Source: Actinomycetes bacterium | GTDB lineage: Bacteria > Actinomycetota > Thermoleophilia > UBA2241 | DNA: 64,000 nt | Assembly (NCBI GenBank): GCA_029547745.1 | Contig: JAKPOQ010000004.1 | Location: 2,737-66,736 of the forward strand | Reading direction: 5' to 3' | Shown: positions 1 to 64,000 of the stretch, in pieces | Layout of the letters: each line of letters begins with the position of its first letter | Position numbering within the stretch: the first letter of the stretch is position 1 | Notes under the pieces: model-generated | Told to the model about the DNA's origin: nothing | Databases searched by the model: none | Seen by the model: the letters and a program-made list of their open reading frames with translations, nothing else | Program-made: the position numbers and the translations under genes

Positions 1-473
1 ATCGCCACGATGATGTCGAAGTCGAAGCCGTCCACGCCCATGACGGATCGTCCGAGCAGGCCGCGTTCACGGCGCTTCTTGATCACCTCGTTCAGGTGCG
101 GGCGCAGGTAGGTGTACTCGGCCCGTAGGTAGACGATGCCCAGCGTCGCGCCGATGGCGCGGCCGCCGATCGTCATGCCCTCGAAGACGAGGTCGGCGTA
201 GCGCGAGAGGATGACCCTGTCCTTGAACGTCCCGGGTTCGCCCTCGTCGGCGTTGCAGATGATGTACTTGAGGTCGGCCTTCTCGGCGGCGCAGAAGTTC
301 CACTTCATGCCGGTCGGGAAGCCGGCGCCGCCGCGGCCTTTGAGGCCGCTCTCGCTCACGGTGTCGATGATGTCCGCCCGCGACATGGCCAACGCGGCCT
401 TGAGGCCGACGTCGGGCTCGATGGTCGCGTAAGTGAGGGCGTTGCCCTGGGAGTCGATGGTCCGTGCACTCAC
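1..473 (-). CDS. NuoF-like NADH/FMN flavoprotein subunit (HydB/HndC type), N-terminal ~157 aa only; the gene runs off the window start
   Basis: A minus-strand frame absent from the ORF track (no stop inside the window) translates from GTG 473..471 as VSARTIDSQGNALTYATIEPD...SESGLKGRGGAGFPTGMKWNFCAAEKADLKYIICNADEGEPGTFKDR, the NuoF FMN/NADH motif set. Track ORF 211..432(+) is its antisense mirror. The start overlaps the stop of the NuoE-like gene (GTGA). Confidence 0.7.
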   Translation of the reverse strand, partial: MSARTIDSQGNALTYATIEPDVGLKAALAMSRADIIDTVSESGLKGRGGAGFPTGMKWNFCAAEKADLKYIICNADEGEPGTFKDRVILSRYADLVFEGMTIGGRAIGATLGIVYLRAEYTYLRPHLNEVIKKRRERGLLGRSVMGVDGFDFDIIVA

Positions 474-967
474 GCGTCGGCCCTCCTCTGGTCGGCGCGG
501 CAGGCGGCGACGATCGCGCGCACATCGTCGGGCGTGACGCGCGTGTGGACGTCGTCGTCGACAAGTAGGGCGGGGCCTTGGTCGCACATGCCGATGCAGC
601 TTGCCCATTCGAGTGTCACCTGACCGTCGGCGGTCGTCTCGCCGAACTCCACGCCGAGCTCCCGGCGCAGTGCCTCGGCGACCGCGTCCTTGCCGGCGAA
701 GTCGCACGACAGGGTCCCGCAGAGGCGGATGACGTGGACGCCCTGGGGCCGGCTGCCCAGGAAGGCGTAGAACGAGGCCACGCTGTAGACCTCGACGGGG
801 TGGATGTCAAGGGCCTCGGCGACGACCTGCATCGTCTCGGCGTCGATCTCGTGGTAGCGGCGCTTGATGTCCTGGAGGATCGGGACGAGCGACGCGCGAC
901 CGGGGCCAAGCCTGTCGACCAGCCCTCCGATGTCGGCGCGCAGCGCCTCGGTCTGCGGTGCGGCCAT
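470..967 (-). CDS. NuoE-like thioredoxin-fold [2Fe-2S] subunit (HydC/HoxE type)
   Basis: The 165-aa product carries the NuoE 24-kDa subunit Cys pattern (LCGTLSC...ASCIGMCDQGPALLV). Its start forms an ATGA overlap with the REC gene stop at 967. It is a paralog of the gene at 10892..11443. Confidence 0.85.
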   Translation of the reverse strand: MAAPQTEALRADIGGLVDRLGPGRASLVPILQDIKRRYHEIDAETMQVVAEALDIHPVEVYSVASFYAFLGSRPQGVHVIRLCGTLSCDFAGKDAVAEALRRELGVEFGETTADGQVTLEWASCIGMCDQGPALLVDDDVHTRVTPDDVRAIVAACRADQRRADA

Positions 968-1350
968 CAGCCCTGCCCCTCCTTCTGCAGCAGCCCCCTG
1001 ACCTTGGCGATGAGGGTCGCGGGCTCCACCGGCTTCGACAGGAACTCGTCGACCGGGACCATCTCCTCGTCCTTGTCGATGTTGAGCCCCATCGCGGCGT
1101 TCACGCTGGTGAGCATGATGATGGGCAGGGTGTGACCCGTCTTGCGCAGCTCGCGCGCCATGTTGAGGCCGTCGTCGGGCTCTTCCATCATGACGTCGAG
1201 AATGAGCAGGTCGGGCTTGCTCTCTTCGATCCGGGCGAGGCCCTCGGCGCGGTTCGACGCGCCCTCGACCTCGTAGCCCTCACGTTCCAGCACGAGCTTT
1301 CCGGCCTCGATGATGTCGGGGTCGTCGTCGACGATCAGGATCTTCGCCAC
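967..1350 (-). CDS. Single-domain response regulator (CheY-like REC), first gene of a REC-NuoE-NuoF operon
   Basis: The 127-aa product starts MAKILIVDDDPDIIEAG, has the phospho-acceptor in LLILDVMMEE and the conserved Lys in SKP. It has no output domain and is translationally coupled to the NuoE-like gene. Confidence 0.85.
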   Translation of the reverse strand: MAKILIVDDDPDIIEAGKLVLEREGYEVEGASNRAEGLARIEESKPDLLILDVMMEEPDDGLNMARELRKTGHTLPIIMLTSVNAAMGLNIDKDEEMVPVDEFLSKPVEPATLIAKVRGLLQKEGQG

Positions 1351-1590
1351 CGCTCACTCCCTCTCTCGCTTGCGTTTCGCCACGCTCAGCACAAGCTGCG
1401 CCGGCGTTCCGTGCGACCGTGTGACCGCGCGACCGTGTCACGATGGTCCGTGGTAAGGCGTCCCGGCGGAGCCGGCTCGAATCGGCCTGACGACGTTCCG
1501 TCGTGGCCAGACTGTCCACACATCTCACGGTGCGGGACGGCCTCGATCGACCCCGATTCTCGCCTGTCACGCGCTCTTGTGCAAGCGGGA

Positions 1591-1700
1591 ACGAAGTCCT
1601 GCCGCCACTCTGCAAGCCTCCTCGAGATCCTGCCTTCGCACCGCAAGCCCCCGCCAGATCCTGCCGCCACACTGAAGGCCTCCGGGATCCATGGCGTTGC
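1591..1700. repeat. Three to four tandem degenerate ~31-bp direct repeats (consensus about GATCCTGCCGCCACACTGCAAGCCTCC) in the promoter region of the REC-NuoEF operon
   Basis: Read directly: gaagtcctgccgccactctgcaagcctcc, gagatcctgccttcgcaccgcaagccccc, agatcctgccgccacactgaaggcctcc, then a more degenerate fourth copy. They lie in the 447-bp intergenic region between 1350 and 1797. The only ORFs here are R-rich artefacts. Confidence 0.55.
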
Positions 1701-1796
1701 CGCACAAGTCCCTTGCGCTCCGGAGGCAGGGGACTGAATGACGGGGGCCGGAGGAGCGCTTGATCAGGGACTGGCGCAATCCCTCCACCTTGCCCT

Positions 1797-3041
1797 TCAG
1801 TCCCGAGCGCGCGCCGCCGGTCCGGCGGCGCGCGCTCTGACGCTTGCCTGGGTGTCGTCCTCGCCGCCGGCTCCGGGTGCGTCCATCAGCGTGACGGTGA
1901 ACGTGCTGCCGACGCCAGGTTCGCTCGTCACCGTCGCTTCGCCGTCGTACATGGTCGCGATCTTGCGCACCGTCGACAGACCGAGGCCGCTGCCGAGCAC
2001 CTTCACGGTGTGCTCGTTCTTGATGCGCGTGAACTCGCGGAAGAGCTTCGCCGCCTCTTCGGGCTTGAGGCCGATGCCGGTGTCGGCGACGGCGATCTCG
2101 ACGCCGCCGTCGAGGCGTCGCAGCACGACGTCGACGCGGCCGCCGTCGCGGTTGTACTTGACCGCGTTCGAGATGAGATTGTTGAGGACGATCTCGACCT
2201 CACCGGCGTCGGCCATGAGCTCGACGTCGTCGGCGGCGCGCAGCTCGACCGTGACGTCGCGGCGCGCGGCTTCGGTGGCGAAGAGGTCGATCGAGGCGCG
2301 GGCCAGTGCGGGCAGGTCCAGCCTGCGGACGGACCGCTCCCGCTGGCCCGACTCGATCCGCGTCAGGTCGAGGAGGTCGGCGATGAGCTTCTTCATGCCG
2401 TCGACGCGGGCGATGCTGCGCTGGACGATCTCGAGGTCTTGACCGCTCTCGGTGGTGGCGAGGATGTTCAAGTAGCCCTCCACCGCGTTGAGCGGCGCCT
2501 TCAGCTCGTGGGCGAGGACGCTGATGAAGTTGAAGCGTACCTGGCGCTTCTCTTCGGCCAGCTTGCGCGCCTGGCGGCTGAGGATGAGCTGGCTCGTCGC
2601 CTTGCGCACCGCGTAGCGGAGCTCGTCGGGCGTGAACGGTTTGGCAAGGAAGTCGTAGGCTCCGAGCTTGGTCGCCTTGACCGCCGTCTCGAAGGTCGCG
2701 TAGGCGGTCACCATGATGGTGAGGACGTCACGCCCCATGGTGCTGAGAGCGTCGAGGACGTCCATGCCGCCGACGCCGGGCAGCTTCAGGTCCAGGAGGA
2801 GCAGGTCGACCGGCCCCCCCTCGCTGAGGTAGACGAGGAAGTCCTCGCCGCTCGTGAAGTAACGATACTCGTAGGTCACGTCGACGAGGACGTCCGGGAC
2901 GTGGACGTGGTACTTCTCGATGATGCGCCGCACGCCTGCGCAGAGCGCTTCCTCGTCGTCGACCATCACGACCTGGAGGACGACCTCCTGCGGGTCCATG
3001 AGGCTTTGCTGGGGCGCGGGCTCGCCCTGTTGGGCGCTCAT
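1797..3041 (-). CDS. Hybrid signalling protein: N-terminal REC domain fused to histidine kinase (HisKA + HATPase_c)
   Basis: The real start is the M of MSAQQGEP. It forms an ATGA overlap with the stop of the upstream hydrogenase-kinase gene (3038..3040). The first ~204 codons of track ORF 1797..3653 are R-rich overlap artefact. REC: VVMVDDEE...LLLLDLKLPG...AKPF. HisKA H-box: VLAHELKAPLNAV. ATPase N/G boxes: NLISNAVKYN, DTGIGL, GSGLGLS. Confidence 0.8.
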   Translation of the reverse strand: MSAQQGEPAPQQSLMDPQEVVLQVVMVDDEEALCAGVRRIIEKYHVHVPDVLVDVTYEYRYFTSGEDFLVYLSEGGPVDLLLLDLKLPGVGGMDVLDALSTMGRDVLTIMVTAYATFETAVKATKLGAYDFLAKPFTPDELRYAVRKATSQLILSRQARKLAEEKRQVRFNFISVLAHELKAPLNAVEGYLNILATTESGQDLEIVQRSIARVDGMKKLIADLLDLTRIESGQRERSVRRLDLPALARASIDLFATEAARRDVTVELRAADDVELMADAGEVEIVLNNLISNAVKYNRDGGRVDVVLRRLDGGVEIAVADTGIGLKPEEAAKLFREFTRIKNEHTVKVLGSGLGLSTVRKIATMYDGEATVTSEPGVGSTFTVTLMDAPGAGGEDDTQASVRARAAGPAARARD

Positions 3042-5092
3042 GACGACGTCATCTCCCGCAGGCTGAACGCGGCGTCGGTCTCCGTCTCGGAGCGGGGCAG
3101 CGAGATCGTGAAGGTCGTGAAGGTCGGGCCCTTGTCCGGGTCGGCGTTGGATTCGACGGCGATCTGGCCGCGATGCATCTTGACGATCCCGTGCGACACG
3201 GCCAGACCGAGGCCGGTGCCCCTGCCCACCTGCTTCGTCGTGAAGAAGGGACTGAACAGCTTGTCGAGGTGGTCGGGAGCGATGCCCGTGCCCTGGTCGG
3301 AGATGGTGATCTGCACCGTCTCGGCGGTACCGTCGAGGGTGATGGTTATCCGTCCGCCGTCGGGCATGGCGTGCTGGGCGTTGGCGAGCATGTTGGTGAT
3401 GACCTGGACGATCTGGTCGCCGTCGATCTCGGCGACGGGGTCGGCCATCTGGTCGTTGACGACGATCTCGACGTCCTCCTCGCGGGGGAACGTGCGCAAC
3501 ACATCTTTGACCAGCGCCCTGAGGTCGGTCGGCTGGCGGACGACGCGGCTCTGGCGGGCGAAGTTCAGGAGCCCCGAGATGATCTTCTTGCAACGATTGG
3601 CCTGATTGACGATCAGCTTCGCGTCGGCCGCCACCAGGGGGTCGTTGTCGCACTCCTCGAGCAGGAGGTTAGCGTGCAGGAGGAGGATGCCGAGCGGGTT
3701 GTTGACCTCGTGGGCGATACCGGCGGCGAGCTGTCCCATGCTGGCCAGGCTCTCGGACTTGACGAGAGCCTCCCTCGTGCTCTCGAGCGAATGGTTCGCC
3801 TCCTCGAGCTCGTCCACGGTGCGGCGCAGGCGTTCGACGGCGTAGGGGAGGCACATCTCGATCTCGGCGAGGCCCTGCCAGACGGCGATGGCGTGCTCGC
3901 GGCAGGTGTCGTAGCCGCAGGCCCCGCAGTCGAGGAGGTCTTTGGGCGACGACTTGCCCATGCGCTCGAGGATCGCTTGCAGCTCCTCCGCGGGCGGTAT
4001 GTGGTCGAGGCGCTGGTCGAAGACGGTGAAGGTGCGCGACAGGTCGAGGTCGGCGAACTCCGCCATTGCGGCCTCCCACGCGGCTTGGTCAAAGACGCGC
4101 TGCCGCTCGCGGGCGGCGCGACTGACTTCCGCACGCCGCGTGAAGACCGGCTCCTCGTGGGTGAATCCGGCGCCCATCACGCAACCGTGACAACACAGGA
4201 TGTCGAGCAGGCGCGCCTCGGTCGCGCCGCTCTTGAAGTCCTCTATTGCGGCGGCGAAGTCGTGTCGCCCGTCGGCGCTGACGATGTCGCCGGTGAGGAG
4301 GTCCTCGCTCAGCCCGGCCGCGCGCAGCAGACCGCGGGTGAGGGGGAAGAGGCCGCCGAGTGCGCCGTGCGGCGGGTCGAAATCGTCGTCCGCCGGTCGC
4401 GAGGCGAGGACGATCCCCTTGCGGGCGAACATCGCGCGCAGCTCGACGAAGGTGAGCGCGGCGTCGACGTCGCCCTCGAACTGCTCGTACGACGCCTCGC
4501 CCTTCTTCGCGATGCAGGGCCCGATGAAGACGATCCTGGCCTCGGGACCGAGCCGCCGGTGTAGGGCGCGGGCGAGGGCGATCATCGGCGACACGATCGG
4601 AGCGAGGTTGTCGACAAGGTCGGGCTGGTACTTGCGCACGTACGAGACGACGGCCGGGCAAGGCGTCGCCATGTAGCGGCCGTCGCGGTCCTCGGCGAGC
4701 AGCTCGGCGTAAGCGCGGGCGACGAGGTCGGCGCCGAACGCGACCTCGTGGACGGAGTCGAAGCCGAGGTCGCGCAGGGCCGCCACGAGGGTCGCCGTGT
4801 CGCAGTCGGTGAACTCGGCGGGGTGACTCGGGGCGACGATCGCAGCCACGTGGGTCGAGGAAGCGAGCAGGGCATCGGTGTCGGCGATGCCGCTGAGGAC
4901 TTCCTTGGCGTTCTGGCTACAGACGGTGACGCAGTTGCCGCACCCGATGCACCGCGTCTCGATGACGCTCGCCTGACCGTCACTGATGGCGATCGCCTTG
5001 ACTGGGCATTCGCGTACGCACGTGTAGCACATGCGGCACTTCTCGCGGATGGTAGTGACGAGCTGCGTGCTGGCGACCCTGTCTTCGTTCAT
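3038..5092 (-). CDS. Sensory [FeFe]-hydrogenase-like protein (HydS-type H-cluster domain plus 2x[4Fe-4S]) fused to a C-terminal histidine kinase
   Basis: The 684-aa product has N-terminal ferredoxin motifs (CRMCYTCVRECP, CIGCGNCVTVC). H-cluster motifs are ATPCPAVVSY (L1-like), IGPCIAKKGE (L2, MPCxxKxxE-like) and DILCCHGCVMGAG (L3-like). Then come HisKA (AHEVNNPLG) and HATPase_c (NMLANAQHAM, DQGTGI, GTGLGL). No PAS domain is recognisable. Confidence 0.85.
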   Translation of the reverse strand: MNEDRVASTQLVTTIREKCRMCYTCVRECPVKAIAISDGQASVIETRCIGCGNCVTVCSQNAKEVLSGIADTDALLASSTHVAAIVAPSHPAEFTDCDTATLVAALRDLGFDSVHEVAFGADLVARAYAELLAEDRDGRYMATPCPAVVSYVRKYQPDLVDNLAPIVSPMIALARALHRRLGPEARIVFIGPCIAKKGEASYEQFEGDVDAALTFVELRAMFARKGIVLASRPADDDFDPPHGALGGLFPLTRGLLRAAGLSEDLLTGDIVSADGRHDFAAAIEDFKSGATEARLLDILCCHGCVMGAGFTHEEPVFTRRAEVSRAARERQRVFDQAAWEAAMAEFADLDLSRTFTVFDQRLDHIPPAEELQAILERMGKSSPKDLLDCGACGYDTCREHAIAVWQGLAEIEMCLPYAVERLRRTVDELEEANHSLESTREALVKSESLASMGQLAAGIAHEVNNPLGILLLHANLLLEECDNDPLVAADAKLIVNQANRCKKIISGLLNFARQSRVVRQPTDLRALVKDVLRTFPREEDVEIVVNDQMADPVAEIDGDQIVQVITNMLANAQHAMPDGGRITITLDGTAETVQITISDQGTGIAPDHLDKLFSPFFTTKQVGRGTGLGLAVSHGIVKMHRGQIAVESNADPDKGPTFTTFTISLPRSETETDAAFSLREMTSS

Positions 5093-5107
5093 CTGTGAAG
5101 TGTCACC

Positions 5108-5518
5108 TCAGTCCGGCCGGTCGCCGAGCAGCTCGGCGACCTTGGCGAGCAGGGCGCCGCCGTCGATGGGCTTGTCGAAGTACGCGTCGACCCGCATCTT
5201 CTCCATGTCCTCGGCGGAGCGCGGACGGAAGTCGAGACCGAGGGCGCTGGACACGGACGTCGACATGATGATCGGCACCGCGGCGGTCTGCGGGTCGCCC
5301 TTCAGGGAGGCGGAGAAGGAGAATCCGGCGTCGAGACTGTCCATCATCAGGTCCGTGATGATGAGGTCGGGGACCTCGTCGGCGATGCGCGCCTGCGCTT
5401 CGGCAGGGTCGGCGGCCGTGGCGACCCTGTACCCCGCCTTCTCGAGGATGATGCGGTTGATCTCGAGGAAGTCGAAGTCGTCGTCGACGATGAGGATCAG
5501 TCTCTTCGTGTCACTCAC
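5108..5518 (-). CDS. Single-domain response regulator (REC only)
   Basis: The 136-aa product starts MSDTKRLILIVDDDFDFLE, with phospho-acceptor LIITDLMMD and conserved Lys DKP. There is no output domain. Confidence 0.85.
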   Translation of the reverse strand: MSDTKRLILIVDDDFDFLEINRIILEKAGYRVATAADPAEAQARIADEVPDLIITDLMMDSLDAGFSFSASLKGDPQTAAVPIIMSTSVSSALGLDFRPRSAEDMEKMRVDAYFDKPIDGGALLAKVAELLGDRPD

Positions 5519-5609
5519 GTTCGTCCACCGTCATCCGCTTGCCCGCCTTCGCCAGTATAGCCGGCGCCCGTCGCGCGCTGCGCCCGTACCGGCCGCTCGC
5601 GTTCCGGGG

Positions 5610-5643
5610 GCTGCGCGGGGCGCTCGCGAGCGCCCCGCGCAGC
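5610..5643. terminator. Perfect 34-bp GC-rich palindrome (GCTGCGCGGGGCGCTCGCGAGCGCCCCGCGCAGC) immediately downstream of hydA
   Basis: The sequence equals its own reverse complement. It sits in the gap between the hydA stop (5658) and the REC start (5518). There is no T-tract, as is usual in high-GC genomes. It is a candidate intrinsic terminator and/or operator. Confidence 0.5.
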
Positions 5644-5657
5644 CGTTCCGTCGCGTC

Positions 5658-7430
5658 TCAGACGCGTTCGTGTTCGAAGTAGTGGGTGTGCAGGAGGTCG
5701 TGGGAGAGCTCCCCACAGGGCGCTCCGAGGTACTCCTCATAGAGTGCGCGGACAGCGGGGTTCTCGTGCGACTTGCGCAGCTCGCGGCCCTCGTCCTCCT
5801 TGAAGATCGCCTGCATGCGCGCCTTGCGGACCTCGTCGGTCGTGAAGCGGGGCTGGCCGCCTCCGCCGATGCAACCGCCGGGGCAGGTCATGACCTCGAC
5901 GAAGTGGTACTCGGCTTCGCCGTCCCGTATCTGGTCGATGACCTTCTGGGCGTTGCCGAGGCCGTGGGCGACGGCGACCTTGAGGTCCACGCCCTCCAGG
6001 AACGACCACTCGCCCCTGGCGCCCTGGACCTTGATGCTCGCGGTCTTGACGCCCTCGAGGCCCTCGATCGGTTCGACGTGCAGGTCGGGGAACGGGAAGG
6101 GCGTCTCGGTGACGATCTCCCACACCGTGCGTAGCGCCGCCTCCATGACACCGCCGGTGTTGGCGAAGATGTCGGCCGCGCCGGTCGAGATGCCGAGCGG
6201 AGCGTCCATCTTCTCGTCGGGCAGCGCGCGGAAGTCGATGCCGGCCTGGGTGATCATCGCGCCCAGCTCACGTGTCGTGAGGACGATGTCGACGTCGCGG
6301 ACCCCGCTGGCCGTCATCTCGGGGCGCGCCGCCTCGAACTTCTTCGCCGTGCAGGGCATGACCGAAACGACGACCATGTCCTCGGGCCTCACGCCGATCT
6401 TGTCGGCGTAGTAGGTCTTGCTGATCGCCCCGAACATCTGCTGCGGGCTCTTGCAGGTGCTGAGGTTGGCGAGCATGTCGGGGTTGAAGTGCTCCATGTA
6501 GTTGATCCAGCCCGGGGAGCAGCTCGAGAACTGGGGCAGGACCACGGGCTCGCCGTCGACCAGCGCCCGCTTGAGGCGCTCGAGGAGCTCGGTGCCCTCT
6601 TCCATGATGGTAAGGTCCGCGGCGAAGTCCGTGTCGAAGACGGCATCGAACCCCATGCGCCGCAAGGCGGCGACCATCTTGCCCGTGACGAGTGTCCCCG
6701 GCGGGTAGCCGAAGCACTCGCCGAGCGCGGCGCGGATAGCCGGCGCCGTCTGCACGACGACGGTCTTCGTCGGGTCTTCAAGGGCCGCCCAGACCTCGTC
6801 GATCTGGTTGCGCTCGGTGATGGCGCCGACCGGGCACACGGCGGCGCACTGGCCGCACTGCACGCAGACGACGTCGTCGAGAGGAGAGCCGAAGGCCGGC
6901 CCGATGAGGGTGTCGAAGCCGCGGTCCTGGGCGAACAGCGCGCCGACGCCCTGGACCTCGTTGCATACCGTCACGCAACGCCGGCACGAGATGCACTTGC
7001 CGGTGTCGCGGACGAGCGCCGGTGTCGAGTCGTCGACGAAGCGCCGGGTCTTCTCGCCGGTGTAGGTGAGCTCACCGATGCCGAGCTCCTCCGCCAGCGT
7101 GCGGAGCTCGCAGTCGGCGCTGCGCGGGCAGACCTTGCAGTCGCCGTCGTGCTCGCTGAGGAGCAGCTCGACGACCGTCCGCCGTCCGGCGCGCACCTTG
7201 CCGGTGTTCGTCTTCACCACCATGCCCTCGGTTGCCGGCTGGGTGCACGACGCCACGAGGGTGCGCGCCCCCTCGACCTCGACCAGACAGACGCGGCAGG
7301 CGCCGATCGCCTGGACGTCCTCGAGGTAGCAGAGGGTGGGGATGTTCACGCCCGCCTGGCGGGCGGCTTGGAGAACCGAGGTCCCTTCGGGGACCTCGAC
7401 CTTGATGTCGTCGATGGTCAGTGTCGGCAT
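5658..7430 (-). CDS. hydA: [FeFe]-hydrogenase catalytic subunit HydA (M3-type: 2Fe-2S + His-ligated 4Fe-4S + 2x4Fe-4S + H-cluster domain)
   Basis: Start at MPTLTIDDIKVEV (residue 36 of track ORF 5658..7535) with GGAGCGG SD. The upstream 35 codons overlap hydB. H-cluster motifs are SSCSPGW, MPCTAKKFE and EVMTCPGGCIGGGGQP. A NuoG-like N-terminus (CYLEDVQAIGACRVCLVEV) is present. Confidence 0.9.
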   Translation of the reverse strand: MPTLTIDDIKVEVPEGTSVLQAARQAGVNIPTLCYLEDVQAIGACRVCLVEVEGARTLVASCTQPATEGMVVKTNTGKVRAGRRTVVELLLSEHDGDCKVCPRSADCELRTLAEELGIGELTYTGEKTRRFVDDSTPALVRDTGKCISCRRCVTVCNEVQGVGALFAQDRGFDTLIGPAFGSPLDDVVCVQCGQCAAVCPVGAITERNQIDEVWAALEDPTKTVVVQTAPAIRAALGECFGYPPGTLVTGKMVAALRRMGFDAVFDTDFAADLTIMEEGTELLERLKRALVDGEPVVLPQFSSCSPGWINYMEHFNPDMLANLSTCKSPQQMFGAISKTYYADKIGVRPEDMVVVSVMPCTAKKFEAARPEMTASGVRDVDIVLTTRELGAMITQAGIDFRALPDEKMDAPLGISTGAADIFANTGGVMEAALRTVWEIVTETPFPFPDLHVEPIEGLEGVKTASIKVQGARGEWSFLEGVDLKVAVAHGLGNAQKVIDQIRDGEAEYHFVEVMTCPGGCIGGGGQPRFTTDEVRKARMQAIFKEDEGRELRKSHENPAVRALYEEYLGAPCGELSHDLLHTHYFEHERV

Positions 7431-7440
7431 TGTCCGCTCC

Positions 7441-10400
7441 TCACCCTTCCGCGTGGTACTTGCCGTAGTCGCAGCGCAGACACCGTTTCGCCTCGGCCAG
7501 GGCCACCTCGGCGGCCCAGCCCAGTTCGACCTCATCGAAGCTCTTCACACGCTGCGCCACCGGGAGCTCCTCGATCGTGTGGCGCTCCACCGGCACCGGG
7601 TCGGCGTCCGGGTCGAAGGCCGTCGGCGGCTCGATGTCGCGCCGCCAGAACGCATGGTTCGCGCCCGTGAGGAGCTCGTCGATGCCGGCGGCGGCGCGCT
7701 CGCCGGCGCCGATCGCCTCGACCACCGAAGAGGGGCCGGTCATGGCGTCGCCGCCGGTGAAGACCCAGTCGACCGAGGTCCGCCCGGTCTTGCGGTCGGC
7801 GGCGAGGTAGCCCCGCCGGTCGAGCTCGATCGGCGTGCCGTCGAGGACGGCCGCGGCGTCGAGCTTCTGCCCGATGGCGGCGATCACCGTGTCGGCCTCG
7901 ACCACGAACGCAGGGTCGTGGCCGGCCACGGGCTGGCGCCGCCCGCTCCTGTCGTAGTCGCCAAGGGCCATGCGCGTGCAGCGCACGCCCGTCACGTTGC
8001 CCTCGGCGTCACGGAGGATCTCCTCCGGGGCCACGAGGGTCATGATCTCGATGCCCTCGAGGTCGGCGGCGTCGATCTCCTCGCTCCACGCCGGCATCTC
8101 GGCCCGCGTGCGACGGTAGAGGATCTTGACCGACTCGGCGCCGAGGCGGATGGCGGTCCGGGCGGCGTCGATGGCCGCGTTCCCGCCGCCGATGACCGCC
8201 ACGTTCGTGCCGACCCTGGCCGTGCCGTGGAGGTTGTAGTCCTTGAGGAAGGAGAGGCCGTCGTACACGCCGGGACCGTCCTCGCCGGGGACGCCGATGC
8301 CCATGCCTCGCGGGGCGCCGACGGCGACGAACACGGCTTCGTAGCCCTCGTCGCGGAGGCTCTGCAGCGTGAAGTCGCGGCCGAGCGCCTTCCCGTACTC
8401 GAAGTGCACGCCCATGCCCTCGATCATCGCGACCTCGCGCGCGAGCTCCTTGCGTGGCAGGCGGTAGGCCGGGATGGCCTGGACCAGCATGCCGCCGGCC
8501 TTGGGCTCCGCCTCGAAGACGACCGGCTTGTATCCGAGCCGGGCGAGGAAGTAGGCGGCGGAAAGGCCGGCGGGTCCGGAGCCGACGATCGCCACCTTGC
8601 GGCGGGCGTTCTCGGCGTTCTCGCGGATCTCCGGGAGCTGCGGCGTCGTCTCCTGCTCGACCATGAAGCGCTTGACCTGACGGATCGCCAGCGGGCCGTC
8701 GAGGGTCGCGCGCATGCACTTGCGCTCGCACGGATGGAAGCACACGCGAGCGCAGATGCTCGCCAGCGGGTTCCGCTCGCGATGGAACCTGAGCGCCTCG
8801 TCGTACCTGCCCTCGGCCACAAGGCTCACGAACCCGGGGATGTTGACGTTCGCCGGGCACGCGTTGGAACAGCGGGCTTTGAACAGGCTTGAGCAGACGC
8901 CGGCCTCGCAGTACTTGTCCTTGATGTGGGCCTCGTACTCGTGGCGGAAGTGGCGGATGGTCGAGAGGACCGGGTTCGGCGCCGTCTGCCCAAGGCCGCA
9001 GAGGGCCGTCTGGCTGATGGTCTCGCCGAGCGCGATGAGGCGCTCGATGTCGCCTTCTTCACCCTCGCCGTTGCAGATGCGTTCCACGATCTCGAGCATC
9101 CGCTTGGTGCCCACGCGGCAGGGCGTGCATTTGCCGCAGCTCTCCTCTTGGGTGAACTCGAGGAAGAAGCGGGCGATGTCGACCATGCAGGTGTCCTCGT
9201 CCATGACGATGACGCCGCCGGAGCCCATGATGGCGCCGAGCTCCTGCAACGTGGCGTAGTCGACCGGCACGTTGAGGTGCTCACGGGGGATGCAGCCGCC
9301 GGAGGGCCCGCCGAGCTGCGCCGCTTTGTAGGTCTTGCCGTTGGGGATCCCGCCGCCGACGTCGTAGATGAGCTCGCCGAGCTGCATGCCGATCGGCACT
9401 TCGACGAGGCCGGTGTGCTGGACGTTGCCCCCGAGGGCGAAGACCTTGGTCCCCTTGCTCTTCTCGGTGCCGGTGCTCGCGTACCACTCGGCGCCCTTGA
9501 GGATGATCGGGGCGATGTTGGCGAAGGTCTCGACGTTGTTGAGCACACTGGGCTTGCCCCAGAGGCCCGAGACGGCCGGGAAGGGAGGCCGCGGGCGAGG
9601 CTCACCGCGATGGCCCTCGATGGAGGTCATCAGCGCGGTCTCCTCGCCGCAGACGAAGGCGCCCGAGCCCATGCGGATCTCGAGGTCGAAGTCGAAGCCG
9701 CTCCCGAGGATGTCCTTGCCGAGCAGCCCGTACTCGCGCGCCTGGTTCAGGGCGTGCTCGAGACGCTCGACGGCAAGCGGATACTCGGCGCGCACATACA
9801 CGTACCCCTGGTGCGCGCCGATGGCGTAGGCGCCGATGATCATGCCCTCGATGAGGGAGTGCGGGTCGCCTTCGAGGACGGAGCGGTCCATGAACGCGCC
9901 GGGGTCGCCTTCGTCGGCGTTGCACAACATGTACTTGACGTCGCTGCCCTGCTGCTGGGCGAACCGCCACTTCATGCCAGTGGGAAAGCCGGCGCCGCCG
10001 CGACCGCGCAGGCCGCTGGCCAGCACCTCCTCGACGACCTGTTCGGGGGTCATCTCGGTGACGACCTTGGCGAGGGCTTGGTACCCGTCGCGGGCGATGT
10101 ACTCGCCGATGTCGAGGGGGTCGATGATCCCGCAGTTCCGCAGCACGATCTTGACCTGGCGGTTGAAGAACGGGATGTCCGTCATCTCCGCCTGGGTCTT
10201 GTCGGTACCGGGAGCGTGGCTCACGAGGCGCTCGACGACGCGGCCCTTGAGCAGGTGCTCCTCGACGATCTCGGGGACGTCCTCGACGTGGACGTTCTGG
10301 TAGAAGACCCCGTCCGGGTAGACCAGGGCCACCGGGCCACGCACGCAGGGGCCGAGACAGCCGGTCTCCACGACGTCGACCTCGCCGGCCAGGTCTCTCT

Positions 10401-10506
10401 TCTCGAGCTCGGCGCGTACGGCCTGGCTCACCTCGAGCGACCCGGAGGCGATGCAGCCGCCGCCCGTGCAGACCAGGAAATGGGTTCTCGATGCAGTCAT
10501 AGTCAT
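7441..10506 (-). CDS. hydB: HydB-like NuoF flavoprotein with N-terminal thioredoxin-like [2Fe-2S] domain, fused to a C-terminal GltD/SudA-like NAD(P)H-dependent FAD oxidoreductase domain
   Basis: 1021 aa. NuoF motifs: GLRGRGGAGFPTGMKW, CNADEGDPGAF, CGKCTPCRVG. GltD-like module: 2x[4Fe-4S] (CEAGVCSS...CSNACP; CARVCFHPCERKC), FAD dinucleotide fold VAIVGSGPAGLSAAYFL and a second GG motif VAVIGGGNAAIDAA. Confidence 0.85.
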   Translation of the reverse strand: MTMTASRTHFLVCTGGGCIASGSLEVSQAVRAELEKRDLAGEVDVVETGCLGPCVRGPVALVYPDGVFYQNVHVEDVPEIVEEHLLKGRVVERLVSHAPGTDKTQAEMTDIPFFNRQVKIVLRNCGIIDPLDIGEYIARDGYQALAKVVTEMTPEQVVEEVLASGLRGRGGAGFPTGMKWRFAQQQGSDVKYMLCNADEGDPGAFMDRSVLEGDPHSLIEGMIIGAYAIGAHQGYVYVRAEYPLAVERLEHALNQAREYGLLGKDILGSGFDFDLEIRMGSGAFVCGEETALMTSIEGHRGEPRPRPPFPAVSGLWGKPSVLNNVETFANIAPIILKGAEWYASTGTEKSKGTKVFALGGNVQHTGLVEVPIGMQLGELIYDVGGGIPNGKTYKAAQLGGPSGGCIPREHLNVPVDYATLQELGAIMGSGGVIVMDEDTCMVDIARFFLEFTQEESCGKCTPCRVGTKRMLEIVERICNGEGEEGDIERLIALGETISQTALCGLGQTAPNPVLSTIRHFRHEYEAHIKDKYCEAGVCSSLFKARCSNACPANVNIPGFVSLVAEGRYDEALRFHRERNPLASICARVCFHPCERKCMRATLDGPLAIRQVKRFMVEQETTPQLPEIRENAENARRKVAIVGSGPAGLSAAYFLARLGYKPVVFEAEPKAGGMLVQAIPAYRLPRKELAREVAMIEGMGVHFEYGKALGRDFTLQSLRDEGYEAVFVAVGAPRGMGIGVPGEDGPGVYDGLSFLKDYNLHGTARVGTNVAVIGGGNAAIDAARTAIRLGAESVKILYRRTRAEMPAWSEEIDAADLEGIEIMTLVAPEEILRDAEGNVTGVRCTRMALGDYDRSGRRQPVAGHDPAFVVEADTVIAAIGQKLDAAAVLDGTPIELDRRGYLAADRKTGRTSVDWVFTGGDAMTGPSSVVEAIGAGERAAAGIDELLTGANHAFWRRDIEPPTAFDPDADPVPVERHTIEELPVAQRVKSFDEVELGWAAEVALAEAKRCLRCDYGKYHAEG

Positions 10507-10517
10507 GTCACCCGCTC

Positions 10518-10889
10518 TCAGGCTTCGATCAGGTAGGCGGTCACGGGCTCGCCTCCCAAGAGGTGCTTCTGAACGATCTCGCGGACCTTGGCCTCATCCA
10601 GGAGGCCGTAGCGGTACATCGTGCCGTCGGCATGGGTCACGGTCGCCATGGGCTCCTCTTCACAGAGCCCGGCGCAGCCGGTCTGGTGCAAGCTCACGTC
10701 GCTGACGCCCGCTTCTCCCATCTCGGCCATGAACGAGGCGAGCACGCCACGGGCGCCGGCGGCGATGCCGCACGTGCCCATGTGGACGGTCACCTGGGTC
10801 TCCTTGCGCCCTTGACGCACGTTGAGGCCGGCCTTGGCCGCCTCGGCGAGCGCCTTGAGCTGGTCGGGGCTGGTGATCTTCGCGGCCAT
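10518..10889 (-). CDS. Thioredoxin-like [2Fe-2S] ferredoxin (HndB-like small subunit)
   Basis: The 123-aa product starts at MAAKITSPDQ, in the last third of track ORF 10518..11408 (the earlier part is R-rich overlap with hydC). Cys pattern: HMGTCGIAAG...GCAGLCEEEP. Confidence 0.75.
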   Translation of the reverse strand: MAAKITSPDQLKALAEAAKAGLNVRQGRKETQVTVHMGTCGIAAGARGVLASFMAEMGEAGVSDVSLHQTGCAGLCEEEPMATVTHADGTMYRYGLLDEAKVREIVQKHLLGGEPVTAYLIEA

Positions 10890-10891
10890 CG

Positions 10892-11443
10892 TCAGGCGCT
10901 CCTTTCGGCCAACGCCGGCTCGCCGGCGTACTGGGCGAGGATCTCGTTGACGCGTTTCGGCTTGACGCGATGGTGGACGTCCTCGTCGACCATGATCACC
11001 GGGGCCAACCCGCAGGCGCCGAAGCAGCGCCCGATGGCGAGCGAGAACCGGCGATCGTCGGTGGTCCCCCCGATGTCGATGTCGAGTTCTTTCTTGAGGG
11101 CGTCCAACACCTGCACGCCGCCTCTGACGTAGCACGCCGTGCCGAGGCAGACGCGGACGAGGTGCTCGCCGCGCGGCACCGTGGTGAAGAACGAGTAGAA
11201 GCCGACGACGCCGGCGACCTCGCTGTACGGCTTGCCCAGCCGGCGCGCGATGTGCTTGAGGGCGACCTCCGGCAGGTAGCCGAAGATGCCCTGGGCGAGT
11301 TGCAGGACGGGGATGAGGGCGCCGGGCTTGCCACGATAGTCCTCGATCACCGCGTCGAGGCGTTCGAGGAGCTCTTCCTCGGTCGGCTCCTCGGCGCAGC
11401 ACTCGCACCGCTTGACGTCTTCGTTCATTCGGCTCTCCTTCAC
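10892..11443 (-). CDS. hydC: HydC, NuoE-like [2Fe-2S] subunit
   Basis: 183 aa; NuoE motifs VCLGTACYVRG and GRCFGACGLAPVIMV. Confidence 0.85.
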   Translation of the reverse strand: MKESRMNEDVKRCECCAEEPTEEELLERLDAVIEDYRGKPGALIPVLQLAQGIFGYLPEVALKHIARRLGKPYSEVAGVVGFYSFFTTVPRGEHLVRVCLGTACYVRGGVQVLDALKKELDIDIGGTTDDRRFSLAIGRCFGACGLAPVIMVDEDVHHRVKPKRVNEILAQYAGEPALAERSA

Positions 11444-11480
11444 TCCGTTCGCTTGTTCTCTGCCGCGCAGGTTCTCTGCG

Positions 11481-11975
11481 TCAGTCCAGTGATCGTTGAA
11501 AGGCGCGGAGGGTGTCGAGCCGGGCGGGCAACGTCTCCCGTCCCAGCACGACGAGTTCTCCGTCCTCGCGCAGTTCGACGCTGAAGGCCACCTCCGGGTT
11601 GGTCACCGTCATCGTCAGGATGCTCAGGGCGACGTCGCCGGCCGGTGGCCGGTCGACGTTGGTGAGGCTCATGCGCGCCTCGACGGCTGTCCCACCGAGG
11701 CGCTCCGAGGAGCTGACGCTGAGTCCGCCGCCGGCGGCCTCGGCCTCCTGCCTGAGCAGGCTGAGGCCGAGGCCGGTCTTCTTGCCCGGCTTGGTGGTGT
11801 AGAAGGGGTCCAGGGCGGCGTCGGGCGGAACCGGCAAGCCGGGGCCGTCGTCCTCGACCGTGAGGGCGAGCAGATCGGCCCGCCGGTCGACGGCGAGCGT
11901 CACCGCGACACGCGTCGCCCCGGCGCGCACCGAGTTCTCGAGAAGCTCGAGGAGGTAGAGCGAGAGGTCATGCAT
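11481..11975 (-). CDS. Small GHKL/HATPase_c-like ATPase (anti-sigma-factor/Ser-kinase-like) conserved in [FeFe]-hydrogenase operons
   Basis: 164 aa. N-box-like ENSVRAG, G-box DDGPGLP and GLGLSL. The start overlaps the PHP gene stop by 8 nt. Confidence 0.65.
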   Translation of the reverse strand: MHDLSLYLLELLENSVRAGATRVAVTLAVDRRADLLALTVEDDGPGLPVPPDAALDPFYTTKPGKKTGLGLSLLRQEAEAAGGGLSVSSSERLGGTAVEARMSLTNVDRPPAGDVALSILTMTVTNPEVAFSVELREDGELVVLGRETLPARLDTLRAFQRSLD

Positions 11976-12708
11976 CGGCCACGCCCCTGCCTCCGTCGGC
12001 GCGCAGCGCCAGGGTCAGCTCGGCGAACGTCGCCTCGGCGACCGTCAGTCGCGTGCCGGCCGCCCCGAGGTCACTGAGGTAGTGGCCGTCCGACGAGCGT
12101 ACGACCGGCAGCCCGAAGGCCCGGAAGCGCGCCTCGGCCTCGCTCCCTGAAGCGACATGGCGCGACACCTCGACGGCGTCGAACCTTGCGTCGCGCGGGA
12201 AGACGCCGAGCTGGCTGATGACGCTGAACGACGGACGGTCCACATGCGCCGCCACGGCGAGGCCGCCGTGACGGTGGACGAGGTCCACGCAGGCGGTGAC
12301 GCCGAGCGGCGTCGCCGTCGCCAGGGCGCGCGTCTCGCGGGCGACGATGTCGCCGTGCGCGTCGAGCACGTGCTGTTCGCCGAAGAACTCGATGTAGCCG
12401 TCTCCGGCTTCGGGGAGCAGCGCCGTCACCTCTGCGCCGGCCGTCTCGGCGGCCGCGGCGTGGGGGAAGAGGCCGAGGACGTGGCACTCCTCGACGCTCG
12501 TGATCTCCATGCCGGCGACCACGGTGAGGCGCGCGTCGGCCGCCGCCTGGACGGCGGCGACGTTGCGCGCGCTGTTGTGGTCGCAGATCGCGATCATCGC
12601 CAGGCCCTCAGCCAGCGCTCCGGCCACGATGGCGGGCGGCGTCATCGCGTCGTCCGCGCAGGGCGAGAGCGCGGTGTGCACGTGCAGGTCTGCCAGGATG
12701 TCGATCAC
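11968..12708 (-). CDS. PHP (polymerase/histidinol-phosphatase) domain metal-dependent phosphoesterase
   Basis: 246 aa. Starts MIDILADLHVHTALSP (PHP motif I), then ICDHNS (motif II) and further His/Asp ligands. Confidence 0.75.
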   Translation of the reverse strand: MIDILADLHVHTALSPCADDAMTPPAIVAGALAEGLAMIAICDHNSARNVAAVQAAADARLTVVAGMEITSVEECHVLGLFPHAAAAETAGAEVTALLPEAGDGYIEFFGEQHVLDAHGDIVARETRALATATPLGVTACVDLVHRHGGLAVAAHVDRPSFSVISQLGVFPRDARFDAVEVSRHVASGSEAEARFRAFGLPVVRSSDGHYLSDLGAAGTRLTVAEATFAELTLALRADGGRGVADA

Positions 12709-12760
12709 GCATCAGGTCCTTCGTGGCGCGTCGGGTCCTTCATCGAGCCTCCTCGCGGTG

Positions 12761-13111
12761 TCAGGCGCCGCATCCTCTCACGCCGCGGGTGTAGAGCTGG
12801 CCGACGACCTCGAAGGTGTCGTCGTCGGCCCCGTACAGCGCGAGGCCCTCCTCGGTCGCCTTGGCGACGACGTCCTCGTCCGGTCGTCGCCCGCCGCTGA
12901 ACACCACGGCGGCGATGTCGGCGTGGCCGGCCACGGCGACGACGTTGAGGTGGACCTGAAGGGTCACCAGCAGTCCGCCGGCGGGGGCGTGCGCGAGGAC
13001 ATCGCTCAGGAGGTCGGACGCGTACCCCCTGGTGACCTCGGCGGTGGCGTCGCCGGCGCCGGCGTTCAGCTCGGTCAAGCCGAGCTCGGCGACGATCTCC
13101 TGGAGCTTCAT
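12761..13111 (-). CDS. DRTGG-domain protein
   Basis: The real start is MKLQEIVAELG (residue 38 of track ORF 12761..13222), an ATGA overlap with the upstream gene stop. About 116 aa. It resembles the C-terminal domain of the rex fusion at 14697..15746. Confidence 0.6.
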   Translation of the reverse strand: MKLQEIVAELGLTELNAGAGDATAEVTRGYASDLLSDVLAHAPAGGLLVTLQVHLNVVAVAGHADIAAVVFSGGRRPDEDVVAKATEEGLALYGADDDTFEVVGQLYTRGVRGCGA

Positions 13112-14694
13112 CGCACCCTCTCTTCGTCGGTTCGTGCGCCGCTCTGCGATGCCTGGGCGGCGTAGGGGCAGAGGTCGCGCGCGGCGCGGCCGGTGATGAC
13201 GTCTTCGGCGAAGGCCGCGCATGTGGGCGCGCCGCAGACGGTGCAGTCTTTGCCGGGCAGACCGTCGGCCACGCGTTCGAGCTCGGTGAGCTTGCGGATG
13301 GCGGTCGCCATGTCGGGGTCGAGCCGGATGCCGGGCCGGGGCTGGTACGCCAGCCTCCGCTCATGCGCGCGCCCGCCGGCGGCCACATCGGCCGCCGCCC
13401 AGCGCCACGCCGACAACGAGGGCTCGTTCTGCAGGAGAGGCGACCCGAGACAGCCGCCGTCGCACAGGTACGGTTCGACGACGGGGACGTCTGTGAGCAG
13501 GCCGTTCTCGAGCTGGTCGAGGACGGCGACCACCCGGCCCGCGCCGGTGACGACGAGCACGTCGTCCTCGTCGGTGGGCCGGCTGCCGCTCGGCGCCGGC
13601 GCGGGAGGCCCTTGACCGGCGGCGACGAGCGGGGCGAGCAGCTTGCGCAGGGCGCCGGGCGTCGTGATGGCGCCCTGTGCCGTGGGGCGCTGCGCGAGCA
13701 GGGCGCTGCGCTGGCCGGGGCACGAGACCACGAACACGGCGTCAGCGTCGGCGAGGTCGAGCTGCGCGGCCTCGAGCGGCGACGCCAGCGGCGCCAGGTG
13801 AGGGAGGAGCGCTGGGAAGCGGAGCTCGATCAGCGCGACGACGCCCGGGCAGACGGGCGAAACGACGGGCGACGGGCCCACCGGCGCCGCGGCGCGCTCG
13901 CTCACGGCAGCGCGCAAGGCGGCTTCATAGCCGTGCGTCACGACGACGTCCACCGCTCCCAAAGCGCGGAGCGCGGCGAGGGCCGCCCCGGGCCCGCCGA
14001 ACGGGTAGTAGTCGACGAGCACGCCCGGCGGCACGACGACCGTGGCGCCGTCGAGGGACGGCGGGGATGCGGAGCCGGCGACCGTCAGCGCCCGGGGCGT
14101 GCACGCCGCGATACAGGCCGCGCAGTCGACGCAGAGATGCCCGAGGACGGTGGGCGCCCCGTCGCGCACCCGCACGGCTCCCGTCGGGCAGGCGAGGACG
14201 CAGCGCCGGCAGTCGCGGCAGAGCGCGGCGCGCGCGACGAGCGACGTCGGTCGCTCGTCGCGCGCGCCGCGCTCTGCGCGCAGCAGGATGGTGAAGCTGA
14301 CCGTCGTGCCCTTGCCGACCTCGGACGTGACGCGCAGGCGGTCGCTGTTGCGGCGGATGTTGGGCAGGCCGAGGCCCGCGCCGAAACCCAGAGCGCGGGC
14401 CTCGGGCGGCGCCGTCGAAAAACCCTCGCGCATGGCCGCCTCGATGTCCGGGATGCCGGGGCCGCCGTCGCTGACGCTCACGTCGAGCTGGCCTTCGTCC
14501 ACGGCCGCTTCAAGAACACCACCTTGAGCGGCATGGATGACGACGTTCATCTCGGCCTCGTACGCGGCGATCACGGCGCGACGGACGGTCTCACTTTCGG
14601 CGCCGATCCGCTTGAGATGCTGCTTGAGGGCGCGCGATGCGGCGCCGGCGCCGGTGAAGTCGCGGGCCTGGATGTCGAAGCGCAGGGTCTCCAC
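13108..14694 (-). CDS. Fusion protein: GHKL/HATPase_c-like domain + 2x[4Fe-4S] ferredoxin domain + C-terminal RnfB-type FeS (PF04060-like) domain
   Basis: This is the 3' 529 codons of track ORF 13108..15375; the 5' part of that ORF is an R-rich shadow of rex. The putative GTG start overlaps the rex stop. Motifs: NVVIHAAQGG, DGGPGIPD and GLGLPNI (ATPase); CRDCRRCVLACP and CVDCAACIAAC (ferredoxin); CDGGC...LPGKDCTVCGAPTCAAFAEDV (RnfB N-terminal-type FeS). Confidence 0.65.
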   Translation of the reverse strand: METLRFDIQARDFTGAGAASRALKQHLKRIGAESETVRRAVIAAYEAEMNVVIHAAQGGVLEAAVDEGQLDVSVSDGGPGIPDIEAAMREGFSTAPPEARALGFGAGLGLPNIRRNSDRLRVTSEVGKGTTVSFTILLRAERGARDERPTSLVARAALCRDCRRCVLACPTGAVRVRDGAPTVLGHLCVDCAACIAACTPRALTVAGSASPPSLDGATVVVPPGVLVDYYPFGGPGAALAALRALGAVDVVVTHGYEAALRAAVSERAAAPVGPSPVVSPVCPGVVALIELRFPALLPHLAPLASPLEAAQLDLADADAVFVVSCPGQRSALLAQRPTAQGAITTPGALRKLLAPLVAAGQGPPAPAPSGSRPTDEDDVLVVTGAGRVVAVLDQLENGLLTDVPVVEPYLCDGGCLGSPLLQNEPSLSAWRWAAADVAAGGRAHERRLAYQPRPGIRLDPDMATAIRKLTELERVADGLPGKDCTVCGAPTCAAFAEDVITGRAARDLCPYAAQASQSGARTDEERVR

Positions 14695-14696
14695 CG

Positions 14697-15746
14697 TCAG
14701 TCGCGTCCGTTCCCGGAGAGGTGCTGGTAGATCCGCCCGCAGGTCTCGAACACACCGTCGGGAGAGACCATGAGCAGCGTCCCCGTCCCGTGCGCCAGGG
14801 CGACGAGCTCGTCGTCCGGTTCGACACCGTTCACGAAGCAGATACCGGGCACGTCCATGAGTTCGGCGACGCGCAACATCTGTACGCTGGCCAGGTTGCT
14901 GACGAGGAGGGTCTTGTCGGACGCCTCGTTGAGCAGGTCGCTGACGCGGTCCCCGGCGTAGATCTTCGTGATCCCGGTACCGCCGGGTGCGCCAGGGGTC
15001 ACGATGCGCGCCCCGATGAGGCGGGCAAGGTCTTCGAGCTTCATCGCCCTCCTCGCAAGCAGCGTCTCGAGTTGCTTCACGATCGGTCCGATCTCGCTGC
15101 CGCGGTTGTCGCCGGGTGCCTCCACCTCGGCCTCGCGGCGCCGCGAGAAGAACGCCGCCGATTCCAGGGCGGCGGTCAGGTCCATATACTCCACGAAGAT
15201 CTCGCGCGGAAGGTCGAGCGGGACGGGGGCGAAGCTGATGATGCTCTTCACGCCGGCGCGTACGAGCGTCTCGGCGCTGGCCTGTGCGGCCCTTGCGGGT
15301 ACCGTCAGCACGGCGATCTCGATCCCGAGGTTGCGCACGAGTTCCTCCATGCGTGCGGCGTCCATGACGCGGCACGATTGCACGGTGGTCCCCACCAGTC
15401 GTGGGTCTGTGTCGAACGCGACGACGATAGCGGCTGAGGGGCTGGCCGCCGCGAGGTGCTGGAGCACTGCCCGGCCGAGGTTGCCGACCCCGACCAGGGC
15501 GACCTCCTGGCGGACGGCGCCGTCGAGGAAGCTGCTGAGGCTCTCGATGCAGAGCTCCACGTCGTAACCCTTCTTCGGGCTGCCCGAGTAGCCGATCGCC
15601 ATCAGGTCGCGCCGCACTTGCGCGGCGCTGACCACGGCGTGGCGCGCGAGTTCGTGTGAGTAGATGTTGCGGACGCCCTGGTCGCGCAGCGACACGAGGA
15701 GACGTCGATAGCGGCTGAGGCGGGCGACGGTCTTCCGTGAGACCAC
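14697..15746 (-). CDS. rex: Rex redox-sensing (NADH/NAD+) transcriptional repressor fused to a C-terminal DRTGG domain
   Basis: 349 aa with GTG start. The Rex wHTH (TVARLSRYRRLL...IYSHELA...VSAAQVRRDL) and Rossmann GxGxxG (LVGVGNLGRAVL) end around residue 215. An additional ~115-aa domain (MKLEDLARLIG...YAGDRVSDLL...) follows with no intervening stop. Confidence 0.8.
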   Translation of the reverse strand: MVSRKTVARLSRYRRLLVSLRDQGVRNIYSHELARHAVVSAAQVRRDLMAIGYSGSPKKGYDVELCIESLSSFLDGAVRQEVALVGVGNLGRAVLQHLAAASPSAAIVVAFDTDPRLVGTTVQSCRVMDAARMEELVRNLGIEIAVLTVPARAAQASAETLVRAGVKSIISFAPVPLDLPREIFVEYMDLTAALESAAFFSRRREAEVEAPGDNRGSEIGPIVKQLETLLARRAMKLEDLARLIGARIVTPGAPGGTGITKIYAGDRVSDLLNEASDKTLLVSNLASVQMLRVAELMDVPGICFVNGVEPDDELVALAHGTGTLLMVSPDGVFETCGRIYQHLSGNGRD

Positions 15747-15792
15747 TGACTTGACTCCTGCAATGGGTGTGTTAGCCGTTACAGAACGAACG

Positions 15793-15810
15793 CTGTGAAA
15801 ACTGTAACGA
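15793..15810. promoter_or_regulatory. Candidate degenerate Rex operator (CTGTGAAAACTGTAACGA vs consensus TTGTGAANNNNTTCACAA), nested in an inverted repeat GTTACAG-N17-CTGTAAC (15778..15808)
   Basis: Located 47-64 nt upstream of the rex GTG start, with 14 of 18 positions matching the consensus outside the spacer. Coordinates were read from the printed sequence. Confidence 0.3.
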
Positions 15811-16062
15811 TTCTCCCCCTGAGAGACGCTGCTGTCAACGCGGGCGACTTGGACAGGATGTCCAAGGGATGTGGCATTGTCGTGTCCTCGGTATGTGTGA
15901 TCGTCCGTGGCCCCATGGTTCCGCTCTGGTAAAGTGTCGACGAGTCAGAGTGGAGGGGAGAACGGAGTCGCATCGTTGCCTCGGCGCGATGCCGTCAAGG
16001 TGACGTTCGCCGACCGGCTTCTCCGCTTGACACGGTACCGCTGTCTCTCTGGAGGTTGCCCG

Positions 16063-17337
16063 ATGTCAGACAAGCCCGCCTACATGCAGCATATGCCGCA
16101 CTTCGTGGCTCCCGCTGCGCCGATCACGATCGACCATGCCGAGGGCAGCTGGATCTACGCGACCGACGGCAGCAAATGGCTCGACTTCGTGATGGGCATC
16201 GCCGTCGTCAACACCGGCCACTGCCACCCGAAAGTCGTCGCGGCGGTGCGCGAGCAGAGCACCAAGGTATCTCACGCGCAGATGAACATGTACCGGTCAC
16301 AGCCGATGCTCGACCTGACCGAGAAGCTCATGGACATCCTGCCCGAGGGTCTCGACGAGGTCATGTACGCGAACTCCGGCGCCGAGGCCGTGGAGAACGC
16401 GGTCAAGCTGGCCAAGCAGGCGACGCGTCGCCCCGGCGTCATCGCTTTCCAGAACGCGTTCCACGGCCGCACGCACCTGACGATGGCGCTCACCGACTCT
16501 GCCCTCCACTATCGCGGGCACTTCGAGCCGCTCGTCGGCAGCATCTACCATGCGAAGTACTGCTACCCGTTCCGCACGCCGGCCAGCGAAGACCCGACGC
16601 AGTACGCGCTCGACGACGTGCGCCGCGTGCTCGGGTCCGAGATCTACGGCGACGACGTCGCCGCCATCATCGTCGAGCCCATCCAGGGCGAGGGCGGCTT
16701 CGTCATCCCCACCGCCGAGTTCATGCAGGGCCTGCGCGCCATCGCCGACGAGATCGGCGCCTGCCTGATCATCGACGAGATCCAAGCCGGCATGGGCCGC
16801 ACCGGCAAGTGGTTCTGCTTCGAGCACTACGGCGTCAAGCCAGACATCATGACCATCGCCAAGGGCATCGCCTCGGGTTACCCGCTGTCGGCTATCGCCG
16901 CTCCCAAGGCCCTTTGGGACAAGTGCGTGCCCGGTTCCATGGGCGGCACGTACGGAGGTAACGCCGTGTCCTGCGCCGCCGGCGTCGCCACGATCGACGC
17001 CATGCGCGACGAGGGCATGCTCGAGAACGCCGCGAGGCAGGGCGAAAAGCTCATGAAGTTCTTCCTCGAGAAGCAGAAGCAGTACCCGGCCATCGGCGAC
17101 GTGCGCGGCAAGGGCCTCATGTTCGCCATCGAGTGCGTCCAGCCGGGCGGCAAGGAGCCGAACGCCGCCGCGGCCAAGGCGTTCATCGCCGAGTGCATCA
17201 AGCGCAAGGTGATCGTCATGGGCGCCAGCCGGTTCGGCAACTGCGTCCGCTTCCTGCCGGCGATCAACATCAACGACGCCGACCTCGATCACGCGTTGGG
17301 CGTGTTCGACGAGGCGGCCAAGGCCGCGTTCGCCTGA
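16063..17337 (+). CDS. Class-III PLP-dependent aminotransferase (GabT/ArgD family)
   Basis: Start MSDKPAYMQ (residue 53 of the track ORF) with GGAGG SD. PLP lysine context TIAKGIASG. Typical fold motifs include DEIQAGMGRTGK. Confidence 0.85.
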   Translation: MSDKPAYMQHMPHFVAPAAPITIDHAEGSWIYATDGSKWLDFVMGIAVVNTGHCHPKVVAAVREQSTKVSHAQMNMYRSQPMLDLTEKLMDILPEGLDEVMYANSGAEAVENAVKLAKQATRRPGVIAFQNAFHGRTHLTMALTDSALHYRGHFEPLVGSIYHAKYCYPFRTPASEDPTQYALDDVRRVLGSEIYGDDVAAIIVEPIQGEGGFVIPTAEFMQGLRAIADEIGACLIIDEIQAGMGRTGKWFCFEHYGVKPDIMTIAKGIASGYPLSAIAAPKALWDKCVPGSMGGTYGGNAVSCAAGVATIDAMRDEGMLENAARQGEKLMKFFLEKQKQYPAIGDVRGKGLMFAIECVQPGGKEPNAAAAKAFIAECIKRKVIVMGASRFGNCVRFLPAININDADLDHALGVFDEAAKAAFA

Positions 17338-17443
17338 GGGGCGTCGCAGGACGAGGTCTCGGGGCGGCCGGGGCGCGTTCGCGCTCCGGCCGCCCCGTCG
17401 TATGGGGTCGCCTCCCTCAGGTCTCCTTGCTACACTCGCGACG

Positions 17444-17884
17444 ATGTCCGAGCCCGTCCCCACCGAGCGCTTCTCGATCCCGGTCCGCGTCCGCTACGCC
17501 GACACCGACGCCGCCGGAGTGTGCTACTACGCGAACTACCTGGCGTTCTTCGAGATGGCCCGTGTCGAGCTCCTGCGGCACCTCGGGGCGCCGATCCGCG
17601 ACGCCGAGGCACGCGGTTTCGTCTTCCCGTGCGTAGAGGCGCACGTCAGGTACCATCGGCCCGCGCGTCTGGACGACCTTCTCACGGTCGAACTATGGGT
17701 GACGGAGCTGCGCCGCTCGGCCTTCTCGTTCGGCTACCGGGTGACGCATGACGGCGACCTCGTGGCGAGCGGCGCGACGCGCCATGCCGCGGTCGATCCC
17801 GTCACCATGCGGCCCCAGCGCCTGCCCGACTGGTTGCTGGCTCTGTTTGACGCCGCGCCGGGGGCGGTACAGAAGGCCACATGA
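17444..17884 (+). CDS. Acyl-CoA thioesterase, 4HBT/hotdog fold (YbgC/FadM-like)
   Basis: Starts MSEPVPTERFSIPVRVRYADTDAAGVCYYANYLAFFE, the hotdog thioesterase signature. Confidence 0.75.
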   Translation: MSEPVPTERFSIPVRVRYADTDAAGVCYYANYLAFFEMARVELLRHLGAPIRDAEARGFVFPCVEAHVRYHRPARLDDLLTVELWVTELRRSAFSFGYRVTHDGDLVASGATRHAAVDPVTMRPQRLPDWLLALFDAAPGAVQKAT

Positions 17885-18849
17885 GTCGCCCGCCGGCAGA
17901 CGAGCAGTTGCCGCAGGATTTCGTGACCCGGATGCCAGACGACGTCGAGGTCCGGGTCTGCTATCGGCACCCTGACCGCGAGACCCTGGTGTCGTGCTCC
18001 AACTGCGGGCGCCCGATCTGCTACGAGTGCATGATCCCGGCGCCCGTCGGGTTCCACTGCCCCGACTGCGTGCGTCGCCAGAGCAGCTCCGCGCCTCGCG
18101 CACGCGTCGTGACGCGGGAGCAGACGCGCACCCGCTGGGGCGCCGGCGGAGTCGCCTCGCGCACGAGCCCCGGGACGAAGGCGCTCGTCGCCGTGAACGT
18201 GGCCTTCTTCCTCTTCGAGATGGTGTTCGCCGCCGGCATGGCCTTCGGGGGCAGCGTGTCGATGAGCCGGCTCACCTGGATCGGCGCGTTGATCCCCGCG
18301 CGCATCGTCATGGATCACGAGTACTGGCGTCTTCTGACCTCGATGTTCCTTCACGCCGGCATCCTCCACCTCTTCTTCAACATGTGGGCGCTGTGGGTGG
18401 TCGGCAGCTTCCTCGAGCGTGCCGTCGGCACGCTGCGCTTCGTCGTCCTGTACTTCGTTTCCGGGCTCGCCGGGTCGGTGCTCGTGCTCGTCGCCGGCCC
18501 CGGGAACGTGGCCACGGTCGGCGCTTCGGGGGCGATCTTCGGCCTGTTCGGAGCCACCTTCCTGTGGGCCTATCTCAACCGCGGCCGCGACGTGATGGCA
18601 GGGCAACTGGCGCGCTCGATGGGGATCGTCCTCGTGCTGAACCTCCTGATCACGTTCGCCGGCAGTGCCTACATCTCGTGGCAGGCTCACCTCGGTGGCC
18701 TCATCGGCGGCGTCGCCGCCTTCGCGGCCCTGTACTGGGGCGATCGTCGTGGCTTCCGCGGAAGGCTCGGCACCAATGCCCTGGCCGCCTTGGGCGGCAT
18801 CCTCGCCGTCTTGTGCGCGCTCGTCGTATGGCGCGTCCAGACCTGGTAG
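17881..18849 (+). CDS. Rhomboid-family intramembrane serine protease with N-terminal zinc-ribbon
   Basis: CxxC...CxxC N-terminus followed by multiple TM segments. Catalytic GASGAIFG serine motif; downstream His in AHLGG. Confidence 0.8.
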   Translation: MSRPPADEQLPQDFVTRMPDDVEVRVCYRHPDRETLVSCSNCGRPICYECMIPAPVGFHCPDCVRRQSSSAPRARVVTREQTRTRWGAGGVASRTSPGTKALVAVNVAFFLFEMVFAAGMAFGGSVSMSRLTWIGALIPARIVMDHEYWRLLTSMFLHAGILHLFFNMWALWVVGSFLERAVGTLRFVVLYFVSGLAGSVLVLVAGPGNVATVGASGAIFGLFGATFLWAYLNRGRDVMAGQLARSMGIVLVLNLLITFAGSAYISWQAHLGGLIGGVAAFAALYWGDRRGFRGRLGTNALAALGGILAVLCALVVWRVQTW

Positions 18850-18869
18850 CCGCGGGGGCCTTGGTCGAC

Positions 18870-20105
18870 ATGGACGCCGGGAGCAGCGGGGAGGCGCCGT
18901 TCATCGAGCCTAGGGCGCGGCTGACGCCGGCGGACGAAGTCGAGCGGCGCATCGCCGCCTTCCAGACAGTCCTGGAGGAGCGTGCCCTCGACGGCGCCCT
19001 CATCCTGCAGAACGCCGACCTCTACTACTTCAGCGGCACGATCCAGCAATCGCACCTGTACGTGCCCGCCGGCGGACCACCGAGCCTCTTCACGCGCAAA
19101 GTCGTGGAGCGGGCGCGTCGCGAGTCACCGCTCGACGACGTCGTCGCGCTCCCCTCGACGCGAGATCTTCCTGCGGCGATCGTGGCCCGCCACGGACGCC
19201 TGCCGGTGCAGCTCGGCCTCGAGCTGGACGTGCTGCCCGTCCGACGGGTGCGGCGCCTCCAGAAGCTCTTCCCGGGCGCCGCGTTCGCCGACATCGGTCC
19301 CGACGTCGTCCGTCTGCGGGCGGTCAAGTCGGCCTGGGAGATCGAGCGTATCGCCGTCGCGGCAGCCCTCGCCGACGAGGTCTTCCACCGCGCCTCTGAG
19401 CTCCTCGAGGAGGGGATGACCGAGGCGGCCTTCGCCGGGCGGGTCGAGTCCGAGGCGCGCGCGCTCGGCCACGAAGGCGTCATCCGCATGCGCGGGTTCA
19501 ATCAGGAGATGTTCTACGGCCAACTGTTGAGCGGGACAAGCGGCACGGCGGCGACGTTCCTCGACACGCCTCTCGGCGGGACCGGGCTCAGCCCGGCCGT
19601 CGCCCAGGGGGTGAGCTTCAGGCCGATCCGTCGCGGCGACCACGTTGTGTTCGATTTCGTCGCCGTACGCGAAGGTTACATGGCCGACTTCACGCGTATC
19701 CTCGTGCTCGGCAGGCTGCGTGACGAGCTGGCGCGGGCATACGGTGCCGCCCTGCAGGTGGAGGAGGCGGTGCGCGCTGTGGCGCGCCCCGGAGTGACGT
19801 GTGGGGCCGTCTGGGCGGCCGCCGAAGCGGCCGCCCAGACGGCCGGCCTGAGCGAGAGCTTCATGGGAGTGGGCGAAGGCAAGGTGCGGTTCGTCGGGCA
19901 CGGCGTTGGCCTCGAGCTCGACGAGCTGCCGGTGCTTGCCGCGGGCGAGAGTCGCCTCGAGGAGGGCATGGTCTTCGCCCTCGAGCCCAAGTTCGTGCTT
20001 CCGGGGCTGGGAGCCATCGGCGTCGAGAACACGTGGCGGGTGACGGAGGACGGCATCGTCCCCTTGACGCGGGCTTCGGAGGAGGTCGTGGAGCTGCCGG
20101 CGTGA
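18870..20105 (+). CDS. M24 family Xaa-Pro aminopeptidase / creatinase-like peptidase
   Basis: Real start MDAGSSGE, in frame inside track ORF 17994..20105. A creatinase-N-like region is followed by the pita-bread fold with metal ligands (HGVGLELDE...). Confidence 0.8.
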   Translation: MDAGSSGEAPFIEPRARLTPADEVERRIAAFQTVLEERALDGALILQNADLYYFSGTIQQSHLYVPAGGPPSLFTRKVVERARRESPLDDVVALPSTRDLPAAIVARHGRLPVQLGLELDVLPVRRVRRLQKLFPGAAFADIGPDVVRLRAVKSAWEIERIAVAAALADEVFHRASELLEEGMTEAAFAGRVESEARALGHEGVIRMRGFNQEMFYGQLLSGTSGTAATFLDTPLGGTGLSPAVAQGVSFRPIRRGDHVVFDFVAVREGYMADFTRILVLGRLRDELARAYGAALQVEEAVRAVARPGVTCGAVWAAAEAAAQTAGLSESFMGVGEGKVRFVGHGVGLELDELPVLAAGESRLEEGMVFALEPKFVLPGLGAIGVENTWRVTEDGIVPLTRASEEVVELPA

Positions 20106-20127
20106 CGCAGCGAGGGGGAGCAGGAGG

Positions 20128-20922
20128 ATGGAAGAGCTGAAGCGCGACATCTTCGTACATCGGATCGACGCGATGGGATTCCTGACTGCTGGGGGGTTGG
20201 TCGTCACGCACTCACGCGCCTTCGTGATCGACACGCTGGCGTGCCCTCAGGACATGGCCCCCGTCCTCGCTGTCCTCGCGGAGCGCGCCGCCGGACGCCG
20301 CCGCGTCGTCATCAACACCCATCATCACTGGGACCACGTCTACGGCAACGGCGCGTTCCCGACCGGCGACATCGTCGCCCAACGAAGCTGCCCGCGACTG
20401 CTCGAGGCGCAGCTCCATAGGCTGTCCGGGTCCGCTCCGGCGCCACCGCCTGAAGGCGTGCGGACGCCGACGATCACGTTCGGCGACCGTGTCGCGTACC
20501 TGGACCGGCACGAGACCGTCCATCTGATCGCCACGCCGGGTCACAGCGAGGATTCTCTCATCGTGTACCTGGACGGGGCGCGCGTCCTCTTCGCCGGCGA
20601 CACGCTCGAATGGCCCTTCCCCACCTTCGCGCAACGGGACGGCCGGGACACGTGGGTGCGCACGTTGCGTCAGCTCAAGCAGTTGCCTGCCGACATCATC
20701 GTGCCCGGCCACGGGCCGACGATGGGGAAGCAGCTCATCGACGCGAACGAGCGCTACATCACCGCCGTCTACGAGACGGTGGCCGCCGCGAAGCGACGTG
20801 GCGTGGAGCGGCATGAGCTCGACGTTCGACCCGAGGAGGTCCTCGGCTCCGACGTCGAGCTCGACGCGGTCTACCGCGAGGCGCATCGCGCCAACGTGGA
20901 GTGGGCCTACGACGAGGTGTGA
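20128..20922 (+). CDS. MBL-fold metallo-hydrolase
   Basis: HxHxDH motif present (NTHHHWDHVYG). Confidence 0.75.
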   Translation: MEELKRDIFVHRIDAMGFLTAGGLVVTHSRAFVIDTLACPQDMAPVLAVLAERAAGRRRVVINTHHHWDHVYGNGAFPTGDIVAQRSCPRLLEAQLHRLSGSAPAPPPEGVRTPTITFGDRVAYLDRHETVHLIATPGHSEDSLIVYLDGARVLFAGDTLEWPFPTFAQRDGRDTWVRTLRQLKQLPADIIVPGHGPTMGKQLIDANERYITAVYETVAAAKRRGVERHELDVRPEEVLGSDVELDAVYREAHRANVEWAYDEV

Positions 20923-20993
20923 TCGCGCGCCCGCGACGTGGATGCGCAGACGCGGCGCGCGTCGCGCGCGACGAGTCAGAGTAGCGGCGGCAA

Positions 20994-21015
20994 AAGTGGA
21001 CCAAGAGGGCCACTT
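20994..21015. promoter_or_regulatory. Imperfect inverted repeat AAGTGGACC-N5-GGCCACTT abutting a TAAATT -10-like hexamer, immediately upstream of the Rrf2 regulator start
   Basis: Read from the sequence. The Rrf2 ATG lies ~15 nt downstream with no SD, so the mRNA may be leaderless. This is the sort of auto-operator Rrf2 regulators use. Confidence 0.35.
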
Positions 21016-21031
21016 AGGGTAAATTGTCATC

Positions 21032-21478
21032 ATGAGACTCTCGACACGGGCCGACTACGCCGTACGCGCGGTGTTCGAGCTGGCGCGCCGAGGACCGGGC
21101 GCGGTCGTGCGCACCGGCACGATCGCCACCTCTCAAGGGATCCCGGGCAGTCGCCTGACCAAGGTGCTGCAGGACCTTGCCAAGGCAGGTCTTGTGCGTA
21201 CGTACCGCGGGAGCGGCGGGGGCGTCGCCCTCGCACGTTCGCCCGCGGAGATCACGGTGCGCCAGGTATACGAGGCCGTCGAGGGGCCCGTACTGTTGTG
21301 TCGTTGCCAGCAGCGGGTAGAACGCTGCGGCGACGAGCCGTGCGACACGCACGACTTCTGGCAAGGTGTCGAGTCGCTCCTCAACAAGGAGCTGGACACG
21401 ACGACGTTCGCGGCCCTCGTCCGGCGGACGCGCGCGGGCGCGACCGGCACGGCCGCCGGCACAGTGGGGAGGAGGTGA
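21032..21478 (+). CDS. Rrf2-family (IscR/NsrR-like) FeS-cluster transcriptional regulator
   Basis: N-terminal wHTH (MRLSTRADYAVRAV...). Cys cluster LLCRCQQRVERCGDEPC. Confidence 0.8.
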   Translation: MRLSTRADYAVRAVFELARRGPGAVVRTGTIATSQGIPGSRLTKVLQDLAKAGLVRTYRGSGGGVALARSPAEITVRQVYEAVEGPVLLCRCQQRVERCGDEPCDTHDFWQGVESLLNKELDTTTFAALVRRTRAGATGTAAGTVGRR

Positions 21479-21483
21479 ACCGC

Positions 21484-21717
21484 ATGGCAGAGCTCAAGGA
21501 GCAGGTCGAGAAGGCGCTCGCAGACATCCGTCCCGCCTTGCAGGCCGACGGTGGAGACATCGAGCTCGTCGATGTCGTCGACGGAGTGGTCCAGGTGAGG
21601 CTTCAGGGAAGCTGCGCCGGCTGCCCCATGTCGCAACTGACCCTGACCAACGGGGTCGAGCGCCACCTGAGGAACGTGGTGCCCGGTGTCGACCGGGTCG
21701 AGAACCTGGGATTCTGA
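21484..21717 (+). CDS. NifU-like (Nfu C-terminal domain) Fe-S cluster carrier
   Basis: 77 aa, the in-frame tail of track ORF 20938..21717. CAGCPMS CxxC motif. It is adjacent to the Rrf2 gene. Confidence 0.8.
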   Translation: MAELKEQVEKALADIRPALQADGGDIELVDVVDGVVQVRLQGSCAGCPMSQLTLTNGVERHLRNVVPGVDRVENLGF

Positions 21718-21808
21718 CACGGTGACCCGGTGATGGGGCGGCCGCCGGGCTCGCGGGGCGAGCCCGGCGGCCGCCCCTGTCGACCGACGACGGCAAGGGG
21801 GCGAAAGG

Positions 21809-22432
21809 ATGGAGCTCGAGGCCAAGTTCCGGGTCCCGGACCGGGCGACGCTCGAGCGGCTGGTCGCGGTTCCGCGTCTCGACGGCTACGACCTCGGGCC
21901 GCCCCGGGCGCGTCACGACGAGGACGTCTTTCTCGACACGGCCGACGGCCGTCTCCTCGCGGCCGGCTACTACCTGCGACGGCGGCGAAACGCCGACGGT
22001 CTGCGGATCACCCTGAAGGAGCTGGCCAACGGGACACGCGACGGGCTCTTGCGTCGCGAGGAGCACGAGCTCTGCGCCGGCGCCGAGCTCTTGCCGTCGG
22101 ACTGGCCGGAGGGGCCGCTGAAGCAGCGCCTCACGAGGATCGTCGGCGAAGCGGACCTCCGCCCGATCCTCGCCCTTGCCCAGGAGCGGCGCACCCGTGC
22201 GGTCAGTCTCGAAGGGCGTCTGGTGGCGGAGCTGAGCCTCGACATCGTCATTGTCGATGCCGAGGCTCACGCCGGGCGCTGGTACGAGGCCGAGGTGGAG
22301 GCGACGGAAGACGCCCCCGGCGCGGAGCTCGTGCGCCTCGCGACGGCCCTTCGCGAAGCATGGGGGTTGTCGCCTGAGTCGCGCGCCAAGTTCACGCACG
22401 CGCTCGCCCTGTCGGCCGAAGCTGCACCGTGA
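21809..22432 (+). CDS. CYTH-domain (triphosphate tunnel metalloenzyme) protein
   Basis: N-terminal MELEAKFRV (ExExK acidic motif). Confidence 0.7.
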   Translation: MELEAKFRVPDRATLERLVAVPRLDGYDLGPPRARHDEDVFLDTADGRLLAAGYYLRRRRNADGLRITLKELANGTRDGLLRREEHELCAGAELLPSDWPEGPLKQRLTRIVGEADLRPILALAQERRTRAVSLEGRLVAELSLDIVIVDAEAHAGRWYEAEVEATEDAPGAELVRLATALREAWGLSPESRAKFTHALALSAEAAP

Positions 22433-22663
22433 CCTTCGCGCGAGGCGACAGCGTCTCAAGTGACGGCGTTCACCCTGTATGGCACTGCGGTCCGTCTCAA
22501 AGACCCGTCTTGGCCCGAACGGCCTCACCGCGACGGGCCAGCCCGCCGTGGGCGTTCGTCGCGCGGCCGGCGGCAAGGTAGAGTGTTAAGGGACGAAAGG
22601 GGCACAGGGTGCGTCACCTGGCCGGTCGGCCGTGCACGGCCTCGAAGCGTTGGAGGAGAGAGT

Positions 22664-23647
22664 ATGAACGTGCTCGATGAGGGGATCGGTCCGCTGTTCA
22701 TGGATCCCGATCCCGACAAGGCGCGCGAGTTCTTCCGTCAGAAGTCGCGCGCTATGGTCGACAAGCGCATGAGCGCCAAGGAGGCCGTCGAGAGGTTCAT
22801 CCACGACGGCGACTACTTCGCCACCGGTGGCTTTGGCGCCAACCGGATCCCGACCGCCATCTGCCACGAGGTCCTGAGGCAGGGAAGGAAGCATCTCGGG
22901 TATCTCGGCCACACGACGACGCACGACTTCGAGCTCATGTGCGCTGGCAAGTGCTTCGACCGGCTGGACGCGGCCTACATCGTCGGTCTGGAGGCGCGTG
23001 GCCTGTCGCCGAACGCCCGACGTTACATGCAGTCGGGTGAGGTCCAGGTCGCCGACTGGAGCAACTACGCGGTCGCCGCGCGCCTGCGGGCGGCCGGCGA
23101 GGGCGTCTCGTACGGCCTCACGCGCAGCATGCTCGGGACCGACACGTTCAAGCACTCCGCGGCCAAGGTCGTCGAATGTCCCTTCACGGGCAAGAAGTAC
23201 GCCGCCGTGCCGGCCATTTGGCCCGACGTGGCCGCCATCCACGTGCACTACGCCGACATGTACGGCGACTCGGTCATCCGTGGCATCTCGATCGCCGACT
23301 ACGAGCTCGCCCGGGCGGCGAAGCACCTGATCATCACGACGGAGCGCATCGTCGACGACTCCGTCATCCGTGACGACCCGACGGCCACTGCGATCCCCTT
23401 CTACCTCGTCGACGCGGTCGTCGAGGTCCCGTACGGCAGCTACCCGGGCAACATGCCCTACCTCTACTTCTCCGACGAGGAACACCTCGCCGAGTGGCTG
23501 CGGGTCGAGAAGGACGAGGCGGAGTTCGCGAAGTTCCTCGACCGCTACATATACGGCGTCTCGAGCTTCGAGGAGTACATCGAGCTCTGCGGCGGTCAGG
23601 AACGGATGGAGCAACTGCGCAAGATCGAGAACCTGGTCCGTGAGTGA
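22664..23647 (+). CDS. CoA-transferase subunit A (glutaconate/3-oxoacid CoA-transferase family)
   Basis: Start MNVLDEGIGP with GGAGGAG SD. Family I CoA-transferase A-subunit features (FIHDGDYFATGGFG). Confidence 0.8.
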   Translation: MNVLDEGIGPLFMDPDPDKAREFFRQKSRAMVDKRMSAKEAVERFIHDGDYFATGGFGANRIPTAICHEVLRQGRKHLGYLGHTTTHDFELMCAGKCFDRLDAAYIVGLEARGLSPNARRYMQSGEVQVADWSNYAVAARLRAAGEGVSYGLTRSMLGTDTFKHSAAKVVECPFTGKKYAAVPAIWPDVAAIHVHYADMYGDSVIRGISIADYELARAAKHLIITTERIVDDSVIRDDPTATAIPFYLVDAVVEVPYGSYPGNMPYLYFSDEEHLAEWLRVEKDEAEFAKFLDRYIYGVSSFEEYIELCGGQERMEQLRKIENLVRE

Positions 23648-23657
23648 CGGGCGCGGG

Positions 23658-24449
23658 ATGGCGAAGGAGCCGACAGAGATGGCATCCGACTACAACATGA
23701 TGGAGATGATGATCAGCGTGGCCGCGCGCTTCCTCGAGGACGGGAAGTCAGTGGCGGTGGGCACCGGCGCTCCCTGCGCCGCGGCCATGCTCGCCCAGAA
23801 GACGCACGCGCCCGACCTCGTGGTCATCTTCGAGGCCGGCGGCGTGGCCCCGCAGTTGCCCGAGATGCCCATCTCGGTGGGCGACTCGCGGACCTTCTAT
23901 CGGGGGGTCATGGCGGCCGGCATGGTCGATGCGATGACCACGTGCGCCCGGGGGCAGGTCGACTACGCGTTCCTCGGCGGGGCCCAGATCGACAAGTACG
24001 GCAACATCAACTCGACCTGTATCGGCGACTATCAGAAGCCGAAGGTGCGCTTCCCCGGCAGCGGCGGGGCCAACGACTTCGCCTCTTTCTGCTGGAAGAC
24101 GATGATCATGACGGTGCACAGCAAGTCGCGGTTCGTCGAGACGTGCGACTTCATCACCTCACCGGGCTTCCTCACCGGCGAGGGCGCCCGTGAGGCGGCG
24201 GGCCTGCCGGAGGGCGGCCCGTACAAGATCATCACCGACCTCTGCGTGATGGGGTTCCACGAAGAGACCAAGGCGATGATGATCGAGTCGCTGCACCCCG
24301 GTGTGGAAGTGGACAAGGTGCGCAGCGAGACCGGCTTCGAGCTCATCGTCCCGGACGAGATCGGCGTGACATCGCCGCCTAGCGCCGAGGAGCTGCGCCT
24401 CCTGCGCGACGAGGTCGATCCGCTGCGCTTGGTGATCGGGCGCGCGTAA
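23658..24449 (+). CDS. CoA-transferase subunit B
   Basis: Start MAKEPTEMASDYN, in frame in track ORF 23370..24449. B-subunit motifs include SGGANDFA. Confidence 0.8.
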   Translation: MAKEPTEMASDYNMMEMMISVAARFLEDGKSVAVGTGAPCAAAMLAQKTHAPDLVVIFEAGGVAPQLPEMPISVGDSRTFYRGVMAAGMVDAMTTCARGQVDYAFLGGAQIDKYGNINSTCIGDYQKPKVRFPGSGGANDFASFCWKTMIMTVHSKSRFVETCDFITSPGFLTGEGAREAAGLPEGGPYKIITDLCVMGFHEETKAMMIESLHPGVEVDKVRSETGFELIVPDEIGVTSPPSAEELRLLRDEVDPLRLVIGRA

Positions 24450-24668
24450 GGACGGTCCGCGCGGCGGCTTGTCCGGGCACGCAGTCCGCTCGCAGCCCCC
24501 AGGTCCGTGGGCGGCGGCCGTCCGGGCGCCGCGGCAGGTGCGACTCGCGGTTCTTCGGAGCGACGGCCAGGGTGGCCTGCAGTCTGCCGGGTCCGACGCG
24601 CGGGGGCCATGGCATGCCATGGCATGTATACTCGCGCGCGGCGCGCAGACGAAGCGGAAGGAGGACGA

Positions 24669-25535
24669 GTGGGCGAGGCGGACACAGCGAAGGTCGGGGT
24701 CATCGGAGGCTCCGGCTTCTACGAGCTCCTCGCGGACGCCCGCGAGGTTCGCGTCGACACGCCGTTCGGCGAGCCGAGCGATGTCTACTTCGTCGGTGAG
24801 ATCGGCGGCGTGACGGTGGCCTTCTTGCCGCGCCACGCGCGCGGACACCGCATCCAGCCTTCCGACGTGAACTACCGGGCCAACATCTGGGGCATGAAGG
24901 CGCTGGGCGTGCGGTACGTGCTGTCCGCCAGCGCCGTGGGCAGTCTGCGCGAAGACCTCAAGCCCCTCGACATCGTCGTCCCCGACCAGCTCTACGACCG
25001 CACCAAGGGGCGTCCGAGTACGTTCTTCGGCGACGGTGTCGTCGTGCACATGGCGTTCGCCGACCCGTTCTGCCCGTATGTGACGGAGCAGATCGTCGCC
25101 GCCGCGCGCGCCGCGGGGGCGACCGTTCATGCCGGTGGGACCTATGTCTGCATCGAGGGGCCGCAGTTCTCGACGCGCGCAGAGTCGAACGTCTACCGTA
25201 AGCACGGCTTCGACGTCATCGGGATGACCAATCTGCAGGAGGCCAAGCTGGCGCGCGAGGCCGAGCTCTGCTACGCGACGATGGCGCTCGTGACCGATTA
25301 CGACGTGTGGTACGAGGGCGAGGAGGACGTCACGCTCGAGCAGGTGCTCGCCAACGTGCGCCGCAACGTCGAGACGGCGCAGGCCATCGTGCGTCGCGTC
25401 GTCCCCGCGCTCGACCTCGAGCGCGACTGCGCCTGCCGGCACGCCGTGGAGCATGCGATCAACACACCGGCGGAGCTCATCCCGGAGTCGACCAGGCAGA
25501 GGCTCGATCTGCTCATCGGCAAGTACCTCGACTGA
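24669..25535 (+). CDS. mtnP: S-methyl-5'-thioadenosine phosphorylase (purine nucleoside phosphorylase family)
   Basis: GTG start after GGAAGGAGGA SD. VGVIGGSGFYEL N-terminus and the PNP-family core. A 16-bp perfect palindrome CCATGGCATGCCATGG lies ~50 nt upstream. Confidence 0.85.
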   Translation: MGEADTAKVGVIGGSGFYELLADAREVRVDTPFGEPSDVYFVGEIGGVTVAFLPRHARGHRIQPSDVNYRANIWGMKALGVRYVLSASAVGSLREDLKPLDIVVPDQLYDRTKGRPSTFFGDGVVVHMAFADPFCPYVTEQIVAAARAAGATVHAGGTYVCIEGPQFSTRAESNVYRKHGFDVIGMTNLQEAKLAREAELCYATMALVTDYDVWYEGEEDVTLEQVLANVRRNVETAQAIVRRVVPALDLERDCACRHAVEHAINTPAELIPESTRQRLDLLIGKYLD

Positions 25536-25635
25536 AGCCTCGGCCGCGGTCGAAAGGAGATGATCGGCGCCCGGCGGCCGCCGGGCGCCGTCACATGGGG
25601 TCCGGCGCACCGCGCCGGCGCGAAAGGAGTGGGAC

Positions 25636-27774
25636 GTGGGAACCTGGGTCTCTGAAAACGCGGTGCTGGTCGCGGTCCTCTGCGCCCTCGTCGCCGTCGT
25701 CTACGGCGTGGTGCTGATCCGCTGGCTGTTGGCGCTGCCGACAGGCGACGACAAGATGCGCTCGGTCGCCGGTGCGGTCCAGGAGGGCGCCAAGGCGTAC
25801 CTGGACCGCCAGTACCGGACCATCGCGATGGTCGGCGCGGGCGTGTTCGTGATCCTGTTACTGGCCATGGGCTTCGGGAAGGACTGGACCTACGGATGGC
25901 ATGTGGCCGTCGGGTTCGTCGTCGGCGCCGCTCTCTCGGCGGCGGCCGGCTACATCGGCATGATGGTCAGCGTGCGCGTCAACGTGCGCACCGCCGAGGC
26001 GGCCAAGCAGGGCCTGGGGCCGGCGCTCAAGGTCGCCTTCCGCGGCGGCTCGGTCACCGGCATGCTCGTGGTCGGCCTCGCCCTGCTCGGCGTCGCCGTC
26101 TACTACGGGATCACAGGCGACGTCGCCGCCCTCGTCGGGCTCGGCTTCGGCGGCAGCCTCATCAGCGTGTTCGCCCGGGTCGGCGGCGGTATCTACACCA
26201 AGGCCGCCGACGTCGGCGCCGACCTGGTCGGCAAGGTCGAAGCCGGCATCCCCGAAGACGACCCGCGCAACCCCGGCGTGATCGCCGACAACGTCGGCGA
26301 CAACGTCGGCGACTGCGCGGGCATGGCCGCCGACCTCTTCGAGACGTACGCCGTCACGGCCGTCGCTGCCATGCTCCTCGCCTTCCTCACGTTCCGCACG
26401 AACGTGGCCCTCACGGGCGTCGGCGACGGCCTGCTGATGCACATCGACGCCGACGTCGTGTACAAGCCGGCGGTGCTCTACCCGCTGGTCCTCGGTGGCG
26501 TGTCGATCATCGCCAGCGTCATCGGCACGTTCTTCGTCCGCCTCGGCGGGTCCAACAACATCATGAACGCCCTCTACAAGGGTCTCGCTGCGGCGGCGGT
26601 CATCGCCGTCGTGCTCTTCTACCCGGTGACCAGCTGGATGCTGGGCGATGCCCCCGAGGCGTTCGGCATCCCGAGCGTCGGCCGGCTCTTCTTTGCCGCC
26701 GTCACCGGCATCATCGTGACCGCCCTCATCGTCGTCATCACCGAGTACTTCACGGCGACCCGCTACAGCCCGGTCAAGAGCATCGCCGCCTCGAGCGTCA
26801 CCGGCCACGCGACGAACATCATCCAGGGTCTGGCCGTGGGCATGCAGGCCACAGCCCTGCCCGTGATCGTCATCGCCGCCGGCATCCTCGTCACCTATGA
26901 GCTGGCCGGCCTGTACGGTATCGCCGTCGCGGTGATGGCGATGCTCTCCATGACCGGCATCGTCGTCGCCATCGACGCGTACGGGCCGATCACCGACAAC
27001 GCCGGCGGTATCGCCGAGATGGCCGACCTGCCGGACGAGGTCCGCGCCACCACCGACCCGCTCGACGCGGTCGGCAACACGACCAAGGCCATCACCAAGG
27101 GCTACGCGATCGGCTCCGCCGGCTTCGCCGCCCTCATCCTCTTCGTGTCGTACACCAAGGACCTGCAGGCGCACTTCCTCGAGAAGTACGACTTCCAGGG
27201 CGCCCTCTCGTTCATGATCGACAACCCGTGGGTACTCGCCGGACTCTTCCTCGGCGGCCTGCTGCCGTACCTCTTCGGCTCGCTTTGCATGAAGGCCGTG
27301 GGCAAGGCCGGCGGCATGGTGGTCGAGGAGGTGCGTCGCCAGTTCCGCGAGATCCCCGGCATCATGGAGGGCACGGCGAAGCCCGACTACGGGCGCGCCG
27401 TCGATATCGTCACCAGGTCGGCCATCCGCCAGATGATGCTCCCGGCGGCCATTCCGGTGCTCACGCCGATCATCGTCGGCCTGGCCTTCCGCCAGAACGG
27501 CTACCTCATGCTGGGCGGCGTCCTCATGGGGACGATCGTCACCGGTATCTTCATCGCCATCTCGATGACGTCCGGCGGCGGCGCCTGGGACAACGCCAAG
27601 AAGCTCATCGAGGACGGTCTGTACGGCGGTAAGGGTTCCGATGCCCACGCGGCGGCGGTCACCGGCGACACGGTCGGCGACCCCTACAAGGACACCGCCG
27701 GGCCGGCGATCAACCCGATGATCAAGGTCATCAACATCGTCGCCCTGCTGGTCATCCCGTTCCTGATCAAGTAG
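25636..27774 (+). CDS. hppA: Membrane-bound proton/sodium-translocating pyrophosphatase
   Basis: 712 aa, about 16 TM segments. H+-PPase signature [21 protein letters not shown]. Confidence 0.9.
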
Positions 27775-27935
27775 CGGCGGCGGTCTCCGGGGTCCGCCGC
27801 TGAGCGAGGGGCCCGAGACCAGTCCACCGGCGGGGCGAGGGGCCGGGCGGGCGGCGCCGAAAGGCGCCGCCCGCCCCGCCCGCTGAGTAACGGGGCGGGG
27901 GCCGCGGCGCGTCAGCGCCGCGGCCCCCGCCCCGT
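27775..27935. repeat. Array of three near-perfect GC-rich hairpins after hppA, with a repeated CTGAG-N3-4-GGGGC linker motif
   Basis: Stems are GCGGCGG/CCGCCGC at 27775..27801, 14-bp with a GAAA loop at 27845..27876, and 19-bp with a GTCA loop at 27892..27933. They are candidate terminators or REP-like elements. Coordinates were read from the printed sequence. Confidence 0.5.
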
Positions 27936-28008
27936 GGTTGTGCGGGGTGAGGGCCGGTGCTACATTCGCCCCTCAGGCCGGCGCCCACGGCGCCGGCCGC
28001 CCTCCTTA

Positions 28009-28170
28009 ATGATGCGCAGGACTGGACAGATCTTCGCCGCCGTGTTCATCGTGCTCGGCGCGCTCCTTGTGATCAGGGGCCTTTGGAACGGGGTATGGCC
28101 GGTGTCCCTGCAACTCATCGCAGGCGCCGCCCTGATCGTGTACGGGGTGCTGCGTCTGAGGGTGCTCTGA
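28009..28170 (+). CDS. Small two-TM membrane protein, probably translationally coupled to the downstream permease
   Basis: The tail of track ORF 27934..28170 from MMRRTGQIFAAVFIVLGALLVIRG. The stop is 1 nt before the GTG start of the permease. There is no clear SD. Confidence 0.35.
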   Translation: MMRRTGQIFAAVFIVLGALLVIRGLWNGVWPVSLQLIAGAALIVYGVLRLRVL

Positions 28171-28171
28171 G

Positions 28172-30367
28172 GTGGCGCGTCGCAAGCTCAGGGAGGGCCA
28201 GGGCCTGAAGCGGGTGCTGGGCGTCCCGGCGCTCTTCAGCACCGCCTACGGCAACGTCGGCTCGTCCATCTACTACGCGCTCGGTGTCGTCGCCCTCTGG
28301 GCTCTCGGTGTCACGCCGCTCGTCTTCTTCTTGACCGGCCTGCTCTTCTGCACCACGGCGTGGTCGTACGCCGAGGCGACAGCGATGGTGCCCGAAGCAG
28401 GGGGCTCGTCCAGTTTCGCCCGCCGGGCGTTCAACGAGTTCGTGAGTTTCGGCGCCGGCTGGGCGTTGATGCTGGACTACATCGTGACGGTCGCCATCTC
28501 CGCCTTCTTCGTGCCCAACTACCTCGCCGTCTTCGTACCGGCGCTCAAGACGCAGCCCTACAACGCCATCGGCGGCATCGTGACCATCGCCGCCCTCGTC
28601 GCGATCAACGTCATCGGCATAAAGGAAGCCGCGCGCCTGAACATCGTCCTCGCGCTTCTCGATCTCGGCACGCAGGTGCTGCTGATGGCGATCGGCGTCG
28701 TCCTTTTGCTTCAACCCAGGATGCTCATCGAGCAGATCGAGTGGGGCAGCGTGCCCACGTGGTCACACCTGATCTACGGCGTCTCTATCGGCACGATCGC
28801 CTACACGGGCATCGAGACCGTGTCGAACATGGCGGAAGAGGCGGCCAACCCCGACCGCGATGTGCCCCGCGCGATCAACTATGTCCTCATCGCGGTGCTC
28901 GGCGTGTATCTGGGCATCTCCATGACGGCCCTGTCCGCCATGCCGGTAAGGGCCAACGTCCTGCCGGTCGACCCTCGCACGGGCAAGACGGTGGCGGTCG
29001 AGGTCGTCGCCAAGGACGACCATGAACCGAACGGTCCCTTCGTGTTCGCGGGTACTCCGCCGCCCGGCAACGACGGCGCCGATGTCTACGTTCCAGCGGA
29101 GCAGCGGGGCGGCCGGTGGTTCACCCAGCCGTCGGAGCCGACCGGGGACGTGTACCGTGAGGGCGGCAAGGAGTACACGAAGATGTACGGGTCTCTGCTC
29201 GGGAGCGTGTATGCGGAGGACCCCGTCGTCGGTATCGTGCGTTTCATGCCCGAGAGCGTCTCGTGGCTCAAGGCGATCCTCATGCCATGGGTCGGCATCC
29301 TTGCCGCGACCATACTTCTCATTGCCACCAATGCCGGTCTCATCGGAGTGTCGCGCCTCGCGTACTCCCTCGGCCAGCACCGGCAGGTGCCCGCCGTCCT
29401 CGGGCGTGTGCACCCGCAACGCATGACGCCGTATGTCGCGACCATCGTCTTCGGCGTCATCGCCTGCCTGCTGCTCATGTTGCCCGGCGACACCATCACG
29501 CTGCTCGCCGACCTCTACGCGTTCGGCGCGATGATCTCGTTCACCGTGGCGCACGTGTCGGTCGTCTGGCTTCGCCACAAAGAGCCCATGACACTGCGCC
29601 CCTTCCGCACCCCGATCAACTTCACGGTGCGTGACTACTCGGTCCCGGTGCTCGCGGTCGTCGGCGGCCTCGGCACGTTCACCGTGTGGTGTGTGGTCGT
29701 GGCCACCCATCCGATGGGCCGCCTCATCGGCTTCTCGTGGATGGCGGCCGGTATCGCCATGTACGTCGCCTATCGGCGGGTGAACGGCTACTCGTTGACG
29801 CGGACCGTCGAGAAGGTCGTGGTGCCGGAGTCGATGCAGGAGGACATCGTCTACGACCAGATCCTCGTCCCCATCACCGGCACCAGGATCAGCGACGAGA
29901 TGATGGTGCTCGCATGTCAGCTCGCGACCGAGAAGAACTCGTCGATCGACGCCCTGTACGTGATCGAGGTGCCGATGAATCTTCCCCTCGATGCCCCTCT
30001 GGTCGAGGAGCGCGCGCGGGCGGAACGGGTCCTGAGCGCCGCCCGCGTCATCGCCTCGCAGTTCAAGGTCAAGCTCAACCCGGTGATCGTGACCACACGT
30101 AACACCGGGCGCGCGATCGTGGAAGAGGCTCAGAAGCGGCGCTCCGAGGTCATCATCATGGGGACGGCGCGCAAACGGCGCATCGCCGACCGCGTGTTCG
30201 GCAGCACGGTCGACTACGTGCTGCGGAACGCCCCGTGCGAAGTGCTGGTCAACCTAGTGCCGCGCGGCTATCCGACCGAGGGCTCCGGCGACGAGGATGA
30301 CCTCGCAGCACGCGGCGACGAGGATGACCAGCCGACCCCAGGCGCCTTCCCCTCCATGCCGGACTGA
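28172..30367 (+). CDS. APC-superfamily amino-acid permease (12 TM) fused to tandem C-terminal universal stress protein (UspA) domains
   Basis: 731 aa. APC N-terminus (GVPALFSTAYGNVGSSIYYALG). The C-terminal 250 aa has two USP-like units (ILVPITGTRISDEMMVLACQLA...; VIIMGTARKRRIADRVFGSTVDYVLRNAPCEVLV). Confidence 0.85.
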   Translation: MARRKLREGQGLKRVLGVPALFSTAYGNVGSSIYYALGVVALWALGVTPLVFFLTGLLFCTTAWSYAEATAMVPEAGGSSSFARRAFNEFVSFGAGWALMLDYIVTVAISAFFVPNYLAVFVPALKTQPYNAIGGIVTIAALVAINVIGIKEAARLNIVLALLDLGTQVLLMAIGVVLLLQPRMLIEQIEWGSVPTWSHLIYGVSIGTIAYTGIETVSNMAEEAANPDRDVPRAINYVLIAVLGVYLGISMTALSAMPVRANVLPVDPRTGKTVAVEVVAKDDHEPNGPFVFAGTPPPGNDGADVYVPAEQRGGRWFTQPSEPTGDVYREGGKEYTKMYGSLLGSVYAEDPVVGIVRFMPESVSWLKAILMPWVGILAATILLIATNAGLIGVSRLAYSLGQHRQVPAVLGRVHPQRMTPYVATIVFGVIACLLLMLPGDTITLLADLYAFGAMISFTVAHVSVVWLRHKEPMTLRPFRTPINFTVRDYSVPVLAVVGGLGTFTVWCVVVATHPMGRLIGFSWMAAGIAMYVAYRRVNGYSLTRTVEKVVVPESMQEDIVYDQILVPITGTRISDEMMVLACQLATEKNSSIDALYVIEVPMNLPLDAPLVEERARAERVLSAARVIASQFKVKLNPVIVTTRNTGRAIVEEAQKRRSEVIIMGTARKRRIADRVFGSTVDYVLRNAPCEVLVNLVPRGYPTEGSGDEDDLAARGDEDDQPTPGAFPSMPD

Positions 30368-30462
30368 TATCATCGCGTCGTCACCTGACGGGGTGACGAG
30401 CGGCTGCTGCCGTGGCACCGGCGCCCTGACGGTCGTTCCAGCCGCGTCGGGGCGGTCATGCC

Positions 30463-32721
30463 ATGGCGCGACGCAAACACAGAGAAGGCGAGGGCTTGCA
30501 CAAGGTCCTCGGAGTGCCGGCCCTCTTCAGCACGGCCTACGGCAACGTCGGCTCGTCGATCTACTACGCCCTCGGTGTGGTCGCCGCCTCGGCTCTCGGC
30601 GCTACGCCCCTGGTCTTCGTCCTCACGGGCCTCCTCTTCGTGACCACGGCCTGGACGTACGCTGAGGCTACTGCGGCGATGCCCGAGGCGGGCGGCGCGT
30701 CCAGCTTCGCCCGCCGCGCCTTCAACGAGTTCGTGAGCTTCGGTATCGGCTGGGGCCAGATGCTCGTCTATACGGCGACGATCGCCATCTCCGCTCTGTT
30801 CGTGCCCCACTACCTCTCGGTCTTCATCCCCTTGCTCAAAGAATGGCCGTACAACGCTATCGGCGGCATCGCTGTGGCGGTGGTCCTGATCGTCGTCAAC
30901 GTGATCGGCATCAAGGAGGCCGCGAACCTGAACATCGCCCTCGCCGTCCTCGACCTCGCGACACAGGTCCTGATCGTGGTCATCGCCGTCGTCCTGCTGC
31001 TCGAGCCGCGCGTCCTCATCGAGCAGATCGAGTGGGGTGTGGCGCCGACCTGGAAGGAGTTCCTCTACGGTCTTGCCATGGGCACGGTGGCGTATACGGG
31101 GATCGAGACCGTATCGAACATGGCCGAGGAAGCCACCTCTCCGGGACGTGACGTGCCACGGGCGATCAACTACGTGATCCTGGCCATTCTCGTCGTCTAC
31201 ATCGGCATGCCGCTCGCGGGCCTTTCGGTGATGAAGGTGGGTGCGAACACGGTCCCCGTCGATCCGGTGAGCGGCTTGACCGTCCCGGTCGAGGTGCTGC
31301 CCGGTGAACCGGAGGGGACCTGGGTACTGGCCGACGACCCATCGATGACGGTCTACGTGCCCGTCGAGGAGGTCGGGGACAAGCACGTCATCCCGGCACA
31401 GGAGCCGACAGGTCAGGTGGAGGCAGTCGACGGGGAGCTGGTGACCCGTCTCTACGGGAGCCAGCTCGGCAGCAACTACATGGAAGATCCGGTCCTCGGC
31501 ATCGTCCGCTTCATGCCCGACAGTGTCGGCTGGCTGCGCACCATCCTCGCGCCATGGGTCGGTGTCCTGGCGGCGACGATCCTCGTGATCGGGGCCAACG
31601 CGGGACTGATCGGCGTTTCGCGCCTCACATATTCGCTGGGGCAACACCGCCAGCTTCCGCCCGTTCTCGGGCATGTGCACCCGAAGCGCCTGACGCCGTA
31701 CGTGTCGATCATCGTCTTCGGTCTCGCAGCCTGTGCCTTGATGGTGCCCGGCAGCACCAAGCTGCTCACGAACCTCTACATCTTCGGGTCGATGATCTCG
31801 TTCACGGCCGCCCACCTGTCGGTCGTCGTCCTGCGCGTCAAGGAGCCGGGCCTCGAACGCCCGTGGCGTCCGCCGCTGAACGTCCGCTGGGGTACGACAT
31901 CGCTGCCGCTGACGGCGATCGTCGGTGCTCTGGGGACGTTCTCCGTCTGGATAGTGATCGTCGTGTTCCAGGGTGCGAGCCGATACATCGCCTTCGGATG
32001 GCTCGCCGTGGGGTTGGTCATGTACGTGGCCTACCGTCGGGCCAAGGGCTACTCGTTGACCCAGACGGTAGCGAGGGTCGTGATACCGGAGGCCATGCGG
32101 GCCGACATCGACTACGACCAGATCCTTGTCCCGATAGTCGGCAGTCGGATCACCGACGAGATGGTCGTGCTGGCCTGTCAGCTCGCCAACGAGAAGGGCT
32201 CGTCGATCGACGCCCTGTATGTGATCGAGGTGCCGATGAACCTCCCTCTCGACGCTCCGCTCGTCGAAGAGCGCAAGCGCGCGGAGGAGGTGCTGCAGCG
32301 CGCGATGACGCTGGCGAACGAGTTCAAGGTCAAGATGAACCCGATCATCATCACCGCACGGTCGGCGGGTCGGGCGATCGTCCAGCAGGCGATCGAGCGG
32401 CGCTCGGAGGTCATCATCCTCGGGGTGATGAAGAAACGCCGCTTCACGGAGCGGGCGTTCGGAAGCACGACCGACTACGTGATCGAGCATGCTCCCTGCG
32501 AGGTGATCGTGAACATCGTGCCACCCACGGGCGTGTACGAGTCGGAGGCGAGGGCGCCGCGGCGTGTCGGCGGGCCGCGCGGAGGGTGGTTGCCGCCCGA
32601 CGGTGGGGAGGAGCCCGGCGAAGAGCCGTCGGGGACAGGGACGGCTCCGGCGCGCGACGGCGTTTCCGGGCGGGTGGAGGGTAGCCCGCCAGATGAGGCG
32701 GAGGGTGGCCGGGCGCAGTGA
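30463..32721 (+). CDS. APC amino-acid permease/USP fusion, tandem paralog of 28172..30367
   Basis: 752 aa, about 70% identical to the upstream gene over the full length, with the same domain order. Confidence 0.85.
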   Translation: MARRKHREGEGLHKVLGVPALFSTAYGNVGSSIYYALGVVAASALGATPLVFVLTGLLFVTTAWTYAEATAAMPEAGGASSFARRAFNEFVSFGIGWGQMLVYTATIAISALFVPHYLSVFIPLLKEWPYNAIGGIAVAVVLIVVNVIGIKEAANLNIALAVLDLATQVLIVVIAVVLLLEPRVLIEQIEWGVAPTWKEFLYGLAMGTVAYTGIETVSNMAEEATSPGRDVPRAINYVILAILVVYIGMPLAGLSVMKVGANTVPVDPVSGLTVPVEVLPGEPEGTWVLADDPSMTVYVPVEEVGDKHVIPAQEPTGQVEAVDGELVTRLYGSQLGSNYMEDPVLGIVRFMPDSVGWLRTILAPWVGVLAATILVIGANAGLIGVSRLTYSLGQHRQLPPVLGHVHPKRLTPYVSIIVFGLAACALMVPGSTKLLTNLYIFGSMISFTAAHLSVVVLRVKEPGLERPWRPPLNVRWGTTSLPLTAIVGALGTFSVWIVIVVFQGASRYIAFGWLAVGLVMYVAYRRAKGYSLTQTVARVVIPEAMRADIDYDQILVPIVGSRITDEMVVLACQLANEKGSSIDALYVIEVPMNLPLDAPLVEERKRAEEVLQRAMTLANEFKVKMNPIIITARSAGRAIVQQAIERRSEVIILGVMKKRRFTERAFGSTTDYVIEHAPCEVIVNIVPPTGVYESEARAPRRVGGPRGGWLPPDGGEEPGEEPSGTGTAPARDGVSGRVEGSPPDEAEGGRAQ

Positions 32722-32891
32722 CTTCCCGGGGCGTCGATCGACGTCGGACCGGGACCGGCCGCACCAGCAGACTGTCGCGCGGTTGCCAGGCGGCGCATCC
32801 GGAGTATGCTCACGCGGAAGGGGCGCCGTCGCTTGCGACGGCGCCCGATACTGGGCCGGCGGTCCCGCACCGCCGAAGAAGGTGGCTGAGG

Positions 32892-33311
32892 ATGCATGTG
32901 GTGATCGTGGGCTGCGGCCGCGTCGGCTCCAGTGTCGCGCTGTCACTGGTCGCGGACGGATGGTCCGTCGCCGTCGTCGACGACAGGAGCGAGTCGTTCT
33001 ACCTGCTGGGCGAGGACTTCCCCGGTCAGTTCGTTGAAGGCAAGGCGCTCGACTGGGACGTGCTGCGGGCTGCCGGCATCGAGCACGCCGACGCCGTGGT
33101 CACGGCGACCGACGGCGACAACACCAACATCGTGGTCGCCCAGGTGGCGCAGAAGAAGTTCGGGGTCAGTTGCGTCGTCGCGCGCGTCTACGACCCGCTG
33201 CGCGCCGAGCTCTTCGCCCAGACGGGCATCCGGACCGTGTGCCCCACCAAGGACACCCGCGGGCTCATGCTCGAGGCCGTCCGGTCCTGCGAGCTTCCCA
33301 CGGAGGCCTGA
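32892..33311 (+). CDS. TrkA-N (RCK N-terminal, NAD-binding) domain protein
   Basis: Start MHVVIVGCGRVGSSVA (Rossmann GxGxxG). About 139 aa, in frame in track ORF 32718..33311. Confidence 0.75.
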   Translation: MHVVIVGCGRVGSSVALSLVADGWSVAVVDDRSESFYLLGEDFPGQFVEGKALDWDVLRAAGIEHADAVVTATDGDNTNIVVAQVAQKKFGVSCVVARVYDPLRAELFAQTGIRTVCPTKDTRGLMLEAVRSCELPTEA

Positions 33312-33313
33312 GG

Positions 33314-34024
33314 ATGTTCGTGCTCATCGTCGGCGCCGGCAAGGTCGGTCTCAACACGGCGCGGCAGTTGCAGCAGATGGGCCATGAAGTCGCCGTCATC
33401 GAACGGCGGCGGACCCGGTACGACCGGTTGGTCGACGAGCTCGAAGAGTCCCTCATCTTCGGCGACGGTACCGAGATGTGGGTGCTCGAGAAGGCGGGGA
33501 TCGCGCGCGCCGACATGGTCGTCGCCGTGACAGGGGATGACGAGGACAACGTCATCATCGCCCAGATCGCGAAACTGAAGTTCGCGACGCCCAAGGTGGT
33601 GGCGCGTGTCAACAACCCGTTCAACCAGCCCATGTTCGACCTGCTCGGCATCGACGCGACGGTGTGCGCTACGACCACCATGCTGCGTCTCATCTTGCAC
33701 GAGCTGCCGGTGCACAAGTTCGTACCCCTGTTCTCGCTGCGCCGCGAGAACCTCGAGGTCGTGGAGCTTGAGGTGAGCGAGAACTCGCCGTTCGCGAACG
33801 TCTACGTCCAGGACATCGCCCTTCCCGAAGGCGTGCTTCTCGCGGCGATCATCCGTGCCGGTCACGCGCTCCCGGCGCGCGGCTCGTCAGAGATCCTTCC
33901 CGGCGACTATGTGCTCTGCGTCCTTCCGCGGGCGAAGGGGAGAGAGCTCATCAAGGTGTTCCTGCCCGAGGAGTCGGCCGAAGAGCTCGAAAAGGAGTCG
34001 GAGCTCGACACGTCGGAAGGCTGA
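33314..34024 (+). CDS. trkA: TrkA/KtrA-like RCK protein (TrkA-N + TrkA-C)
   Basis: Start MFVLIVGAGKVGLNTA. An RCK_C region follows (LEVVELEVSENSPFANVYVQDI...). Confidence 0.8.
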   Translation: MFVLIVGAGKVGLNTARQLQQMGHEVAVIERRRTRYDRLVDELEESLIFGDGTEMWVLEKAGIARADMVVAVTGDDEDNVIIAQIAKLKFATPKVVARVNNPFNQPMFDLLGIDATVCATTTMLRLILHELPVHKFVPLFSLRRENLEVVELEVSENSPFANVYVQDIALPEGVLLAAIIRAGHALPARGSSEILPGDYVLCVLPRAKGRELIKVFLPEESAEELEKESELDTSEG

Positions 34025-34086
34025 GGCTGGTCGGTTGACCTCACCCGGCCCCCGCCGCTAGCATCTTCCTGCTCCGCCGCGCGCTC

Positions 34087-34162
34087 CACGCACGGTGGCG
34101 AGGTAGCTCAGTCGGTAGAGCACATGACTGAAAATCATGGTGTCGGCAGTTCGATTCTGCCC
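34087..34162 (+). tRNA. tRNA-Phe (anticodon GAA)
   Basis: A cloverleaf was read directly. Acceptor GGCGAGG/CCTCGCC, D-arm GCTC/GAGC, anticodon arm CATGA-CTGAAAA-TCATG, T-arm GGCAG-TTCGATT-CTGCC, discriminator A and encoded CCA. Confidence 0.9.
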
Positions 34163-34504
34163 CTCGCCACCAGCTTCTTTTCGCCTGCCTTTGCCCTCCG
34201 TCTCCAGCTTGCCCCTCGATGCGGCTGTGTCGTCTGCGTCATGCGGACGGGTGCTCGGAGTCGCCCCGCCCGCCTCATCGGCCACGCCGACGCGCCCGGT
34301 GTCAGGGATGTGAGGACCAGGGGGGACCGCGGCATCCCCGTCGCCAGGTCCGTGCCTCCGCGTCATGGGCGTCTTGGCGTCTCTGGGATGCCGCGCCGGG
34401 CAGCCTAAACGACCCTTCGCACACAACTCGGGACACTACTCTCGCTCAAGCGGCGTCGGGCGTTCGCCGATGCATGCCGCGATGAGGTCGCGAAGGGGGA
34501 GACG

Positions 34505-34804
34505 ATGATCCGACACCGGCTGCTGAGGCTGCGGCATGGTCACGAGAACGTGGGGTTCCTGTCCGCATGTCTCACGGTCGAAGACCCGCCCGAGAACCGC
34601 GATTGGCTGCTCAGTGTGGAATCGCCCTCTCCGCTCGACCTGTTCCGCGAGTTCCTCGTCCGCGGCGTCCCGATGTCCGTCAACATGGTCACGCGTGACG
34701 GCGACACCTTCCGCGGTGAGGCGTACGTGTCGAGTCTGAGCGAGGCTGCGCGCGGGACGAGCCTGGTCGCCCTCGCCGGAGCCGGCCCGCTGCGACCGTC
34801 CTGA
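34505..34804 (+). CDS. Hypothetical 99-aa protein
   Basis: Strong SD AAGGGGGAG 6 nt before the ATG. No recognisable domain. Confidence 0.4.
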   Translation: MIRHRLLRLRHGHENVGFLSACLTVEDPPENRDWLLSVESPSPLDLFREFLVRGVPMSVNMVTRDGDTFRGEAYVSSLSEAARGTSLVALAGAGPLRPS

Positions 34805-34924
34805 CGGCGCGCGGAGCGGCGGGCGGCTTCGTAGCTGCTGCGATCCACCGGCCGTGCGCGCTGCGCACGGACCGGGCCGGACGTGTGCGCTGCGCGGACG
34901 TCGGCTCGGCGCCGTCCGCGCCGT

Positions 34925-35239
34925 TCAGGCGCTCGCGAACACCTCGTCGCCGACCAGCTCGCGTACGCGCAACATGTCGAAGACGCCGCGGACCTGAGGT
35001 GGGAGGTCGCGGGCGGACACTGCCACGCCCTGACTGCGCAGGTCGAGGCAGAGGCGCACGAAGACCCCGGTGCCCGACGAGTCGATGAACTTGACGTCGG
35101 CGAAGTCGATGGTCACGTTCCGGGCGCCACGGGCGGCTTCAGCGACAGCGGCGCGAAGGACGTCGGCGGAGTCGAGGTCGACCTCGCCGGAGAGACGGAC
35201 GGTGGGCGCCGGACCCAAGGTCGTTGTCGTCTGGAGCAT
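34925..35239 (-). CDS. STAS-domain anti-sigma-factor antagonist (SpoIIAA/RsbV-like)
   Basis: 104 aa, starting at MLQTTTTLGP (tail of track ORF 34925..36157). The conserved phosphorylatable Ser lies in FIDSSGTG. Confidence 0.75.
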   Translation of the reverse strand: MLQTTTTLGPAPTVRLSGEVDLDSADVLRAAVAEAARGARNVTIDFADVKFIDSSGTGVFVRLCLDLRSQGVAVSARDLPPQVRGVFDMLRVRELVGDEVFASA

Positions 35240-35241
35240 CT

Positions 35242-36057
35242 TCACCTGCCTCGCATGTTCATGTGGTCGAGCAATAACGTCGTGCCGGACTCTCCGGTGT
35301 GGAGGCCTACTGCGTCGAGGTTGTCGAAGATCATCTTCAGGCCGTAGCCCATTGATACCCGCCATTCTCCCCGCGGCGGCTCTATCCAATTGGTGAACTG
35401 GAGTCCCGGACCGTGGTCCACGACGACGGTGCGCAGACGATCGTCGAGCCGTCGCAGACACAGTGTACCGCCGCCTCCGCCATGGAGCAGCATGTTGCTG
35501 GCGGCCTCGGAGATGCACAGGATGTAGCGGGCGCGCGCCGTGGCGTCGAGGCCGCCCTCTTGCAGGGCGGCCTCGATCGTGGCGCGCGCCCGAGCGAGGT
35601 CCGCCGCGGCTCCGAGCTGCGCCGCCGCGAGGGGTACGCCGCGGTCGCGTTCCGCGGCCATCTCGGTCGCACTGAGGATGCGGAGCCTCGCACAAGCGAC
35701 CGCGGCGGCGAGGTCGCTCAGGATCTCGTTGAGGCCGCGGCGGTGGTCGCCATGGTGGCGGCGCCAGCCGTTGGTGCTGATCCCCAAGATGTCGCACCAG
35801 CCGTCCTGAGGGACGAAGCACAGTTGGTCGGCGTGGACGCGGCCTGCCAGGACCACGGTGTAGGCCATGAACTTGCGGCTGCGCAGCGCCTCGACCGCAT
35901 GCCTCGCGAGGTCTTCGGAGGAGACGCCGAAGTCGCACGGACCGATGAGATCGTGCAGCGCGGCCGTACTCACCACGTAGCGACAGACCTGCAGGGTCGC
36001 GATCTGACGCTCGCCTGGGGTGGCGGCGCTCCCATGCGCTGCGGTCACAGCGGCCAT
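35242..36057 (-). CDS. RsbW/SpoIIAB-like GHKL Ser-kinase/anti-sigma factor with an N-terminal extension of unknown function
   Basis: 271 aa. The C-terminal half has ATPase motifs (EAASNMLLHGGGGG, DHGPGL). The stop abuts the STAS start. Confidence 0.6.
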   Translation of the reverse strand: MAAVTAAHGSAATPGERQIATLQVCRYVVSTAALHDLIGPCDFGVSSEDLARHAVEALRSRKFMAYTVVLAGRVHADQLCFVPQDGWCDILGISTNGWRRHHGDHRRGLNEILSDLAAAVACARLRILSATEMAAERDRGVPLAAAQLGAAADLARARATIEAALQEGGLDATARARYILCISEAASNMLLHGGGGGTLCLRRLDDRLRTVVVDHGPGLQFTNWIEPPRGEWRVSMGYGLKMIFDNLDAVGLHTGESGTTLLLDHMNMRGR

Positions 36058-37580
36058 CAGCGCGCCTCCATGAGCAGAAGCGTGGCGTCGTCGGTCGCGG
36101 GCGAGCCCTGGCGAAAGTGCGCGATCTCGCGCCAGGTCGCGTTGAGCACGTCGTCAAGATCGGCGTTGCCCGACCGCGCCAGGACTCCAGCGAGGCGCCG
36201 GCGGCCGAACAGCTCGCCCGACGGCGAGCGCGCCTCCGTCAGCCCGTCCGTGAAGACGGCGAGGCGCTCGCCAGGGGCGAGCTCGATCTGGTCCTCAGCA
36301 AATGTCAACCCAGCGCGCACGCCCAGAGCCGCCCCCTGCGAAGGGAACTCGCACACCTCGCCGTCGCGGAATAGAAGGACGGGGTTGTGACCGCCGCCGG
36401 CGATCGTCGCCGTCCTCGTCCCGGGATCGAAGGCGACGATGGTCAGGGTGAGGAAGGTCGGCATGCGCTGGCCCGCGAGATCCCGGGCCAGGCCGTCGTT
36501 CACCTCGCTGAGCACCTTCGCGGGACGTCTGCCCGGGGCAATGGCGTCGCGCAGCAACGAGCGCGCCATCGCCATGATCAGGGCCGCGGCGAGTCCCTTG
36601 CCCATGACGTCGCCGCAGACGATCGCCCAGCGGCCGTCGCCGAACTCCATGTAGTCGTAGTAGTCGCCGCCCACCTCGGCCACGAACTCGATGCGTTGCG
36701 CCAACCGGAGGCCCTCGACGGCCGGCGCGCACGAGGGCAGGAGGTCGAGCTGGATGCGTTGCGCGCGGTCGATCTCGGCCGCCACCTTGAGCTGTGCGTC
36801 GCGCAGCTCCCCGTGCAGGCGTTCCGAGGCCTCGAGCTCGCGCCGGAAGGAGGCGATCGTGGCGTCGAAACTCTCCCGGTCACGCACCCGGCCTACGTAG
36901 ACCTGATACGAGGAGTAGATGAGGAACAGCGGCGGGATGACGAGCAGGAGCCCGGCGACACCGAGGGCGTCGTAGAGCCATGCCGCGACGACCGCGATGG
37001 TCGCTCCCGCAAGATACCCCGGGAAGGCCCACTGGTAGTTGCGCCGCCAGACGGTCACGGCGTGGGTCGAGGAGCCGTGCGAGACGACCGCCGCGAGCAG
37101 CCACGTGTTGACGAGAAAGTCGACCGCCGTGGCGGCGAACGCCGGCACGACCTTCTCAAGAAAGCTCGCGTCGAGCGGCAGGAGTCCCAGGTACAGCAGG
37201 CCGCCGGCGAAAGTGGACACGATGTAGTTCGCGACGTTGAACGTCACCTTGAGGAGATCGCGGGTGAAGCCGGCGGTCGCCGCGCCCGAGACCGCCGCCA
37301 CGACGAGCGCCTCCCAGAGACCGAGCTCGATCAACGCGGCGAGCACGGGGACGAACGAAAGCGTGACGACACCGACGACGGGGAGCCGTATCTCGCGCAG
37401 GTCGGTGAGGGCGGCCAACGCCACGAAGGCGCCCAGCGCCATGGATATGCCGGCGCCGTCGATCCTGGCGGCGACAGCCAGGCCCGTGACGGCGGCGAGT
37501 GACGTGGCCGCGACCGTGAGTACGACCGCGGGCTGCTGATGCGCCTCTGCCGGAGCCTCGGCTGGTTGGGCGTGGTCGGT
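36057..37580 (-). CDS. Membrane-anchored PP2C-type Ser/Thr phosphatase (SpoIIE/RsbU family); start uncertain
   Basis: The C-terminal PP2C domain has GGDYYDY, VCGDVMGKG and DGLTEA motifs, preceded by about 7 TM helices. The track ORF start at 37673 lies inside the 15-bp tandem repeats and overlaps the protease gene. The true start is probably a GTG/ATG just 3' of 37586. Confidence 0.75.
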   Translation of the reverse strand, partial: TDHAQPAEAPAEAHQQPAVVLTVAATSLAAVTGLAVAARIDGAGISMALGAFVALAALTDLREIRLPVVGVVTLSFVPVLAALIELGLWEALVVAAVSGAATAGFTRDLLKVTFNVANYIVSTFAGGLLYLGLLPLDASFLEKVVPAFAATAVDFLVNTWLLAAVVSHGSSTHAVTVWRRNYQWAFPGYLAGATIAVVAAWLYDALGVAGLLLVIPPLFLIYSSYQVYVGRVRDRESFDATIASFRRELEASERLHGELRDAQLKVAAEIDRAQRIQLDLLPSCAPAVEGLRLAQRIEFVAEVGGDYYDYMEFGDGRWAIVCGDVMGKGLAAALIMAMARSLLRDAIAPGRRPAKVLSEVNDGLARDLAGQRMPTFLTLTIVAFDPGTRTATIAGGGHNPVLLFRDGEVCEFPSQGAALGVRAGLTFAEDQIELAPGERLAVFTDGLTEARSPSGELFGRRRLAGVLARSGNADLDDVLNATWREIAHFRQGSPATDDATLLLMEAR

Positions 37581-37585
37581 CGAGG

Positions 37586-39151
37586 TCACTGCCCCTCGGT
37601 GAGCACGGTCCAGCCGGACGTCGTCCAGGCGAACTTTGTCCAGGCGAACTTCGTCCACGCGAACTTGGTCCACGCGAACTTCGTCCAGGCGAACTTCGTC
37701 CAGGCGAACTTGGTCCAGGCGACGTACGTGTCGTCGCTGAGGATCGTCGTGCCGTCGCCGAGGTCGGCGGAGAGCGTCGGACCGTCGGCCAGTGCCGTCT
37801 CGGCCAGGGCGCCGTCGATGTCGAGCATCCCGGCGCCCTGCTGGTACTCCGGAGCGCCGGCGAGCGGGTCGGCGCTGCGCATAAGGCGCAGCTTGACGTC
37901 ATCGGGCGTCAGGCCGGGGTCCTCACCGATCATCAGCGCCGCGGCGCCGGCGACGATCGGGGCGGCCGTGCTGCTGCCGGAGAGCTTCACGTAGTCGGAC
38001 TTCACGTTCGCCGGCGCATCCGGCGCGTAGGCGGAGACCGGGATCAGGTTCTCGGGGTACACCCGGTCGATGTAGCTGGCCCGTTCGCGCAGAGAGACGA
38101 CCCGGTTGCCCGGGGCGACGATGTCCGGCTTGGCGAACTCGTCGTAGAGCGTCGGTCCCATCGAGCTGTAGGCGCAGACCGAGTCGTCAGAGGGATCAGC
38201 TGTCTGGCGGGTGTCTGCTGCGCCGACTGCGATCACCGCCGGGTCGTTGGCGGGCGAGAGGACGCCGCCGAGGCCGAACTCGCCCTCGTTGCCGGCGGCG
38301 CAGACGACCACGATGCCCGCGTCCCAGGCCGCCTCCACCGCTTGTGCCATCGGGTCCTCGGCGACCGGCCCTGACGGGCTGCCGCCGATGGAGATGTTGA
38401 GGACGCGGATACCGTACTCGTCCTTGTGGGCGATGGCCCACGCGATGCCGGCGATCACGGTCGAAGCGCGGCCTTGGCCGAAGCCATCGAGCACCTTGAT
38501 CGCGACGACGTCGGCCTCCGGGGCGACGCCCCGGAACTGCGTCGTCGCGAACCCTCCGTCCTCGATCGGCAGCGACGCGCGGCCGTCGCCGGCGATGAGG
38601 CCGGCGACGAAAGTGCCGTGGCCCGCGTCGTCGTATGGATGCTTCTTGCCCTTGACAAGGTCGAGCCAGCCCGTGATACGCGACTCGGGCAGGTCGGTGT
38701 TGACGCCCACGCCGCTGTCCAGGATCGCGACCGTGACGCCGTCGCCGCTCGGGCCGCCAGCCTCGGGCGCGACGAGGTCTCCGAGGCCGACAGTGAGGCG
38801 CGTGACGTCCATCGAAGCCGCGCCGATGCCGTACACGGGGTTGTCGGCGACGATCGCGTCGACGAAGTCCTCGCCGGCGAGCGCGTCGATCTGGTCAGCG
38901 CTGAGCCAGGCGCCGACGGCGCCGACCAACGACAGCCTCGTGGTGGCGACGCCCGCCGGGAGACGGTCGCAGACCTTTCCCAGGTGGCCGGGGGCGAGAA
39001 CGAGCACGGGCACGGCCTCATCGGCGCCCGCTGCGTCCAGCGCGACGAGCACGCCCGGGTTCACCTTGTCGCCCAGAGCGGCGGCCGAGGCCGGCGCGAC
39101 GGCCAGCAGTATGAGGACGGTCAGCAGCGACAGGGTGAGCCGCGTCCTCAT
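37586..39151 (-). CDS. Secreted subtilisin-like S8 serine peptidase with a C-terminal (AWTKF)x6 pentapeptide-repeat tail
   Basis: Start MRTRLTLSLLTVLILLAVAPASAAAL (signal peptide) with GGAGGCGAGG SD; residue 47 of track ORF 37586..39289. Catalytic triad D (AILDSGVG), H (HGTFVAG), S (GSSTAAP). Confidence 0.85.
   Translation of the reverse strand: MRTRLTLSLLTVLILLAVAPASAAALGDKVNPGVLVALDAAGADEAVPVLVLAPGHLGKVCDRLPAGVATTRLSLVGAVGAWLSADQIDALAGEDFVDAIVADNPVYGIGAASMDVTRLTVGLGDLVAPEAGGPSGDGVTVAILDSGVGVNTDLPESRITGWLDLVKGKKHPYDDAGHGTFVAGLIAGDGRASLPIEDGGFATTQFRGVAPEADVVAIKVLDGFGQGRASTVIAGIAWAIAHKDEYGIRVLNISIGGSPSGPVAEDPMAQAVEAAWDAGIVVVCAAGNEGEFGLGGVLSPANDPAVIAVGAADTRQTADPSDDSVCAYSSMGPTLYDEFAKPDIVAPGNRVVSLRERASYIDRVYPENLIPVSAYAPDAPANVKSDYVKLSGSSTAAPIVAGAAALMIGEDPGLTPDDVKLRLMRSADPLAGAPEYQQGAGMLDIDGALAETALADGPTLSADLGDGTTILSDDTYVAWTKFAWTKFAWTKFAWTKFAWTKFAWTKFAWTTSGWTVLTEGQ
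37624..37720. repeat. 6.5 copies of a 15-bp tandem repeat GTCCAGGCGAACTTC (variants with C/G and C/T/G)
   Basis: Read directly. In the protease frame it encodes AWTKF x6. In the phosphatase frame it gives VRLDx repeats, and on the plus strand QANFV repeats. Confidence 0.8.
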
Positions 39152-39712
39152 CGTCCTCGCCTCCGTATCAGTGCTCAGCGCCAGGCAGGGTCCGGCCACA
39201 GGCCGCGCCGGCGTCCGGGCGCTCATCGCTGCCGCGAGGCGGGACGAAGCAGGAGGGACGGGGAGACCGTGGAGTGCTCGAGAATGCACCGCAGGCGGGC
39301 CGGTTCGGCAACCGAGCTATCTTGGCCATCCAAGACCTCTGGCTTTGCGTCCCTGCCTCACGGCAGGTTTGCCGTTTCGTACCGTCCGGTTATCGGCAGC
39401 TCGCGCGGGAAGAATGAGGACGCATAGACGGATTGTCAACGAAGGCGTCGCCCGCTCTGGCGACACCGGCCCGGACGGACAGGATCGTGAAGCCGTCGGG
39501 CACAGGATCCTTGGACGCGCGTCTTCACGGTCCGTACTAGTGAACGGGTGATAAACTCACAGGCATATGGCCGCCCCCGCGAGGACGAGGCGCGTCAGGG
39601 CGGCGGTCGTTCTCTCGGCCGTCCGCCGCCCCTCGCTCCCCGGCTCGTATCGGGCCAGGATCGTCGCGACCCGAGGGCAAAGTCGCGAACGGCTGAAGGG
39701 AGGAGGAACGTC

Positions 39713-41095
39713 ATGGCCACTACGGCCGGCCTCTACGGCAAGCTGGAGAGGCGTGTCATCAATCAGATGCTCGAGGCCGCGGCGAGCGGCAACAAGAAGA
39801 GCATCGTGAGGGCGTTCAAGCTGGCCGAGAGCATCACGCCCGACCAGTACAAGGGCGCTGTCCGCTTTGTGCGTGACAAGGTGGAGGAGGACCATCCTGC
39901 CCTGTCCATCGCCCGTCACGTCAGCCAGGAGCTCAGTCCCAAGTGCCGCGACCGCTTCATCGAGTGTCTTATCGTCAATACTCTTCTTCGCGGTGTGGCC
40001 AAACGGAAGGACTTCATCGCTTCGGCTCCGGGCGTGTGGGCGCCGACGACCATCCTCATGAGCCCTACGATGCGCTGCAACCTGACGTGCAAGGGCTGCT
40101 ACGCCGGCGAGTATCCGGCGAGCAAGGATCTCGAGCCCGAGGTCCTGCAGAGGATCGTCGACGAAGGCACCGAGATGGGGGTCTACCTGTACACGCTCCT
40201 CGGCGGTGAGCCGTTCTTCTACGACGGCCTGTTCGACCTGGCGGCGAACAACCAGGAGTGCTACTTCCAGGTGTTCACCAACGGGACCCTGATCGATGAG
40301 GAGGTCGTCGACCGGCTCGCCGAGCTCGGCAACATCGCGCCCATGCTCAGTCTCGAAGGCGACGAGGCGTCGACCGACGCGCGGCGCGGCAAGGGCGTCT
40401 ACCGGCACATCCTCGACACGATGGATCTGCTGGGCGAGCGTGGCGTCGTGTTCGGCTACTCGGCTACCGTGACCCGCGAGAACTGGCGCATGCTGATCAG
40501 TGACGAATGGGTCGACCCGCTGGTGGCCAGGGGAGCTGTCCTCAGCTGGCACTTCCTCTACATGCCGATCGGACGCAGCCCGGACACTTCGATGATGCTC
40601 ACGCCTGAGGAGCGCAACGAGTTCCGCGAAGGCATCCTGCGCATCCGTAACACGAAAGCGATGTTCCCCGTCGACTTTTGGGGCGACGCTCCCTACGTCA
40701 ACGGCTGCATCGCGGGCAAGCACTACGTGCACATCAACAGCGAGGGGTGGGTCGAACCGTGCATCTTCACCCACTTCGCCACCGACAACATCCACGACAC
40801 GACGCTGATCGAGGCGTTCAACTCGCCGTACTTCCGTGAGATCCGCAGTCGTCAGCCCTTCAGCGACAACCTGCTGAAGCCCTGCATGTTGATCGACAAC
40901 CCCAATCAGTCGCGCGAGATCATGGCCGCGACTGGGGCGAGGCCGACGCACCCCGGAGCCGAGAGCCTGTTCACCGAGCTGCGCGACCCCATCGACAAGT
41001 ACGCGGCCGAGGTCGAACGCGTCTACGCGCCGATCTGGTCGTGCATGGTGAGTCAGAAGGCCGGCGAGCGAGAGGAGGCGGCGGCCGTCCGCTGA
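39713..41095 (+). CDS. Radical SAM domain protein with an N-terminal ~110-aa helical extension
   Basis: Start MATTAGLYGK with GGGAGGAGG SD. CX3CX2C (CNLTCKGCY) follows. No SPASM-like C-terminal Cys cluster. Confidence 0.75.
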   Translation: MATTAGLYGKLERRVINQMLEAAASGNKKSIVRAFKLAESITPDQYKGAVRFVRDKVEEDHPALSIARHVSQELSPKCRDRFIECLIVNTLLRGVAKRKDFIASAPGVWAPTTILMSPTMRCNLTCKGCYAGEYPASKDLEPEVLQRIVDEGTEMGVYLYTLLGGEPFFYDGLFDLAANNQECYFQVFTNGTLIDEEVVDRLAELGNIAPMLSLEGDEASTDARRGKGVYRHILDTMDLLGERGVVFGYSATVTRENWRMLISDEWVDPLVARGAVLSWHFLYMPIGRSPDTSMMLTPEERNEFREGILRIRNTKAMFPVDFWGDAPYVNGCIAGKHYVHINSEGWVEPCIFTHFATDNIHDTTLIEAFNSPYFREIRSRQPFSDNLLKPCMLIDNPNQSREIMAATGARPTHPGAESLFTELRDPIDKYAAEVERVYAPIWSCMVSQKAGEREEAAAVR

Positions 41096-41223
41096 CGACC
41101 GCCGTTCAAAGCGAGTAAGGCCGTGCGCCGGAGCGCCCTGAGGGCGCTCCGGCGCACGGCCTTCAGGGTCAAGGTGACCGTGGGAGCTAAGGGGACGGCG
41201 CCGACCTGTCGAATCACGTACCG

Positions 41224-43713
41224 ATGAGGGAGAGCGTGCCAAGAGTCGCGTGCCGGAGAGCCGCCCGCCGGGCGGTCGCCTTGGCGGTCGTCGTCGCGAT
41301 CGCGCTCGGCGCGGTGTGGACGGTGCCGCGCGTGAGCGGCGCGGCGGCGCGCTGGGTCGTGACGCCGCCGGTGCGTGAACGCACCCTTACGCTCGACGGC
41401 GGACTGCCGGTGGTGGGGCAGACGAACGCCGCTGGCCGTGGGGCGACGACGGGCGGGCCGCCGGCGACGCGTGCGCCGCGCAGCGCCAGTCGCGTCGTCG
41501 AGCCCGGGTTCTCCTTCGACATGGTCGGCCTGTTGTGCGACGAGCCTTCGGCGGCCGGTCGGCGCGTGACCGTCGACCTGAGGGCGAGCGAGGACGGGAC
41601 GTCGTGGAGCGAGTGGTATCACCTTGACCTCGAACGTGCGGGCGCGACGGAGGCCGCCGCGGACGCGGCGGCCGAGGCTCCGGCGGCGTTCACCGAGCCG
41701 GTGTGGGTCGATGAAGCGCGGTTCGTCGAGGTCCGTGCCGCCGCGCCGTCCGGTTTCAGACTGCGCGGCGTCCGCCTCATGTTCCTGAACACGAGTGGCG
41801 ATGGGACGCCCCTCGATACGGCCGTCTCGGCGCTGCGCTCGGCGGTGGCGACTATCGCCGGTCTCGGCCCTTCGTCGGTCGGCGCCATGACGGCGACCCC
41901 GAAGATCGTGCGCCGCGCCGAATGGGGCGCGGACGAGTCGTGGCGCAGCGGCGCGCCGGCGTTCGCGCCGGTCGAGATGGCCTTTGTGCACCACACCGTG
42001 AACGCGAACTCGTACACCCGCGCCCAGGCCCCTGGCCTCGTCCGCGGCATCTACTACTACGACACCAAGGGCCTGAAGTGGAGCGACCTGGGCTACAACT
42101 TCCTGATCGACCGCTACGGGACCATCTACGAAGGCCGGTACGGGGGGGTCACCAAGGGCGTCGTAGGCGCCCAGGTCCTCGGTTTCAACACCGGTAGCAC
42201 CGGCGTCGCCATGATCGGCACCTTCGGGACGGCGGACCCGCCGTCGGCCATGATGGGCGCCCTGAAGAAGCTCCTGGCGTGGAAACTCGATGTCCACCAC
42301 GTGGACCCCCAGGGGCGGGCACGCATGGTGTGCCGCGCGACGCAGAAGTTCCGCGACGGGGAAGCGGTCGTCTTCCCGGTGATCGCCGGACACCGTCAGG
42401 CCAACTACACCGCCTGCCCCGGCGATGCGCTCTACCGTCGACTCGCGGGGGTCCGGACGGCGGTCGCGGCGATGGGTCTGCCCAAGATCTACGAGTACGA
42501 GGTGGGGACAGCCGCTCTCAGCCCCAACGCCGATGGCGTCGGTGACAGTACCCGCGTGCGCTTTCGCATCTCGGCGCCGGCTGACTGGAGGGTCGAGGTC
42601 ATCGACGAGGCGGGCGTCGCGGTGCGAACGGTCCCGGGCAACGGCCGGGAGGTCGACGTCAGGTGGGATTGCCGGGACGACGATGGCGCGGTCGTCCCTG
42701 ACGGCGCGTACAGGATCGTCGGCCGGGCCGGCGTCTCGGGCGTCGACGCGCGGGCGGCCACGGCCACCGTCAGGGTCGATACCGTCGCGCCGATCGCGAC
42801 CGACGTGCGGGTGGTCCCGGGCGTGTTCAGCCCGAACGGCGATGGGTACGCCGACTCATGCCGCCTGCGGTTCACCACTGCCGAGGCGTGCGCGGCGCGG
42901 GCTCGCGTCGTCGATGCGGGCGGCGACGTCTTGCGCGACATCGTCGGCTGGCGCTCCGTGGCGGCCGGCTCGCGGGCGATCCCCTGGGATGGCCGCATCT
43001 CGTCGTCGGGCGCGCTGCTGCCGGTGCCCGAGGGTCGCGTCTTGCTCCGTCTGGAGCTGAGGGATGCCGCAGGAAACCGCTCGTCGCAGGTGACGACGGT
43101 CGTCGTCGACAGGACGCTAGGGTTTCTCACCTGTGCGCCCGCGACCCTCTCGCCGAACGGCGACGGGATCAAGGACACGACCTCGATCGGATTCACCCTG
43201 ACACGTCGCGCTGCAGTGGCGATAGAGGTCCGGTGCGACGGCGCGCCCGTGCGCACCTTGGCCAGCGTCACGTACGGGGCCGGAGAGCGGTCGGTCGTGT
43301 GGGACGGTCTTCTCGGCGACGGCACGCGCGCGACGAGCGCCACGTACAGCGTGAGAGCCACGGCGGCGAGTGCTCTCGGTGAGGTCGCGGCCTCGCGTCC
43401 CGTCATCGTCGACCGCTACCGTCCGCGGCTTCGGGCGCCGGCGCGTGTCACACCGCTGCTGGGGAACAGCGTCCGAGTGGCGTTCAACGTGCACGACCCG
43501 TACAGTCCCAAGGTGCGCGTGACGGCGCGCGTCCGCAGCAGCGCGGGGAAGGTCCTCGCCGTGATCGATCGCGGCTGGATACCGGTCGACACGCCGGCCG
43601 TGGTGCGCTGGAAGCCGCCGGCGCGTCGGACGTACATGCTGACACTGACGGCCGTGGACCGTGGCGGGAACCAGCAGAGCGCGGCAGCGGTGACGGAGAT
43701 CGTCGTGCGGTGA
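41224..43713 (+). CDS. Secreted N-acetylmuramoyl-L-alanine amidase (Amidase_2/PGRP fold) with C-terminal FlgD-Ig-like repeats
   Basis: Signal peptide. Amidase_2 core (AFVHHT...YNFLIDRYGTIYEGR...ACPG). Three SPNGDG-type repeats (LSPNADGVGDS, FSPNGDGYADS, LSPNGDGIKDT). Confidence 0.8.
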   Translation: MRESVPRVACRRAARRAVALAVVVAIALGAVWTVPRVSGAAARWVVTPPVRERTLTLDGGLPVVGQTNAAGRGATTGGPPATRAPRSASRVVEPGFSFDMVGLLCDEPSAAGRRVTVDLRASEDGTSWSEWYHLDLERAGATEAAADAAAEAPAAFTEPVWVDEARFVEVRAAAPSGFRLRGVRLMFLNTSGDGTPLDTAVSALRSAVATIAGLGPSSVGAMTATPKIVRRAEWGADESWRSGAPAFAPVEMAFVHHTVNANSYTRAQAPGLVRGIYYYDTKGLKWSDLGYNFLIDRYGTIYEGRYGGVTKGVVGAQVLGFNTGSTGVAMIGTFGTADPPSAMMGALKKLLAWKLDVHHVDPQGRARMVCRATQKFRDGEAVVFPVIAGHRQANYTACPGDALYRRLAGVRTAVAAMGLPKIYEYEVGTAALSPNADGVGDSTRVRFRISAPADWRVEVIDEAGVAVRTVPGNGREVDVRWDCRDDDGAVVPDGAYRIVGRAGVSGVDARAATATVRVDTVAPIATDVRVVPGVFSPNGDGYADSCRLRFTTAEACAARARVVDAGGDVLRDIVGWRSVAAGSRAIPWDGRISSSGALLPVPEGRVLLRLELRDAAGNRSSQVTTVVVDRTLGFLTCAPATLSPNGDGIKDTTSIGFTLTRRAAVAIEVRCDGAPVRTLASVTYGAGERSVVWDGLLGDGTRATSATYSVRATAASALGEVAASRPVIVDRYRPRLRAPARVTPLLGNSVRVAFNVHDPYSPKVRVTARVRSSAGKVLAVIDRGWIPVDTPAVVRWKPPARRTYMLTLTAVDRGGNQQSAAAVTEIVVR

Positions 43714-43752
43714 GCGGCGCCGGCCGGCGCCGCTCACCGCACCCAGAGGGCC

Positions 43753-44610
43753 TCAGGCTTCAGCGTGCTCGCGCCGCCAGCGGCAGTGAGGCATCGCGCA
43801 ACTCGCCATGCGCGCGGCGTCGCAGATCTCGCAACGCTGGTCGGCGGCGCTGATGGGCAGGTCGTAGGCGGCCTGTGGCGCGTCGCCGAGGCGCAGCACG
43901 GCATGCAGGGCGCGCGAGACCGCCTTCATGTCGGCGAACGTGTCGGCCTTTTCGGGCAGGTCGATGAGGCCCATGCGGACGGCGCGCTTGCGGACGCGCC
44001 CGTCCGGGACACAGGCGAAGCGGTCGAGCGATTCGTTGCGCCATAGTCCGTAGCGGCGCATCTCGCGGACGGCCCAGAAGGCGCGAGATTTGAGCGCGCC
44101 GCCGGACGCGGCGTGCAGCACGTCGACGGCCACGTCGGGGTCTGGGGGCTCGGGCAAGAGCCGTGACCACGTGTCGCGCGTCGCCGCGAGACGCGTGAAG
44201 TCGATGACCTTGCCCTTGCTGTCGCTACGCGAGACCGGCGGGTCGAGGGCATAGCGACCAAGGTCGAAGGTGCCCGCGAAGAGCTCGTCGAGCACACCCG
44301 CCGCCACGAGGCGGCGCCAGTCAGCGTCGATCACGGTGTCGGGGGCGGGTTGCGCCGCGAGGGCGCCGCGGCAGAGGAGCTTGAAGAAGAGGCCGGCCTG
44401 TTCGTCGGTCTCGGCGCTCGCGAAGCGCTCGCGTTCGGAGGCGTCGAGGACCTCCTCCGGGCGACGGCCGCGCTCGGTGTACGCCTGGCTCAAGAAGGCG
44501 ATGTCCTCGCGGCGCTCGCGGTTCGTCAATGTGGTCGTTCCGTTCACGGTCGTGACCCCCACAGGTGCGGTGGACTGAGAGCGGCGGCCGGCCGGCGCGT
44601 CGCCCATCAT
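43753..44610 (-). CDS. Hypothetical protein with C-terminal Cys4 motif (CEICDAARMASCAMPHC); possibly a DNA-glycosylase-superfamily DUF
   Basis: 285-aa ORF. Start uncertain. No firm domain call. Confidence 0.4.
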   Translation of the reverse strand: MMGDAPAGRRSQSTAPVGVTTVNGTTTLTNRERREDIAFLSQAYTERGRRPEEVLDASERERFASAETDEQAGLFFKLLCRGALAAQPAPDTVIDADWRRLVAAGVLDELFAGTFDLGRYALDPPVSRSDSKGKVIDFTRLAATRDTWSRLLPEPPDPDVAVDVLHAASGGALKSRAFWAVREMRRYGLWRNESLDRFACVPDGRVRKRAVRMGLIDLPEKADTFADMKAVSRALHAVLRLGDAPQAAYDLPISAADQRCEICDAARMASCAMPHCRWRREHAEA

Positions 44611-45018
44611 GGTAGCGACGCGCCGGCCGGCCGCACAGGCTCACGAACGGGGGCGACGGGTGACGTCTGATGCGGCGCCGAGGTGACATCTCGTCGCCGG
44701 CGCCCCGACGTGTCCTGTCGCAGGCGCGTAGCTTGGTTCGGCGGCCACCAGGGAGCGACGTCTCCCCTTTTGTCGGGGCCGACGCCTCGGGCGCCGCAAG
44801 GCACGTACGGGACTCGGCCGGCGGGAACCTCTCGCTCTCGACGGGATGTCGCCTACCCGTAACGGCACGCGGCTTGACGCCCATACGGGAGTCACGTAGT
44901 CTTGATCCACGTGTGGTGGGCTCCGACCGTCAGACTGAGTTGCGGGCCCCGGTCATGGTCAGTAGGGTAAGGGCCGTCAGGCTCAGAGGCTCTTCCGGAG
45001 GTACACGTCAGACGCCTC

Positions 45019-48000
45019 ATGGCTTCGCTCGGCATCGACATCGGCTGCATCAGCCTCAAGGCGGCTCTCGTCGGCGACCCTGACGACCGCGACCTCTTCT
45101 CCCGGCTCCTGACGGAGCGCCCAGACCTCTTCCAGACCTCTCGCGACGGTCTCACCCTCGTTGACGGCCGTCCCCTGCTGGTCACTCGGTATCGGCGCAT
45201 CAAGGGGAGCCCCGCGGAGGCGACGAAGAGGCTTCTCGAAGAACTCCACCATGTCGTCCCGGCCGAGGTCCTGCGCGGCGTCCGCGTCACGGGGTCGGGA
45301 GCGCGACTTATCGCGGAGGCCCTCGGGGCGCCGTTCGAGAACGAGTTCAAGGCCATCGCTCGTGGCCTTTCGAGCCTGCACCCCGAGGCCCAGACGATCT
45401 TCGAGATGGGCGGAGAGACCTCGAAGTTCATCCGCCTGGACGCGTCACACGCCGGCGCCCCCGGCGGCATCTCCGACTATCAGACGAACGGCGACTGCGC
45501 CGCCGGTACCGGGTCGTTCATGGACCAGCAGGCGAGCCGGCTGCTGTACGAGATCGAGGACGTCGGCGACATCGTGCTCGGGGCCGGCAAGGCGGCGAGC
45601 ATCGCCGGACGCTGCAGCGTGTTCGCGAAGAGCGACATGATCCACGCCCAGCAGAAGGGCTACGAACCTCCGGAAGTGCTCCGCGGCCTCTGCGACGCCG
45701 TGGTACGCAATTTCAGGGGGACGATCGCCAAGGGCAAGGTCGTCGCCCCCCCGGTCGCGTTCATCGGCGGCGTCGCCGCCAACAAGGGCGCCGTGCAGGC
45801 GTTGCGCGAGGCGTTCGGACTCGAGGACGGGGGCCTGTTCGTGCCCGAGTTCCACTTCTCGATGGGCGCGATCGGGGCGGCGCTGCTCGAGGCCGCTGCC
45901 GGTGAGGAGGGTCCGTTGGTCGCCGGCCTCGAACCGGCCGCGTTGCCCGCGGCGGAGTTCCCCGTCGCCGAACCCCTTTCGATGGAGAAGGTCCTGCTGC
46001 TCCGCGACACGGTCAAACCCTATGAGTGGCCGGCAGACGGGCGTCCTGTCGACGTGTTCATGGGTATCGACATCGGTTCGGTCTCGACGAACTTCGTCGT
46101 CATGGACGAGGCGGGCGAGGTCATCAAAGAGATCTACACGACGACCGACGCCCGCCCCGTCGAGGTGGTCAACGCGGGGCTCGCCGAGATCCGCGACGAG
46201 ATCGGTGACCGTATCGTGCTGCGCGGCGTAGGCACGACCGGCTCGGGGCGCGAGCTCATCGGCGAGCTCACCGGGGCCGACACCGTCACCGACGAGATCA
46301 CCGCCCACAAGACGGGCGCCGACTTCATCGGCCGCCGTATCGGCAAGCAGGTCGACACCATCTTCGAGATCGGCGGTCAGGACTCGAAGTTCATCAGCCT
46401 GCAGGACGGGATCGTCGTCGACTTCGCCATGAACGAGGCCTGCGCCGCCGGCACGGGCTCGTTCCTCGAGGAGCAGGCCGAGAAGCTCGGCATCGACATC
46501 AAGGGCGAGTTCGCGCGCATGGCCCTCAGCTCGCCGGCGCCGATCCGTCTCGGCGAGCGCTGCACCGTGTTCATGGAGCGCGACGTGATGGCCTATCAGC
46601 AGCGCGGCGCGCGCCGCGAAGACCTGGTCGCCGGTCTCGCTTTCTCGATCGCCTACAACTACCTCAACCGCCTGGTGCGCGAGCGCAAGATCGGCGAGTG
46701 CATCTTCTTCCAGGGCGGCACTGCCTACAACGACGCCGTGGCTGCCGCTTTCAGCCACATCCTCGACAAGCAGATCATCGTCCCGCCGTACAACGGCGTG
46801 ATCGGCGCCCTCGGTATGGCCCTCCTCGCTCGCGAACGCATCCAGCGGACGGGGGCGACGACGACGTTCCGCGGCTGGGACCTTGAACAGGTCGACTACA
46901 AGGTCATCGACTTCGTCTGCAAGGGCTGCTCTAACGAGTGCGACGTCCGTCAGTTCACGATCGAGGGCGAGAAGACCTATTGGGGCGACAAGTGCTCCGA
47001 CCGCTACCGCAAGCCCGCCAAGGTCGACAAGCAGCCCGTGATCGAGGATCTCATCGCCTTGCGTGAAGAGCTGCTGCTCGAGCCGTATCACGAGGCTCGC
47101 GAGCGCGTCGGCGACGATGCGCCGACGGTCGGCATCCCGCGCAGCATGTACACGTTCGAACGCCTGCCGTACTGGGCCACGTTCTTCGCCGAGCTCGGCG
47201 CGCGGCCGGTGCTCTCGCCCGAGACCGACAAGACGATCCGTGAGGTGGGCGTCGACCTTTCGGTCGCCGAACCGTGCTTCCCGATCCGTGTCGCTCACGG
47301 CCACGTCGACTGGCTGCTGCGCGAGGGCGTCGACCACGTGTTCCTGCCCAACCAGATCAACGAAGAGACGGAGTTCCCGCAGTTCAACTCGCATGCCTGT
47401 CCCTGGGGCCAGACGCTGCCCTTCGTGGTGCGTGCTGCCCCGCGCATAGAGGAGCATCGCGACAAGCTGCTCTCACCGCTGGTGCGCTTTCGACAGAGCC
47501 AAGAAGAACTGGCGCGCGATCTACGCGAGACGGGCGCGCGCCTGGGCGCCGACGAGCGGCGCGTGCGCGCCGCTCTCGACGCCGCCGCGCGCGCCCAGGA
47601 TGCGTTCCGCGCCGCCCTGCTCGAGGCCGGCGAGCGCGCTCTCGCCACGCTCGACGAGACGGGCGAGCTCGGCATCGTGCTCGTCGGTCGTCCGTACAAC
47701 ATGTACGACAAGGGTGTCAACATGGACATCCCCCGCAAGCTGCGCAAGTTCTACGGGGTGAACGTCGTCCCGCTCGACTTCCTGCCGATCAAGGGCATCG
47801 ACATCAACGACATCGTGCCCAACATGTACTGGAACTACGGGCGCAAGATCCTCCAGGCGGCGCGCTTCGTCCGCGACCATCCGCGCCTGCACCTCATCTA
47901 CATGACGAACTTCAAGTGTGGCCCGGACTCGTACGTCAAGCACTACGTCCGTGCCGCCTCGGGCAAGCCGTACCTGACCCTGCAGTTCGACGAGCACCAG

Positions 48001-48129
48001 AACGACGCCGGGGCGATGACGCGCTGCGAGGCGTACCTCGACAGCAAGGGCTTTCTGCGCTGGTGGTCGCAGGCCGCCCCGCAGGAGGCGCCCGCGGCCG
48101 TCGAGGAGGTGCCGCTTGGCTCCCGCTGA
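45019..48129 (+). CDS. Large CoA-substrate-specific enzyme activase fusion: two BadF/BadG/BcrA/BcrD (HgdC-like) ATPase modules plus a dehydratase-like C-terminal region
   Basis: 1036 aa. There are two ASKHA-fold repeats, each with a Cys pair (TNGDCAAGTGSF and NEACAAGTGSFL). This family (acyl-CoA dehydratase activase-related) is conserved but functionally uncharacterised. Confidence 0.8.
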   Translation: MASLGIDIGCISLKAALVGDPDDRDLFSRLLTERPDLFQTSRDGLTLVDGRPLLVTRYRRIKGSPAEATKRLLEELHHVVPAEVLRGVRVTGSGARLIAEALGAPFENEFKAIARGLSSLHPEAQTIFEMGGETSKFIRLDASHAGAPGGISDYQTNGDCAAGTGSFMDQQASRLLYEIEDVGDIVLGAGKAASIAGRCSVFAKSDMIHAQQKGYEPPEVLRGLCDAVVRNFRGTIAKGKVVAPPVAFIGGVAANKGAVQALREAFGLEDGGLFVPEFHFSMGAIGAALLEAAAGEEGPLVAGLEPAALPAAEFPVAEPLSMEKVLLLRDTVKPYEWPADGRPVDVFMGIDIGSVSTNFVVMDEAGEVIKEIYTTTDARPVEVVNAGLAEIRDEIGDRIVLRGVGTTGSGRELIGELTGADTVTDEITAHKTGADFIGRRIGKQVDTIFEIGGQDSKFISLQDGIVVDFAMNEACAAGTGSFLEEQAEKLGIDIKGEFARMALSSPAPIRLGERCTVFMERDVMAYQQRGARREDLVAGLAFSIAYNYLNRLVRERKIGECIFFQGGTAYNDAVAAAFSHILDKQIIVPPYNGVIGALGMALLARERIQRTGATTTFRGWDLEQVDYKVIDFVCKGCSNECDVRQFTIEGEKTYWGDKCSDRYRKPAKVDKQPVIEDLIALREELLLEPYHEARERVGDDAPTVGIPRSMYTFERLPYWATFFAELGARPVLSPETDKTIREVGVDLSVAEPCFPIRVAHGHVDWLLREGVDHVFLPNQINEETEFPQFNSHACPWGQTLPFVVRAAPRIEEHRDKLLSPLVRFRQSQEELARDLRETGARLGADERRVRAALDAAARAQDAFRAALLEAGERALATLDETGELGIVLVGRPYNMYDKGVNMDIPRKLRKFYGVNVVPLDFLPIKGIDINDIVPNMYWNYGRKILQAARFVRDHPRLHLIYMTNFKCGPDSYVKHYVRAASGKPYLTLQFDEHQNDAGAMTRCEAYLDSKGFLRWWSQAAPQEAPAAVEEVPLGSR

Positions 48130-48142
48130 CGGCGCCAAGGTC

Positions 48143-49435
48143 ATGGACCCCAAGGTCCAGAAGGTCCTGCGCGAGCAGGGGCTCGAAGGCCGTCGTCTCT
48201 ATCTGCCGCACATGCCGTACGGCGGCAGCTACCTCCTGGCGAGCGCGATCCGCTCGATCGGCATGGAGGCTTGGCCGACGACCGACTCGAACGAGCGCAC
48301 CCTCGAGCTCGGCGGCCGCGTGACCTCGGGCGAGGAGTGCTATCCGCAGAGGATCTGCATCGGCGACTTCCTGCGCATCATCGAGGACGAGGGACGCGAG
48401 AACGTCGCCTTCCTCATGCCCACCGCCAACGGCCCCTGCCGCTTCGGGCAGTACCTCCACCTCATCCGCACGACGTTCGACGAGATGGGGTACCAGGACA
48501 TCCCGCTCATCACGATCACGTCCAACGACGGTTACCAGTCGATCGGCGACTACTCGATCGACCTCGTCCGTACCGCCTGGCGGGCCGTCGTCGCCCAAGA
48601 CATCCTCATGAAGGCGCTGCTCAAGACGCGGCCGTACGAGCGCCACAAGGGCGACGCCGACCGCGTCTACCTCGACAGCATCGTCGAGGTCGGCGAGGCG
48701 CTGAGCCTGATGGGTGTCTCACACCGCCAGCGTCTGGCCGCCGTCCGCGCCGCGCTCCTCAAGGCGCGCGACCGGTTCCGCGCCATCCCCGCCGACTACG
48801 ACCGCACGCGGCCCCTCATCGGCGTCGTGGGCGAGATCTTCTGCCGCTCGAACACGTTCGCGAACTTCGACCTCGTGCGCGTGGTCGAGGAGCACGGCGG
48901 CGAGTGCTGGCTCGCCGACATCGGCGAGTGGGTCTGGTACACCGACGACGAGCATCGCCGTCGCCTCGAGGCGGAGGGTCGCAAGTACTCCGTCGAGGCG
49001 GCGGTCCGTGTCATCACGACGAAGATCCAGCGTGCCGACGAGCATGCCCTGTACCGCGACTGGAAGGACGACTTCGTCGGCTACGAGGAGCCGCACGATG
49101 TGCGCGAGGTCCTCAGGATGAGCGAGCCTTACCTGCCCTACAACGGGGCCTTGGGCGAGATGGTGCTCTCCACTGGGAAGTCGATCTACCTCTACGAGAA
49201 GGGCGCCGACGGTATCATCGACATCAGCCCGTTCAGTTGCATGAACGGCATCGTGACGCAAGCCGTGTACCCGCTCGTGCAGCGCGACCTCGACGGCCTG
49301 CCGATCCGGGTGTTCTACTTCGACGGCACCCAGGCCGACCTCGAGCGCGACGTCGGCATCTTCATCGAGCTGGCGCGCACCTACCAGCGGCGCAAGAAGA
49401 AGGTGCGCCGCTACCCCGCGTACTTCGGCGCCTGA
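48143..49435 (+). CDS. 2-hydroxyacyl-CoA dehydratase family protein (HgdB/D-component-like)
   Basis: The ATG at 48143 is preferred over the track TTG at 48116. About 430 aa with dehydratase-family Cys residues (CYPQRIC, GPCRFGQY, SPFSCMNG). Confidence 0.7.
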   Translation: MDPKVQKVLREQGLEGRRLYLPHMPYGGSYLLASAIRSIGMEAWPTTDSNERTLELGGRVTSGEECYPQRICIGDFLRIIEDEGRENVAFLMPTANGPCRFGQYLHLIRTTFDEMGYQDIPLITITSNDGYQSIGDYSIDLVRTAWRAVVAQDILMKALLKTRPYERHKGDADRVYLDSIVEVGEALSLMGVSHRQRLAAVRAALLKARDRFRAIPADYDRTRPLIGVVGEIFCRSNTFANFDLVRVVEEHGGECWLADIGEWVWYTDDEHRRRLEAEGRKYSVEAAVRVITTKIQRADEHALYRDWKDDFVGYEEPHDVREVLRMSEPYLPYNGALGEMVLSTGKSIYLYEKGADGIIDISPFSCMNGIVTQAVYPLVQRDLDGLPIRVFYFDGTQADLERDVGIFIELARTYQRRKKKVRRYPAYFGA

Positions 49436-49475
49436 GGGCGCAGGTCGCGTACCTCGGCGCCTGAGGGCGCACACC
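49418..49475. repeat. 29-bp tandem duplication (GCGTACYTCGGCGCCTGAGGGCGCA x2) spanning the stop codon of the HgdB-like gene
   Basis: Read from the sequence. The copies differ at 2-3 positions. Confidence 0.6.
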
Positions 49476-49506
49476 GCAATCTCGCCCGGCTCCTGGCAGC
49501 CATGCC

Positions 49507-49887
49507 TCAGCCGCCGTCCGGGGCGGACGTCTCGCGGGCTTCCATCTCGAGCGAGAGCAGGGCGTTCCCCGTCGCCAGGATGGCGATGATGGCCTCCCAG
49601 CCACGCGAGGCGCCGAGGGTGGCGGCCACCGCTGCTGCGGCGAGGGCGAGGTGGGTCTGGAGGACGAGGCGGCGGCGCTCGGGCCGCAGGCCCGGGACCG
49701 CCGCCTGGCACAGGACGGCGCCCGGCAGCAAGAAGACGACGGCGCAGAGGCCCAGGTAGATGATCGTCGCGACCATCTCGTCTGATAAGCCGCCGCGGAC
49801 GAGCGTTACGACGGCGCCCGCGGCGATGCAGCCCTCGGCCACCCAGAGCAGGTGCGTCCATCGTCTGTCGCTGACAGGGGCGTGCAT
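49507..49887 (-). CDS. Small hypothetical membrane protein (about 3 TM)
   Basis: 126-aa ORF with hydrophobic stretches. No domain call. Confidence 0.4.
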   Translation of the reverse strand: MHAPVSDRRWTHLLWVAEGCIAAGAVVTLVRGGLSDEMVATIIYLGLCAVVFLLPGAVLCQAAVPGLRPERRRLVLQTHLALAAAAVAATLGASRGWEAIIAILATGNALLSLEMEARETSAPDGG

Positions 49888-49993
49888 GCCGGGCTTCCGG
49901 AGCGTCGGCGCGGTACGTCCACATCATCGGCAGGTCCCGCGCGGACTTCAAGCCGCGCTTCGGAGCGCGAGGGCGGCCTTGAGGACCGAGGGG

Positions 49994-50053
49994 TTGCGAG
50001 GAGGGGTGTCAGGCTCAAGAAGATTGCGAGGAGGGGTGTCAGGCTCAAGAAAG
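49994..50053. repeat. Two tandem 30-bp repeats (TTGCGAGGAGGGGTGTCAGGCTCAAGAARR), followed by a 13-bp inverted repeat GAGGCCCTTCGCC ... GGCGAAGGGCCTC (50058..50124)
   Basis: Read from the sequence. They lie in the intergenic region 49888..50165, downstream of the 58-aa gene. Confidence 0.6.
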
Positions 50054-50165
50054 GGGTGAGGCCCTTCGCCTTGGTGCCTGGCGGGTCGGGGGGCCGGAGC
50101 CAGGCGGCGAAGGGCCTCTTGACCGTCCGCGACGGGGGGGACGTCGCTCGCGGCGATGGGGCTCG

Positions 50166-50342
50166 TCAGCGGCCGCGCAGATGTCGCATGGACACCTCGT
50201 TGCCGAAGAAGTCGAGCTCGCCGTTCGGCCCCTTGGGGGCATACGAACGGAGCAGCTCAGGATTCACGCCGGAGGGCGTTCCGATGGCTTCTCCGGCTCC
50301 TGTCAGCGCCCTGTTCAGCAGCAGAAGCACATGGTTCGTCAT
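50166..50342 (-). CDS. Hypothetical 58-aa protein in a low-GC islet
   Basis: Starts MTNHVLLLLNRALTGAG with a strong SD (AAGGAGGG) 8 nt upstream and AT-rich 5' flank. It is the 3' part of track ORF 50166..50402. Confidence 0.4.
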   Translation of the reverse strand: MTNHVLLLLNRALTGAGEAIGTPSGVNPELLRSYAPKGPNGELDFFGNEVSMRHLRGR

Positions 50343-50567
50343 CTCACATCCCTCCTTGAAAATCATCGAGTTTGTTCCTTCAGGCACAAATGATATCCCC
50401 ACGCCGCGCCGGCGTCAAACCCGGGCACGCGGAGGCTCGCCCGTCCGGTCTGCGCGGGCCCGCGACCGCTTGGTGTGCAGGGGTCCGACACCGCCGGGTG
50501 TGCATGCGTCCGCGCCGGGTCGGCGGACGCCGATCCGCTCCCCGCACGTCCGGCTCGCGTCGCTGGG

Positions 50568-51044
50568 TCAGCGCGCGTAGGGGACGCGCAGTTCCATGAC
50601 GTGCAGCCACGGCGCCGCGGGGGGCTCCGGCGCCGACTCGTACACCACGGTCAACGGGCCGTTGGCACGGTAGCCGAGTGCATCGAGCGCCTCGTACAGC
50701 GCGCGCACCGCGTCCCCGGCGTCGTCCAGGGTACCGGGGAGCGTGGTCGTGAGGGCGTGGTGCGCGGGGACGAGCTCGCCGCGCGCCTCTCCGATGTCGT
50801 CCGGTATCGAACCGTCGGCACGGGGTTCGACGGGCAGGCACACGGCGTAGTCGGGGATGGCTGTCTCCGGGGTGTCGTAGAAGCGCGCCGTCATCGGCTC
50901 CCCGGGCGTCAGCCCTGCTCCAGCGACGAGCTCGCGGAGGTGCCGCATCCGGGTGCCGATGTCGGCCAGAGGGCTGCGCCGGCGCAGCACGGCGACGGCC
51001 TGTTCGGGGACATGGACGATGTCGACGTCGTGGACCACGGTCAC
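50568..51044 (-). CDS. GyrI-like small-molecule-binding domain protein (AraC-effector-domain family)
   Basis: 158 aa. The fold signature is only weakly recognisable. Confidence 0.55.
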   Translation of the reverse strand: MTVVHDVDIVHVPEQAVAVLRRRSPLADIGTRMRHLRELVAGAGLTPGEPMTARFYDTPETAIPDYAVCLPVEPRADGSIPDDIGEARGELVPAHHALTTTLPGTLDDAGDAVRALYEALDALGYRANGPLTVVYESAPEPPAAPWLHVMELRVPYAR

Positions 51045-51122
51045 GATCCTGTCTCGTTGCGCGCCGAAGGATACCCTCGGGTGCGTCTTCTCAGGCGTCC
51101 GCCCGCTTCCACAGACGTCACG

Positions 51123-51995
51123 TCAGGCCGCCGCCACCGTGTCGCCCGAGCGGCGCACGAGGCCGTCGCGCTCGAGGGCCAGGACGAGGTCGTGGACGAA
51201 CGGTCCGTCGACGGCGAGCAGCGCCGCCAGGCCGGCCTTCGTCTGGGGACCGTCGTCGAGGACGGCGCGCAGCAGTCGCGCGCGGTACCAGCGACGGGAC
51301 CCGACGAAGGCGCCCTGGCGGGTGCGCGGCGCGACGCCGGCGGATCGGGCCGTGAGCACCAGGGCGCCGTAGTCCATGAGCGCGTTGTGCCAGTCGCGAC
51401 TCCGGCCGTGGGGGAGCACGGCGTCGGCCACGGCCTGGATCGCGGACGGCGGCAGGTCGGCCGGCAGCTCGAGTTCGTGGACGAGGACACGGCGCACGTT
51501 GGCGTCGACCGCGGCGACGTCGGCGTTGTAGGCGAAGACCATGACCGCGCGCGCTGTGTACGGTCCGATCCCCGGGAGGGCGCCCAGCCCTTCGACAGTC
51601 GCGGGCAGCGCGGCGGGACGTCCCGGCACCCGCCGAGCGACGCAGATACGCGCGCAACGCCGGAGGCGTTCGGCGCGGTTGTTGTAGCCGAGGCCACGCC
51701 AGGACCGCAGGACGTCGGCGAGCGGCGCCATGGCCAGCGCCTGCAACGTCGGATACGTCTCAAGGAAGCGGCCGTACGCAGGGACGACGCGTGACACCTG
51801 CGTCTGCTGGAGCATGACCTCGCTGACGAGCACCGCGTAGGTGTCGGTCGTGTGGCGCCAGGGGAGGTCGCGCCCGTTCTGCTCGTACCACGCCAGGAGT
51901 CGCGCCTGCAGCGCCGCCGCCTGGCGGTCGTCGGGCGTCCAGACCGCCGACGGACGAGTCGTCGGATGGCGGCCGGAGGAGGCGGGACGGGGCAT
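51123..51995 (-). CDS. HhH-GPD superfamily DNA glycosylase (EndoIII/MutY-related, no FeS loop) with C-terminal wHTH-like extension
   Basis: HhH motif LPGIGPYTARAVM and catalytic Asp region. Starting at M13 (MPRPASS) avoids overlap with the ABC-F gene. Confidence 0.7.
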   Translation of the reverse strand: MPRPASSGRHPTTRPSAVWTPDDRQAAALQARLLAWYEQNGRDLPWRHTTDTYAVLVSEVMLQQTQVSRVVPAYGRFLETYPTLQALAMAPLADVLRSWRGLGYNNRAERLRRCARICVARRVPGRPAALPATVEGLGALPGIGPYTARAVMVFAYNADVAAVDANVRRVLVHELELPADLPPSAIQAVADAVLPHGRSRDWHNALMDYGALVLTARSAGVAPRTRQGAFVGSRRWYRARLLRAVLDDGPQTKAGLAALLAVDGPFVHDLVLALERDGLVRRSGDTVAAA

Positions 51996-52000
51996 GGGAC

Positions 52001-54055
<2,055 letters not shown>

Positions 54056-54243
54056 GATCGGGGCATGGCACGGCGGGCGGGACGATGCGGGAGCGGCAGG
54101 ATACCACCCGCGCACCGGGCCTGCCAGCGTATGCCGCGCAGGAAGACCACGGCCCGTCAACAGGCGGGATACTCTGTGGGCGGCCGGGAGGCGGTCGCCG
54201 AACAGGGAGCAGGGACGTGTGATCGGCGGCGGCTCGGACCCCG

Positions 54244-54795
54244 TCAGGTGCCGTAACTCGTCAGGTCTTGGGCGAGCCCCTCGTAGTATTCGACAGCCCC
54301 TTCTTCGCTGTCTTCGCTGTCGACGTTCTCAAAGGCGCGTGTCAGTTCATCGTGGTCAGCTTCGGAGAGCACGTCGAGAGCATGTACGAAGATCCCACTC
54401 TCCTCCTTGGCCATATGCTGCTCGATCTCGTCGACGTATGCGAGCAGGTCGTGACACAGCGGCTCGAGTGCACTCTGGTCCCCGCGTCTCGCCTTGGGCA
54501 CCCATTCGGCCGCGGCCTTCAACATCGCACGCATGGCGTCGTGTTCGTAGCAGAGGCTCTTGAGGGGCTCCTCATCCCACGCCAAACCCTTATGGTGGAG
54601 CATGCTGAAGAGGAGGTCCTCTTCCTTTGGGTCGTGGCAGGAGTTGGTGTAGAAGCGGAAGAACTCGATGAAACGCTCGATCTCGGCCGCATCGACGACG
54701 TGACAGCGACCCGCCCGGTCGAGCTCGTGCCTGCACGCCTTGCAGACCTCTCGCATCACGCGATGCTCGCGCTTGAGGGACGCGATGGCCTCCAT
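54244..54795 (-). CDS. Hemerythrin-like HHE cation-binding domain protein
   Basis: 183 aa with His/Glu-rich helical motifs (HHK, EHD, HDL, EIEQH). GC content is lower than in the surroundings. Confidence 0.7.
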   Translation of the reverse strand: MEAIASLKREHRVMREVCKACRHELDRAGRCHVVDAAEIERFIEFFRFYTNSCHDPKEEDLLFSMLHHKGLAWDEEPLKSLCYEHDAMRAMLKAAAEWVPKARRGDQSALEPLCHDLLAYVDEIEQHMAKEESGIFVHALDVLSEADHDELTRAFENVDSEDSEEGAVEYYEGLAQDLTSYGT

Positions 54796-55092
54796 GGCGC
54801 CTCCTTGTGGACGGGCTCGCCGGACACCTCAGCAGGCATCTTGTGCCCGCGCATCCCGCGGGTCAATCTTGTGCCCTGACTAAGCTACCTTCTTCCGCCT
54901 CTTGATGCCAGATGCCGCAACGCTGCTCTTGCCTTGGTTAGCATTGGCGCAGGGACTGCATCGGGCGTGACACTTCTGCAGGCGCCTGCGCGTCGCTAGT
55001 GCCTGCAGGCTGTGGGCGAAACACCCTGTGCGTGCGGGCCATACTCGGCTAGCATGTCGTTGACAACGTGAGTACCACGAGCCAGTGGGGGT

Positions 55093-56277
55093 GTGGAGAT
55101 GGACCTTGGTCGCTGCTTCAAGGATGCATGGAATCTTCTCATGAAGGACTTGGCGCCGCTGGCAGCCACGGCAGCCATCGGCGCGGTGGTCATCGTCGTG
55201 GTGACCGTGCTCGTGGGACTAGGGGCGGGTACGTCGCTGACCGCCGCGGTGAGCGGTGGCGAGCTCAAGATCGAGGAGGTGGGGGCCGGAGCGGTCGTGT
55301 TCGGCGCCATTGTGATCGCGGTCGTGGGAATCGTGGTCGGGGCATGGGAGTGCTCGACGCTGCTCAAGATCATGCTGCGCCGCGTGCGCGAGATGCGCGC
55401 GGCTTCGATGAGCGACCTGCGACTCGGGCTGGAAGGGATCGGCCGGTTCATCCTCGCCATGCTCGTGCTTGAGGTCGTCATCGGCCTTGGGTTCGTTGCG
55501 CTTGTCATCCCCGGCCTGATCCTGATGACGATCTGGGCGTATGCGCTCGTCCTCGTCGCCGACAGGGACAGCGGGATCGGCGAGGCGATGTCGGGGAGCA
55601 TGGCTCTGGCGAAGAAACCCGGCTACTTGATGACCTTCGTGACGCTGCTCCTCGGGGGCATCGTCGTCGGGGCGGTGGGGGGGCTTCTCGGCATGATCCC
55701 CATCATCGGCCAGATCCTCGGGATCTTCACCGGCGTGTACGGCATCGCCTACCTCGTGGCGATGTACTTCCAAGCGACCGGCGAGACGGCTCTCCTCGAC
55801 CACGCCTTGTACGGTGTGCCGTTGCCGGTCGGTCCCACGGCGGGCGCTGCCTCTCCGCCGGCGCCAGGGGCTGCTTACACTCCGGCGCCGCCCGCCGCAG
55901 CAGGAGAGGCCCCGGTGACGTCCTCTGCGGACGTGTGGGCCACTGCAGCCGAGCCATTGGGGGCGGCAGCGGTGCCCGCGCCGCCGATACCCCCGACACC
56001 CCCCGCGCCGGCGGCGGCGCCGGCGCCGCCGGCGCCGCCGTCTGGGCCACCGACGATGAGCCCTTCGGCGCCGTCCTACGAGCCTCCCTCCACGAGCGTC
56101 TCGCCACCCGTCGTCAGCGAGGTCTCGGGTACGCTCACACTGCGGTGTTCGCAGTGCGGTGCTGCGGTCGGGGCCTCGGACACGTTCTGCCACGTCTGTG
56201 GCTTCGAGCTGAGCGGTGGTCACGGGACCTCCGGCGACACTCACGGGGGGGAAGGCGACGAGGCCCGCCCGGCGTGA
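55093..56277 (+). CDS. Membrane protein with Pro-rich linker and C-terminal zinc-ribbon
   Basis: Six or more TM helices, an APAPPAPP linker, and CSQCGAAVGASDTFCHVCG. Confidence 0.55.
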   Translation: MEMDLGRCFKDAWNLLMKDLAPLAATAAIGAVVIVVVTVLVGLGAGTSLTAAVSGGELKIEEVGAGAVVFGAIVIAVVGIVVGAWECSTLLKIMLRRVREMRAASMSDLRLGLEGIGRFILAMLVLEVVIGLGFVALVIPGLILMTIWAYALVLVADRDSGIGEAMSGSMALAKKPGYLMTFVTLLLGGIVVGAVGGLLGMIPIIGQILGIFTGVYGIAYLVAMYFQATGETALLDHALYGVPLPVGPTAGAASPPAPGAAYTPAPPAAAGEAPVTSSADVWATAAEPLGAAAVPAPPIPPTPPAPAAAPAPPAPPSGPPTMSPSAPSYEPPSTSVSPPVVSEVSGTLTLRCSQCGAAVGASDTFCHVCGFELSGGHGTSGDTHGGEGDEARPA

Positions 56278-56583
56278 CGAGCTGACGGGCGCGGTCTGCG
56301 GCCCACGCCGGGAACCGTGCCCATCGTGACTTCACGGCGGATGGTCCTCTTCGGGCGAGTCGGCGGTGAAGCGCGTGGTCACACTCCAGGCCGGTGGTCG
56401 TCGTGTCGTACGGCAGCGACATCCCGTGCCGGGCGGCAGCGGCAGCGGCCTCTCCTGTTCAGTGCCTGCCGGTGTTCGGAGACGCCGCCGTGGGAGCCGT
56501 GAGTCGTACGTCCGTGTGTCGTCGATACCCCGGTAGGGTATATGGCCTGCGATGTGACTTCGTCTGCTCGTGGAGGAGTCCAG

Positions 56584-56988
56584 ATGGACATGAGCATCAG
56601 CTTTCCCGGCAACCTGCGCGTCGACGCCGAGTACAAGGGGTTCACTATCCATACGGACCAGTCGGTGGCCAGCGGGGGCGACGGGTCGGCGCCGGAGCCG
56701 TTCGACCTGTTCATGGCGTCGCTGGGGACGTGCGCCGGGATCTTCATGTTGAGCTTCATGAAGCGACGCGGCATCGCGACAGAAGGCGCCGGCATCACGA
56801 TGACGGCTACCAGGGATTCGGAGAGTGGCTTGGTCGGAAGGATCGACTATCAGCTTCATCTGCCGCCCGGGTTCCCCGAGAAGTACGAGTCGGCGGTGGT
56901 GCGCGCCGTGGAGCAGTGCACGGTGAAGCGCCACCTCGAGAAGCCGCCGCGGTTCACCGTCACCACCAGTCGCGCCGAGGCCGACTGA
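56584..56988 (+). CDS. OsmC/Ohr-family peroxiredoxin-like protein
   Basis: Start MDMSISFPG. Conserved Cys pair in SLGTCAGI and EQCTVK. Confidence 0.8.
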   Translation: MDMSISFPGNLRVDAEYKGFTIHTDQSVASGGDGSAPEPFDLFMASLGTCAGIFMLSFMKRRGIATEGAGITMTATRDSESGLVGRIDYQLHLPPGFPEKYESAVVRAVEQCTVKRHLEKPPRFTVTTSRAEAD

Positions 56989-57166
56989 GGGCAGCGACAC
57001 GGGCCGGACGGGTCCGCTCGACGGCTCGTCTGTCTGCCGGTCCCCCACGCAGTCGCCAAGCTCGTGGGACCCGTCCCGCCGCCGGGATCGTTCGTCGGTC
57101 GGGCACGTTCGGGCCTTGCCCCGGCGTGGTCGCTGACACTATGGTGGCCGCGGAGGTGACGCGCGC

Positions 57167-57991
57167 ATGAGTGACGATCGGCTGGTGGTCGGCATCGACA
57201 TCGCGGCGTCGCGACCCTGTACGGCCGTGGCGCTCAGCTGCGGGCGCCTCGCCCCGGCGGTCGGTTGGAGGGAGGCACTCGTCGACGCGGAGCCGGCACG
57301 GGACGATACGCCGGCGATGCTCGACTGGATCGATGGCCTGCATCCCGAAGCCGTCGCGGTCGATGCCCCACAGGGCTACAACCGCCGTCTCCTGGAGTAT
57401 GCGCAGGGGCACGGCGCGACGCGGTCGCGGGTGTGCGACCACGAACTCCTGCGGCGCCGCATCTCGCTGTATCAGGTCCCCAGCAGGAAAGACGTCGCTG
57501 CCGATCGGGTTGCCTTGCCGCCATGGATGGGGGTCGGCTTCCGCTACTTCAGGGAGCTCAGGAAACGTGGCTACGAGGCGCCGCCCCGGGGCGCCCTGCC
57601 GGGCGCCTTCGGAGCGGCGCCCGCCGTGCTCGAGGTCTTTCCCTACGCGACGTTCGTGACCCTGCTCGGTGGCCTTCTCTCGAAGAAGAGCACGCGCGAG
57701 GGCCTTCGGCTGCGCGTGCTCTGCTTGCGCGAAGCGGGGGTACGCTGGGACACGCGCGACGACGCCTACTTCGACCACGACTCGCTCGACGCCCTGGCCG
57801 CGGCGCTCACGGCTTGGAGGTTCCTCCAGGGCAGGGCGAGCGCTCTCGGTGACGAGCGCGAGGGATTGCTGTGGCTGCCGGTGACTGCAGACGAGCTGTC
57901 AGATGGGCCGTATGCGCCGCTACCTCCAGCACCGCGGCCCCAGCCGTTCGTGGCGAGCGGACGGCGGCAGGGCGTGTGCCCGCGGCGCTGA
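57167..57991 (+). CDS. DUF429-like predicted RNase-H-fold protein
   Basis: N-terminal VVGIDIAASRP...AVAVDAPQGYN, an RNase H/RuvC-like pattern. Weak call. Confidence 0.5.
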   Translation: MSDDRLVVGIDIAASRPCTAVALSCGRLAPAVGWREALVDAEPARDDTPAMLDWIDGLHPEAVAVDAPQGYNRRLLEYAQGHGATRSRVCDHELLRRRISLYQVPSRKDVAADRVALPPWMGVGFRYFRELRKRGYEAPPRGALPGAFGAAPAVLEVFPYATFVTLLGGLLSKKSTREGLRLRVLCLREAGVRWDTRDDAYFDHDSLDALAAALTAWRFLQGRASALGDEREGLLWLPVTADELSDGPYAPLPPAPRPQPFVASGRRQGVCPRR

Positions 57992-58016
57992 CGCGCCCAG
58001 CCCTACGGCCCCGTCG

Positions 58017-58886
58017 TCAGAGCACGATCTTGTTGAGCGGGTACTCCACGATACCCTGTGCCCCGGCTTCCTTGAGCCGCGGGATGATCTCGCGCACGAC
58101 CCTCTCGTCGAGGATCGTGTTGACCGCGATCCAGCCCTCGTCGCTCAGCGGAGAGACGGTGGGCCTGCGCAACGCGGGGAGGACGTCGAGGACGGCGTCG
58201 AGACTCGCCACCTCGACGTTCATCATGAGGCCGACCTTGTCCAGAGCGTTGATCGCCCCGTGGAGGAGCATCACGACGTCCTCGATCTTGCGGCGCTTGA
58301 CCGGGTCGGCCCAGCTCCCTCGGTTGGCGATGAACTGCGTGGTCGACTCGAGGACCGTGTCGATCACGCGGAGCTTATTCGCCCGCAGGGACGAGCCCGT
58401 CTCGGTGACCTCGACGATGGCGTCGGCGAGCTCGGGCAACTTGGCCTCGGTCGCACCCCAACTGAACTCGACCCTCGCCCTGACCTCGCGCACGGCCAAC
58501 CAGCGCGTCGTGACGTTGACAAGCTCAGTGGCGACGATACGCCCCTCGAGATCGGAGACCTCGCTGATAGGCGAAGCCTCGGGAACGGCGAGCACCCAAC
58601 GCACCCTGCCGAGACTCTGTTTCGCGTACACCAGCTCGGTCACGGCGTGCACGTCGGCGCCGCTTTCGAGCACCCAGTCGTGGCCGGTCAGACCACAGTC
58701 GAGGGCACCGTCCTCGACGTACCGCGCCATCTCCTGCGCACGTATAAGCATGCAGTCGATCTCGGGGTCGTCGATGGCGGGGAAGTAGGAGCGCGGCGCG
58801 CTGGTGATCAGGAAGCCCGCCCGCCGGAAGAGCTCGATGCTCGCGTTCTCGAGGCTGCCCTTCGGCAGGCCCAGTCTCAGCTTCAT
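58017..58886 (-). CDS. hisG: ATP phosphoribosyltransferase, long form
   Basis: Start [13 protein letters not shown], residue 34 of the track ORF. HisG catalytic and C-terminal regulatory domains are both present. Confidence 0.85.
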
Positions 58887-59039
58887 GTGACGCCCTTCAC
58901 TCTCGACCTCGTCATGCCGTTGCACTCGCTGCCGGCAACATGAGTCTATCGTACGCGGCGGCCGGAGCCGACCAGCCGCGGCCATGCCGGTGGTGAGGAT
59001 GGCGAGGGGCGGCGCGCCGACGAAGCGCGGCGCGCCGCA

Positions 59040-59201
59040 CTAGTACCGTTTCGGGGGCTCGCAGGCGAACTCCGTGATCACGAGTTCTGCCTTCTTGCTG
59101 CCGCATTTCGGACAGACGGCCTTCTTCTCGCGCTCGTCCCAGTGGCACGTGACCTCATAGCGCGTGCCACACTTGCCGCAACGGAACTCGTAGACCGGCA
59201 T
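59040..59201 (-). CDS. FmdB-family zinc-ribbon protein (53 aa); not in the ORF track
   Basis: The reverse complement reads MPVYEFRCGKCGTRYEVTCHWDERE...CPKCGS... after a GGGAAGGGAGG SD. Coordinates were read from the printed sequence. Confidence 0.6.
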   Translation of the reverse strand: MPVYEFRCGKCGTRYEVTCHWDEREKKAVCPKCGSKKAELVITEFACEPPKRY

Positions 59202-59275
59202 CGCTCGCCTCCCTTCCCTGGTTCCTGATGGTGATGAGGTTCTACCCGGTCTGAGGCTCGTGTAGCATCGCTGCC

Positions 59276-60451
59276 GTGGAGTATCGGTGTCTCGGAAACG
59301 TCGGTTTGCGCGTCTCGGCTCTGGGCTTCGGGGCGATGCGGTTGCCTCTCGCCGGCGACCGTCCGGAGGACATCGACCGCGACGAGGCGCGCCGCATGCT
59401 GCGTCGCGCCATCGACCTCGGCGTGACGTACGTCGACACCGCCTACTCGTACCACGGCGGTCAGTGCGAATCGTGGCTCGGGTGGGCGCTCGGCGATAGC
59501 TATCGCGAGCGAGTCACACTGGCCACCAAACTGCCGACCTGGAAGGTCGAGCGCCGTGACGACTTCGACCGCCTGCTCGACGAGCAACTCACACGGCTCG
59601 GCACAGGCATCGACCTGTACCTCCTGCACAGCCTCGACGAGACGTCATGGCGCGACAACGTCGTCGCTCACGACGTGCTGCGGTCTGCCGAGCGGGCGCT
59701 GGCCGACGGCCGCATCGGTCATCTCGGCTTTTCCTTCCATGACTCGTTCGACGTCTTCATGACGATCCTCACGGCGACGGACCTGTGGGAGTTCTGCCAG
59801 ATCCAGTACAACTACATGGACGAGGACTACCAGGCGGGGAGGCGCGGTCTGTACGCCGCCGCCGAACGGGGCCTCGGCGTCGTCGTCATGGAGCCGCTGC
59901 GCGGCGGCCAGCTCGCGCGGCCCACCCCTGAGGTGGCCGCGATCTGGGCCGCCGCGCAGCGCGACCTCGAGGGCTGCGTGCCGGCCGGGGTCTTGATCCC
60001 GGAGTCGCCCGTGGAGTGGGCGTTGCGCTGGGTGTGGAGCCACCCCGAGGTGTCGCTGCTCCTCAGCGGTATGTCGACCATGGAGCAGGTCGAGCAGAAC
60101 GCGCGCTACGCGGAGCGTTCGTCCGTGCCGCTGAGCGCGGCCGAACTCGCCGTCATCGACCGGGTGCGCGATGCGTACCGGGCCGCGCTGCCGGTGCCCT
60201 GCACGTCATGCAAGTACTGCCTGCCTTGTCCCAACAAGGTGGCGATACCCGACGTCTTCCGCCTGTACAACGACGCCGTCGCCTACGGCGACGTCGACGG
60301 CGCCCGGCGGCAGTACACGTGGCTCCCGGAGGGCGAACGCGGCGACGCGTGCCGGCAGTGCGGCGAGTGTGAGGACCGGTGCCCGCAGCACATCGCCATC
60401 GTCGACTGCCTCCAGAAGGCGCACGCGTTCCTCGCCGCCGGGGACGACTGA
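59276..60451 (+). CDS. Aldo/keto reductase fused to a C-terminal 4Fe-4S cluster-binding domain
   Basis: AKR core with GVTYVDTAYSY. C-terminal CTSCKYCLPCP...CRQCGECEDRCP. Confidence 0.85.
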   Translation: MEYRCLGNVGLRVSALGFGAMRLPLAGDRPEDIDRDEARRMLRRAIDLGVTYVDTAYSYHGGQCESWLGWALGDSYRERVTLATKLPTWKVERRDDFDRLLDEQLTRLGTGIDLYLLHSLDETSWRDNVVAHDVLRSAERALADGRIGHLGFSFHDSFDVFMTILTATDLWEFCQIQYNYMDEDYQAGRRGLYAAAERGLGVVVMEPLRGGQLARPTPEVAAIWAAAQRDLEGCVPAGVLIPESPVEWALRWVWSHPEVSLLLSGMSTMEQVEQNARYAERSSVPLSAAELAVIDRVRDAYRAALPVPCTSCKYCLPCPNKVAIPDVFRLYNDAVAYGDVDGARRQYTWLPEGERGDACRQCGECEDRCPQHIAIVDCLQKAHAFLAAGDD

Positions 60452-60496
60452 CCGGGAGCGAAGACAGGGCGCTCCCCGTTCGCGGCCGCCGGCGCC

Positions 60497-60889
60497 TCAG
60501 GTCTCCGTCGCGAGCACGGCCTCGAGCTTCGGCACCAGGGGCGGCAGGTCATGGACGACCGTATGCCACAGAATACGGTCGTCCACGCCGAAGTACTCGT
60601 GCACGACGACGTTGCGGACCCCGCGCATGATCGCCCAGGGCACATCCGGGTGCGCCTCGCGGATGGGGCCGGGGATCCAGCGCACGGACTCGCCCATCGT
60701 GATCAGGTTGCGGATGACGGCGTCACGCGTCCGCCGGTCGGCGATGAACTCCTCGAAGGTCATGCCCTCGGTGTAGGTGATCGCCGCCCCGACGCTGGCG
60801 ATCATGTCGCGGACGCGGTACCGCCAGTCGCGGAAGCGGAGCCGGGTGCGGCGCTCCTCGATGGATGTGCCTGGCGCCTCAGAAGACAC
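60497..60889 (-). CDS. hepT: HepT-like (DUF86) RNase toxin of a HepT/MntA toxin-antitoxin pair
   Basis: Rx4HxY motif (RNVVVHEY). It overlaps the mntA stop by 11 nt. Confidence 0.8.
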   Translation of the reverse strand: MSSEAPGTSIEERRTRLRFRDWRYRVRDMIASVGAAITYTEGMTFEEFIADRRTRDAVIRNLITMGESVRWIPGPIREAHPDVPWAIMRGVRNVVVHEYFGVDDRILWHTVVHDLPPLVPKLEAVLATET

Positions 60890-61175
60890 GGACGGCCTCG
60901 CTGAGGATCTCGGCGCGCATCTCGGGGCGCAGCGCGTCAGGGGTGGCGAGGTCGATGCGGCTCGACAGCGCCTCCTCGAGCACGCGCTGCAGCTCGACGA
61001 ACCCGAACAGCCCGATATGCACGTGCGGGTCGAACTCCACGAGGATGTCGGTGTCGCTGTGCTCCGTCGCCTCGTCCCGAGCCGTCGAGCCGAAGATCGA
61101 CAGGTGACGGACGCCGAAGCGCTTGATCTGCGACGTGTGGCGCTGCAGGCGGCGGATGGTCTCGCGACGGGTCAC
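60879..61175 (-). CDS. mntA: MntA-like minimal nucleotidyltransferase antitoxin
   Basis: GSx10DxD motif (GSTARDEATEHSDTD). Confidence 0.8.
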   Translation of the reverse strand: MTRRETIRRLQRHTSQIKRFGVRHLSIFGSTARDEATEHSDTDILVEFDPHVHIGLFGFVELQRVLEEALSSRIDLATPDALRPEMRAEILSEAVRVF

Positions 61176-61546
61176 TGTCTCATCCTAGCCGACGTGCTCG
61201 GCGGTGAGAACCCGGGCGCCGTCGTCCCACGACTGGCGCCACGCGCGTCTCCCGTCAAGCGCGCACTTGAGGGCGACTCAGCCTTCCTTGCCCCTGGGGC
61301 TGAACGACGGCCCGCAGATCACGACGTCGCCGTCGTCGACGCCGGCGGCGCCCTTCATCTGGTCGAGGCCGGCTCCGGGGCCGTCACGGGATCCGCGCCG
61401 AAGCCGCCTGCTTGCAGCGCAGGGCTCGAGCGACGCCAGAAGGCGCCGAGCGGCGGCCAGACAGCGTCGCACCGTGGTCCGAAGACGTAGAATCGGGGTC
61501 GAGGCCCTCACGGGGACGGGCACGGCCGCCTCCGGCTTCCTCTACA

Positions 61547-62947
61547 ATGGCCCCGATGCGACGGTTCGGCCTCTCCAAGTCACGGATCACCTACGGGCGG
61601 CAATGCGGGAAGCGGCTGTGGTTGCATGTCCACCGCCCGGCGCTCGCCGAGTATCCTCCCGAGACCATGCGGCGCTTCGCTGCCGGCCACGACGTCGGCG
61701 GTATCGCCCGCGCCTTGCATCCCGAAGGTGTCCTCATCGGATGGCAGGACGACCTGGAGCGCGCCGTGCGCGAGACCGCCCGCGCTCTTGAGCGGCCGGG
61801 CGATCTCGTGTTGTTCGAGGCCGCGTTCCGCCATCGCGGCGTCTTCGTGCGCGCCGACATCCTCCGCCGTCGTGACGGGCGGTACCGGATGACCGAGGTG
61901 AAATCGGCGACGCGGCTCAAGGAGTACCACCTCACCGACGTCGCCGTGCAGACCTGGGTCCTGGAGGGCGCCGGCGTCCCGCTGGCCGCGGTGAACGTCG
62001 CCGTGATAGACCCGCAGTGGGTCTACCCGGGCGGCGAAGACTACCGCGGCCTCTTCAGGGAGATCCCGATCGCCGACCAGGTGCGTCCCATGCTCGCCCA
62101 GGTGCCGGGCTGGGTGACGGGCTTCCTCGCGCTTCTGAACGGCCCCGAACCCGCCATCGCCACGGGGCCGCAGTGCCACAAGCCGTTCGACTGCCCCTTC
62201 CTCCCGTACTGTGAGGGTCGCGAGGGACGGGCGCCGGCGGACGCGGCGGGGGGCGGGGAGGAGGCGCCGCAGGCGCCCGACCCCGCCCTCGGCCGCGTCG
62301 ACCCGGCGGCCTCGGCCTACCTCGCCTCGCTGCCCTTCCCGCGCTTCTACCTCGACTTCGAGACGGTGCAGTTCGCCATCCCCGTGTGGGCGGGGACCCG
62401 ACCGTTCGAGCAGTTGCCGTTCCAGTGGTCGTGTCACGTCGAGACGTCGCCCGGCGTCGTGGAGCACGCCGATTTCCTCGACCTGAGCGGCGACCCTCCC
62501 ATGCGGGCCGCGGCCGAGGCGTTGCTCGCCCGGCTTGGCGATCGTGGCCCTGTCTTCGTCTACACGGACTTCGAGAAGTGGCGCCTCGTCGAGCTGGCGA
62601 CGCGCTTCCCCGACCTCGCGCCGGCGATCGACGGAGTGACGGGTCGCCTCGTGGACCTCTTCCGCCTGACCCGGGCGCACTACAGTCATCCCGCGTTGAA
62701 CGGCTCGTACTCGCTCAAGACGGTGCTGCCGACGGTGGACGCCGCGCTCGCGCACGCCGACCTGGACGAGGTCCGGGACGGTCTCTCCGCGCAGGCCGCT
62801 TTCCATGAGGCCGTCGCTCCCGAGGCCGACGCGACGCGCAGGGAGGAGCTTCGCCGCGCGCTCCTCGACTACTGCGCCCTCGACACGTTGGCGCTCGTCC
62901 GCCTCGCCCATCACCTTGAACGCCGCCCGCGGGCGGTGTCCGTCTGA
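61547..62947 (+). CDS. DUF2779-like protein (PD-(D/E)xK nuclease-like N-terminus, RNase-H-like C-terminus)
   Basis: Start MAPMRRFGLSKSRITYGRQCGKRLWL, residue 46 of the track ORF. Weak family call. Confidence 0.55.
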   Translation: MAPMRRFGLSKSRITYGRQCGKRLWLHVHRPALAEYPPETMRRFAAGHDVGGIARALHPEGVLIGWQDDLERAVRETARALERPGDLVLFEAAFRHRGVFVRADILRRRDGRYRMTEVKSATRLKEYHLTDVAVQTWVLEGAGVPLAAVNVAVIDPQWVYPGGEDYRGLFREIPIADQVRPMLAQVPGWVTGFLALLNGPEPAIATGPQCHKPFDCPFLPYCEGREGRAPADAAGGGEEAPQAPDPALGRVDPAASAYLASLPFPRFYLDFETVQFAIPVWAGTRPFEQLPFQWSCHVETSPGVVEHADFLDLSGDPPMRAAAEALLARLGDRGPVFVYTDFEKWRLVELATRFPDLAPAIDGVTGRLVDLFRLTRAHYSHPALNGSYSLKTVLPTVDAALAHADLDEVRDGLSAQAAFHEAVAPEADATRREELRRALLDYCALDTLALVRLAHHLERRPRAVSV

Positions 62948-62976
62948 CGCCGTTCGACACGAAAGGAGGGCCTGCG

Positions 62977-63555
62977 ATGAAAGTAGTCGCCTTCAACGGC
63001 AGCGCGCGCAAGGACGGCAACACGGCGCTCCTCGTCCGGCACGTCTTCGCCGAGCTCGAGGCCGCAGGCATCGAGACGGAGCTCGTCCAGCTCGCCGGCA
63101 AGAGGTTCTCCGGCTGCACAGGGTGTCTGAAGTGCGCGAGGACGAAGGACAACCGCTGTTCCGGGGTCAAGGACGACGGCGTCAACGCCTGCATCGCCAG
63201 GATGCTCGCCGCCGACGGCATCGTGATCGCGTCGCCGACCTACTACGCCAACTGCAGCGCGACGACGCAGGCGCTCATGGAGCGGGCTGGGTACGCGACG
63301 CGGAGGAACGGTAACCCGCTGGCGCGCAAGGTGGGCGCCGCCGTCGTTGCCGCGCGCCGGGCGGGCGCCATCCACGCCTTCGACTCCATCAACCATTGGT
63401 TCCAGATCAACGAGATGATCGTCGTCGGATCGCGCTACTGGAACGTCGGCATGGGCGAAGAGCCCGGTGAGGTCGAGCACGACGACGAGGGCGTGGAGAC
63501 GATGCGCACCCTGGGACGGAACATGGCCTGGGTCCTCGAGCGCCTGTACGGGTGA
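62977..63555 (+). CDS. Flavodoxin-like NADPH-dependent FMN reductase / iron-sulfur flavoprotein (Isf)-like
   Basis: Starts MKVVAFNGSARKDGNT. Compact Cys cluster CTGCLKCARTKDNRC. Confidence 0.75.
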   Translation: MKVVAFNGSARKDGNTALLVRHVFAELEAAGIETELVQLAGKRFSGCTGCLKCARTKDNRCSGVKDDGVNACIARMLAADGIVIASPTYYANCSATTQALMERAGYATRRNGNPLARKVGAAVVAARRAGAIHAFDSINHWFQINEMIVVGSRYWNVGMGEEPGEVEHDDEGVETMRTLGRNMAWVLERLYG

Positions 63556-63664
63556 ACGCGCCGGGGACGGGCGCGGCGACGGCACGTCGCCGCGCCCGTC
63601 CCCGGCTTTTACGCCGGCGCAGGCTGCGGCATACTAGCGGTCAGCGTTGCGCAAGGAGGGCATT

Positions 63665-64000
63665 GTGGCCAGGTTCATCCCGAGGCAGACCGACTGGTGG
63701 GGGACGACGTGGAAGCTCCTCTTCTTCCTCGCCGTCATCGTCTTCGCGATCGCCGTGATCGAACCGCGGCGTGGGGTGTTCTGGGCCATCCTCTTCATCG
63801 TCGGCGGTCTGTGGGTGTTCGTCTCTCTCGTGTCGACGAAGACCGGCTACAGGTGTGCTCACTGCGGCCACAACTTCCAGGTTCCGACGACGGTGAACTT
63901 CTTCACGCCCTCGCACATGGGCAAGAACGACGACGGCACGTTCTACAGCTACAAGAAGCTCACCTGTCCCCATTGCCACAAGGTATCGAAGGCGCGGCTG
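63665..64000 (+). CDS. Hypothetical membrane protein with zinc-ribbon, 3'-truncated by the window end
   Basis: GTG start after AAGGAGGG SD. Two TM helices, then CAHCGH...CPHCHK. The frame is open to the last base. Confidence 0.45.
   Translation, partial: MARFIPRQTDWWGTTWKLLFFLAVIVFAIAVIEPRRGVFWAILFIVGGLWVFVSLVSTKTGYRCAHCGHNFQVPTTVNFFTPSHMGKNDDGTFYSYKKLTCPHCHKVSKARL

What the first reader, a model, noticed from the sequence alone, without database searches (positions are those of the whole stretch)
967..5518. Sensory [FeFe]-hydrogenase fused directly to a histidine kinase, inside a REC-only signalling island between two hydrogenase operons
Gene 3038..5092 pairs a complete H-cluster-binding domain with an intact HisKA/HATPase_c kinase. 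The domain has two ferredoxin clusters plus the H-cluster Cys in CPAVV, GPCIAKK and LCCHGC. The residue that would be the proton-relay Cys is Pro, which suggests sensing rather than catalysis. It is translationally coupled (ATGA) to a REC-HisKA-HATPase hybrid (1797..3041) and flanked by two single-domain REC proteins (5108..5518 and 967..1350). The second REC is itself ATGA-coupled to a NuoE/NuoF pair. I see no DNA-binding, HPt, PAS or phosphatase domain anywhere in the island. The output therefore looks protein-protein, possibly direct control of the NuoEF-containing enzymes or of the Rex/GHKL cassette upstream. Histidine-kinase-linked sensory [FeFe] hydrogenases are a recognised but uncharacterised class. 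This particular architecture (kinase fusion + REC-kinase hybrid + two CheY-like REC, welded to hydrogenase structural operons) looks like an H2-responsive phosphorelay that is wired post-transcriptionally.
Basis: partly seen in the sequence, partly recalled or inferred. Interest (0 to 1): 0.85.

Follow-up and report, generated by a model that had tools for sequence, protein, structure and literature searches.

The report
Hydrogen-sensor hydrogenase fused to histidine kinase
A Thermoleophilia bacterium encodes a non-catalytic-type [FeFe] hydrogenase fused to a histidine kinase, with a receiver-kinase and small receiver proteins; the cassette is real and found in hundreds of genomes but already catalogued and untested, so it is mainly a handle for testing whether such proteins sense H2.

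Summary
These are joined by a helix to an intact HisKA/HATPase_c transmitter. The proton-relay Cys is Pro here and T/S/P/A/N in 81 orthologues, never Cys.

The gene overlaps (ATGA) a REC-HisKA-HATPase gene and is flanked by two receiver-only proteins. It lies between two HydABC-type hydrogenase operons.

This is not a one-off. At least 569 species-level genomes from many phyla encode a relative, and the 80 best are full-length orthologues. The order hydC-hydB-hydA-[REC]-hydS::HK-[REC]-REC::HK is conserved in about 85-96% of loci with enough flank.

Best reading: an H2-sensing kinase of AtoS/ZraS type feeds the NtrC-type receiver of a PhoR/WalK-type kinase. That kinase then phosphorylates OmpR-like receivers that lack an output domain. 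The order of steps and the final target are inferred, not shown.

HK-fused group C hydrogenases are already listed in HydDB and described as 'BfuT' (2024). I therefore rate this a new member of a known but uncharacterised kind. The 'post-transcriptional wiring' claim remains unproven.

The parts
3038..5092 (-). hydS::HK, 684 aa: sensory-type [FeFe] hydrogenase fused to a HisKA/HATPase_c transmitter
   Evidence: Pfam; motif alignment; 100% identical to NCBI protein from a Thermoleophilia MAG; conservation in 81 orthologues
4907..5047 (-). two ferredoxin-type [4Fe-4S] motifs (aa 16-62; C19,C22,C25,C29,C48,C51,C54,C58)
   Evidence: Pfam Fer4 families; all eight Cys 100% conserved in 81 orthologues
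4169..4852 (-). H-cluster domain (aa 81-308): ligand Cys C145, C193, C301, C304; K196; relay position P144; M353->G191; M497->L299
   Evidence: Fe_hyd_lg_C E=8e-45; alignment to 8a6t; Foldseek to DdH/CpI/CbA5H, TM(target) 0.5-0.66; conservation
3845..3934 (-). accessory C-terminal [4Fe-4S] motif Cx2Cx4Cx16C (C389,C392,C397,C414), the hallmark of group C/D HydS proteins
   Evidence: PF04060 FeS E=7e-9; motif as described in PMC8163306; Cys 99-100% conserved
3713..3850 (-). helical linker from the last cluster Cys (C414) to the phospho-acceptor His (H461); length quantised by one heptad
   Evidence: C414->H461 = 47 aa in 76/81 orthologues and 40 aa in 5/81; AF2 helices 415-434 and 440-480, low confidence at 425-455
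3092..3739 (-). HisKA (aa 452-514, H461, HEVNN) and HATPase_c (aa 557-667; N, G1, G2 boxes) of AtoS/ZraS type
   Evidence: Pfam; NCBIfam AtoS 1e-55, ZraS 4e-48; PDB ZraS 9jfj 2e-35; catalytic residues 100% conserved
1797..3041 (-). REC::HK, 414 aa: NtrC/LuxO-like receiver (D84) followed by PhoR/WalK/HK853-like transmitter (H178); ATGA overlap with hydS::HK
   Evidence: Pfam; NCBIfam; PDB; overlap; present downstream in 68/71 loci
5108..5518 (-). REC2, 136 aa receiver-only protein (D12-D14, D56, T87, K116), 15 nt upstream of hydS::HK
   Evidence: Pfam; family conservation of phospho-site residues in 94 homologues; OmpR-family-like receiver
967..1350 (-). REC1, 127 aa receiver-only paralogue of REC2; first gene of the second hydrogenase operon, 1-nt overlap (TGATG) with NuoE2
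   Evidence: Pfam; REC1/REC2 reciprocal 82 bits; REC-NuoE-NuoF-HydA order also in Gaiellales, Myxococcota and Eisenbacteria loci
1556..1584 (-). promoter-like element TTGCAC-17 nt-GAGAAT for the REC1-hydC2B2A2 operon
   Evidence: core conserved in five other Thermoleophilia loci; not found by the sigma-70 consensus scan, so tentative
5609..5644 (-). perfect 16-bp GC hairpin between hydA and REC2 (possible attenuator or mRNA-end stabiliser)
   Evidence: fold (region -78 kcal/mol, z = -2.8); sequence
5658..7430 (-). HydA1, catalytic [FeFe] hydrogenase subunit (NCBIfam group A6), L1 = SSCSPGW
   Evidence: Pfam; NCBIfam NF040763 883 bits; motif
7441..10506 (-). HydB fused to a GltD-like NAD(P)H/FAD module (1021 aa)
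   Evidence: Pfam; NCBIfam
10518..11443 (-). HndB-like thioredoxin-like ferredoxin (10518..10889) and HydC/NuoE (10892..11443)
   Evidence: Pfam
11481..15746 (-). upstream regulatory block of the same operon: small GHKL ATPase, PHP protein, DRTGG protein, HfsA-like (anti-sigma-type kinase + Fer4 + degenerate H-domain + FeS), Rex-DRTGG fusion
   Evidence: Pfam; gene calls and Pfam
3..967 (-). NuoE2 (470..967) and the N-terminal part of the short NuoF2 (3..473) of the second hydrogenase
   Evidence: Pfam; complete genes in L001

Best explanation
Proposed mechanism, with each step marked as shown or inferred.

1. Sensor (domains shown, function inferred). The 684-aa protein is a cytoplasmic H2 sensor. 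Its hydrogenase module binds an H-cluster but lacks the proton-relay Cys. It therefore reacts with H2 slowly, as reported for sensory HydS proteins.

2. Coupling (geometry shown, signal inferred). The state of the module is passed through the C-terminal [4Fe-4S] domain and a rigid, heptad-constrained helix into the DHp bundle. This changes the kinase/phosphatase balance of an AtoS/ZraS-type transmitter at H461.

3. First transfer (inferred from family-level pairing and obligate co-occurrence). The phosphoryl group goes to D84 of the NtrC-type receiver at the N-terminus of the downstream REC::HK protein.

4. Second transfer (inferred). That receiver gates its own PhoR/WalK-type transmitter at H178. 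The transmitter then phosphorylates the OmpR-like, output-less receivers: REC2 and, in Actinomycetota, its paralogue REC1.

5. Output (unknown). The phospho-receivers act by protein contact on a target that is not yet known. Candidates are the adjacent HydABC enzymes (REC1 is translationally coupled to HydC2), Rex, or an unlinked regulator. The effect would be to tune H2 production or consumption to ambient H2.
For: Domains and motifs.

Conservation in 81 orthologues from many phyla:
- 100% (one 99%): eight Fer4 Cys, four H-cluster Cys, K196, four accessory-cluster Cys, H461, and the N, G1 and G2 boxes.
- The relay position is never Cys.
- M353->Gly in all, as reported for the spectroscopically characterised TmHydS (PMC8163306).

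Maturase genes are linked. HydG lies just beyond the window. ORFs with HydE-, HydG- and HydF-type N-termini follow REC::HK in most of the 12 loci from other lineages that I read (sequence inspection, not profile-tested).

Linker: C414->H461 is 47 aa in 76 of 81 orthologues and 40 aa in 5 of 81, a difference of exactly one heptad. AF2 predicts a near-continuous helix.

Synteny: REC::HK downstream in 68/71 loci, single REC adjacent in 60/71, HydA immediately upstream in 59/70. Loci without a single REC still keep REC::HK.

Family-level pairing:
- hydS::HK transmitter is closest to AtoS/ZraS.
- The receiver of REC::HK is closest to LuxO/AtoC/NtrC.
- The REC::HK transmitter is closest to PhoR/PnpS/WalK/HK853.
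- The single receivers are closest to OmpR-family receivers.

Phospho-site residues of all receivers are conserved.

The H-domain behaves as a modular input. Among its 150 nearest 50%-identity clusters, about 48 carry an HK, about 16 carry a sigma54 activator with HTH, and most of the rest have a ~150-aa C-terminal extension consistent with PAS; Pfam finds PAS families in up to 38 of the 76 members of the lower-ranked half.
Against: - Nothing here shows cofactor insertion, H2 reactivity or phosphotransfer.
- For the group D homologue TamHydS, the C-terminal cluster is not reduced by H2 (PMC13104023). A redox relay through that cluster is therefore doubtful, and the coupling may be purely conformational.
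- The order of the cascade rests on family-level HK/RR correlations, not on specificity-residue analysis. The single REC could equally be a direct substrate or a phosphate sink of hydS::HK.
- The AF2 model is mediocre (mean pLDDT 70; below 50 at 425-455).
- No output target was identified.
Confidence: 0.55

Rival explanations
1. Classical transcriptional control. The cascade ends on a DNA-binding response regulator encoded elsewhere in the genome, for example an OmpR-type partner of the PhoR/WalK-like REC::HK. The receiver-only proteins are phosphate sinks or modulators, not the output.
For: - The REC::HK transmitter is of the type that normally serves OmpR-family transcription factors.
- The [NiFe] paradigm HoxBC-HoxJ-HoxA acts on transcription (HydDB table).
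- The closest H-domain relatives include direct fusions to sigma54 activators with HTH_8, which shows that this sensor family does drive transcription in other lineages.
- A separate promoter-like element precedes the second operon, and three 25-nt direct repeats spaced 31 nt apart lie just upstream of it.
Against: - No DNA-binding response regulator was found in the 64-kb window. phmmer with the window's REC domains found no consistently placed additional receiver in the ±10-kb flanks of 80 loci. The ORFs read downstream of REC::HK in 12 loci are maturase-like or unrelated.
- The receiver-only gene is conserved next to the sensor in 60/71 loci.
- The direct repeats are not conserved in related Thermoleophilia.
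Confidence: 0.28
2. The hydrogenase-like module senses something other than H2. It could report the redox state of the ferredoxin/NAD(H) pool through its three accessory clusters, or O2/CO through the H-cluster.
For: - Three accessory [4Fe-4S] sites are invariant.
- The operon is headed by the NADH/NAD+ sensor Rex, so redox is a relevant signal.
- Group C/D enzymes show altered CO and O2 reactivity (PMC8163306).
Against: - All H-cluster ligands and K196 are invariant.
- The cassette travels with HydA and, in many of the loci examined, with H-cluster maturase-type genes. That would be unnecessary for a plain Fe-S redox sensor.
Confidence: 0.12
3. The protein is a structural or catalytic fourth subunit ('BfuT') of the HydABC complex, and its kinase domain is vestigial.
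For: - It is named as a subunit T of BfuABC in PMC11406978.
- It always lies next to hydA.
Against: - The kinase catalytic residues (H461, N, G1 and G2 boxes) and those of its partners are 95-100% conserved across phyla.
- The relay Cys is absent, which lowers turnover in characterised homologues.
Confidence: 0.04

Closest known systems
Group C putative sensory [FeFe] hydrogenases (M2f type, e.g. Thermotoga maritima HydS; HydDB C1-C3)
   Same: - N-terminal 2x[4Fe-4S], H-domain with four Cys ligands, loss of the proton-relay Cys.
- M353->Gly as in TmHydS.
- C-terminal Cx2Cx4Cx16C cluster.
- Location beside a group A HydABC operon.
   Different: - The PAS domain that defines the characterised members is absent. 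A complete HisKA/HATPase_c transmitter is attached directly to the cluster domain through a helix.
- M497 is Leu, as in TamHydS, not Ser.
HK-fused group C3 'BfuT' subunits of sub-type V BfuABC clusters (Hydrogenedentota, Caldithrix abyssi WP_006928132.1; PMC11406978)
   Same: - Same architecture and same position downstream of hydA.
- Hydrogenedentota loci L025, L044, L057, L071 and L081 are 54-55% identical over the full length. This is almost certainly the same orthologous family.
   Different: - In the passages I searched, that paper does not mention the REC and REC::HK partners, the linker constraint, or an actinobacterial variant. I did not read it in full.
- The actinobacterial variant has REC upstream, GltD-fused HydB, a second REC-led hydrogenase operon and a Rex/HfsA-like block.
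[NiFe] regulatory hydrogenase system HoxBC-HoxJ-HoxA (HupUV-HupT-HupR)
   Same: Same logic. A slow, sensor-type hydrogenase controls a histidine kinase that governs hydrogenase genes.
   Different: - The metal site is unrelated.
- There the sensor and kinase are separate proteins joined through a PAS-like domain.
- The output there is an NtrC-type DNA-binding regulator. Here the NtrC-type receiver is fused to a second kinase, and no DNA-binding partner is linked.
Group D HydS (Thermoanaerobacter mathranii TamHydS, M2e)
   Same: - No PAS domain.
- C-terminal cluster present.
- M497->Leu.
- Neighbouring GHKL-type ATPase genes.
   Different: - Group D has Ser/Thr at M353; here it is Gly in 81/81.
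- TamHydS has no fused transmitter.
Multi-kinase networks ending on single-domain receivers (CbbSR-CbbRR1/RR2 of Rhodopseudomonas palustris, RedCDEF of Myxococcus, DivK circuits); comparison from my own knowledge
   Same: Receivers lack an output domain and act by protein contact. A receiver domain gates a second kinase.
   Different: - The input is a metalloenzyme domain.
- Membership was not tested.
- No target is known.

Membership tests
[FeFe] hydrogenase group C (putative sensory, M2f/HydS) | [quoted passage not shown] | tested here: met
   Fer4 families at aa 16-62; eight Cys conserved 100% in 81 orthologues
[FeFe] hydrogenase group C (putative sensory, M2f/HydS) | H-domain with the four Cys that hold the H-cluster (L1, L2, L3) | tested here: met
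   C145, C193, C301 and C304 aligned to 8a6t; 81/81 conserved; fold match to solved hydrogenases
[FeFe] hydrogenase group C (putative sensory, M2f/HydS) | Proton-relay Cys (CpI C299) not conserved | tested here: met
   Pro144 here; T35/S29/P9/A4/N4 in orthologues
[FeFe] hydrogenase group C (putative sensory, M2f/HydS) | C-terminal four-Cys motif Cx2Cx4Cx16C | tested here: met
   CGACGYDTCREHAIAVWQGLAEIEMC, PF04060; motif definition in PMC8163306
[FeFe] hydrogenase group C (putative sensory, M2f/HydS) | PAS domain after the C-terminal cluster | tested here: not met
   No PAS hit. Only 35 residues lie between the FeS domain (ends aa 416) and HisKA (starts aa 452)
[FeFe] hydrogenase group C (putative sensory, M2f/HydS) | HydDB classifier assignment to C1, C2 or C3 | not tested
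   HydDB is not available here. C3 is inferred from 54-55% identity to Hydrogenedentota loci, whose HK-bearing proteins that paper places in C3
[FeFe] hydrogenase group C (putative sensory, M2f/HydS) | Binds a [2Fe] subcluster and reacts with H2 | not testable with these tools
   Needs expression, FTIR/EPR
[FeFe] hydrogenase group D (M2e, TamHydS) | Hydroxyl residue (Ser/Thr) at CpI M353 | tested here: not met
   Gly191 in 81/81; criterion from PMC8163306
HisKA-class sensor histidine kinase | H-box His, N, G1 and G2 boxes intact | tested here: met
   H461, N567/N571, D599/G601/G603, G625/G627/G629 conserved 100%; HisKA and HATPase_c above Pfam cut-offs
HisKA-class sensor histidine kinase | Cognate receiver encoded alongside | tested here: met
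   REC::HK in 68/71 loci and single REC in 60/71 loci
His-Asp-His-Asp phosphorelay | HPt domain or Spo0B-like phosphotransferase between two receivers | tested here: not met
   No HPt family hit. The PF10090 hit overlaps HATPase_c. The second His is the H-box of a full kinase.
[NiFe] regulatory hydrogenase two-component system (HoxBC/HoxJ/HoxA) | [NiFe] large and small sensor subunits and an NtrC-type DNA-binding regulator | tested here: not met
   No NiFe hydrogenase or sigma54/HTH protein in the cassette or among the window ORFs scanned up to ~52 kb; no further receiver anywhere in the 64 kb. The resemblance is functional only.

The most novel reading that the evidence does not exclude
The output-less receivers are phospho-dependent regulatory subunits of the hydrogenases themselves. 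REC1 is translationally coupled to HydC2 at the head of a REC-HydC-HydB(short)-HydA operon that recurs in Actinomycetota, Myxococcota and Eisenbacteria. Phosphorylated REC1 (and REC2) would bind the NuoE/NuoF-type module and switch enzyme activity or assembly in response to H2. This would be a post-translational feedback loop on an [FeFe] hydrogenase driven by a sensory [FeFe] hydrogenase.
Probability: 0.15. Interest if true: 0.8.

Novelty: new member of a known kind. Interest (0 to 1): 0.5.

Why it matters
Whether group C/D [FeFe] hydrogenases really sense H2 is an open question, and their signalling partners are unknown. A 2026 study of TamHydS still calls for identifying interaction partners (PMC13104023).

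The PAS-type proteins studied so far have no measurable output. In this family the output is built in. Autophosphorylation of H461 and transfer to defined receivers can be measured with and without H2, which makes the hypothesis directly testable.

The cassette is widespread. At least 569 species-level genomes, including Planctomycetota, Hydrogenedentota, Marinimicrobia, Nitrospirota, Myxococcota, Acidobacteriota and Actinomycetota, carry it next to HydABC-type hydrogenases. If it works as proposed, it would be a common mechanism by which anaerobes set H2 production or consumption.

It would also be a compact, single-polypeptide H2-to-phosphorylation transducer for synthetic biology.

Tried and rejected
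- Rex operator search (TTGTGAAN4TTCACAA, up to 3 mismatches): no match in the window.
- Sigma-70 promoter and intrinsic terminator scan of 900..5800: nothing above the shuffled expectation.
- Rfam scan of 1..16500 at E<=1: only chance-level hits.
- Three 25-nt direct repeats at 1597..1683 looked like regulator sites, but they are absent from related Thermoleophilia loci, so they were not used as evidence.
- The PF10090 HPTransfase hit was rejected as an HPt domain because it overlaps HATPase_c.
- A hidden PAS domain was rejected because the FeS-to-HisKA spacer is 35 residues and predicted helical.
- Another receiver or DNA-binding response regulator in the window: none found, by Pfam on ORFs up to ~52 kb and by phmmer with the REC queries over the full 64 kb. 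ORFs between 52 and 64 kb were not Pfam-scanned.
- Greening et al. 2016 could not be read; the paper is not held.
- No paper in the library reports biochemistry of an HK-fused HydS.
- The review of multimeric [FeFe] hydrogenases does not mention these regulators.
- The AF2 model was only moderately confident. I used it for secondary structure and fold assignment only.

Full report
**What is there.** The window is 68% G+C. It is contig DAOLSS010000004.1 of a Thermoleophilia (Actinomycetota) MAG, GCA_035419265.1. All genes of interest are on the minus strand. Read in the direction of transcription they are:
- Rex-DRTGG fusion (14697..15746)
- an HfsA-like protein with an anti-sigma-type kinase domain, Fer4, a degenerate H-domain and an FeS motif (13108..14694)
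- DRTGG, PHP and small GHKL proteins
- HydC/NuoE (10892..11443)
- an HndB-like ferredoxin
- HydB fused to a GltD module (7441..10506)
- HydA (5658..7430)
- REC2 (5108..5518)
- hydS::HK (3038..5092)
- REC::HK (1797..3041)
- a 446-bp gap
- REC1 (967..1350), NuoE2 (470..967) and NuoF2 (3..473)

Beyond the window the second operon continues with NuoF2, HydA2, a GAF-HK, HydG and a TM1266-like protein.

**Checking the observation.** That motif is described as a unifying feature of putative sensory group C and D hydrogenases (PMC8163306; PMC13104023).

A residue-by-residue alignment to solved HydA1 8a6t shows the following:
- TSCCP -> ATPCP. The ligand Cys is kept and the relay Cys is replaced by Pro.
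- MPCxxKKxE -> GPCIAKKGE.
- MxCxxGC -> LCCHGC.

The ATGA overlap with REC::HK is real. The REC1/NuoE2 junction is TGATG, a 1-nt overlap, not ATGA.

An AF2 model (mean pLDDT 70) matches solved [FeFe] hydrogenases over about 380-450 columns. It matches the ZraS cytoplasmic domain over the C-terminal third. No HydS-type structure is in the PDB.

**Is it a dedicated, conserved system?** Yes. A scan of one genome per species found at least 569 genomes encoding a relative; the 80 best loci were kept and all encode full-length orthologues (50-85% identity over residues ~11-670). They include Thermoleophilia/Gaiellales, Planctomycetota, Hydrogenedentota, Marinimicrobia, Sumerlaeota, Nitrospirota, Caldisericia, Lentisphaerota, Verrucomicrobiota, Myxococcota, Acidobacteriota and others. 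I annotated the 80 loci by phmmer with the window's proteins:
- REC::HK lies downstream in 68 of 71 loci with at least 2 kb of flank.
- A receiver-only protein is adjacent in 60 of 71.
- HydA is immediately upstream in 59 of 70.

Two cassette orders exist. The first is hydC-hydB-hydA-hydS::HK-REC-REC::HK. The second, used in this window, is hydC-hydB::gltD-hydA-REC-hydS::HK-REC::HK. REC is upstream in 20 of 21 loci with GltD-fused HydB and in 1 of 49 without. In most of the 12 loci from other lineages whose downstream ORFs I read, genes with HydE-, HydG-, aspartase-like and HydF-type N-termini follow REC::HK (judged by sequence inspection, not by profile search).

**Conservation of functional residues.**
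- In 81 orthologues the eight Fer4 Cys, the four H-cluster Cys, K196, the four accessory-cluster Cys (one at 99%), H461 and the N/G1/G2 boxes are invariant.
- Position 144 is T, S, P, A or N, never Cys.
- CpI M353 is Gly in all, as in TmHydS. M497 is Leu in 80 of 81, as in TamHydS.
- The receiver-only family keeps the DDD acidic pocket, D56, T87 and K116.
- REC::HK keeps D84, T112, K134, H178 and its ATP-lid boxes.

All three proteins are under selection as working phosphotransfer proteins.

**How the signal probably leaves the hydrogenase module.** The spacer from the last cluster Cys to the phospho-His is 47 residues in 76 orthologues. It is 40 in the other five, a difference of exactly one heptad. 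AF2 predicts helices 415-434 and 440-480. This is the signature of a rigid coiled-coil signalling helix, and there is no room for a PAS domain. For TamHydS the C-terminal cluster is not reduced by H2. I therefore favour conformational over redox coupling through this domain; that is an inference.

**Order of the cascade (inferred).**
- The hydS::HK transmitter is closest to AtoS and ZraS, kinases that serve NtrC-family receivers (NCBIfam 1e-55 and 4e-48; PDB ZraS 2e-35). It carries the HExxN motif associated with phosphatase activity in HisKA kinases (my own knowledge).
- The receiver of REC::HK is closest to LuxO, AtoC and NtrC (PDB NtrC1).
- The transmitter of REC::HK is closest to PhoR, PnpS, WalK and HK853. 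It has Ala or Ser where the phosphatase Thr/Asn would be.
- REC1 and REC2 are closest to OmpR-family receivers. In phmmer they never match the REC::HK receiver.
- Loci that lack the small receiver still keep REC::HK.

Together this suggests hydS::HK -> D84 of REC::HK -> H178 -> REC2 (and REC1). This is a two-tier kinase cascade, not a His-Asp-His-Asp phosphorelay, because no HPt domain exists.

**Output.** No HTH, sigma54, GGDEF or other output domain is linked, and no further receiver is detectable in the 64-kb window. phmmer with the window's REC domains found no consistently placed additional receiver in the flanks of the other loci, and the downstream ORFs read in 12 loci are maturase-like or unrelated.

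REC1 is the first gene of a REC-HydC-HydB(short)-HydA operon and overlaps hydC2. The same order occurs in Gaiellales, Myxococcota and Eisenbacteria loci.

A transcriptional route remains open, either through an unlinked regulator or through Rex. Rex heads this operon and also sits directly upstream of hydS::HK in a Brocadiia locus. Sister clades of the same H-domain are fused directly to sigma54 activators with an HTH.

**Relation to what is known.** HydDB lists group C1 'histidine kinase-linked', C2 'chemotactic' and C3 'phosphatase-linked', all putative. A 2024 study of Hydrogenedentota states that one type of group C3 protein ('BfuT', sub-type V clusters) carries a histidine kinase domain. 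It says the same of the HydDB reference WP_006928132.1, and that the cluster organisation matches Caldithrix abyssi. My Hydrogenedentota loci are 54-55% identical to the window protein over the full length, so this is the same family.

A rough NJ tree of the 123 nearest full-length H-domains puts 35 of 40 HK fusions in one clade with the window protein. The sigma54 fusions sit beside it, and the proteins with a ~150-aa (PAS-sized) C-terminal extension mostly form a separate clade.

I found no biochemical work on an HK-fused member. NCBIfam has no model that reaches its cut-off for this protein.

**Verdict.** The interpretation as an H2-responsive kinase system is reasonable and strengthened by wide, tight synteny. 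The claim that the architecture is special to this locus is wrong, and the claim of post-transcriptional wiring is unproven.

The fusion is already catalogued. As far as I could find, the following are new here:
- the system-level picture of a conserved hydS::HK / REC / REC::HK triad
- the two cassette orders
- the heptad-quantised linker
- the family-level ordering of the cascade

Its main value is practical, because it gives the field a sensory hydrogenase with a measurable output.

Noticed in passing
window 5658..7430 (HydA; L1 motif near aa 300) and L001:15834-17786 (HydA2); HydA genes of loci L007-L086: 77 of 80 HydA genes beside hydS::HK have the L1 motif (T/S)SCSPGW instead of TSCCPxW. 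In a gap-free alignment to 8a6t, the Cys that ligates the [4Fe-4S] part of the H-cluster (CpI C300) is Ser, while the relay Cys is kept. The proteins still score above the NCBIfam 'group A6 NADH-dependent' cut-off. A 2013 paper flagged the same motif in Melainabacteria as unusual. I did not establish whether Ser ligates the cluster or how common this is among HydA in general.
   Followed up: partly
proteins P0157, P0158, P0172-P0174, P0183-P0185, P0197, P0206, P0212, P0224, P0228, P0238, P0263, P0265: About 16 of the 150 nearest 50%-identity clusters of the H-domain are fused to Sigma54_activat + HTH_8. These would be one-component, NtrC-type H2-sensor/transcription-activator candidates. In a rough tree they sit next to the HK-fused clade.
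   Followed up: partly
window 13108..14694 (-), with 12761..13111, 11968..12708, 11481..11975: A second sensory-type protein sits at the head of the same operon. It has an anti-sigma-type kinase domain (HATPase_c_2), Fer4, a degenerate H-domain that still has Cys at all four ligand positions (SPVCPGV, VSCPGQR, LCDGGC) and the PF04060 motif. It is followed by DRTGG, PHP and small GHKL genes. It resembles what the Hydrogenedentota paper calls HATPase-bearing group C1.
   Followed up: partly
window 14697..15746 (-): The Rex redox repressor (Put_DNA-bind_N + CoA_binding) has a C-terminal extension that matches the DRTGG protein of the same operon. No canonical Rex operator was found in the window.
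   Followed up: partly
window 7441..10506 (-): HydB (NuoF-type, with an N-terminal thioredoxin-like 2Fe-2S domain) is fused to a GltD/NfnB-like Fer4_20 + Pyr_redox_2 module (1021 aa). This suggests a second NAD(P)H site. The fusion correlates with REC lying upstream of the sensor.
   Followed up: partly
window 3..473 and L001:14620-15819: NuoF2 of the second hydrogenase is only 399 aa. It has no N-terminal 2Fe-2S domain and no C-terminal Fer4 domains. This resembles the beta subunits of non-bifurcating NADH-dependent hydrogenases (PMC7311640).
   Followed up: no
window 1597..1683 and 1409..1440: Three 25-nt direct repeats spaced 31 nt apart lie immediately upstream of the promoter-like element of the REC1 operon. 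Three overlapping 16-nt repeat units (8-nt register, CCGTG(C/T)GACCG) lie in its leader. Neither is conserved in related Thermoleophilia loci.
   Followed up: partly
window 5609..5644 (-): A perfect 16-bp GC hairpin with a 4-nt loop and no U-tract lies between the hydA stop and the REC2 start. It could lower or stabilise expression of the regulatory genes relative to the structural genes.
   Followed up: no
loci L019, L020, L028, L029, L040, L062, L076, L085 (downstream of REC::HK): In these loci from other phyla the ORFs immediately after REC::HK have HydE-, HydG-, aspartate-ammonia-lyase-like and/or HydF-type N-termini; not all four are present in every locus. Structural, sensory and maturation genes thus appear to form one island. 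Assignment is by sequence inspection, not profile search.
   Followed up: partly
window 28160..30367 and 30430..32721 (+): Two tandem paralogous genes encode amino-acid permease fused to a C-terminal universal stress protein domain. They sit next to an H+-pyrophosphatase (25564..27774) and a TrkA_N gene. They are unrelated to the finding.
   Followed up: no

Follow-up and report, generated by a model that had tools for sequence, protein, structure and literature searches.

Here we report that the flavoprotein subunit (HydB) of an [FeFe] hydrogenase encoded by an uncultured Thermoleophilia bacterium is a NuoF-GltD fusion of 1021 aa, and that the enzyme is most likely a hydrogenase that would couple H2 to both NAD(H) and NADP(H), with NADP(H) predicted to take the place of ferredoxin on the low-potential branch. 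The gene was found in a stretch of 64,000 nucleotides (hereafter the window). The best explanation overall, to which we give a probability of about 0.5, is a HydABC(D)/Bfu-type [FeFe] hydrogenase whose B3/B4 domain has been swapped at a hinge for a module of the Stn/NfnABC type, which would provide the NADP(H) branch. The NuoF-GltD architecture is already known; it was first described from genomes by Yang et al. [quoted passage not shown] No biochemical study of this architecture was found in the literature. The window adds a lineage of Thermoleophilia (Actinomycetota), and a homologue from Hydrogenedentota is 69% identical.

The hydB::gltD gene (7441..10506, minus strand, as are all features below) is an uninterrupted open reading frame with an ATG start. 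The strand had not been given in the initial annotation; the plus-strand translation of the same interval contains an internal stop. The claim that HydB is a single 1021-aa NuoF-GltD fusion was borne out by the intact reading frame, the order of Pfam domains, the alignments and the conservation among homologues. Four independent contigs encode the identical fused protein, and the same full-length architecture is common to more than 120 protein clusters and more than 40 species-level genomes across many phyla. The GC3 is 0.94 over the entire reading frame, and the spacing between hinge and module (8 residues) is fixed in all 41 full-length homologues that were aligned (from many phyla, 47-89% identity). 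These data refute an artefact in which adjacent hydB and gltD-like genes were joined through a frameshift error in sequencing or assembly, the probability of which is negligible; separate gltD-like genes beside hydA do occur in group A2 of HydDB, but no support for such a merger was found here.

Six Pfam domains, all exceeding their gathering scores, follow one another in the fused protein: 2Fe-2S_thioredx (7-83), Complex1_51K (163-332), SLBB (356-404), NADH_4Fe-4S (443-527), Fer4_20 (530-620) and Pyr_redox_2 (637-935). The domain boundaries obtained with these HMMs place the thioredoxin-like, NuoF, Fer4_20 and Pyr_redox_2 parts in the order that had been expected. The N-terminal thioredoxin-like [2Fe-2S] domain (aa 7-83; 10258..10488; PF01257) contains the B5 site (Cys13, 18, 50 and 54), whose cysteines are conserved in 37-41 of the 41 homologues. 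The NuoF core (aa 131-528; 8923..10116; TIGR01959, Complex1_51K, SLBB, NADH_4Fe-4S) contains the FMN/NAD(H) site and the B1 [4Fe-4S] cluster (Cys457, 460, 463 and 503), and both its glycine loop and the four B1 cysteines are invariant. Pfam, alignment and conserved ligands agree in supporting the thioredoxin-like domain and the FMN/NADH/[4Fe-4S] core named in the initial annotation. Residues 5-545 align with the solved HydB/BfuB chains (E~1e-241, ~70% identity) through the motif 'HI(K/R)DKxCxAGxC'; the core is about 62-70% identical to HydB of A. woodii, and the N-terminal half is also ~70% identical to BfuB of A. mobile through the hinge motif.

The hinge motif H527-x5-C533-x4-C538 (8893..8928), identified by alignment to 'HIRDKKCPAGVC' of the solved chains, corresponds to the B2 site, occupied by Zn or a [2Fe-2S] cluster, in the solved HydB/BfuB chains and forms the fusion junction. 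All three residues are invariant (41/41), whereas C478, a possible fourth ligand of the hinge metal, is conserved in just 21 of the 41 homologues. In the solved Bfu enzyme, the Zn site is the hinge of a mobile bridge domain (PMC9499530). Canonical HydB continues past this hinge into a tail of ~60 aa with eight cysteines (2x[4Fe-4S]), which is also present in unfused relatives but absent from the fused protein; here the alignment with HydB chains stops at residue ~545, and Fer4_20 and Pyr_redox_2 occupy the place of the tail. The replacement of the C-terminal 2x[4Fe-4S] ferredoxin domains by a complete GltD-type module is thus evident from both Pfam and alignments, as originally proposed. It is the same exchange as in sub-type I BfuB, where B3/B4 is swapped for DPD_II (2x[4Fe-4S]) plus a C-terminal FAD/NAD(P) domain (PMC11406978). 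In the cryo-EM structure of T. sibiricus NfnABC, ferredoxin lies between the C-terminal domain of BfuC and the B3/B4 domain of BfuB, and the low-potential path is C1-B3/B4-Fd (PMC12018979); ferredoxin docked at B3/B4 was seen only in 2025. As read from the alignments, the swap takes away precisely the domain that is the ferredoxin docking place in solved Bfu enzymes.

From residue 545 to residue 1014, the protein matches GltD-type NADPH modules over their entire length. The FeS domain (aa 546-620; 8647..8871; Fer4_20 and alignment to StnC/NfnA/NfnB) provides Cys546, 550, 585, 589, 593 and 597 together with Lys612 for two [4Fe-4S] clusters, and these ligands are invariant. The FAD and NADP(H) Rossmann domains (aa 637-935; 7702..8598; Pyr_redox_2, alignment and conservation) contain GSGPAG, E665, R682, GGGNAA, Y797-R798-R799 and GGD919-920. 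A C-terminal permuted segment (aa 986-1013; 7468..7551; by alignment) ends in C1009-x2-C1012, both invariant (41/41), and completes the set of FeS ligands; in the alignment it matches residues 11-43 at the N-terminus of NfnB from T. maritima and the segment that follows GltD in NfnA/StnC. The GxGxxG and GGD motifs for FAD, the GxGxxA motif for NADPH, the 'YRR' motif for the 2'-phosphate and all cluster cysteines are present, and the FeS, FAD and NADPH ligands, including Lys612 and YRR, are invariant or nearly so among the 41 homologues. The residues whose loss would have left the module unable to bind FAD or NAD(P)H are therefore present and conserved, and sites for FMN, FAD and two nucleotides on one subunit of a HydABC-type enzyme are predicted from domains, alignment and conservation.

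The module is of the non-bifurcating Stn/NfnABC type and not NfnB-like, judging from its sequence, because it has Lys in place of Glu, shares the permutation of StnC/NfnA and scores best against these proteins. Its best matches in the PDB are NfnA of C. saccharolyticus (370 bits) and StnC of S. ovata (337 bits), compared with 328 bits for NfnB. Lys612, a lysine in 41/41 homologues, aligns with K170 of StnC, whereas NfnB has a Glu as ligand of the FAD-proximal cluster, and the circular permutation that brings the CxxC to the C-terminus is common to the fused module and those of StnC/NfnA. StnC has been found experimentally to be an NADPH-oxidising, non-bifurcating input module (PMC10482914). 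An AF2 model superposes on NfnB (4ylf_B; TMt 0.80, rmsd 2.8 A), but its pTM is 0.50 and confidence dips at residues 542-545, which makes the relative placement of the two halves unreliable. The initial annotation had suggested an NADH- and NADPH-linked ('Nfn-like') or otherwise non-standard bifurcating or confurcating hydrogenase; a non-standard bifurcating or confurcating hydrogenase linked to both nucleotides remains the most plausible function on sequence grounds, whereas 'Nfn-like' is misleading for a module of the StnC/NfnA type.

The genes hydC, hydD, hydB and hydA form a tight operon with intergenic gaps of 2-11 nt, which includes equivalents of bfuA, bfuC and bfuD and corresponds to the BfuABC(D) gene cluster of sub-type I, where BfuD is optional. 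The catalytic subunit HydA (590 aa, M3 type; 5658..7430; Pfam, NCBIfam and motifs) matches FeFe_hydrog_A6 of NCBIfam with 883 bits (cut-off 765) and has the L2 and L3 motifs, the cluster cysteines and an intact H-cluster site; its nearest relatives are HydA1 of A. woodii (E 5.7e-187) and T. kivui. The HydD/HndB-like protein (123 aa; 10518..10889) is a small thioredoxin-fold protein with only three cysteines, which has a weak match to a 2Fe-2S ferredoxin family of NCBIfam and none in a Pfam search; the position of its gene is the same in Thermoleophilia and many other loci. HydC (178 aa; 10892..11428; PF01257, E 8e-47) is a NuoE-like [2Fe-2S] subunit with the C1 cluster (Cys94, 99, 135 and 139), and a hydC-type gene precedes the B subunit in 75 of 80 loci. 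Upstream lies a group of accessory and regulatory genes (11481..15746; Pfam and precomputed annotations) encoding a HATPase_c protein (11481-11975), a PHP protein (11968-12708), a 116-aa product (12761-13111), a HydS-like FeS/HATPase protein (13108-14694) and a Rex-like regulator (14697-15746), with a promoter-like site at 15838-15810. An adjacent operon of the same genome encodes a separate short HydB. The 64-kb window contains no genes for ferredoxin, Rnf or Nfn, and an NfnA (PyrK-like [2Fe-2S]/FAD) partner is absent from both the operon and the window.

In the mechanism that we propose, electrons would pass between H2/H+ and the FeS chain of HydA and on to cluster B1 and FMN, where NAD(H) would bind as in canonical enzymes. 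The second branch, which normally leads from the [2Fe-2S] cluster C1 of HydC via B3/B4 to ferredoxin, would instead connect C1, by way of the two [4Fe-4S] clusters of the GltD-type module, with FAD and NADP(H); the FAD would serve as an ordinary two-electron/one-electron converter rather than a second site of flavin bifurcation. Overall, the enzyme would catalyse 2 H2 + NAD+ + NADP+ <-> NADH + NADPH + 2 H+, free of ferredoxin. For potentials of about -280 mV (NAD) and -380 mV (NADP) under physiological conditions (Table 1 of PMC9304861), a Nernst calculation made here suggests that H2 evolution could proceed up to a pressure of roughly 100-150 Pa, compared with ~3 Pa for NADH alone. The electron path, the role of NADPH in place of ferredoxin and the energetic coupling are all deduced from sequence. 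Several points weigh against the proposal: the distance from the GltD clusters to C1 or B2 rests on the low-confidence geometry of the model, the nucleotide at the FMN site is a predicted NAD(H) whose specificity sequence cannot fix, and a glutamate-synthase-like companion in some genomes may mean that the module has other electron partners.

Ferredoxin might still dock on the fused module, since the distal [4Fe-4S] cluster of NfnB is a ferredoxin site. The two GltD clusters would then be the equivalents of B3/B4 and the FAD/NADP(H) site an extra port, and the enzyme would exchange electrons among H2, NAD, ferredoxin and NADP, combining HydABC and Nfn-like activities. The path of NfnAB to ferredoxin indeed consists of the two [4Fe-4S] clusters of NfnB (PMC10482914), the module is attached at the hinge that otherwise carries the ferredoxin-docking domain, and in Pelotomaculum terephthalicicum an Rnf-like operon directly follows the fused operon, which hints at a relevance of ferredoxin there. 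We nevertheless consider such a four-substrate enzyme unlikely: clusters of the Stn/NfnA type link FAD to an internal FeS chain and not to ferredoxin, the ferredoxin surface of Bfu enzymes (BfuC C-terminal domain and small Fd-like domain) is replaced here, and neither the operon nor the 64-kb window contains a ferredoxin gene. A dual-cofactor hydrogenase in which electrons flow via NADH at FMN or NADPH at FAD without bifurcation is likewise rather improbable, even though HydB proteins without B3/B4 are experimentally non-bifurcating and ferredoxin-independent (PMC7311640; summarised in PMC11406978) and an FAD of the StnC type is non-bifurcating. If the path between FAD and FMN were ungated, the enzyme would act as a transhydrogenase and so short-circuit the two nucleotide pools, NADPH and NADH; moreover, the gating parts (B5 domain, hinge and HydC) are retained with invariant ligands, and the genome already has the short-HydB operon alongside. 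Least probable among these functions, and very doubtful in our view, is a second bifurcation centre, with the module FAD bifurcating as in NfnB beside the FMN-FeS centre. A possible second bifurcating FAD was postulated by Yang et al. (PMC11406978) and was implicit in the label 'Nfn-like'; it would be consistent with the NfnB fold and with the conserved Arg (R682, 41/41) that matches R201 of NfnB. However, the corresponding Arg is also found in StnC, where it makes no N5 contact, and the Lys at the position of the NfnB Glu ligand, the higher scores to StnC/NfnA and the lack of an NfnA-like partner as second flavin exit in the operon all argue for a non-bifurcating FAD of the Stn type.

The preferred reading, a Bfu hydrogenase with an NADP(H) branch, combines features of several known systems. 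With canonical HydABC/Bfu enzymes (A. woodii, 7q4v; T. kivui, 8a6t; T. maritima, 7p5h; NiFe-HydABCSL of A. mobile, 7t2r) it has HydA, HydC, the N-terminal [2Fe-2S] domain of HydB, the FMN/NADH core, B1 and the hinge motif in common, but it lacks the B3/B4 domain, a defining part of the BfuBC core, and has FAD and an NADP(H) site instead. The StnABC/NfnABC (Nfn-Bfu) transhydrogenases (8oh5, 9bov and 9n5u) have the same type of NADPH module, with Lys ligand and permuted CxxC, and a BfuBC-type core, but their module is inserted in the NuoG-like A subunit as a mid-potential input, B3/B4 and ferredoxin are kept, and a hydrogenase is lacking; here the module comes after the hinge of the B subunit, where it substitutes for B3/B4, and the third reaction is that of HydA. 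NfnAB (NfnB/NfnL; 4ylf and 5jca) has the same fold (TMt 0.76-0.80), FAD, NADPH site and two [4Fe-4S] clusters, but NfnB differs in its Glu-ligated proximal cluster, its N-terminal CxxC and its partner NfnA, none of which was seen in the fused protein or the window, and the FAD of NfnB bifurcates. The NADH-dependent enzymes Hyd1ABC of S. wolfei and HydAB of S. aciditrophicus (PMC7311640) are ferredoxin-independent and have a HydB without B3/B4; their HydB is truncated, with nothing in the place of the lost domain, whereas here the module fills it and B5 is kept. The short HydB of the adjacent operon resembles that type. HydA is also accompanied by a GltD-type NAD(P)H module in the 'glutamate synthase-linked' group A2 of [FeFe] hydrogenases (HydDB; PMC5037454), but there the GltD-like protein is a separate subunit without NuoF; since the A2 rule excludes partners that also contain NuoF, the fused enzyme, with both in one protein, would be classified as A3. 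An analogous NfnB-like NADPH module of ~500 aa is inserted in a ferredoxin domain of the bifurcating subunit HdrA of ANME-1 (PMC9012536), which belongs to another, archaeal enzyme family with FAD-based bifurcation and whose function is likewise only predicted.

In a tree of the NuoF core, the fused and unfused states require three to four changes in 95 of 100 bootstraps and never one, which indicates that Fd-like and GltD endings have been swapped at least two to four times. The fused subunit is also paired with formate dehydrogenase and NiFe hydrogenase, in addition to the glutamate-synthase-like protein. That NADP(H) replaces ferredoxin as low-potential partner of the Bfu core, and does so also in the sister complexes with formate dehydrogenase and NiFe hydrogenase, is a tentative generalization, somewhat less probable than not.

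The binding place of ferredoxin and the role of B3/B4 are open questions in HydABC/Bfu bifurcation, and it is exactly B3/B4 that this widespread variant deletes, which makes it a direct test of whether the Bfu core is able to bifurcate when the acceptor is not ferredoxin. The variant may also reveal how electrons are split in enzymes of this kind. What the window contributes is a new lineage, together with predictions drawn from sequence and candidates for cultured hosts such as P. terephthalicicum JT and Syntrophus gentianae. If the proposed function is true, these enzymes would bifurcate or confurcate between two pools of pyridine nucleotides independently of ferredoxin, and the swaps would be a natural experiment in which the B3/B4 exit of Bfu enzymes is an exchangeable plug. 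They could constitute a class of enzymes, linked to H2, formate and NiFe, in which NADH and NADPH are kept in balance with no need for ferredoxin, and would let fermenters and syntrophs produce H2 at a ~50-fold higher partial pressure than with NADH alone.

The gene at 7441-10506 lies on the minus strand and consists of a single open reading frame of 1021 codons with an ATG start and a GC3 of 0.94 over its full length, the same as that of the adjacent genes. A plus-strand reading of the interval was rejected because the plus translation contains an internal stop. In the Pfam scan every domain exceeded its gathering score, and the order from the N to the C terminus was 2Fe-2S_thioredx (residues 7-83), Complex1_51K (163-332), SLBB (356-404), NADH_4Fe-4S (443-527), Fer4_20 (530-620) and Pyr_redox_2 (637-935). 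In NCBIfam, residues 131-528 matched the NuoF family and residues 497-1013 matched NAD(P)-binding families of the GltD type. The intact reading frame, the Pfam order and the NCBIfam matches bear out the initial annotation, which had read this gene as a NuoF-GltD fusion; we regard this domain anatomy as practically certain and an artefactual fusion as extremely improbable.

Residues 5-545 share ~70% identity (E~1e-241) with A. woodii HydB and A. mobile BfuB, and the similarity to solved HydB/BfuB chains extends through the motif 'HIKDKYCEAGVC'. The corresponding site of T. maritima HydB is a hinge formed by Zn with three Cys and one His, and the C-terminal 'bridge' domain is mobile about it (PMC9499530). 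Past the hinge, canonical relatives carry a tail of ~60 aa with 8 Cys, the B3/B4 2x[4Fe-4S] domain. In the fusion, the last hinge Cys is followed after 8 residues by the first FeS Cys of the GltD type, a spacing that is identical in 41/41 homologues (the window's protein and 40 additional full-length fusions of 47-89% identity from species-representative genomes). In the cryo-EM structure of T. sibiricus NfnABC, ferredoxin sits between the C-terminal domain of BfuC and the B3/B4 domain of BfuB, and the low-potential path was defined as C1-B3/B4-Fd (PMC12018979). Since the B3/B4 domain is replaced at the junction, the fused B subunit lacks the ferredoxin-docking element and carries another redox module on the same hinge.

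Residues 545-1014 aligned end to end with GltD-type NADPH modules, with scores of 370 bits for C. saccharolyticus NfnA (9bov_A), 337 for S. ovata StnC (8oh5_C), 328 for T. maritima NfnB (4ylf_B), 277 for P. furiosus NfnL (5jca_L) and 211 for GltD (2vdc_G). The segment '...FDEVELGW..AEAKRCLRC', which forms the N-terminal start of NfnB, is located at the extreme C terminus of the fusion (a circular permutation), and NfnA and StnC have the same permuted segment after the module. Lys612 aligns with K170 of StnC, a Lys that ligates the FAD-proximal cluster and is invariant among StnC proteins; bifurcating NfnB has Glu instead (PMC10482914). Two derived characters, the circular permutation and Lys612, thus tie the module, as judged from its sequence, to the Stn/NfnABC type; for StnC, structure and mutagenesis have established that it is an input module which oxidises NADPH and does not bifurcate (PMC10482914).

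All or nearly all of the 41 homologues retain the B1 cysteines, the hinge residues H527, C533 and C538, the GltD cysteines 546, 550, 585, 589, 593 and 597 together with C1009 and C1012, Lys612 and R682, the FAD motifs (G642, G644, G647, E665, GGD) and the NADPH motifs (G773, G775, A778 and Y797-R798-R799). The GltD module is under strong purifying selection, and the Arg pair R798-R799 presumably argues for NADP(H) over NAD(H), as we assume from knowledge of the family. An AF2 model built from 35 sequences (pLDDT 73.8, pTM 0.50) showed a drop in confidence at residues 542-545; both halves are predicted to fold, their mutual placement in the model being unreliable. The C-terminal half of the model superimposed on NfnB with a TMt of 0.80 and an rmsd of 2.8 Å, and the fold search retrieved no solved chain that spans both halves (TMq <= 0.42).

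The DNA has a G + C content of 68-70%, and overlapping-frame ORFs had masked two genes upstream of the fusion. A 296-aa GTG ORF (10518-11408) was rejected as a spurious overlap concealing hydC, which is NuoE-like (10892-11428, minus strand; PF01257, E 8e-47), and hydD, an ORF on the same strand (10518-10889) for a HydD/HndB-like thioredoxin-fold protein of 123 aa. The latter protein had no Pfam match and contains three Cys only (C40, C72, C76); a thioredoxin-like [2Fe-2S] site is expected to have four. HydA, identified by Pfam and NCBIfam, is encoded downstream of the fusion (5658-7430, minus strand) and has a complete set of accessory FeS domains, the H-cluster motifs L2 and L3 and the cluster cysteines, with a score of 883 bits against FeFe_hydrog_A6 (cut-off 765). 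Its L1 motif 'SSCSPGW', with Ser at the position of the proton-relay Cys, was considered as an unusual feature and dismissed, because a Ser also occupies this position in HydA1 of A. woodii, an enzyme proven to bifurcate; the variant is ordinary. The genes hydC, hydD, hydB and hydA are separated by gaps of 2-11 nt. Upstream of hydC, the minus strand encodes within 11481-15746 a 164-aa stand-alone HATPase_c, a PHP-domain protein, a 116-aa ORF, a HydS-like protein of 528 aa (HATPase_c_2, 4Fe-4S, partial H-domain, FeS) and a Rex-like regulator of 349 aa. A search for the Rex operator consensus gave no match near the operon; its lone hit, at 58886, is at chance level.

Immediately downstream on the minus strand is a second [FeFe]-hydrogenase operon, which is truncated by the left window boundary; the window contains its NuoE-like gene (470-967, 165 aa) and a NuoF-like gene cut by the window start (1-473). 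The whole operon is present only on contig L081, where it encodes a HydA2 of 650 aa and a short NuoF-like HydB of 399 aa that lacks the Trx-like and Fd-like domains; in S. wolfei and S. aciditrophicus, enzymes with a HydB of this type do not bifurcate. The minus-strand genes at 967-5518, between the two operons, encode a response regulator (5108-5518), a 684-aa sensory [FeFe]-hydrogenase-like protein with HisKA/HATPase domains (3038-5092; HydDB group C1-like), a hybrid histidine kinase with a receiver domain (1797-3041) and another response regulator (967-1350). This set looks like an H2-sensing two-component relay, which could switch between the two hydrogenases. Elsewhere in the window, the plus strand at 45019-49435 encodes a 1036-aa BcrAD/BadFG-type activase with DUF2229, as is typical of proteins that activate 2-hydroxyacyl-CoA dehydratase or benzoyl-CoA reductase-like enzymes; the ORF after it (439 aa) had no match in Pfam. 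The window also encodes a CoA-transferase (22460-23647) and an H+-pyrophosphatase (25636-27774).

[FeFe] hydrogenases are not the only partners of the fused B subunit: the next gene varies among loci. At seven loci (L021, L022, L024, L037, L038, L040, L046) the formate dehydrogenase FdhA takes the place of HydA, and several of these fdhA genes have an in-frame TGA (selenocysteine) past '...NNVDHCARL'. In L025 (15664-19870) and L030 (15570-17054), the fusion is accompanied by a NuoG-like/molybdopterin-fold A subunit and the small and large subunits of a NiFe hydrogenase, an arrangement like that of NiFe-HydABCSL, with a second, unfused NuoE/NuoF pair in between in L025. In L028 (13477-15849), L033 (3697-5999) and L042 (13093-15361), the genes after the fusion encode a HoxU-like 2Fe-2S/4Fe-4S protein (~230 aa) and a protein with a Glu_synthase domain (PF01645, ~530 aa). 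This set may represent a Bfu-type glutamate-synthase-like enzyme and hints at the source of the GltD module; horizontal gene transfer or a binning error could explain why L033 falls in the bin of a Thermoplasmatales archaeon.

In the mechanism that we propose for the window's enzyme, HydA would be the site of H2/H+ exchange, its FeS chain and B1 would carry the electrons to FMN, and NAD(H) would bind at the FMN. The branch that usually leaves via the mobile C1 cluster of HydC and B3/B4 to ferredoxin would be redirected to the two GltD-type clusters and on to FAD, which would exchange hydride with NADP(H). We assign the full mechanism a probability of about 0.5. From the physiological potentials of NAD (-280 mV), NADP (-380 mV) and ferredoxin (-500 mV; Table 1, PMC9304861), our own Nernst calculation gave equilibrium H2 pressures of ~3 Pa with NADH alone, ~145 Pa with NADH plus NADPH and ~15 kPa with NADH plus ferredoxin as donors; recombinant HydAB of S. 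aciditrophicus reached 2.2-40 Pa from NADH (PMC7311640).

An enzyme with four substrates, in which ferredoxin still docks on the GltD module, appears unlikely. In the cultured syntroph Pelotomaculum terephthalicicum JT (L023, 8786-20534), hydC, a counterpart of the window's small HATPase gene, hydD, hydB::gltD (1011 aa) and hydA occur in this order, and the six rnfCDGEAB-like genes directly after hydA, judged from N-terminal sequences only, hint that ferredoxin metabolism is still linked. Slightly less probable still is an uncoupled dual-cofactor hydrogenase, which without gating would run a futile NADPH-to-NAD+ short circuit; the coupled mechanism is favoured because blocking this circuit would require the C1 domain to act as a gate. 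A second bifurcating FAD centre was postulated as a possibility by Yang et al. 2024, in a paper that contains no biochemistry (PMC11406978); the invariant Lys612, the StnC-type affinity of the module and the absence of a second, NfnA-like exit speak against such a centre, which we consider improbable.

The full fusion architecture was found in >120 protein clusters of 69-100% identity, in which MAGs of Thermoleophilia and other Actinobacteria predominate, and four metagenomic contigs encode an identical fusion protein; among clusters formed at 50% identity, a dozen or more are full-length fusions. Fusion-bearing species-representative genomes belong to Nitrospirota, Verrucomicrobiota, Lentisphaerota, Acidobacteriota, Spirochaetota, Fibrobacterota, Armatimonadota, Atribacterota, Desulfobacterota, Chloroflexota, Bacillota, Gemmatimonadota and Hydrogenedentota, and include cultured P. 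terephthalicicum JT. The literature search found the fusion described only by Yang et al. 2024, whose sub-type I BfuB consists of DPD_II and a C-terminal FAD/NAD(P) domain replacing B3/B4, with relatives in several phyla, among them Syntrophus gentianae and Desulfotignum balticum (PMC11406978), and retrieved no experimental paper on it. It is not described in the Bfu-family paper, the Stn papers, Losey 2020, the '[FeFe] Fantastic' review, the Nfn review or HydDB; the A2 rule of HydDB ('GltD ... but not NuoF'; PMC5037454) shows that the combination of NuoF and GltD had been encountered before 2024. What is new here is the lineage of the window's fusion; the architecture itself has been in the literature since 2024.

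Neighbour-joining trees of the NuoF core (residues 130-538) of 41 fused and 28 unfused B subunits recovered neither state as monophyletic in any of 100 bootstraps, by which a single origin of the fusion was rejected. Fitch parsimony required 3-4 state changes in 95/100 bootstrap trees and one change in none (label-shuffle null mean, 22), the number of swaps being approximate in such simple distance trees with short internal branches. Because of this non-monophyly and the 3-4 changes, we infer that ferredoxin-like and GltD-type endings have been exchanged repeatedly at the hinge, as would be expected if one electron branch can end in either of them. The main value of the fusion is that it provides a natural test of the ferredoxin branch in Bfu enzymes.

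Follow-up and report, generated by a model that had tools for sequence, protein, structure and literature searches.

Rex repressors and the putative sensory hydrogenases known as HydS have both been proposed as regulators of bifurcating hydrogenases (PMC10084766). TamHydS of Thermoanaerobacter mathranii is a group D (M2e) putative sensory [FeFe]-hydrogenase (PMC8163306, PMC13104023) that has sensor-like properties, is encoded upstream of HydABC and adjoins a "histidine kinase-like ATPase" (PMC8163306); its partners had not been identified as of 2026 (PMC13104023). That ATPase is the sole mention we found in the literature of a HATPase, DRTGG or PHP gene accompanying hydABC, and, as the initial annotation of the DNA studied here had held, we found no case in which one of the three was linked to hydABC and its function had been tested. 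The gene fusions described below suggest likely partners for a sensory hydrogenase, and they make the question of group D signalling testable.

The hydrogenase operon and its regulatory genes

The window (the whole 64-kb stretch of DNA analysed here) belongs to a metagenome-assembled genome of the Thermoleophilia (Actinomycetota). The gene map bears out the operon layout first read from it: every operon gene, and every feature of the operon given below, lies on the minus strand, and neighbours abut, overlap or are separated by small gaps. The regulatory genes, which form the head of the operon, are rex-DRTGG (14697..15746, a single ORF of 349 aa); gene 2, which encodes a GHKL-FeS protein here called kinase-HydS (13108..14694, with a GTG start 2 nt past the rex stop); gene 3, a stand-alone DRTGG-B of 116 aa (12761..13111) that overlaps gene 2 in an ATGA; a PHP-family metal-dependent phosphoesterase gene (11968..12708; PF02811 and PF13263); and a gene for a small stand-alone GHKL ATPase of 164 aa (11481..11975), which overlaps the PHP gene by 8 nt. 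The structural genes occupy 5658..11443 with intergenic gaps of 2–37 nt and were identified with Pfam and NCBIfam: hydC (10892..11443; 2Fe-2S_thioredx, 159 bits), a 2Fe-2S ferredoxin gene (10518..10889), a hydB-GltD fusion (7441..10506; Complex1_51K and NADH_4Fe-4S) and hydA (5658..7430; PF02906 at 322 bits and Fe_hyd_SSU). Their domains assign these genes to a HydABC-type (group A3) [FeFe]-hydrogenase; the GltD-like module that HydB carries in addition is atypical of this type. Domain searches also upheld the original assignments of Rex, HATPase_c_2, two Fer4 motifs, PF04060, PHP and HATPase_c.

The Rex-DRTGG fusion

Residues 1–206 of the first product (15129..15746) comprise a winged-helix DNA-binding domain and an NAD(H) Rossmann domain, and sequence and fold comparisons place this N-terminal part in the Rex family of repressors: the winged helix matches PF06971 at 52 bits (gathering score 27), the Rossmann domain matches PF02629 at 67 bits, and the curated Rex model NF003995 matches at 188 bits (1e-55, cutoff 126). 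G86, G88, G91, F111 and D112 are invariant among 28 sequences, so that the GxGxxG motif and the Asp expected of a Rex are present, and a Foldseek search with the AF2 model of the whole protein returned only Rex structures at ranks 1–39 (E=1e-17). Residues 235–345 (14712..15044) form a second domain, DRTGG-A, which was identified by its match to gene 3 and its 3L2B fold (below).

That Rex and DRTGG share one ORF of 349 aa had been noted at the outset, together with the question of whether such a fusion occurs elsewhere. It is real and widespread: the same architecture, 346–349 aa long, is present in more than 120 protein clusters (clustered at 90% identity) from NCBI, JGI, ENA and Logan, which are 70–100% identical to the query across 95–100% of its length; all 30 of the 30 Actinomycetota loci have it; and P0121, a representative at 55% identity, is likewise fused. 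Frameshifts do occur here in some nanopore-derived relatives (L002, L027, L045 and L056; P0129, P0164 and P0176), and we considered whether the fused ORF is an artefact of sequencing or assembly in which, for example, a stop codon was lost or the frame shifted. However, the Rex C-terminus and DRTGG-A share one frame even in the frameshifted loci, and the clusters with this identical architecture are independent of one another; we reject the artefact as vanishingly improbable. Invariant columns are as numerous in the DRTGG-A part of the fusion alignment as in the Rex part, a degree of conservation which indicates strong purifying selection on the fusion.

A SpoIIAB-like kinase domain joined to a putative sensory hydrogenase

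Gene 2 had initially been described as a GHKL module covalently joined to three FeS clusters. The covalent joining stands, but the count was too low: an H-cluster domain (Fe_hyd_lg_C), overlooked at first, lies between the ferredoxin motifs and PF04060, so there are at least four cluster sites. Residues 1–140 (14275..14694) are a SpoIIAB-like GHKL kinase domain that matches PF13581 (HATPase_c_2) with 43 bits (gathering score 27.4). In agreement with its earlier description as a candidate Ser-kinase or anti-sigma-like switch, its nearest solved relative in a PDB search is the anti-sigma factor/Ser kinase SpoIIAB (2e-8), with which Foldseek aligns it at TM 0.82–0.85 and rmsd 2.0–2.5 Å. The domain thus has the HATPase_c_2 fold, and of the residues in its ATP-binding boxes N, G1 and G2 most are at least 95% conserved among 81 sequences.

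Residues 146–528 (13108..14259; Fer4, PF02906, PF04060) make up a group D-like putative sensory [FeFe]-hydrogenase (HydS) module, downstream of which lie hydC, hydB and hydA of the trimeric group A enzyme. It contains two Cx2Cx2Cx3C [4Fe-4S] motifs (C159/162/165/169 and C188/191/194/198), four H-cluster cysteines (Cys282, 325, 411 and 415) and a C-terminal Cx2Cx4Cx16C cluster motif (C484/487/492/509), all of them invariant among 32 sequences; the four H-cluster cysteines are kept in at least 44 of the 46 sequences in which HydS is fused to the kinase and in 26 of the 27 unfused ones. The Pfam match of the H-domain is only partial (35 bits), and the best Foldseek matches of the module are [FeFe]-hydrogenases over ~390 columns. 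It scores 147–159 bits to M2e, versus 68 for the histidine-kinase-linked HydS of the window and 38 for HydA. Pfam detected no PAS domain in gene 2, and the L1 motif, SPVCPGV, has Val at the C299 position and no proton-relay Cys299. The histidine-kinase-linked protein (HydS-HK) is a second HydS in the window, at 3038..5092.

The change of M353 to Ser/Thr is said to be well conserved in M2e (PMC8163306). The unfused clade has T (20) or S (5) at this position and K at the K358 position in 23 of 27 sequences, whereas the fused clade has V (26) or A (15) and, in 42 of 46, Q, and so departs from the typical M2e pattern of Ser/Thr with Lys358 kept. The residue K358 holds a CN ligand in place in group A enzymes; with Gln at this position in the fused clade, it is uncertain whether the [2Fe] subcluster is bound and therefore whether H2 can be sensed. 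These differences lead us to file the fused-clade HydS as a divergent sister or derived branch of M2e and not as a typical M2e. Gene 2 as a whole can be read as a SpoIIAB-like kinase plus a complete group D (M2e-type) putative sensory [FeFe]-hydrogenase, and its AF2 model (pTM 0.72) suggests that the kinase and HydS modules pack in a defined arrangement.

Conservation of the cassette and a possible relay

The recurrence of HATPase, DRTGG and PHP genes near hydABC, to which the initial annotation had drawn attention, takes the form of one conserved order, DRTGG-A, kinase, HydS, DRTGG-B, PHP, small GHKL and hydC-fdx-hydB-hydA, that 80 loci share across no fewer than 12 phylum-level lineages (Actinomycetota, Planctomycetota, Hydrogenedentota, Spirochaetota, Verrucomicrobiota, Myxococcota, Bacillota, Atribacterota, Sumerlaeota, Ignavibacteriales, Acidobacteriota and a Deltaproteobacteria MAG). 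Three alternative fusions occur: Rex with DRTGG-A in Actinomycetota, DRTGG-A with the kinase in L055, L058 and L079 (in all three of which rex lies directly upstream), and the kinase with HydS in 46 sequences. The lineage of the window has two of them, DRTGG-A on the Rex C-terminus and the kinase on HydS, and in the Myxococcota locus L044 rex adjoins an unfused DRTGG-A. The three fusions chain Rex, DRTGG-A, the kinase and HydS into one inferred pathway. Rex proteins with a C-terminal receiver domain occur elsewhere (P0165 and P0189), which indicates that the Rex C-terminus can host a phospho-acceptor domain.

From the observed gene order, domain identities and fusions, together with the conserved serine, the conserved ATP- and cluster-binding residues and the operator (below), we infer a relay whose every interaction, phosphorylation step, response to H2 and direction of regulation is worded conditionally here. 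The six-part cassette would be partner-switching-like and would let Rex combine what HydS senses (H2 or redox state) with NADH sensing; this is the most likely of the readings considered, and we judge its chances to be even. H2, or the redox state of the HydS clusters, would be signalled by HydS to its attached kinase domain; the kinase would bind DRTGG-A of dimeric Rex and probably phosphorylate it (candidate site Ser269, codon 14940..14942); Rex occupancy of an operator overlapping the operon's transcription start would be altered; and the PHP esterase would reset the switch. DRTGG-B and the small GHKL ATPase would make up another branch, either additional or competing, whose target may be the HydABC enzyme. 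A single promoter would in this way integrate NADH/NAD+, through the Rex Rossmann domain, and H2/redox state, through HydS.

A partner-switching-style device driven by the NADH/ferredoxin redox state had been suggested originally. The conserved synteny and the alternative fusions fit such a device, but classical partner-switching components are missing from it: Pfam and NCBIfam searches found no STAS domain, and hence no STAS partner, and no PP2C phosphatase domain in any cassette protein. As to the input, the full group D HydS module in gene 2 makes H2 or the H-cluster redox state the likely signal, and not simply the ferredoxin pool. The Gln at K358 and the lack of the M353 change in the fused HydS weigh against the relay, as does the finding that the C-terminal cluster of TamHydS is unresponsive to H2 (PMC13104023).

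The DRTGG domains and the PHP protein

The assignment of the DRTGG domains holds with a qualification, since both window copies fall below the PF07085 gathering score of 25.2 (13.1 bits for the Rex C-terminus and 20.9 bits, E-value 3e-4, for gene 3), and P0121 reaches 20.3 bits; their positional orthologues pass it (42.2, 34.5 and 30.7 bits, with Firmicute ones up to 42). DRTGG-A is 33% identical to DRTGG-B (E=6e-15), a profile from 17 sequences retrieves 2IOJ (1.2e-3) and 3L2B (4.6e-3), and Foldseek matches the fusion model to the DRTGG domain of 3L2B_A (E=1.5e-5, rmsd 2.2 Å, 117 columns), above which one Rossmann-fold (GAPDH) chain is the only non-Rex match; the modelled domain is thus assigned the DRTGG fold of 3L2B and 2IOJ. 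DRTGG-B has 871 homologues, and the 120 listed are 115–124 aa long with no additional Pfam domain among them.

The serine of a DxxSD motif is invariant in all 80 DRTGG-A and all 74 DRTGG-B sequences, and S36, T50, Q52, H54 and N56 are invariant in DRTGG-B; this conservation marks Ser269 of DRTGG-A and Ser36 of DRTGG-B as candidate phosphorylation sites. In the AF2 model the serine lies at a helix start after a strand, which we take to be a typical phosphate-binding position and which would also suit a device that involves no phosphorylation. In such a device the DRTGG domains would bind a small molecule (an adenine nucleotide or dinucleoside polyphosphate, for example) or serve for dimerisation, the GHKL proteins would be ATP-dependent binding switches, as SpoIIAB is when it sequesters sigma F, and PHP would hydrolyse a nucleotide signal; Rex-DRTGG would be a Rex with a metabolite or oligomerisation input, and HydS would modulate sequestration, not kinase activity. 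Several facts favour this: in the one context in which DRTGG has been solved, it makes DRTGG-DRTGG' dimer contacts within a nucleotide-regulated insert, which also counts against the relay, and among CBS-PPases the response to diadenosine polyphosphates is limited to those that contain DRTGG (bioRxiv 10.1101/2020.04.07.028951); and the DRTGG of the transcription factor SpxR is regarded as a predicted ligand-binding domain (PMC9888711). We found no report of DRTGG phosphorylation in the papers retrieved that mention the domain, a further point against the relay. The PHP protein, in whose sequence HxH, DH and DGH motifs are visible, has as its nearest solved relatives the TrpH/YciV-type enzymes 7UG9, 3E0F and 2YB1, which are nucleotide or RNA phosphoesterases, none a protein phosphatase; this favours the device without phosphorylation and counts against the relay. 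A device of this kind nonetheless seems rather unlikely to us: the kinase keeps the strictly conserved ATP site of SpoIIAB, which is a Ser kinase, the two GHKL and two DRTGG proteins fit kinase-substrate pairs, and among the conserved cassette genes we saw none for a nucleotide cyclase or synthetase, those of the window all carrying other Pfam assignments.

Promoter, predicted operator and output

A promoter search found a sigma-70-like promoter (TTGACA-17 nt-GAGAAT) at 15810..15838, the sole promoter-like site within 4900..16100; orthologous Thermoleophilia upstream regions also have the -35 TTGACA, and most have a -10-like hexamer. Directly 3' of the -10 hexamer is a predicted Rex-type operator, CGTTACAGTTTTCACA (15794..15809), the only PWM match in the window (26.8 bits). 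With its degenerate left half-site it has 4 mismatches to TTGTGAA-N4-TTCACAA, which counts against the relay, and the boxes that follow the -10 hexamer in orthologous promoters have 1–3. A second conserved element of the promoter/5'-UTR, GCGTT...GT(A/C)ACG (15777..15793), shows no variation in any of the 19 aligned Thermoleophilia promoters and forms CGTT-N8-AACG or GTTAC-N4-GTAAC palindromes; the site at 15778..15810 proposed earlier for Rex matches the position of a 35-nt block that 19 promoters conserve. Rex-type operators are present at the Thermoleophilia and Myxococcota promoters examined and at several of other phyla, and such boxes lie upstream of the cassette where rex is not adjacent (L016, L021, L048, L036 and L060). 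The hydrogenase operon is probably autoregulated by Rex.

The initial annotation suggested that the cassette may tune hydrogenase activity, which is less well supported than an effect on transcription via Rex. One alternative holds that the cassette mainly controls or assembles HydABC after translation, as an ATP-dependent regulator/chaperone or a redox-dependent on/off switch, and that Rex-DRTGG is a lineage-specific joining of neighbours that adds little to Rex function. The small GHKL ATPase (PF02518, 3.8e-15; no HisKA domain; G1, F-box-like and G2 motifs conserved in 67 sequences) lends it weight, since in Bacillota loci its gene separates hydC from the ferredoxin gene, and in Planctomycetota L016 it shares one ORF with HydC (as it does with PHP in L077). 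So do the loci without a fused Rex, which all keep the cassette while rex lies in the 10-kb flanks of only six (five adjoining the cassette). Against it, the fusion is kept throughout the Actinomycetota loci under strong purifying selection (above), DRTGG-A is alternatively fused to the kinase and not to a hydrogenase subunit, and Rex-type operators stand at the promoters just described; we regard it as unlikely. The clearest predicted output in this organism remains transcription through Rex, because of the fusion and the Rex-type operator at the operon's own promoter.

Comparison with known systems

The window protein has in common with the Rex repressors T-Rex (1XCB), B-Rex (2VT3), RSP (3WG9) and T. 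maritima Rex (5ZZ5) the winged helix, the NAD(H) Rossmann domain with GxGxxG and an FD motif, and the C-terminal helix, as well as a putative Rex-type inverted repeat where a hydrogenase operon begins. It differs from a canonical Rex of ~210 aa in ~145 extra residues (a ~28-aa linker and DRTGG) and in an operator whose degenerate left half-site is accompanied by a second conserved element.

The HydS module resembles TamHydS in its two N-terminal [4Fe-4S] motifs, its H-domain with four Cys and its C-terminal Cx2Cx4Cx16C (PMC8163306), in having no Cys before the L1 ligand (C299 in CpI) and no PAS domain, and in its place upstream of HydABC and next to a GHKL ATPase. Here, however, the GHKL kinase is covalently fused to its N-terminus, the K358 position is Gln, the M353 position is Val/Ala and not Ser/Thr, and the H-domain has deletions. 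The group C sensory [FeFe]-hydrogenases (TmHydS, R. albus HydS and HfsB) and the [NiFe] HoxBC-HoxJ-HoxA system similarly combine a catalytically slow hydrogenase module with a kinase/phosphatase that controls hydrogenase genes (PMC8163306, PMC11837493, PMC10084766), but they use PAS domains and PP2C phosphatases or histidine kinases in place of a SpoIIAB-like kinase, DRTGG and PHP.

With SpoIIAB-SpoIIAA-SpoIIE and RsbW-RsbV the cassette shares a kinase whose best sequence and fold match is SpoIIAB, a small alpha/beta domain with an invariant serine, and a phosphoesterase gene in the same operon; its small partner is DRTGG and not STAS, its esterase PHP and not PP2C, its fused output Rex with no sigma factor, and its phosphorylation putative. 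SpxR (DRTGG-CBS-HotDog; PMC9888711), which is not a Rex, also joins a DNA-binding regulator to DRTGG, and the Rex-REC fusions P0165 and P0189 join the Rex C-terminus to a signal receiver, which in them is CheY-like and here is DRTGG.

Operon organization and conservation

In this ~70% G+C window the minus-strand genes from rex-DRTGG to hydA abut or overlap, and the largest gap between them is at most 52 nt. The rex-DRTGG gene (14697..15746) is followed by gene 2, which encodes a kinase joined to a putative sensory [FeFe]-hydrogenase, HydS (13108..14694, with a GTG start 2 nt past the rex stop), and then by the genes for the stand-alone DRTGG-B protein (gene 3; 12761..13111, ATGA overlap), PHP (11968..12708), the small GHKL ATPase (11481..11975, 8-nt overlap), HydC (10892..11443), a 2Fe-2S ferredoxin (10518..10889), HydB (7441..10506) and HydA (5658..7430). 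Domain searches bore out the presence of PHP, a small HATPase_c protein, NuoE-like HydC, NuoF-like HydB and an H-cluster-bearing HydA. The HydA L1 motif 'SSCSPGW' had been suspected to be abnormal, a suspicion we dropped because xxSCSPGW occurs in every one of the 37 neighbouring HydA proteins (Bacillota included) for which the motif search gave an L1 motif.

For comparison, 80 loci were collected by a scan of one genome per species, and their ORFs were called and searched with the window proteins. A DRTGG gene lies directly upstream of the SpoIIAB-like kinase in every locus, and the order then continues with HydS, a second DRTGG, PHP and the small GHKL ATPase wherever the contig is long enough; hydC, fdx, hydB and hydA usually come next, with hydC placed before the small GHKL gene in Bacillota. 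Neighbouring members are joined in three alternative ways: Rex to DRTGG-A (its C-terminal domain in the window) in Actinomycetota; DRTGG-A to the kinase in three loci from Bacillota, all of which have rex just upstream; and the kinase to HydS in Actinomycetota, Planctomycetota, Hydrogenedentota, Spirochaetota, Verrucomicrobiota and Myxococcota. Read by Rosetta-stone logic, the three joins place Rex, DRTGG-A, the kinase and HydS in a single pathway. Fusion of the kinase to HydS is common (727 matches at E <= 1e-10), and JGI names it 'anti-sigma regulatory factor (Ser/Thr protein kinase)/Fe-S-cluster-containing hydrogenase component'. Single ORFs were also seen for the small GHKL ATPase plus HydC in a Planctomycetota MAG (L016:12550-13728) and for PHP plus the small GHKL ATPase in a Vicinamibacterales MAG (L077:5917-7995); since there is one clean instance of each, these could be sequencing errors.

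The Rex-DRTGG fusion protein

The Rex part is complete (PF06971 + PF02629; NCBIfam NF003995, 188 bits against a cutoff of 126) and is followed by a linker of ~28 aa and a 110-aa C-terminal domain. The initial annotation had called this domain DRTGG, and the window copy itself matches the Pfam DRTGG model weakly, at 13 bits. The assignment is nonetheless supported because the domain shares 33% identity with gene 3 (E=6e-15), orthologues at the same position in Bacillota reach 42 bits to PF07085, and the AF2 fusion model (pLDDT 73), once Rex and a single Rossmann-fold chain are set aside, matches best to the DRTGG domain of 3L2B, a C. perfringens CBS-pyrophosphatase (2.2 Å over 117 columns). A phmmer search of PDB sequences with DRTGG-B was uninformative; the top matches of a DRTGG profile search were designed 'Pizza' repeat proteins, which were discarded as spurious, and the meaningful matches (1KO7, 2IOJ and 3L2B) ranked below them.

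That Rex and DRTGG share one ORF, as first read from the window, is real and recurs elsewhere. More than 120 clusters (90% identity), with proteins of 346-349 aa, are 70-100% identical to the query over 95-100% of its length, the window protein is identical to P0001 (an NCBI protein attributed to a Thermoleophilia MAG), and the fusion is present in all 30 Actinomycetota loci recovered with gene 2. Four of these 30 carry nanopore-type frameshifts, and even there the Rex C-terminus and DRTGG-A are in the same frame. An assembly or sequencing artefact is excluded as its origin. The fusion is lineage-specific: in the 50%-identity library, P0121 (55% identity) alone among the matches listed is an intact fused protein. 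In L044, a Myxococcota MAG locus, rex and DRTGG-A are adjacent, separate genes, which looks from the gene arrangement like a pre-fusion state.

Several candidate distant fusions were rejected, P0129, P0164 and P0176 as frameshifted copies and P0157, P0165, P0189 and P0219 as having a different C-terminal extension. This extension is a CheY-like receiver domain (Pfam) in P0157, P0165 and P0189 and has no Pfam name in P0219; tandem double-Rex proteins (P0143 and P0192) also occur in public metagenomes, and we found no literature on either the Rex-receiver or the double-Rex type. A search for further DRTGG-B fusions gave, among the matches listed, stand-alone proteins of 115-124 aa only, named 'hypothetical' and once 'serine kinase'.

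Promoter and operator region

The only sigma-70-like promoter in 4900..16100, TTGACA-17-GAGAAT, lies at 15838..15810 on the minus strand. Upstream regions of the orthologous operons share a block of 35 nt that immediately follows the -10 hexamer and begins (C/T)GTGA(C/A)-N4-TTCACA, and the Rex site placed at 15778..15810 by the initial annotation coincides with this conserved block. The window version of the Rex-type box is CGTTACAGTTTTCACA (15809..15794, minus strand), and near-perfect boxes are found in relatives, e.g., TTGTGAATCGGTTCACAG. A search of the window for the canonical box TTGTGAA-N4-TTCACAA with up to 3 mismatches was empty because, as footprinting of 35 upstream regions showed, the window site has 4. 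Rex-type boxes also lie upstream of cassettes without an adjacent rex, in loci from Planctomycetota, Bacillota and Spirochaetia.

Directly after the box is a second, invariant element, GCGTT...GT(A/C)ACG (15777..15793, minus strand), whose palindrome form differs between sublineages and which may serve as a second operator or form a structure in the 5'-UTR. A possible RNA hairpin read by eye in this element was set aside, as its arms are not conserved between sublineages, and an Rfam gathering search of the cassette region matched no known RNA family.

Gene 2 contains a HydS-type H-domain

Gene 2 had been described as a GHKL module joined to ferredoxin and FeS domains; the kinase, the two Cx2Cx2Cx3C motifs and PF04060 all hold, and what was missed is a Fe_hyd_lg_C domain between the two motifs and PF04060. 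Alignment with HydA and relatives shows that all four H-cluster cysteines (C282, C325, C411 and C415) are kept and that the proton-relay cysteine is absent. The architecture is the same as that of the M2e (group D) protein TamHydS of Thermoanaerobacter mathranii, including the C-terminal Cx2Cx4Cx16C motif (PMC8163306), here C484-x2-C487-x4-C492-x16-C509. The H-domain scores 147-159 bits to Bacillota M2e proteins, compared with 68 to the HydS-histidine kinase of the window and 38 to HydA. The AF2 model of gene 2 (pLDDT 83, pTM 0.72) matches [FeFe]-hydrogenases over ~390 columns, and its N-terminal 140 residues match SpoIIAB structurally (TM 0.82-0.85), which is also the best PDB sequence match of the kinase domain (2e-8).

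The kinase-fused HydS clade (the window protein and 46 related sequences) has deletions in the H-domain, Gln at the Lys358 position in 42 of 46 sequences, and Val or Ala at the M353 position, where typical M2e proteins have Ser or Thr. Because of these Lys358 and M353 substitutions, binding of the [2Fe] subcluster is uncertain, and such proteins may, judging from sequence, be [4Fe-4S]-only, Nar1-like redox sensors rather than H2 sensors.

Other features of the window

In the operon tail, all on the minus strand, are genes for a stand-alone receiver (5108..5518), for another sensory-type hydrogenase, fused to HisKA-HATPase (3038..5092; full Fe_hyd_lg_C + PF04060, lacking PAS), and for a REC-HisKA-HATPase hybrid (1797..3041), so that with gene 2 the locus has two different putative H2-sensor kinases. 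HydB (7441..10506, minus strand) carries a C-terminal GltD/NfnB-like module of ~490 aa (Fer4_20 + Pyr_redox_2). The NuoF-like and GltD-like parts occur together in 44 related loci spanning at least six phylum-level lineages; 32 of these loci encode them as one uninterrupted ORF, and HydA keeps its H-cluster domain alongside. In the Stn transhydrogenase GltD is on the NuoG-like subunit (PMC10482914), whereas here it is on NuoF-like HydB, an arrangement that may point to a HydABC variant linked to NADP(H). At the window edge (within 3..967, minus strand), a second NuoE-like gene (470..967) and the start of a second NuoF-like gene suggest another NuoEF-type complex downstream. The window also holds a match to the c-di-GMP-I-GGC riboswitch aptamer (RF03167; 39303..39382, minus strand; 66.3 bits, gathering score 59) and a tRNA (34097..34169, plus strand).

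A possible relay from HydS to Rex

The serine of the DRTGG motif DxxSD(L/V)L is 100% conserved in 80 DRTGG-A and 74 DRTGG-B sequences; it is Ser269 of the Rex fusion (codon 14940..14942) and Ser36 of gene 3, and in the AF2 model it sits at a helix start, after a strand. Most residues of the kinase N, G1 and G2 boxes are at least 95% conserved (81 sequences), and the small GHKL protein retains the G1 and G2 boxes together with an F-box-like PFxTTK. The explanation we favour, though at no better than even odds, is that the cassette is a partner-switching-like relay from HydS to Rex, in which HydS would gate its attached SpoIIAB-like kinase, the kinase would bind or phosphorylate DRTGG-A on Rex, and PHP would reset the switch, with DRTGG-B and the small GHKL ATPase as a second branch.

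The chemistry of such a relay has points against it: the cassette contains no STAS or PP2C protein, the nearest relatives of PHP are nucleotide phosphoesterases, and the only solved DRTGG context is one of dimer contacts inside a nucleotide-regulated insert (bioRxiv 10.1101/2020.04.07.028951). Ligand binding or sequestration could drive signalling without phosphorylation, which we regard as rather improbable. Alternatively, the cassette could control the enzyme itself and the Rex fusion could be incidental; in favour of this, the small GHKL gene sits among the structural genes and is fused with hydC in L016, but we think it unlikely.

Relation to known systems

Group D [FeFe]-hydrogenases have been labelled 'putative sensory' since 2020. 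TamHydS is sensor-like in its low turnover, high H2 affinity and CO tolerance (PMC8163306); its C-terminal cluster was found in 2026 to be unresponsive to H2, which ruled out a redox change there as the signal, and the same study called identification of interaction partners critical (PMC13104023). Rex and HydS have each been proposed as regulators of bifurcating hydrogenases, with no link drawn between them (PMC10084766). The fusions nominate partners for group D HydS: the SpoIIAB-like kinase, joined to HydS across at least six phylum-level lineages; the DRTGG domain, which some Bacillota join to that kinase and Thermoleophilia to Rex; and Rex. They offer a concrete testable route for group D signalling and its combination with NADH sensing, and turn the question into defined tests of one kinase, one serine and one operator.

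Beyond the relay itself, we tentatively suggest, while thinking it somewhat doubtful, that this is an unrecognised type of partner-switching phospho-relay, in which DRTGG would take the place of STAS as substrate or antagonist of SpoIIAB-like kinases and the PHP esterase that of PP2C as the reset. It would provide the missing signalling route of group D HydS, and in Thermoleophilia would end directly on Rex, so that one repressor combines H2 and NADH/NAD+ signals. If true, the DRTGG domain would gain a function, partner switching a new chemistry, and anaerobes a mechanism for matching the H2 they make to the H2 level as well as to the NADH load, with a bearing on syntrophy, on H2 cycling in gut and sediment, and on efforts to engineer H2 or ethanol yields in fermentation. 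We found no description of the DRTGG/PHP cassette or of either fusion in the literature searched, which took in subscription journals only to a small extent. Neither the Rex-DRTGG architecture nor the wiring proposed here was found described in the searchable literature, and each component (Rex, a group D-like HydS, a SpoIIAB-like kinase, DRTGG and PHP) is of a kind already known.
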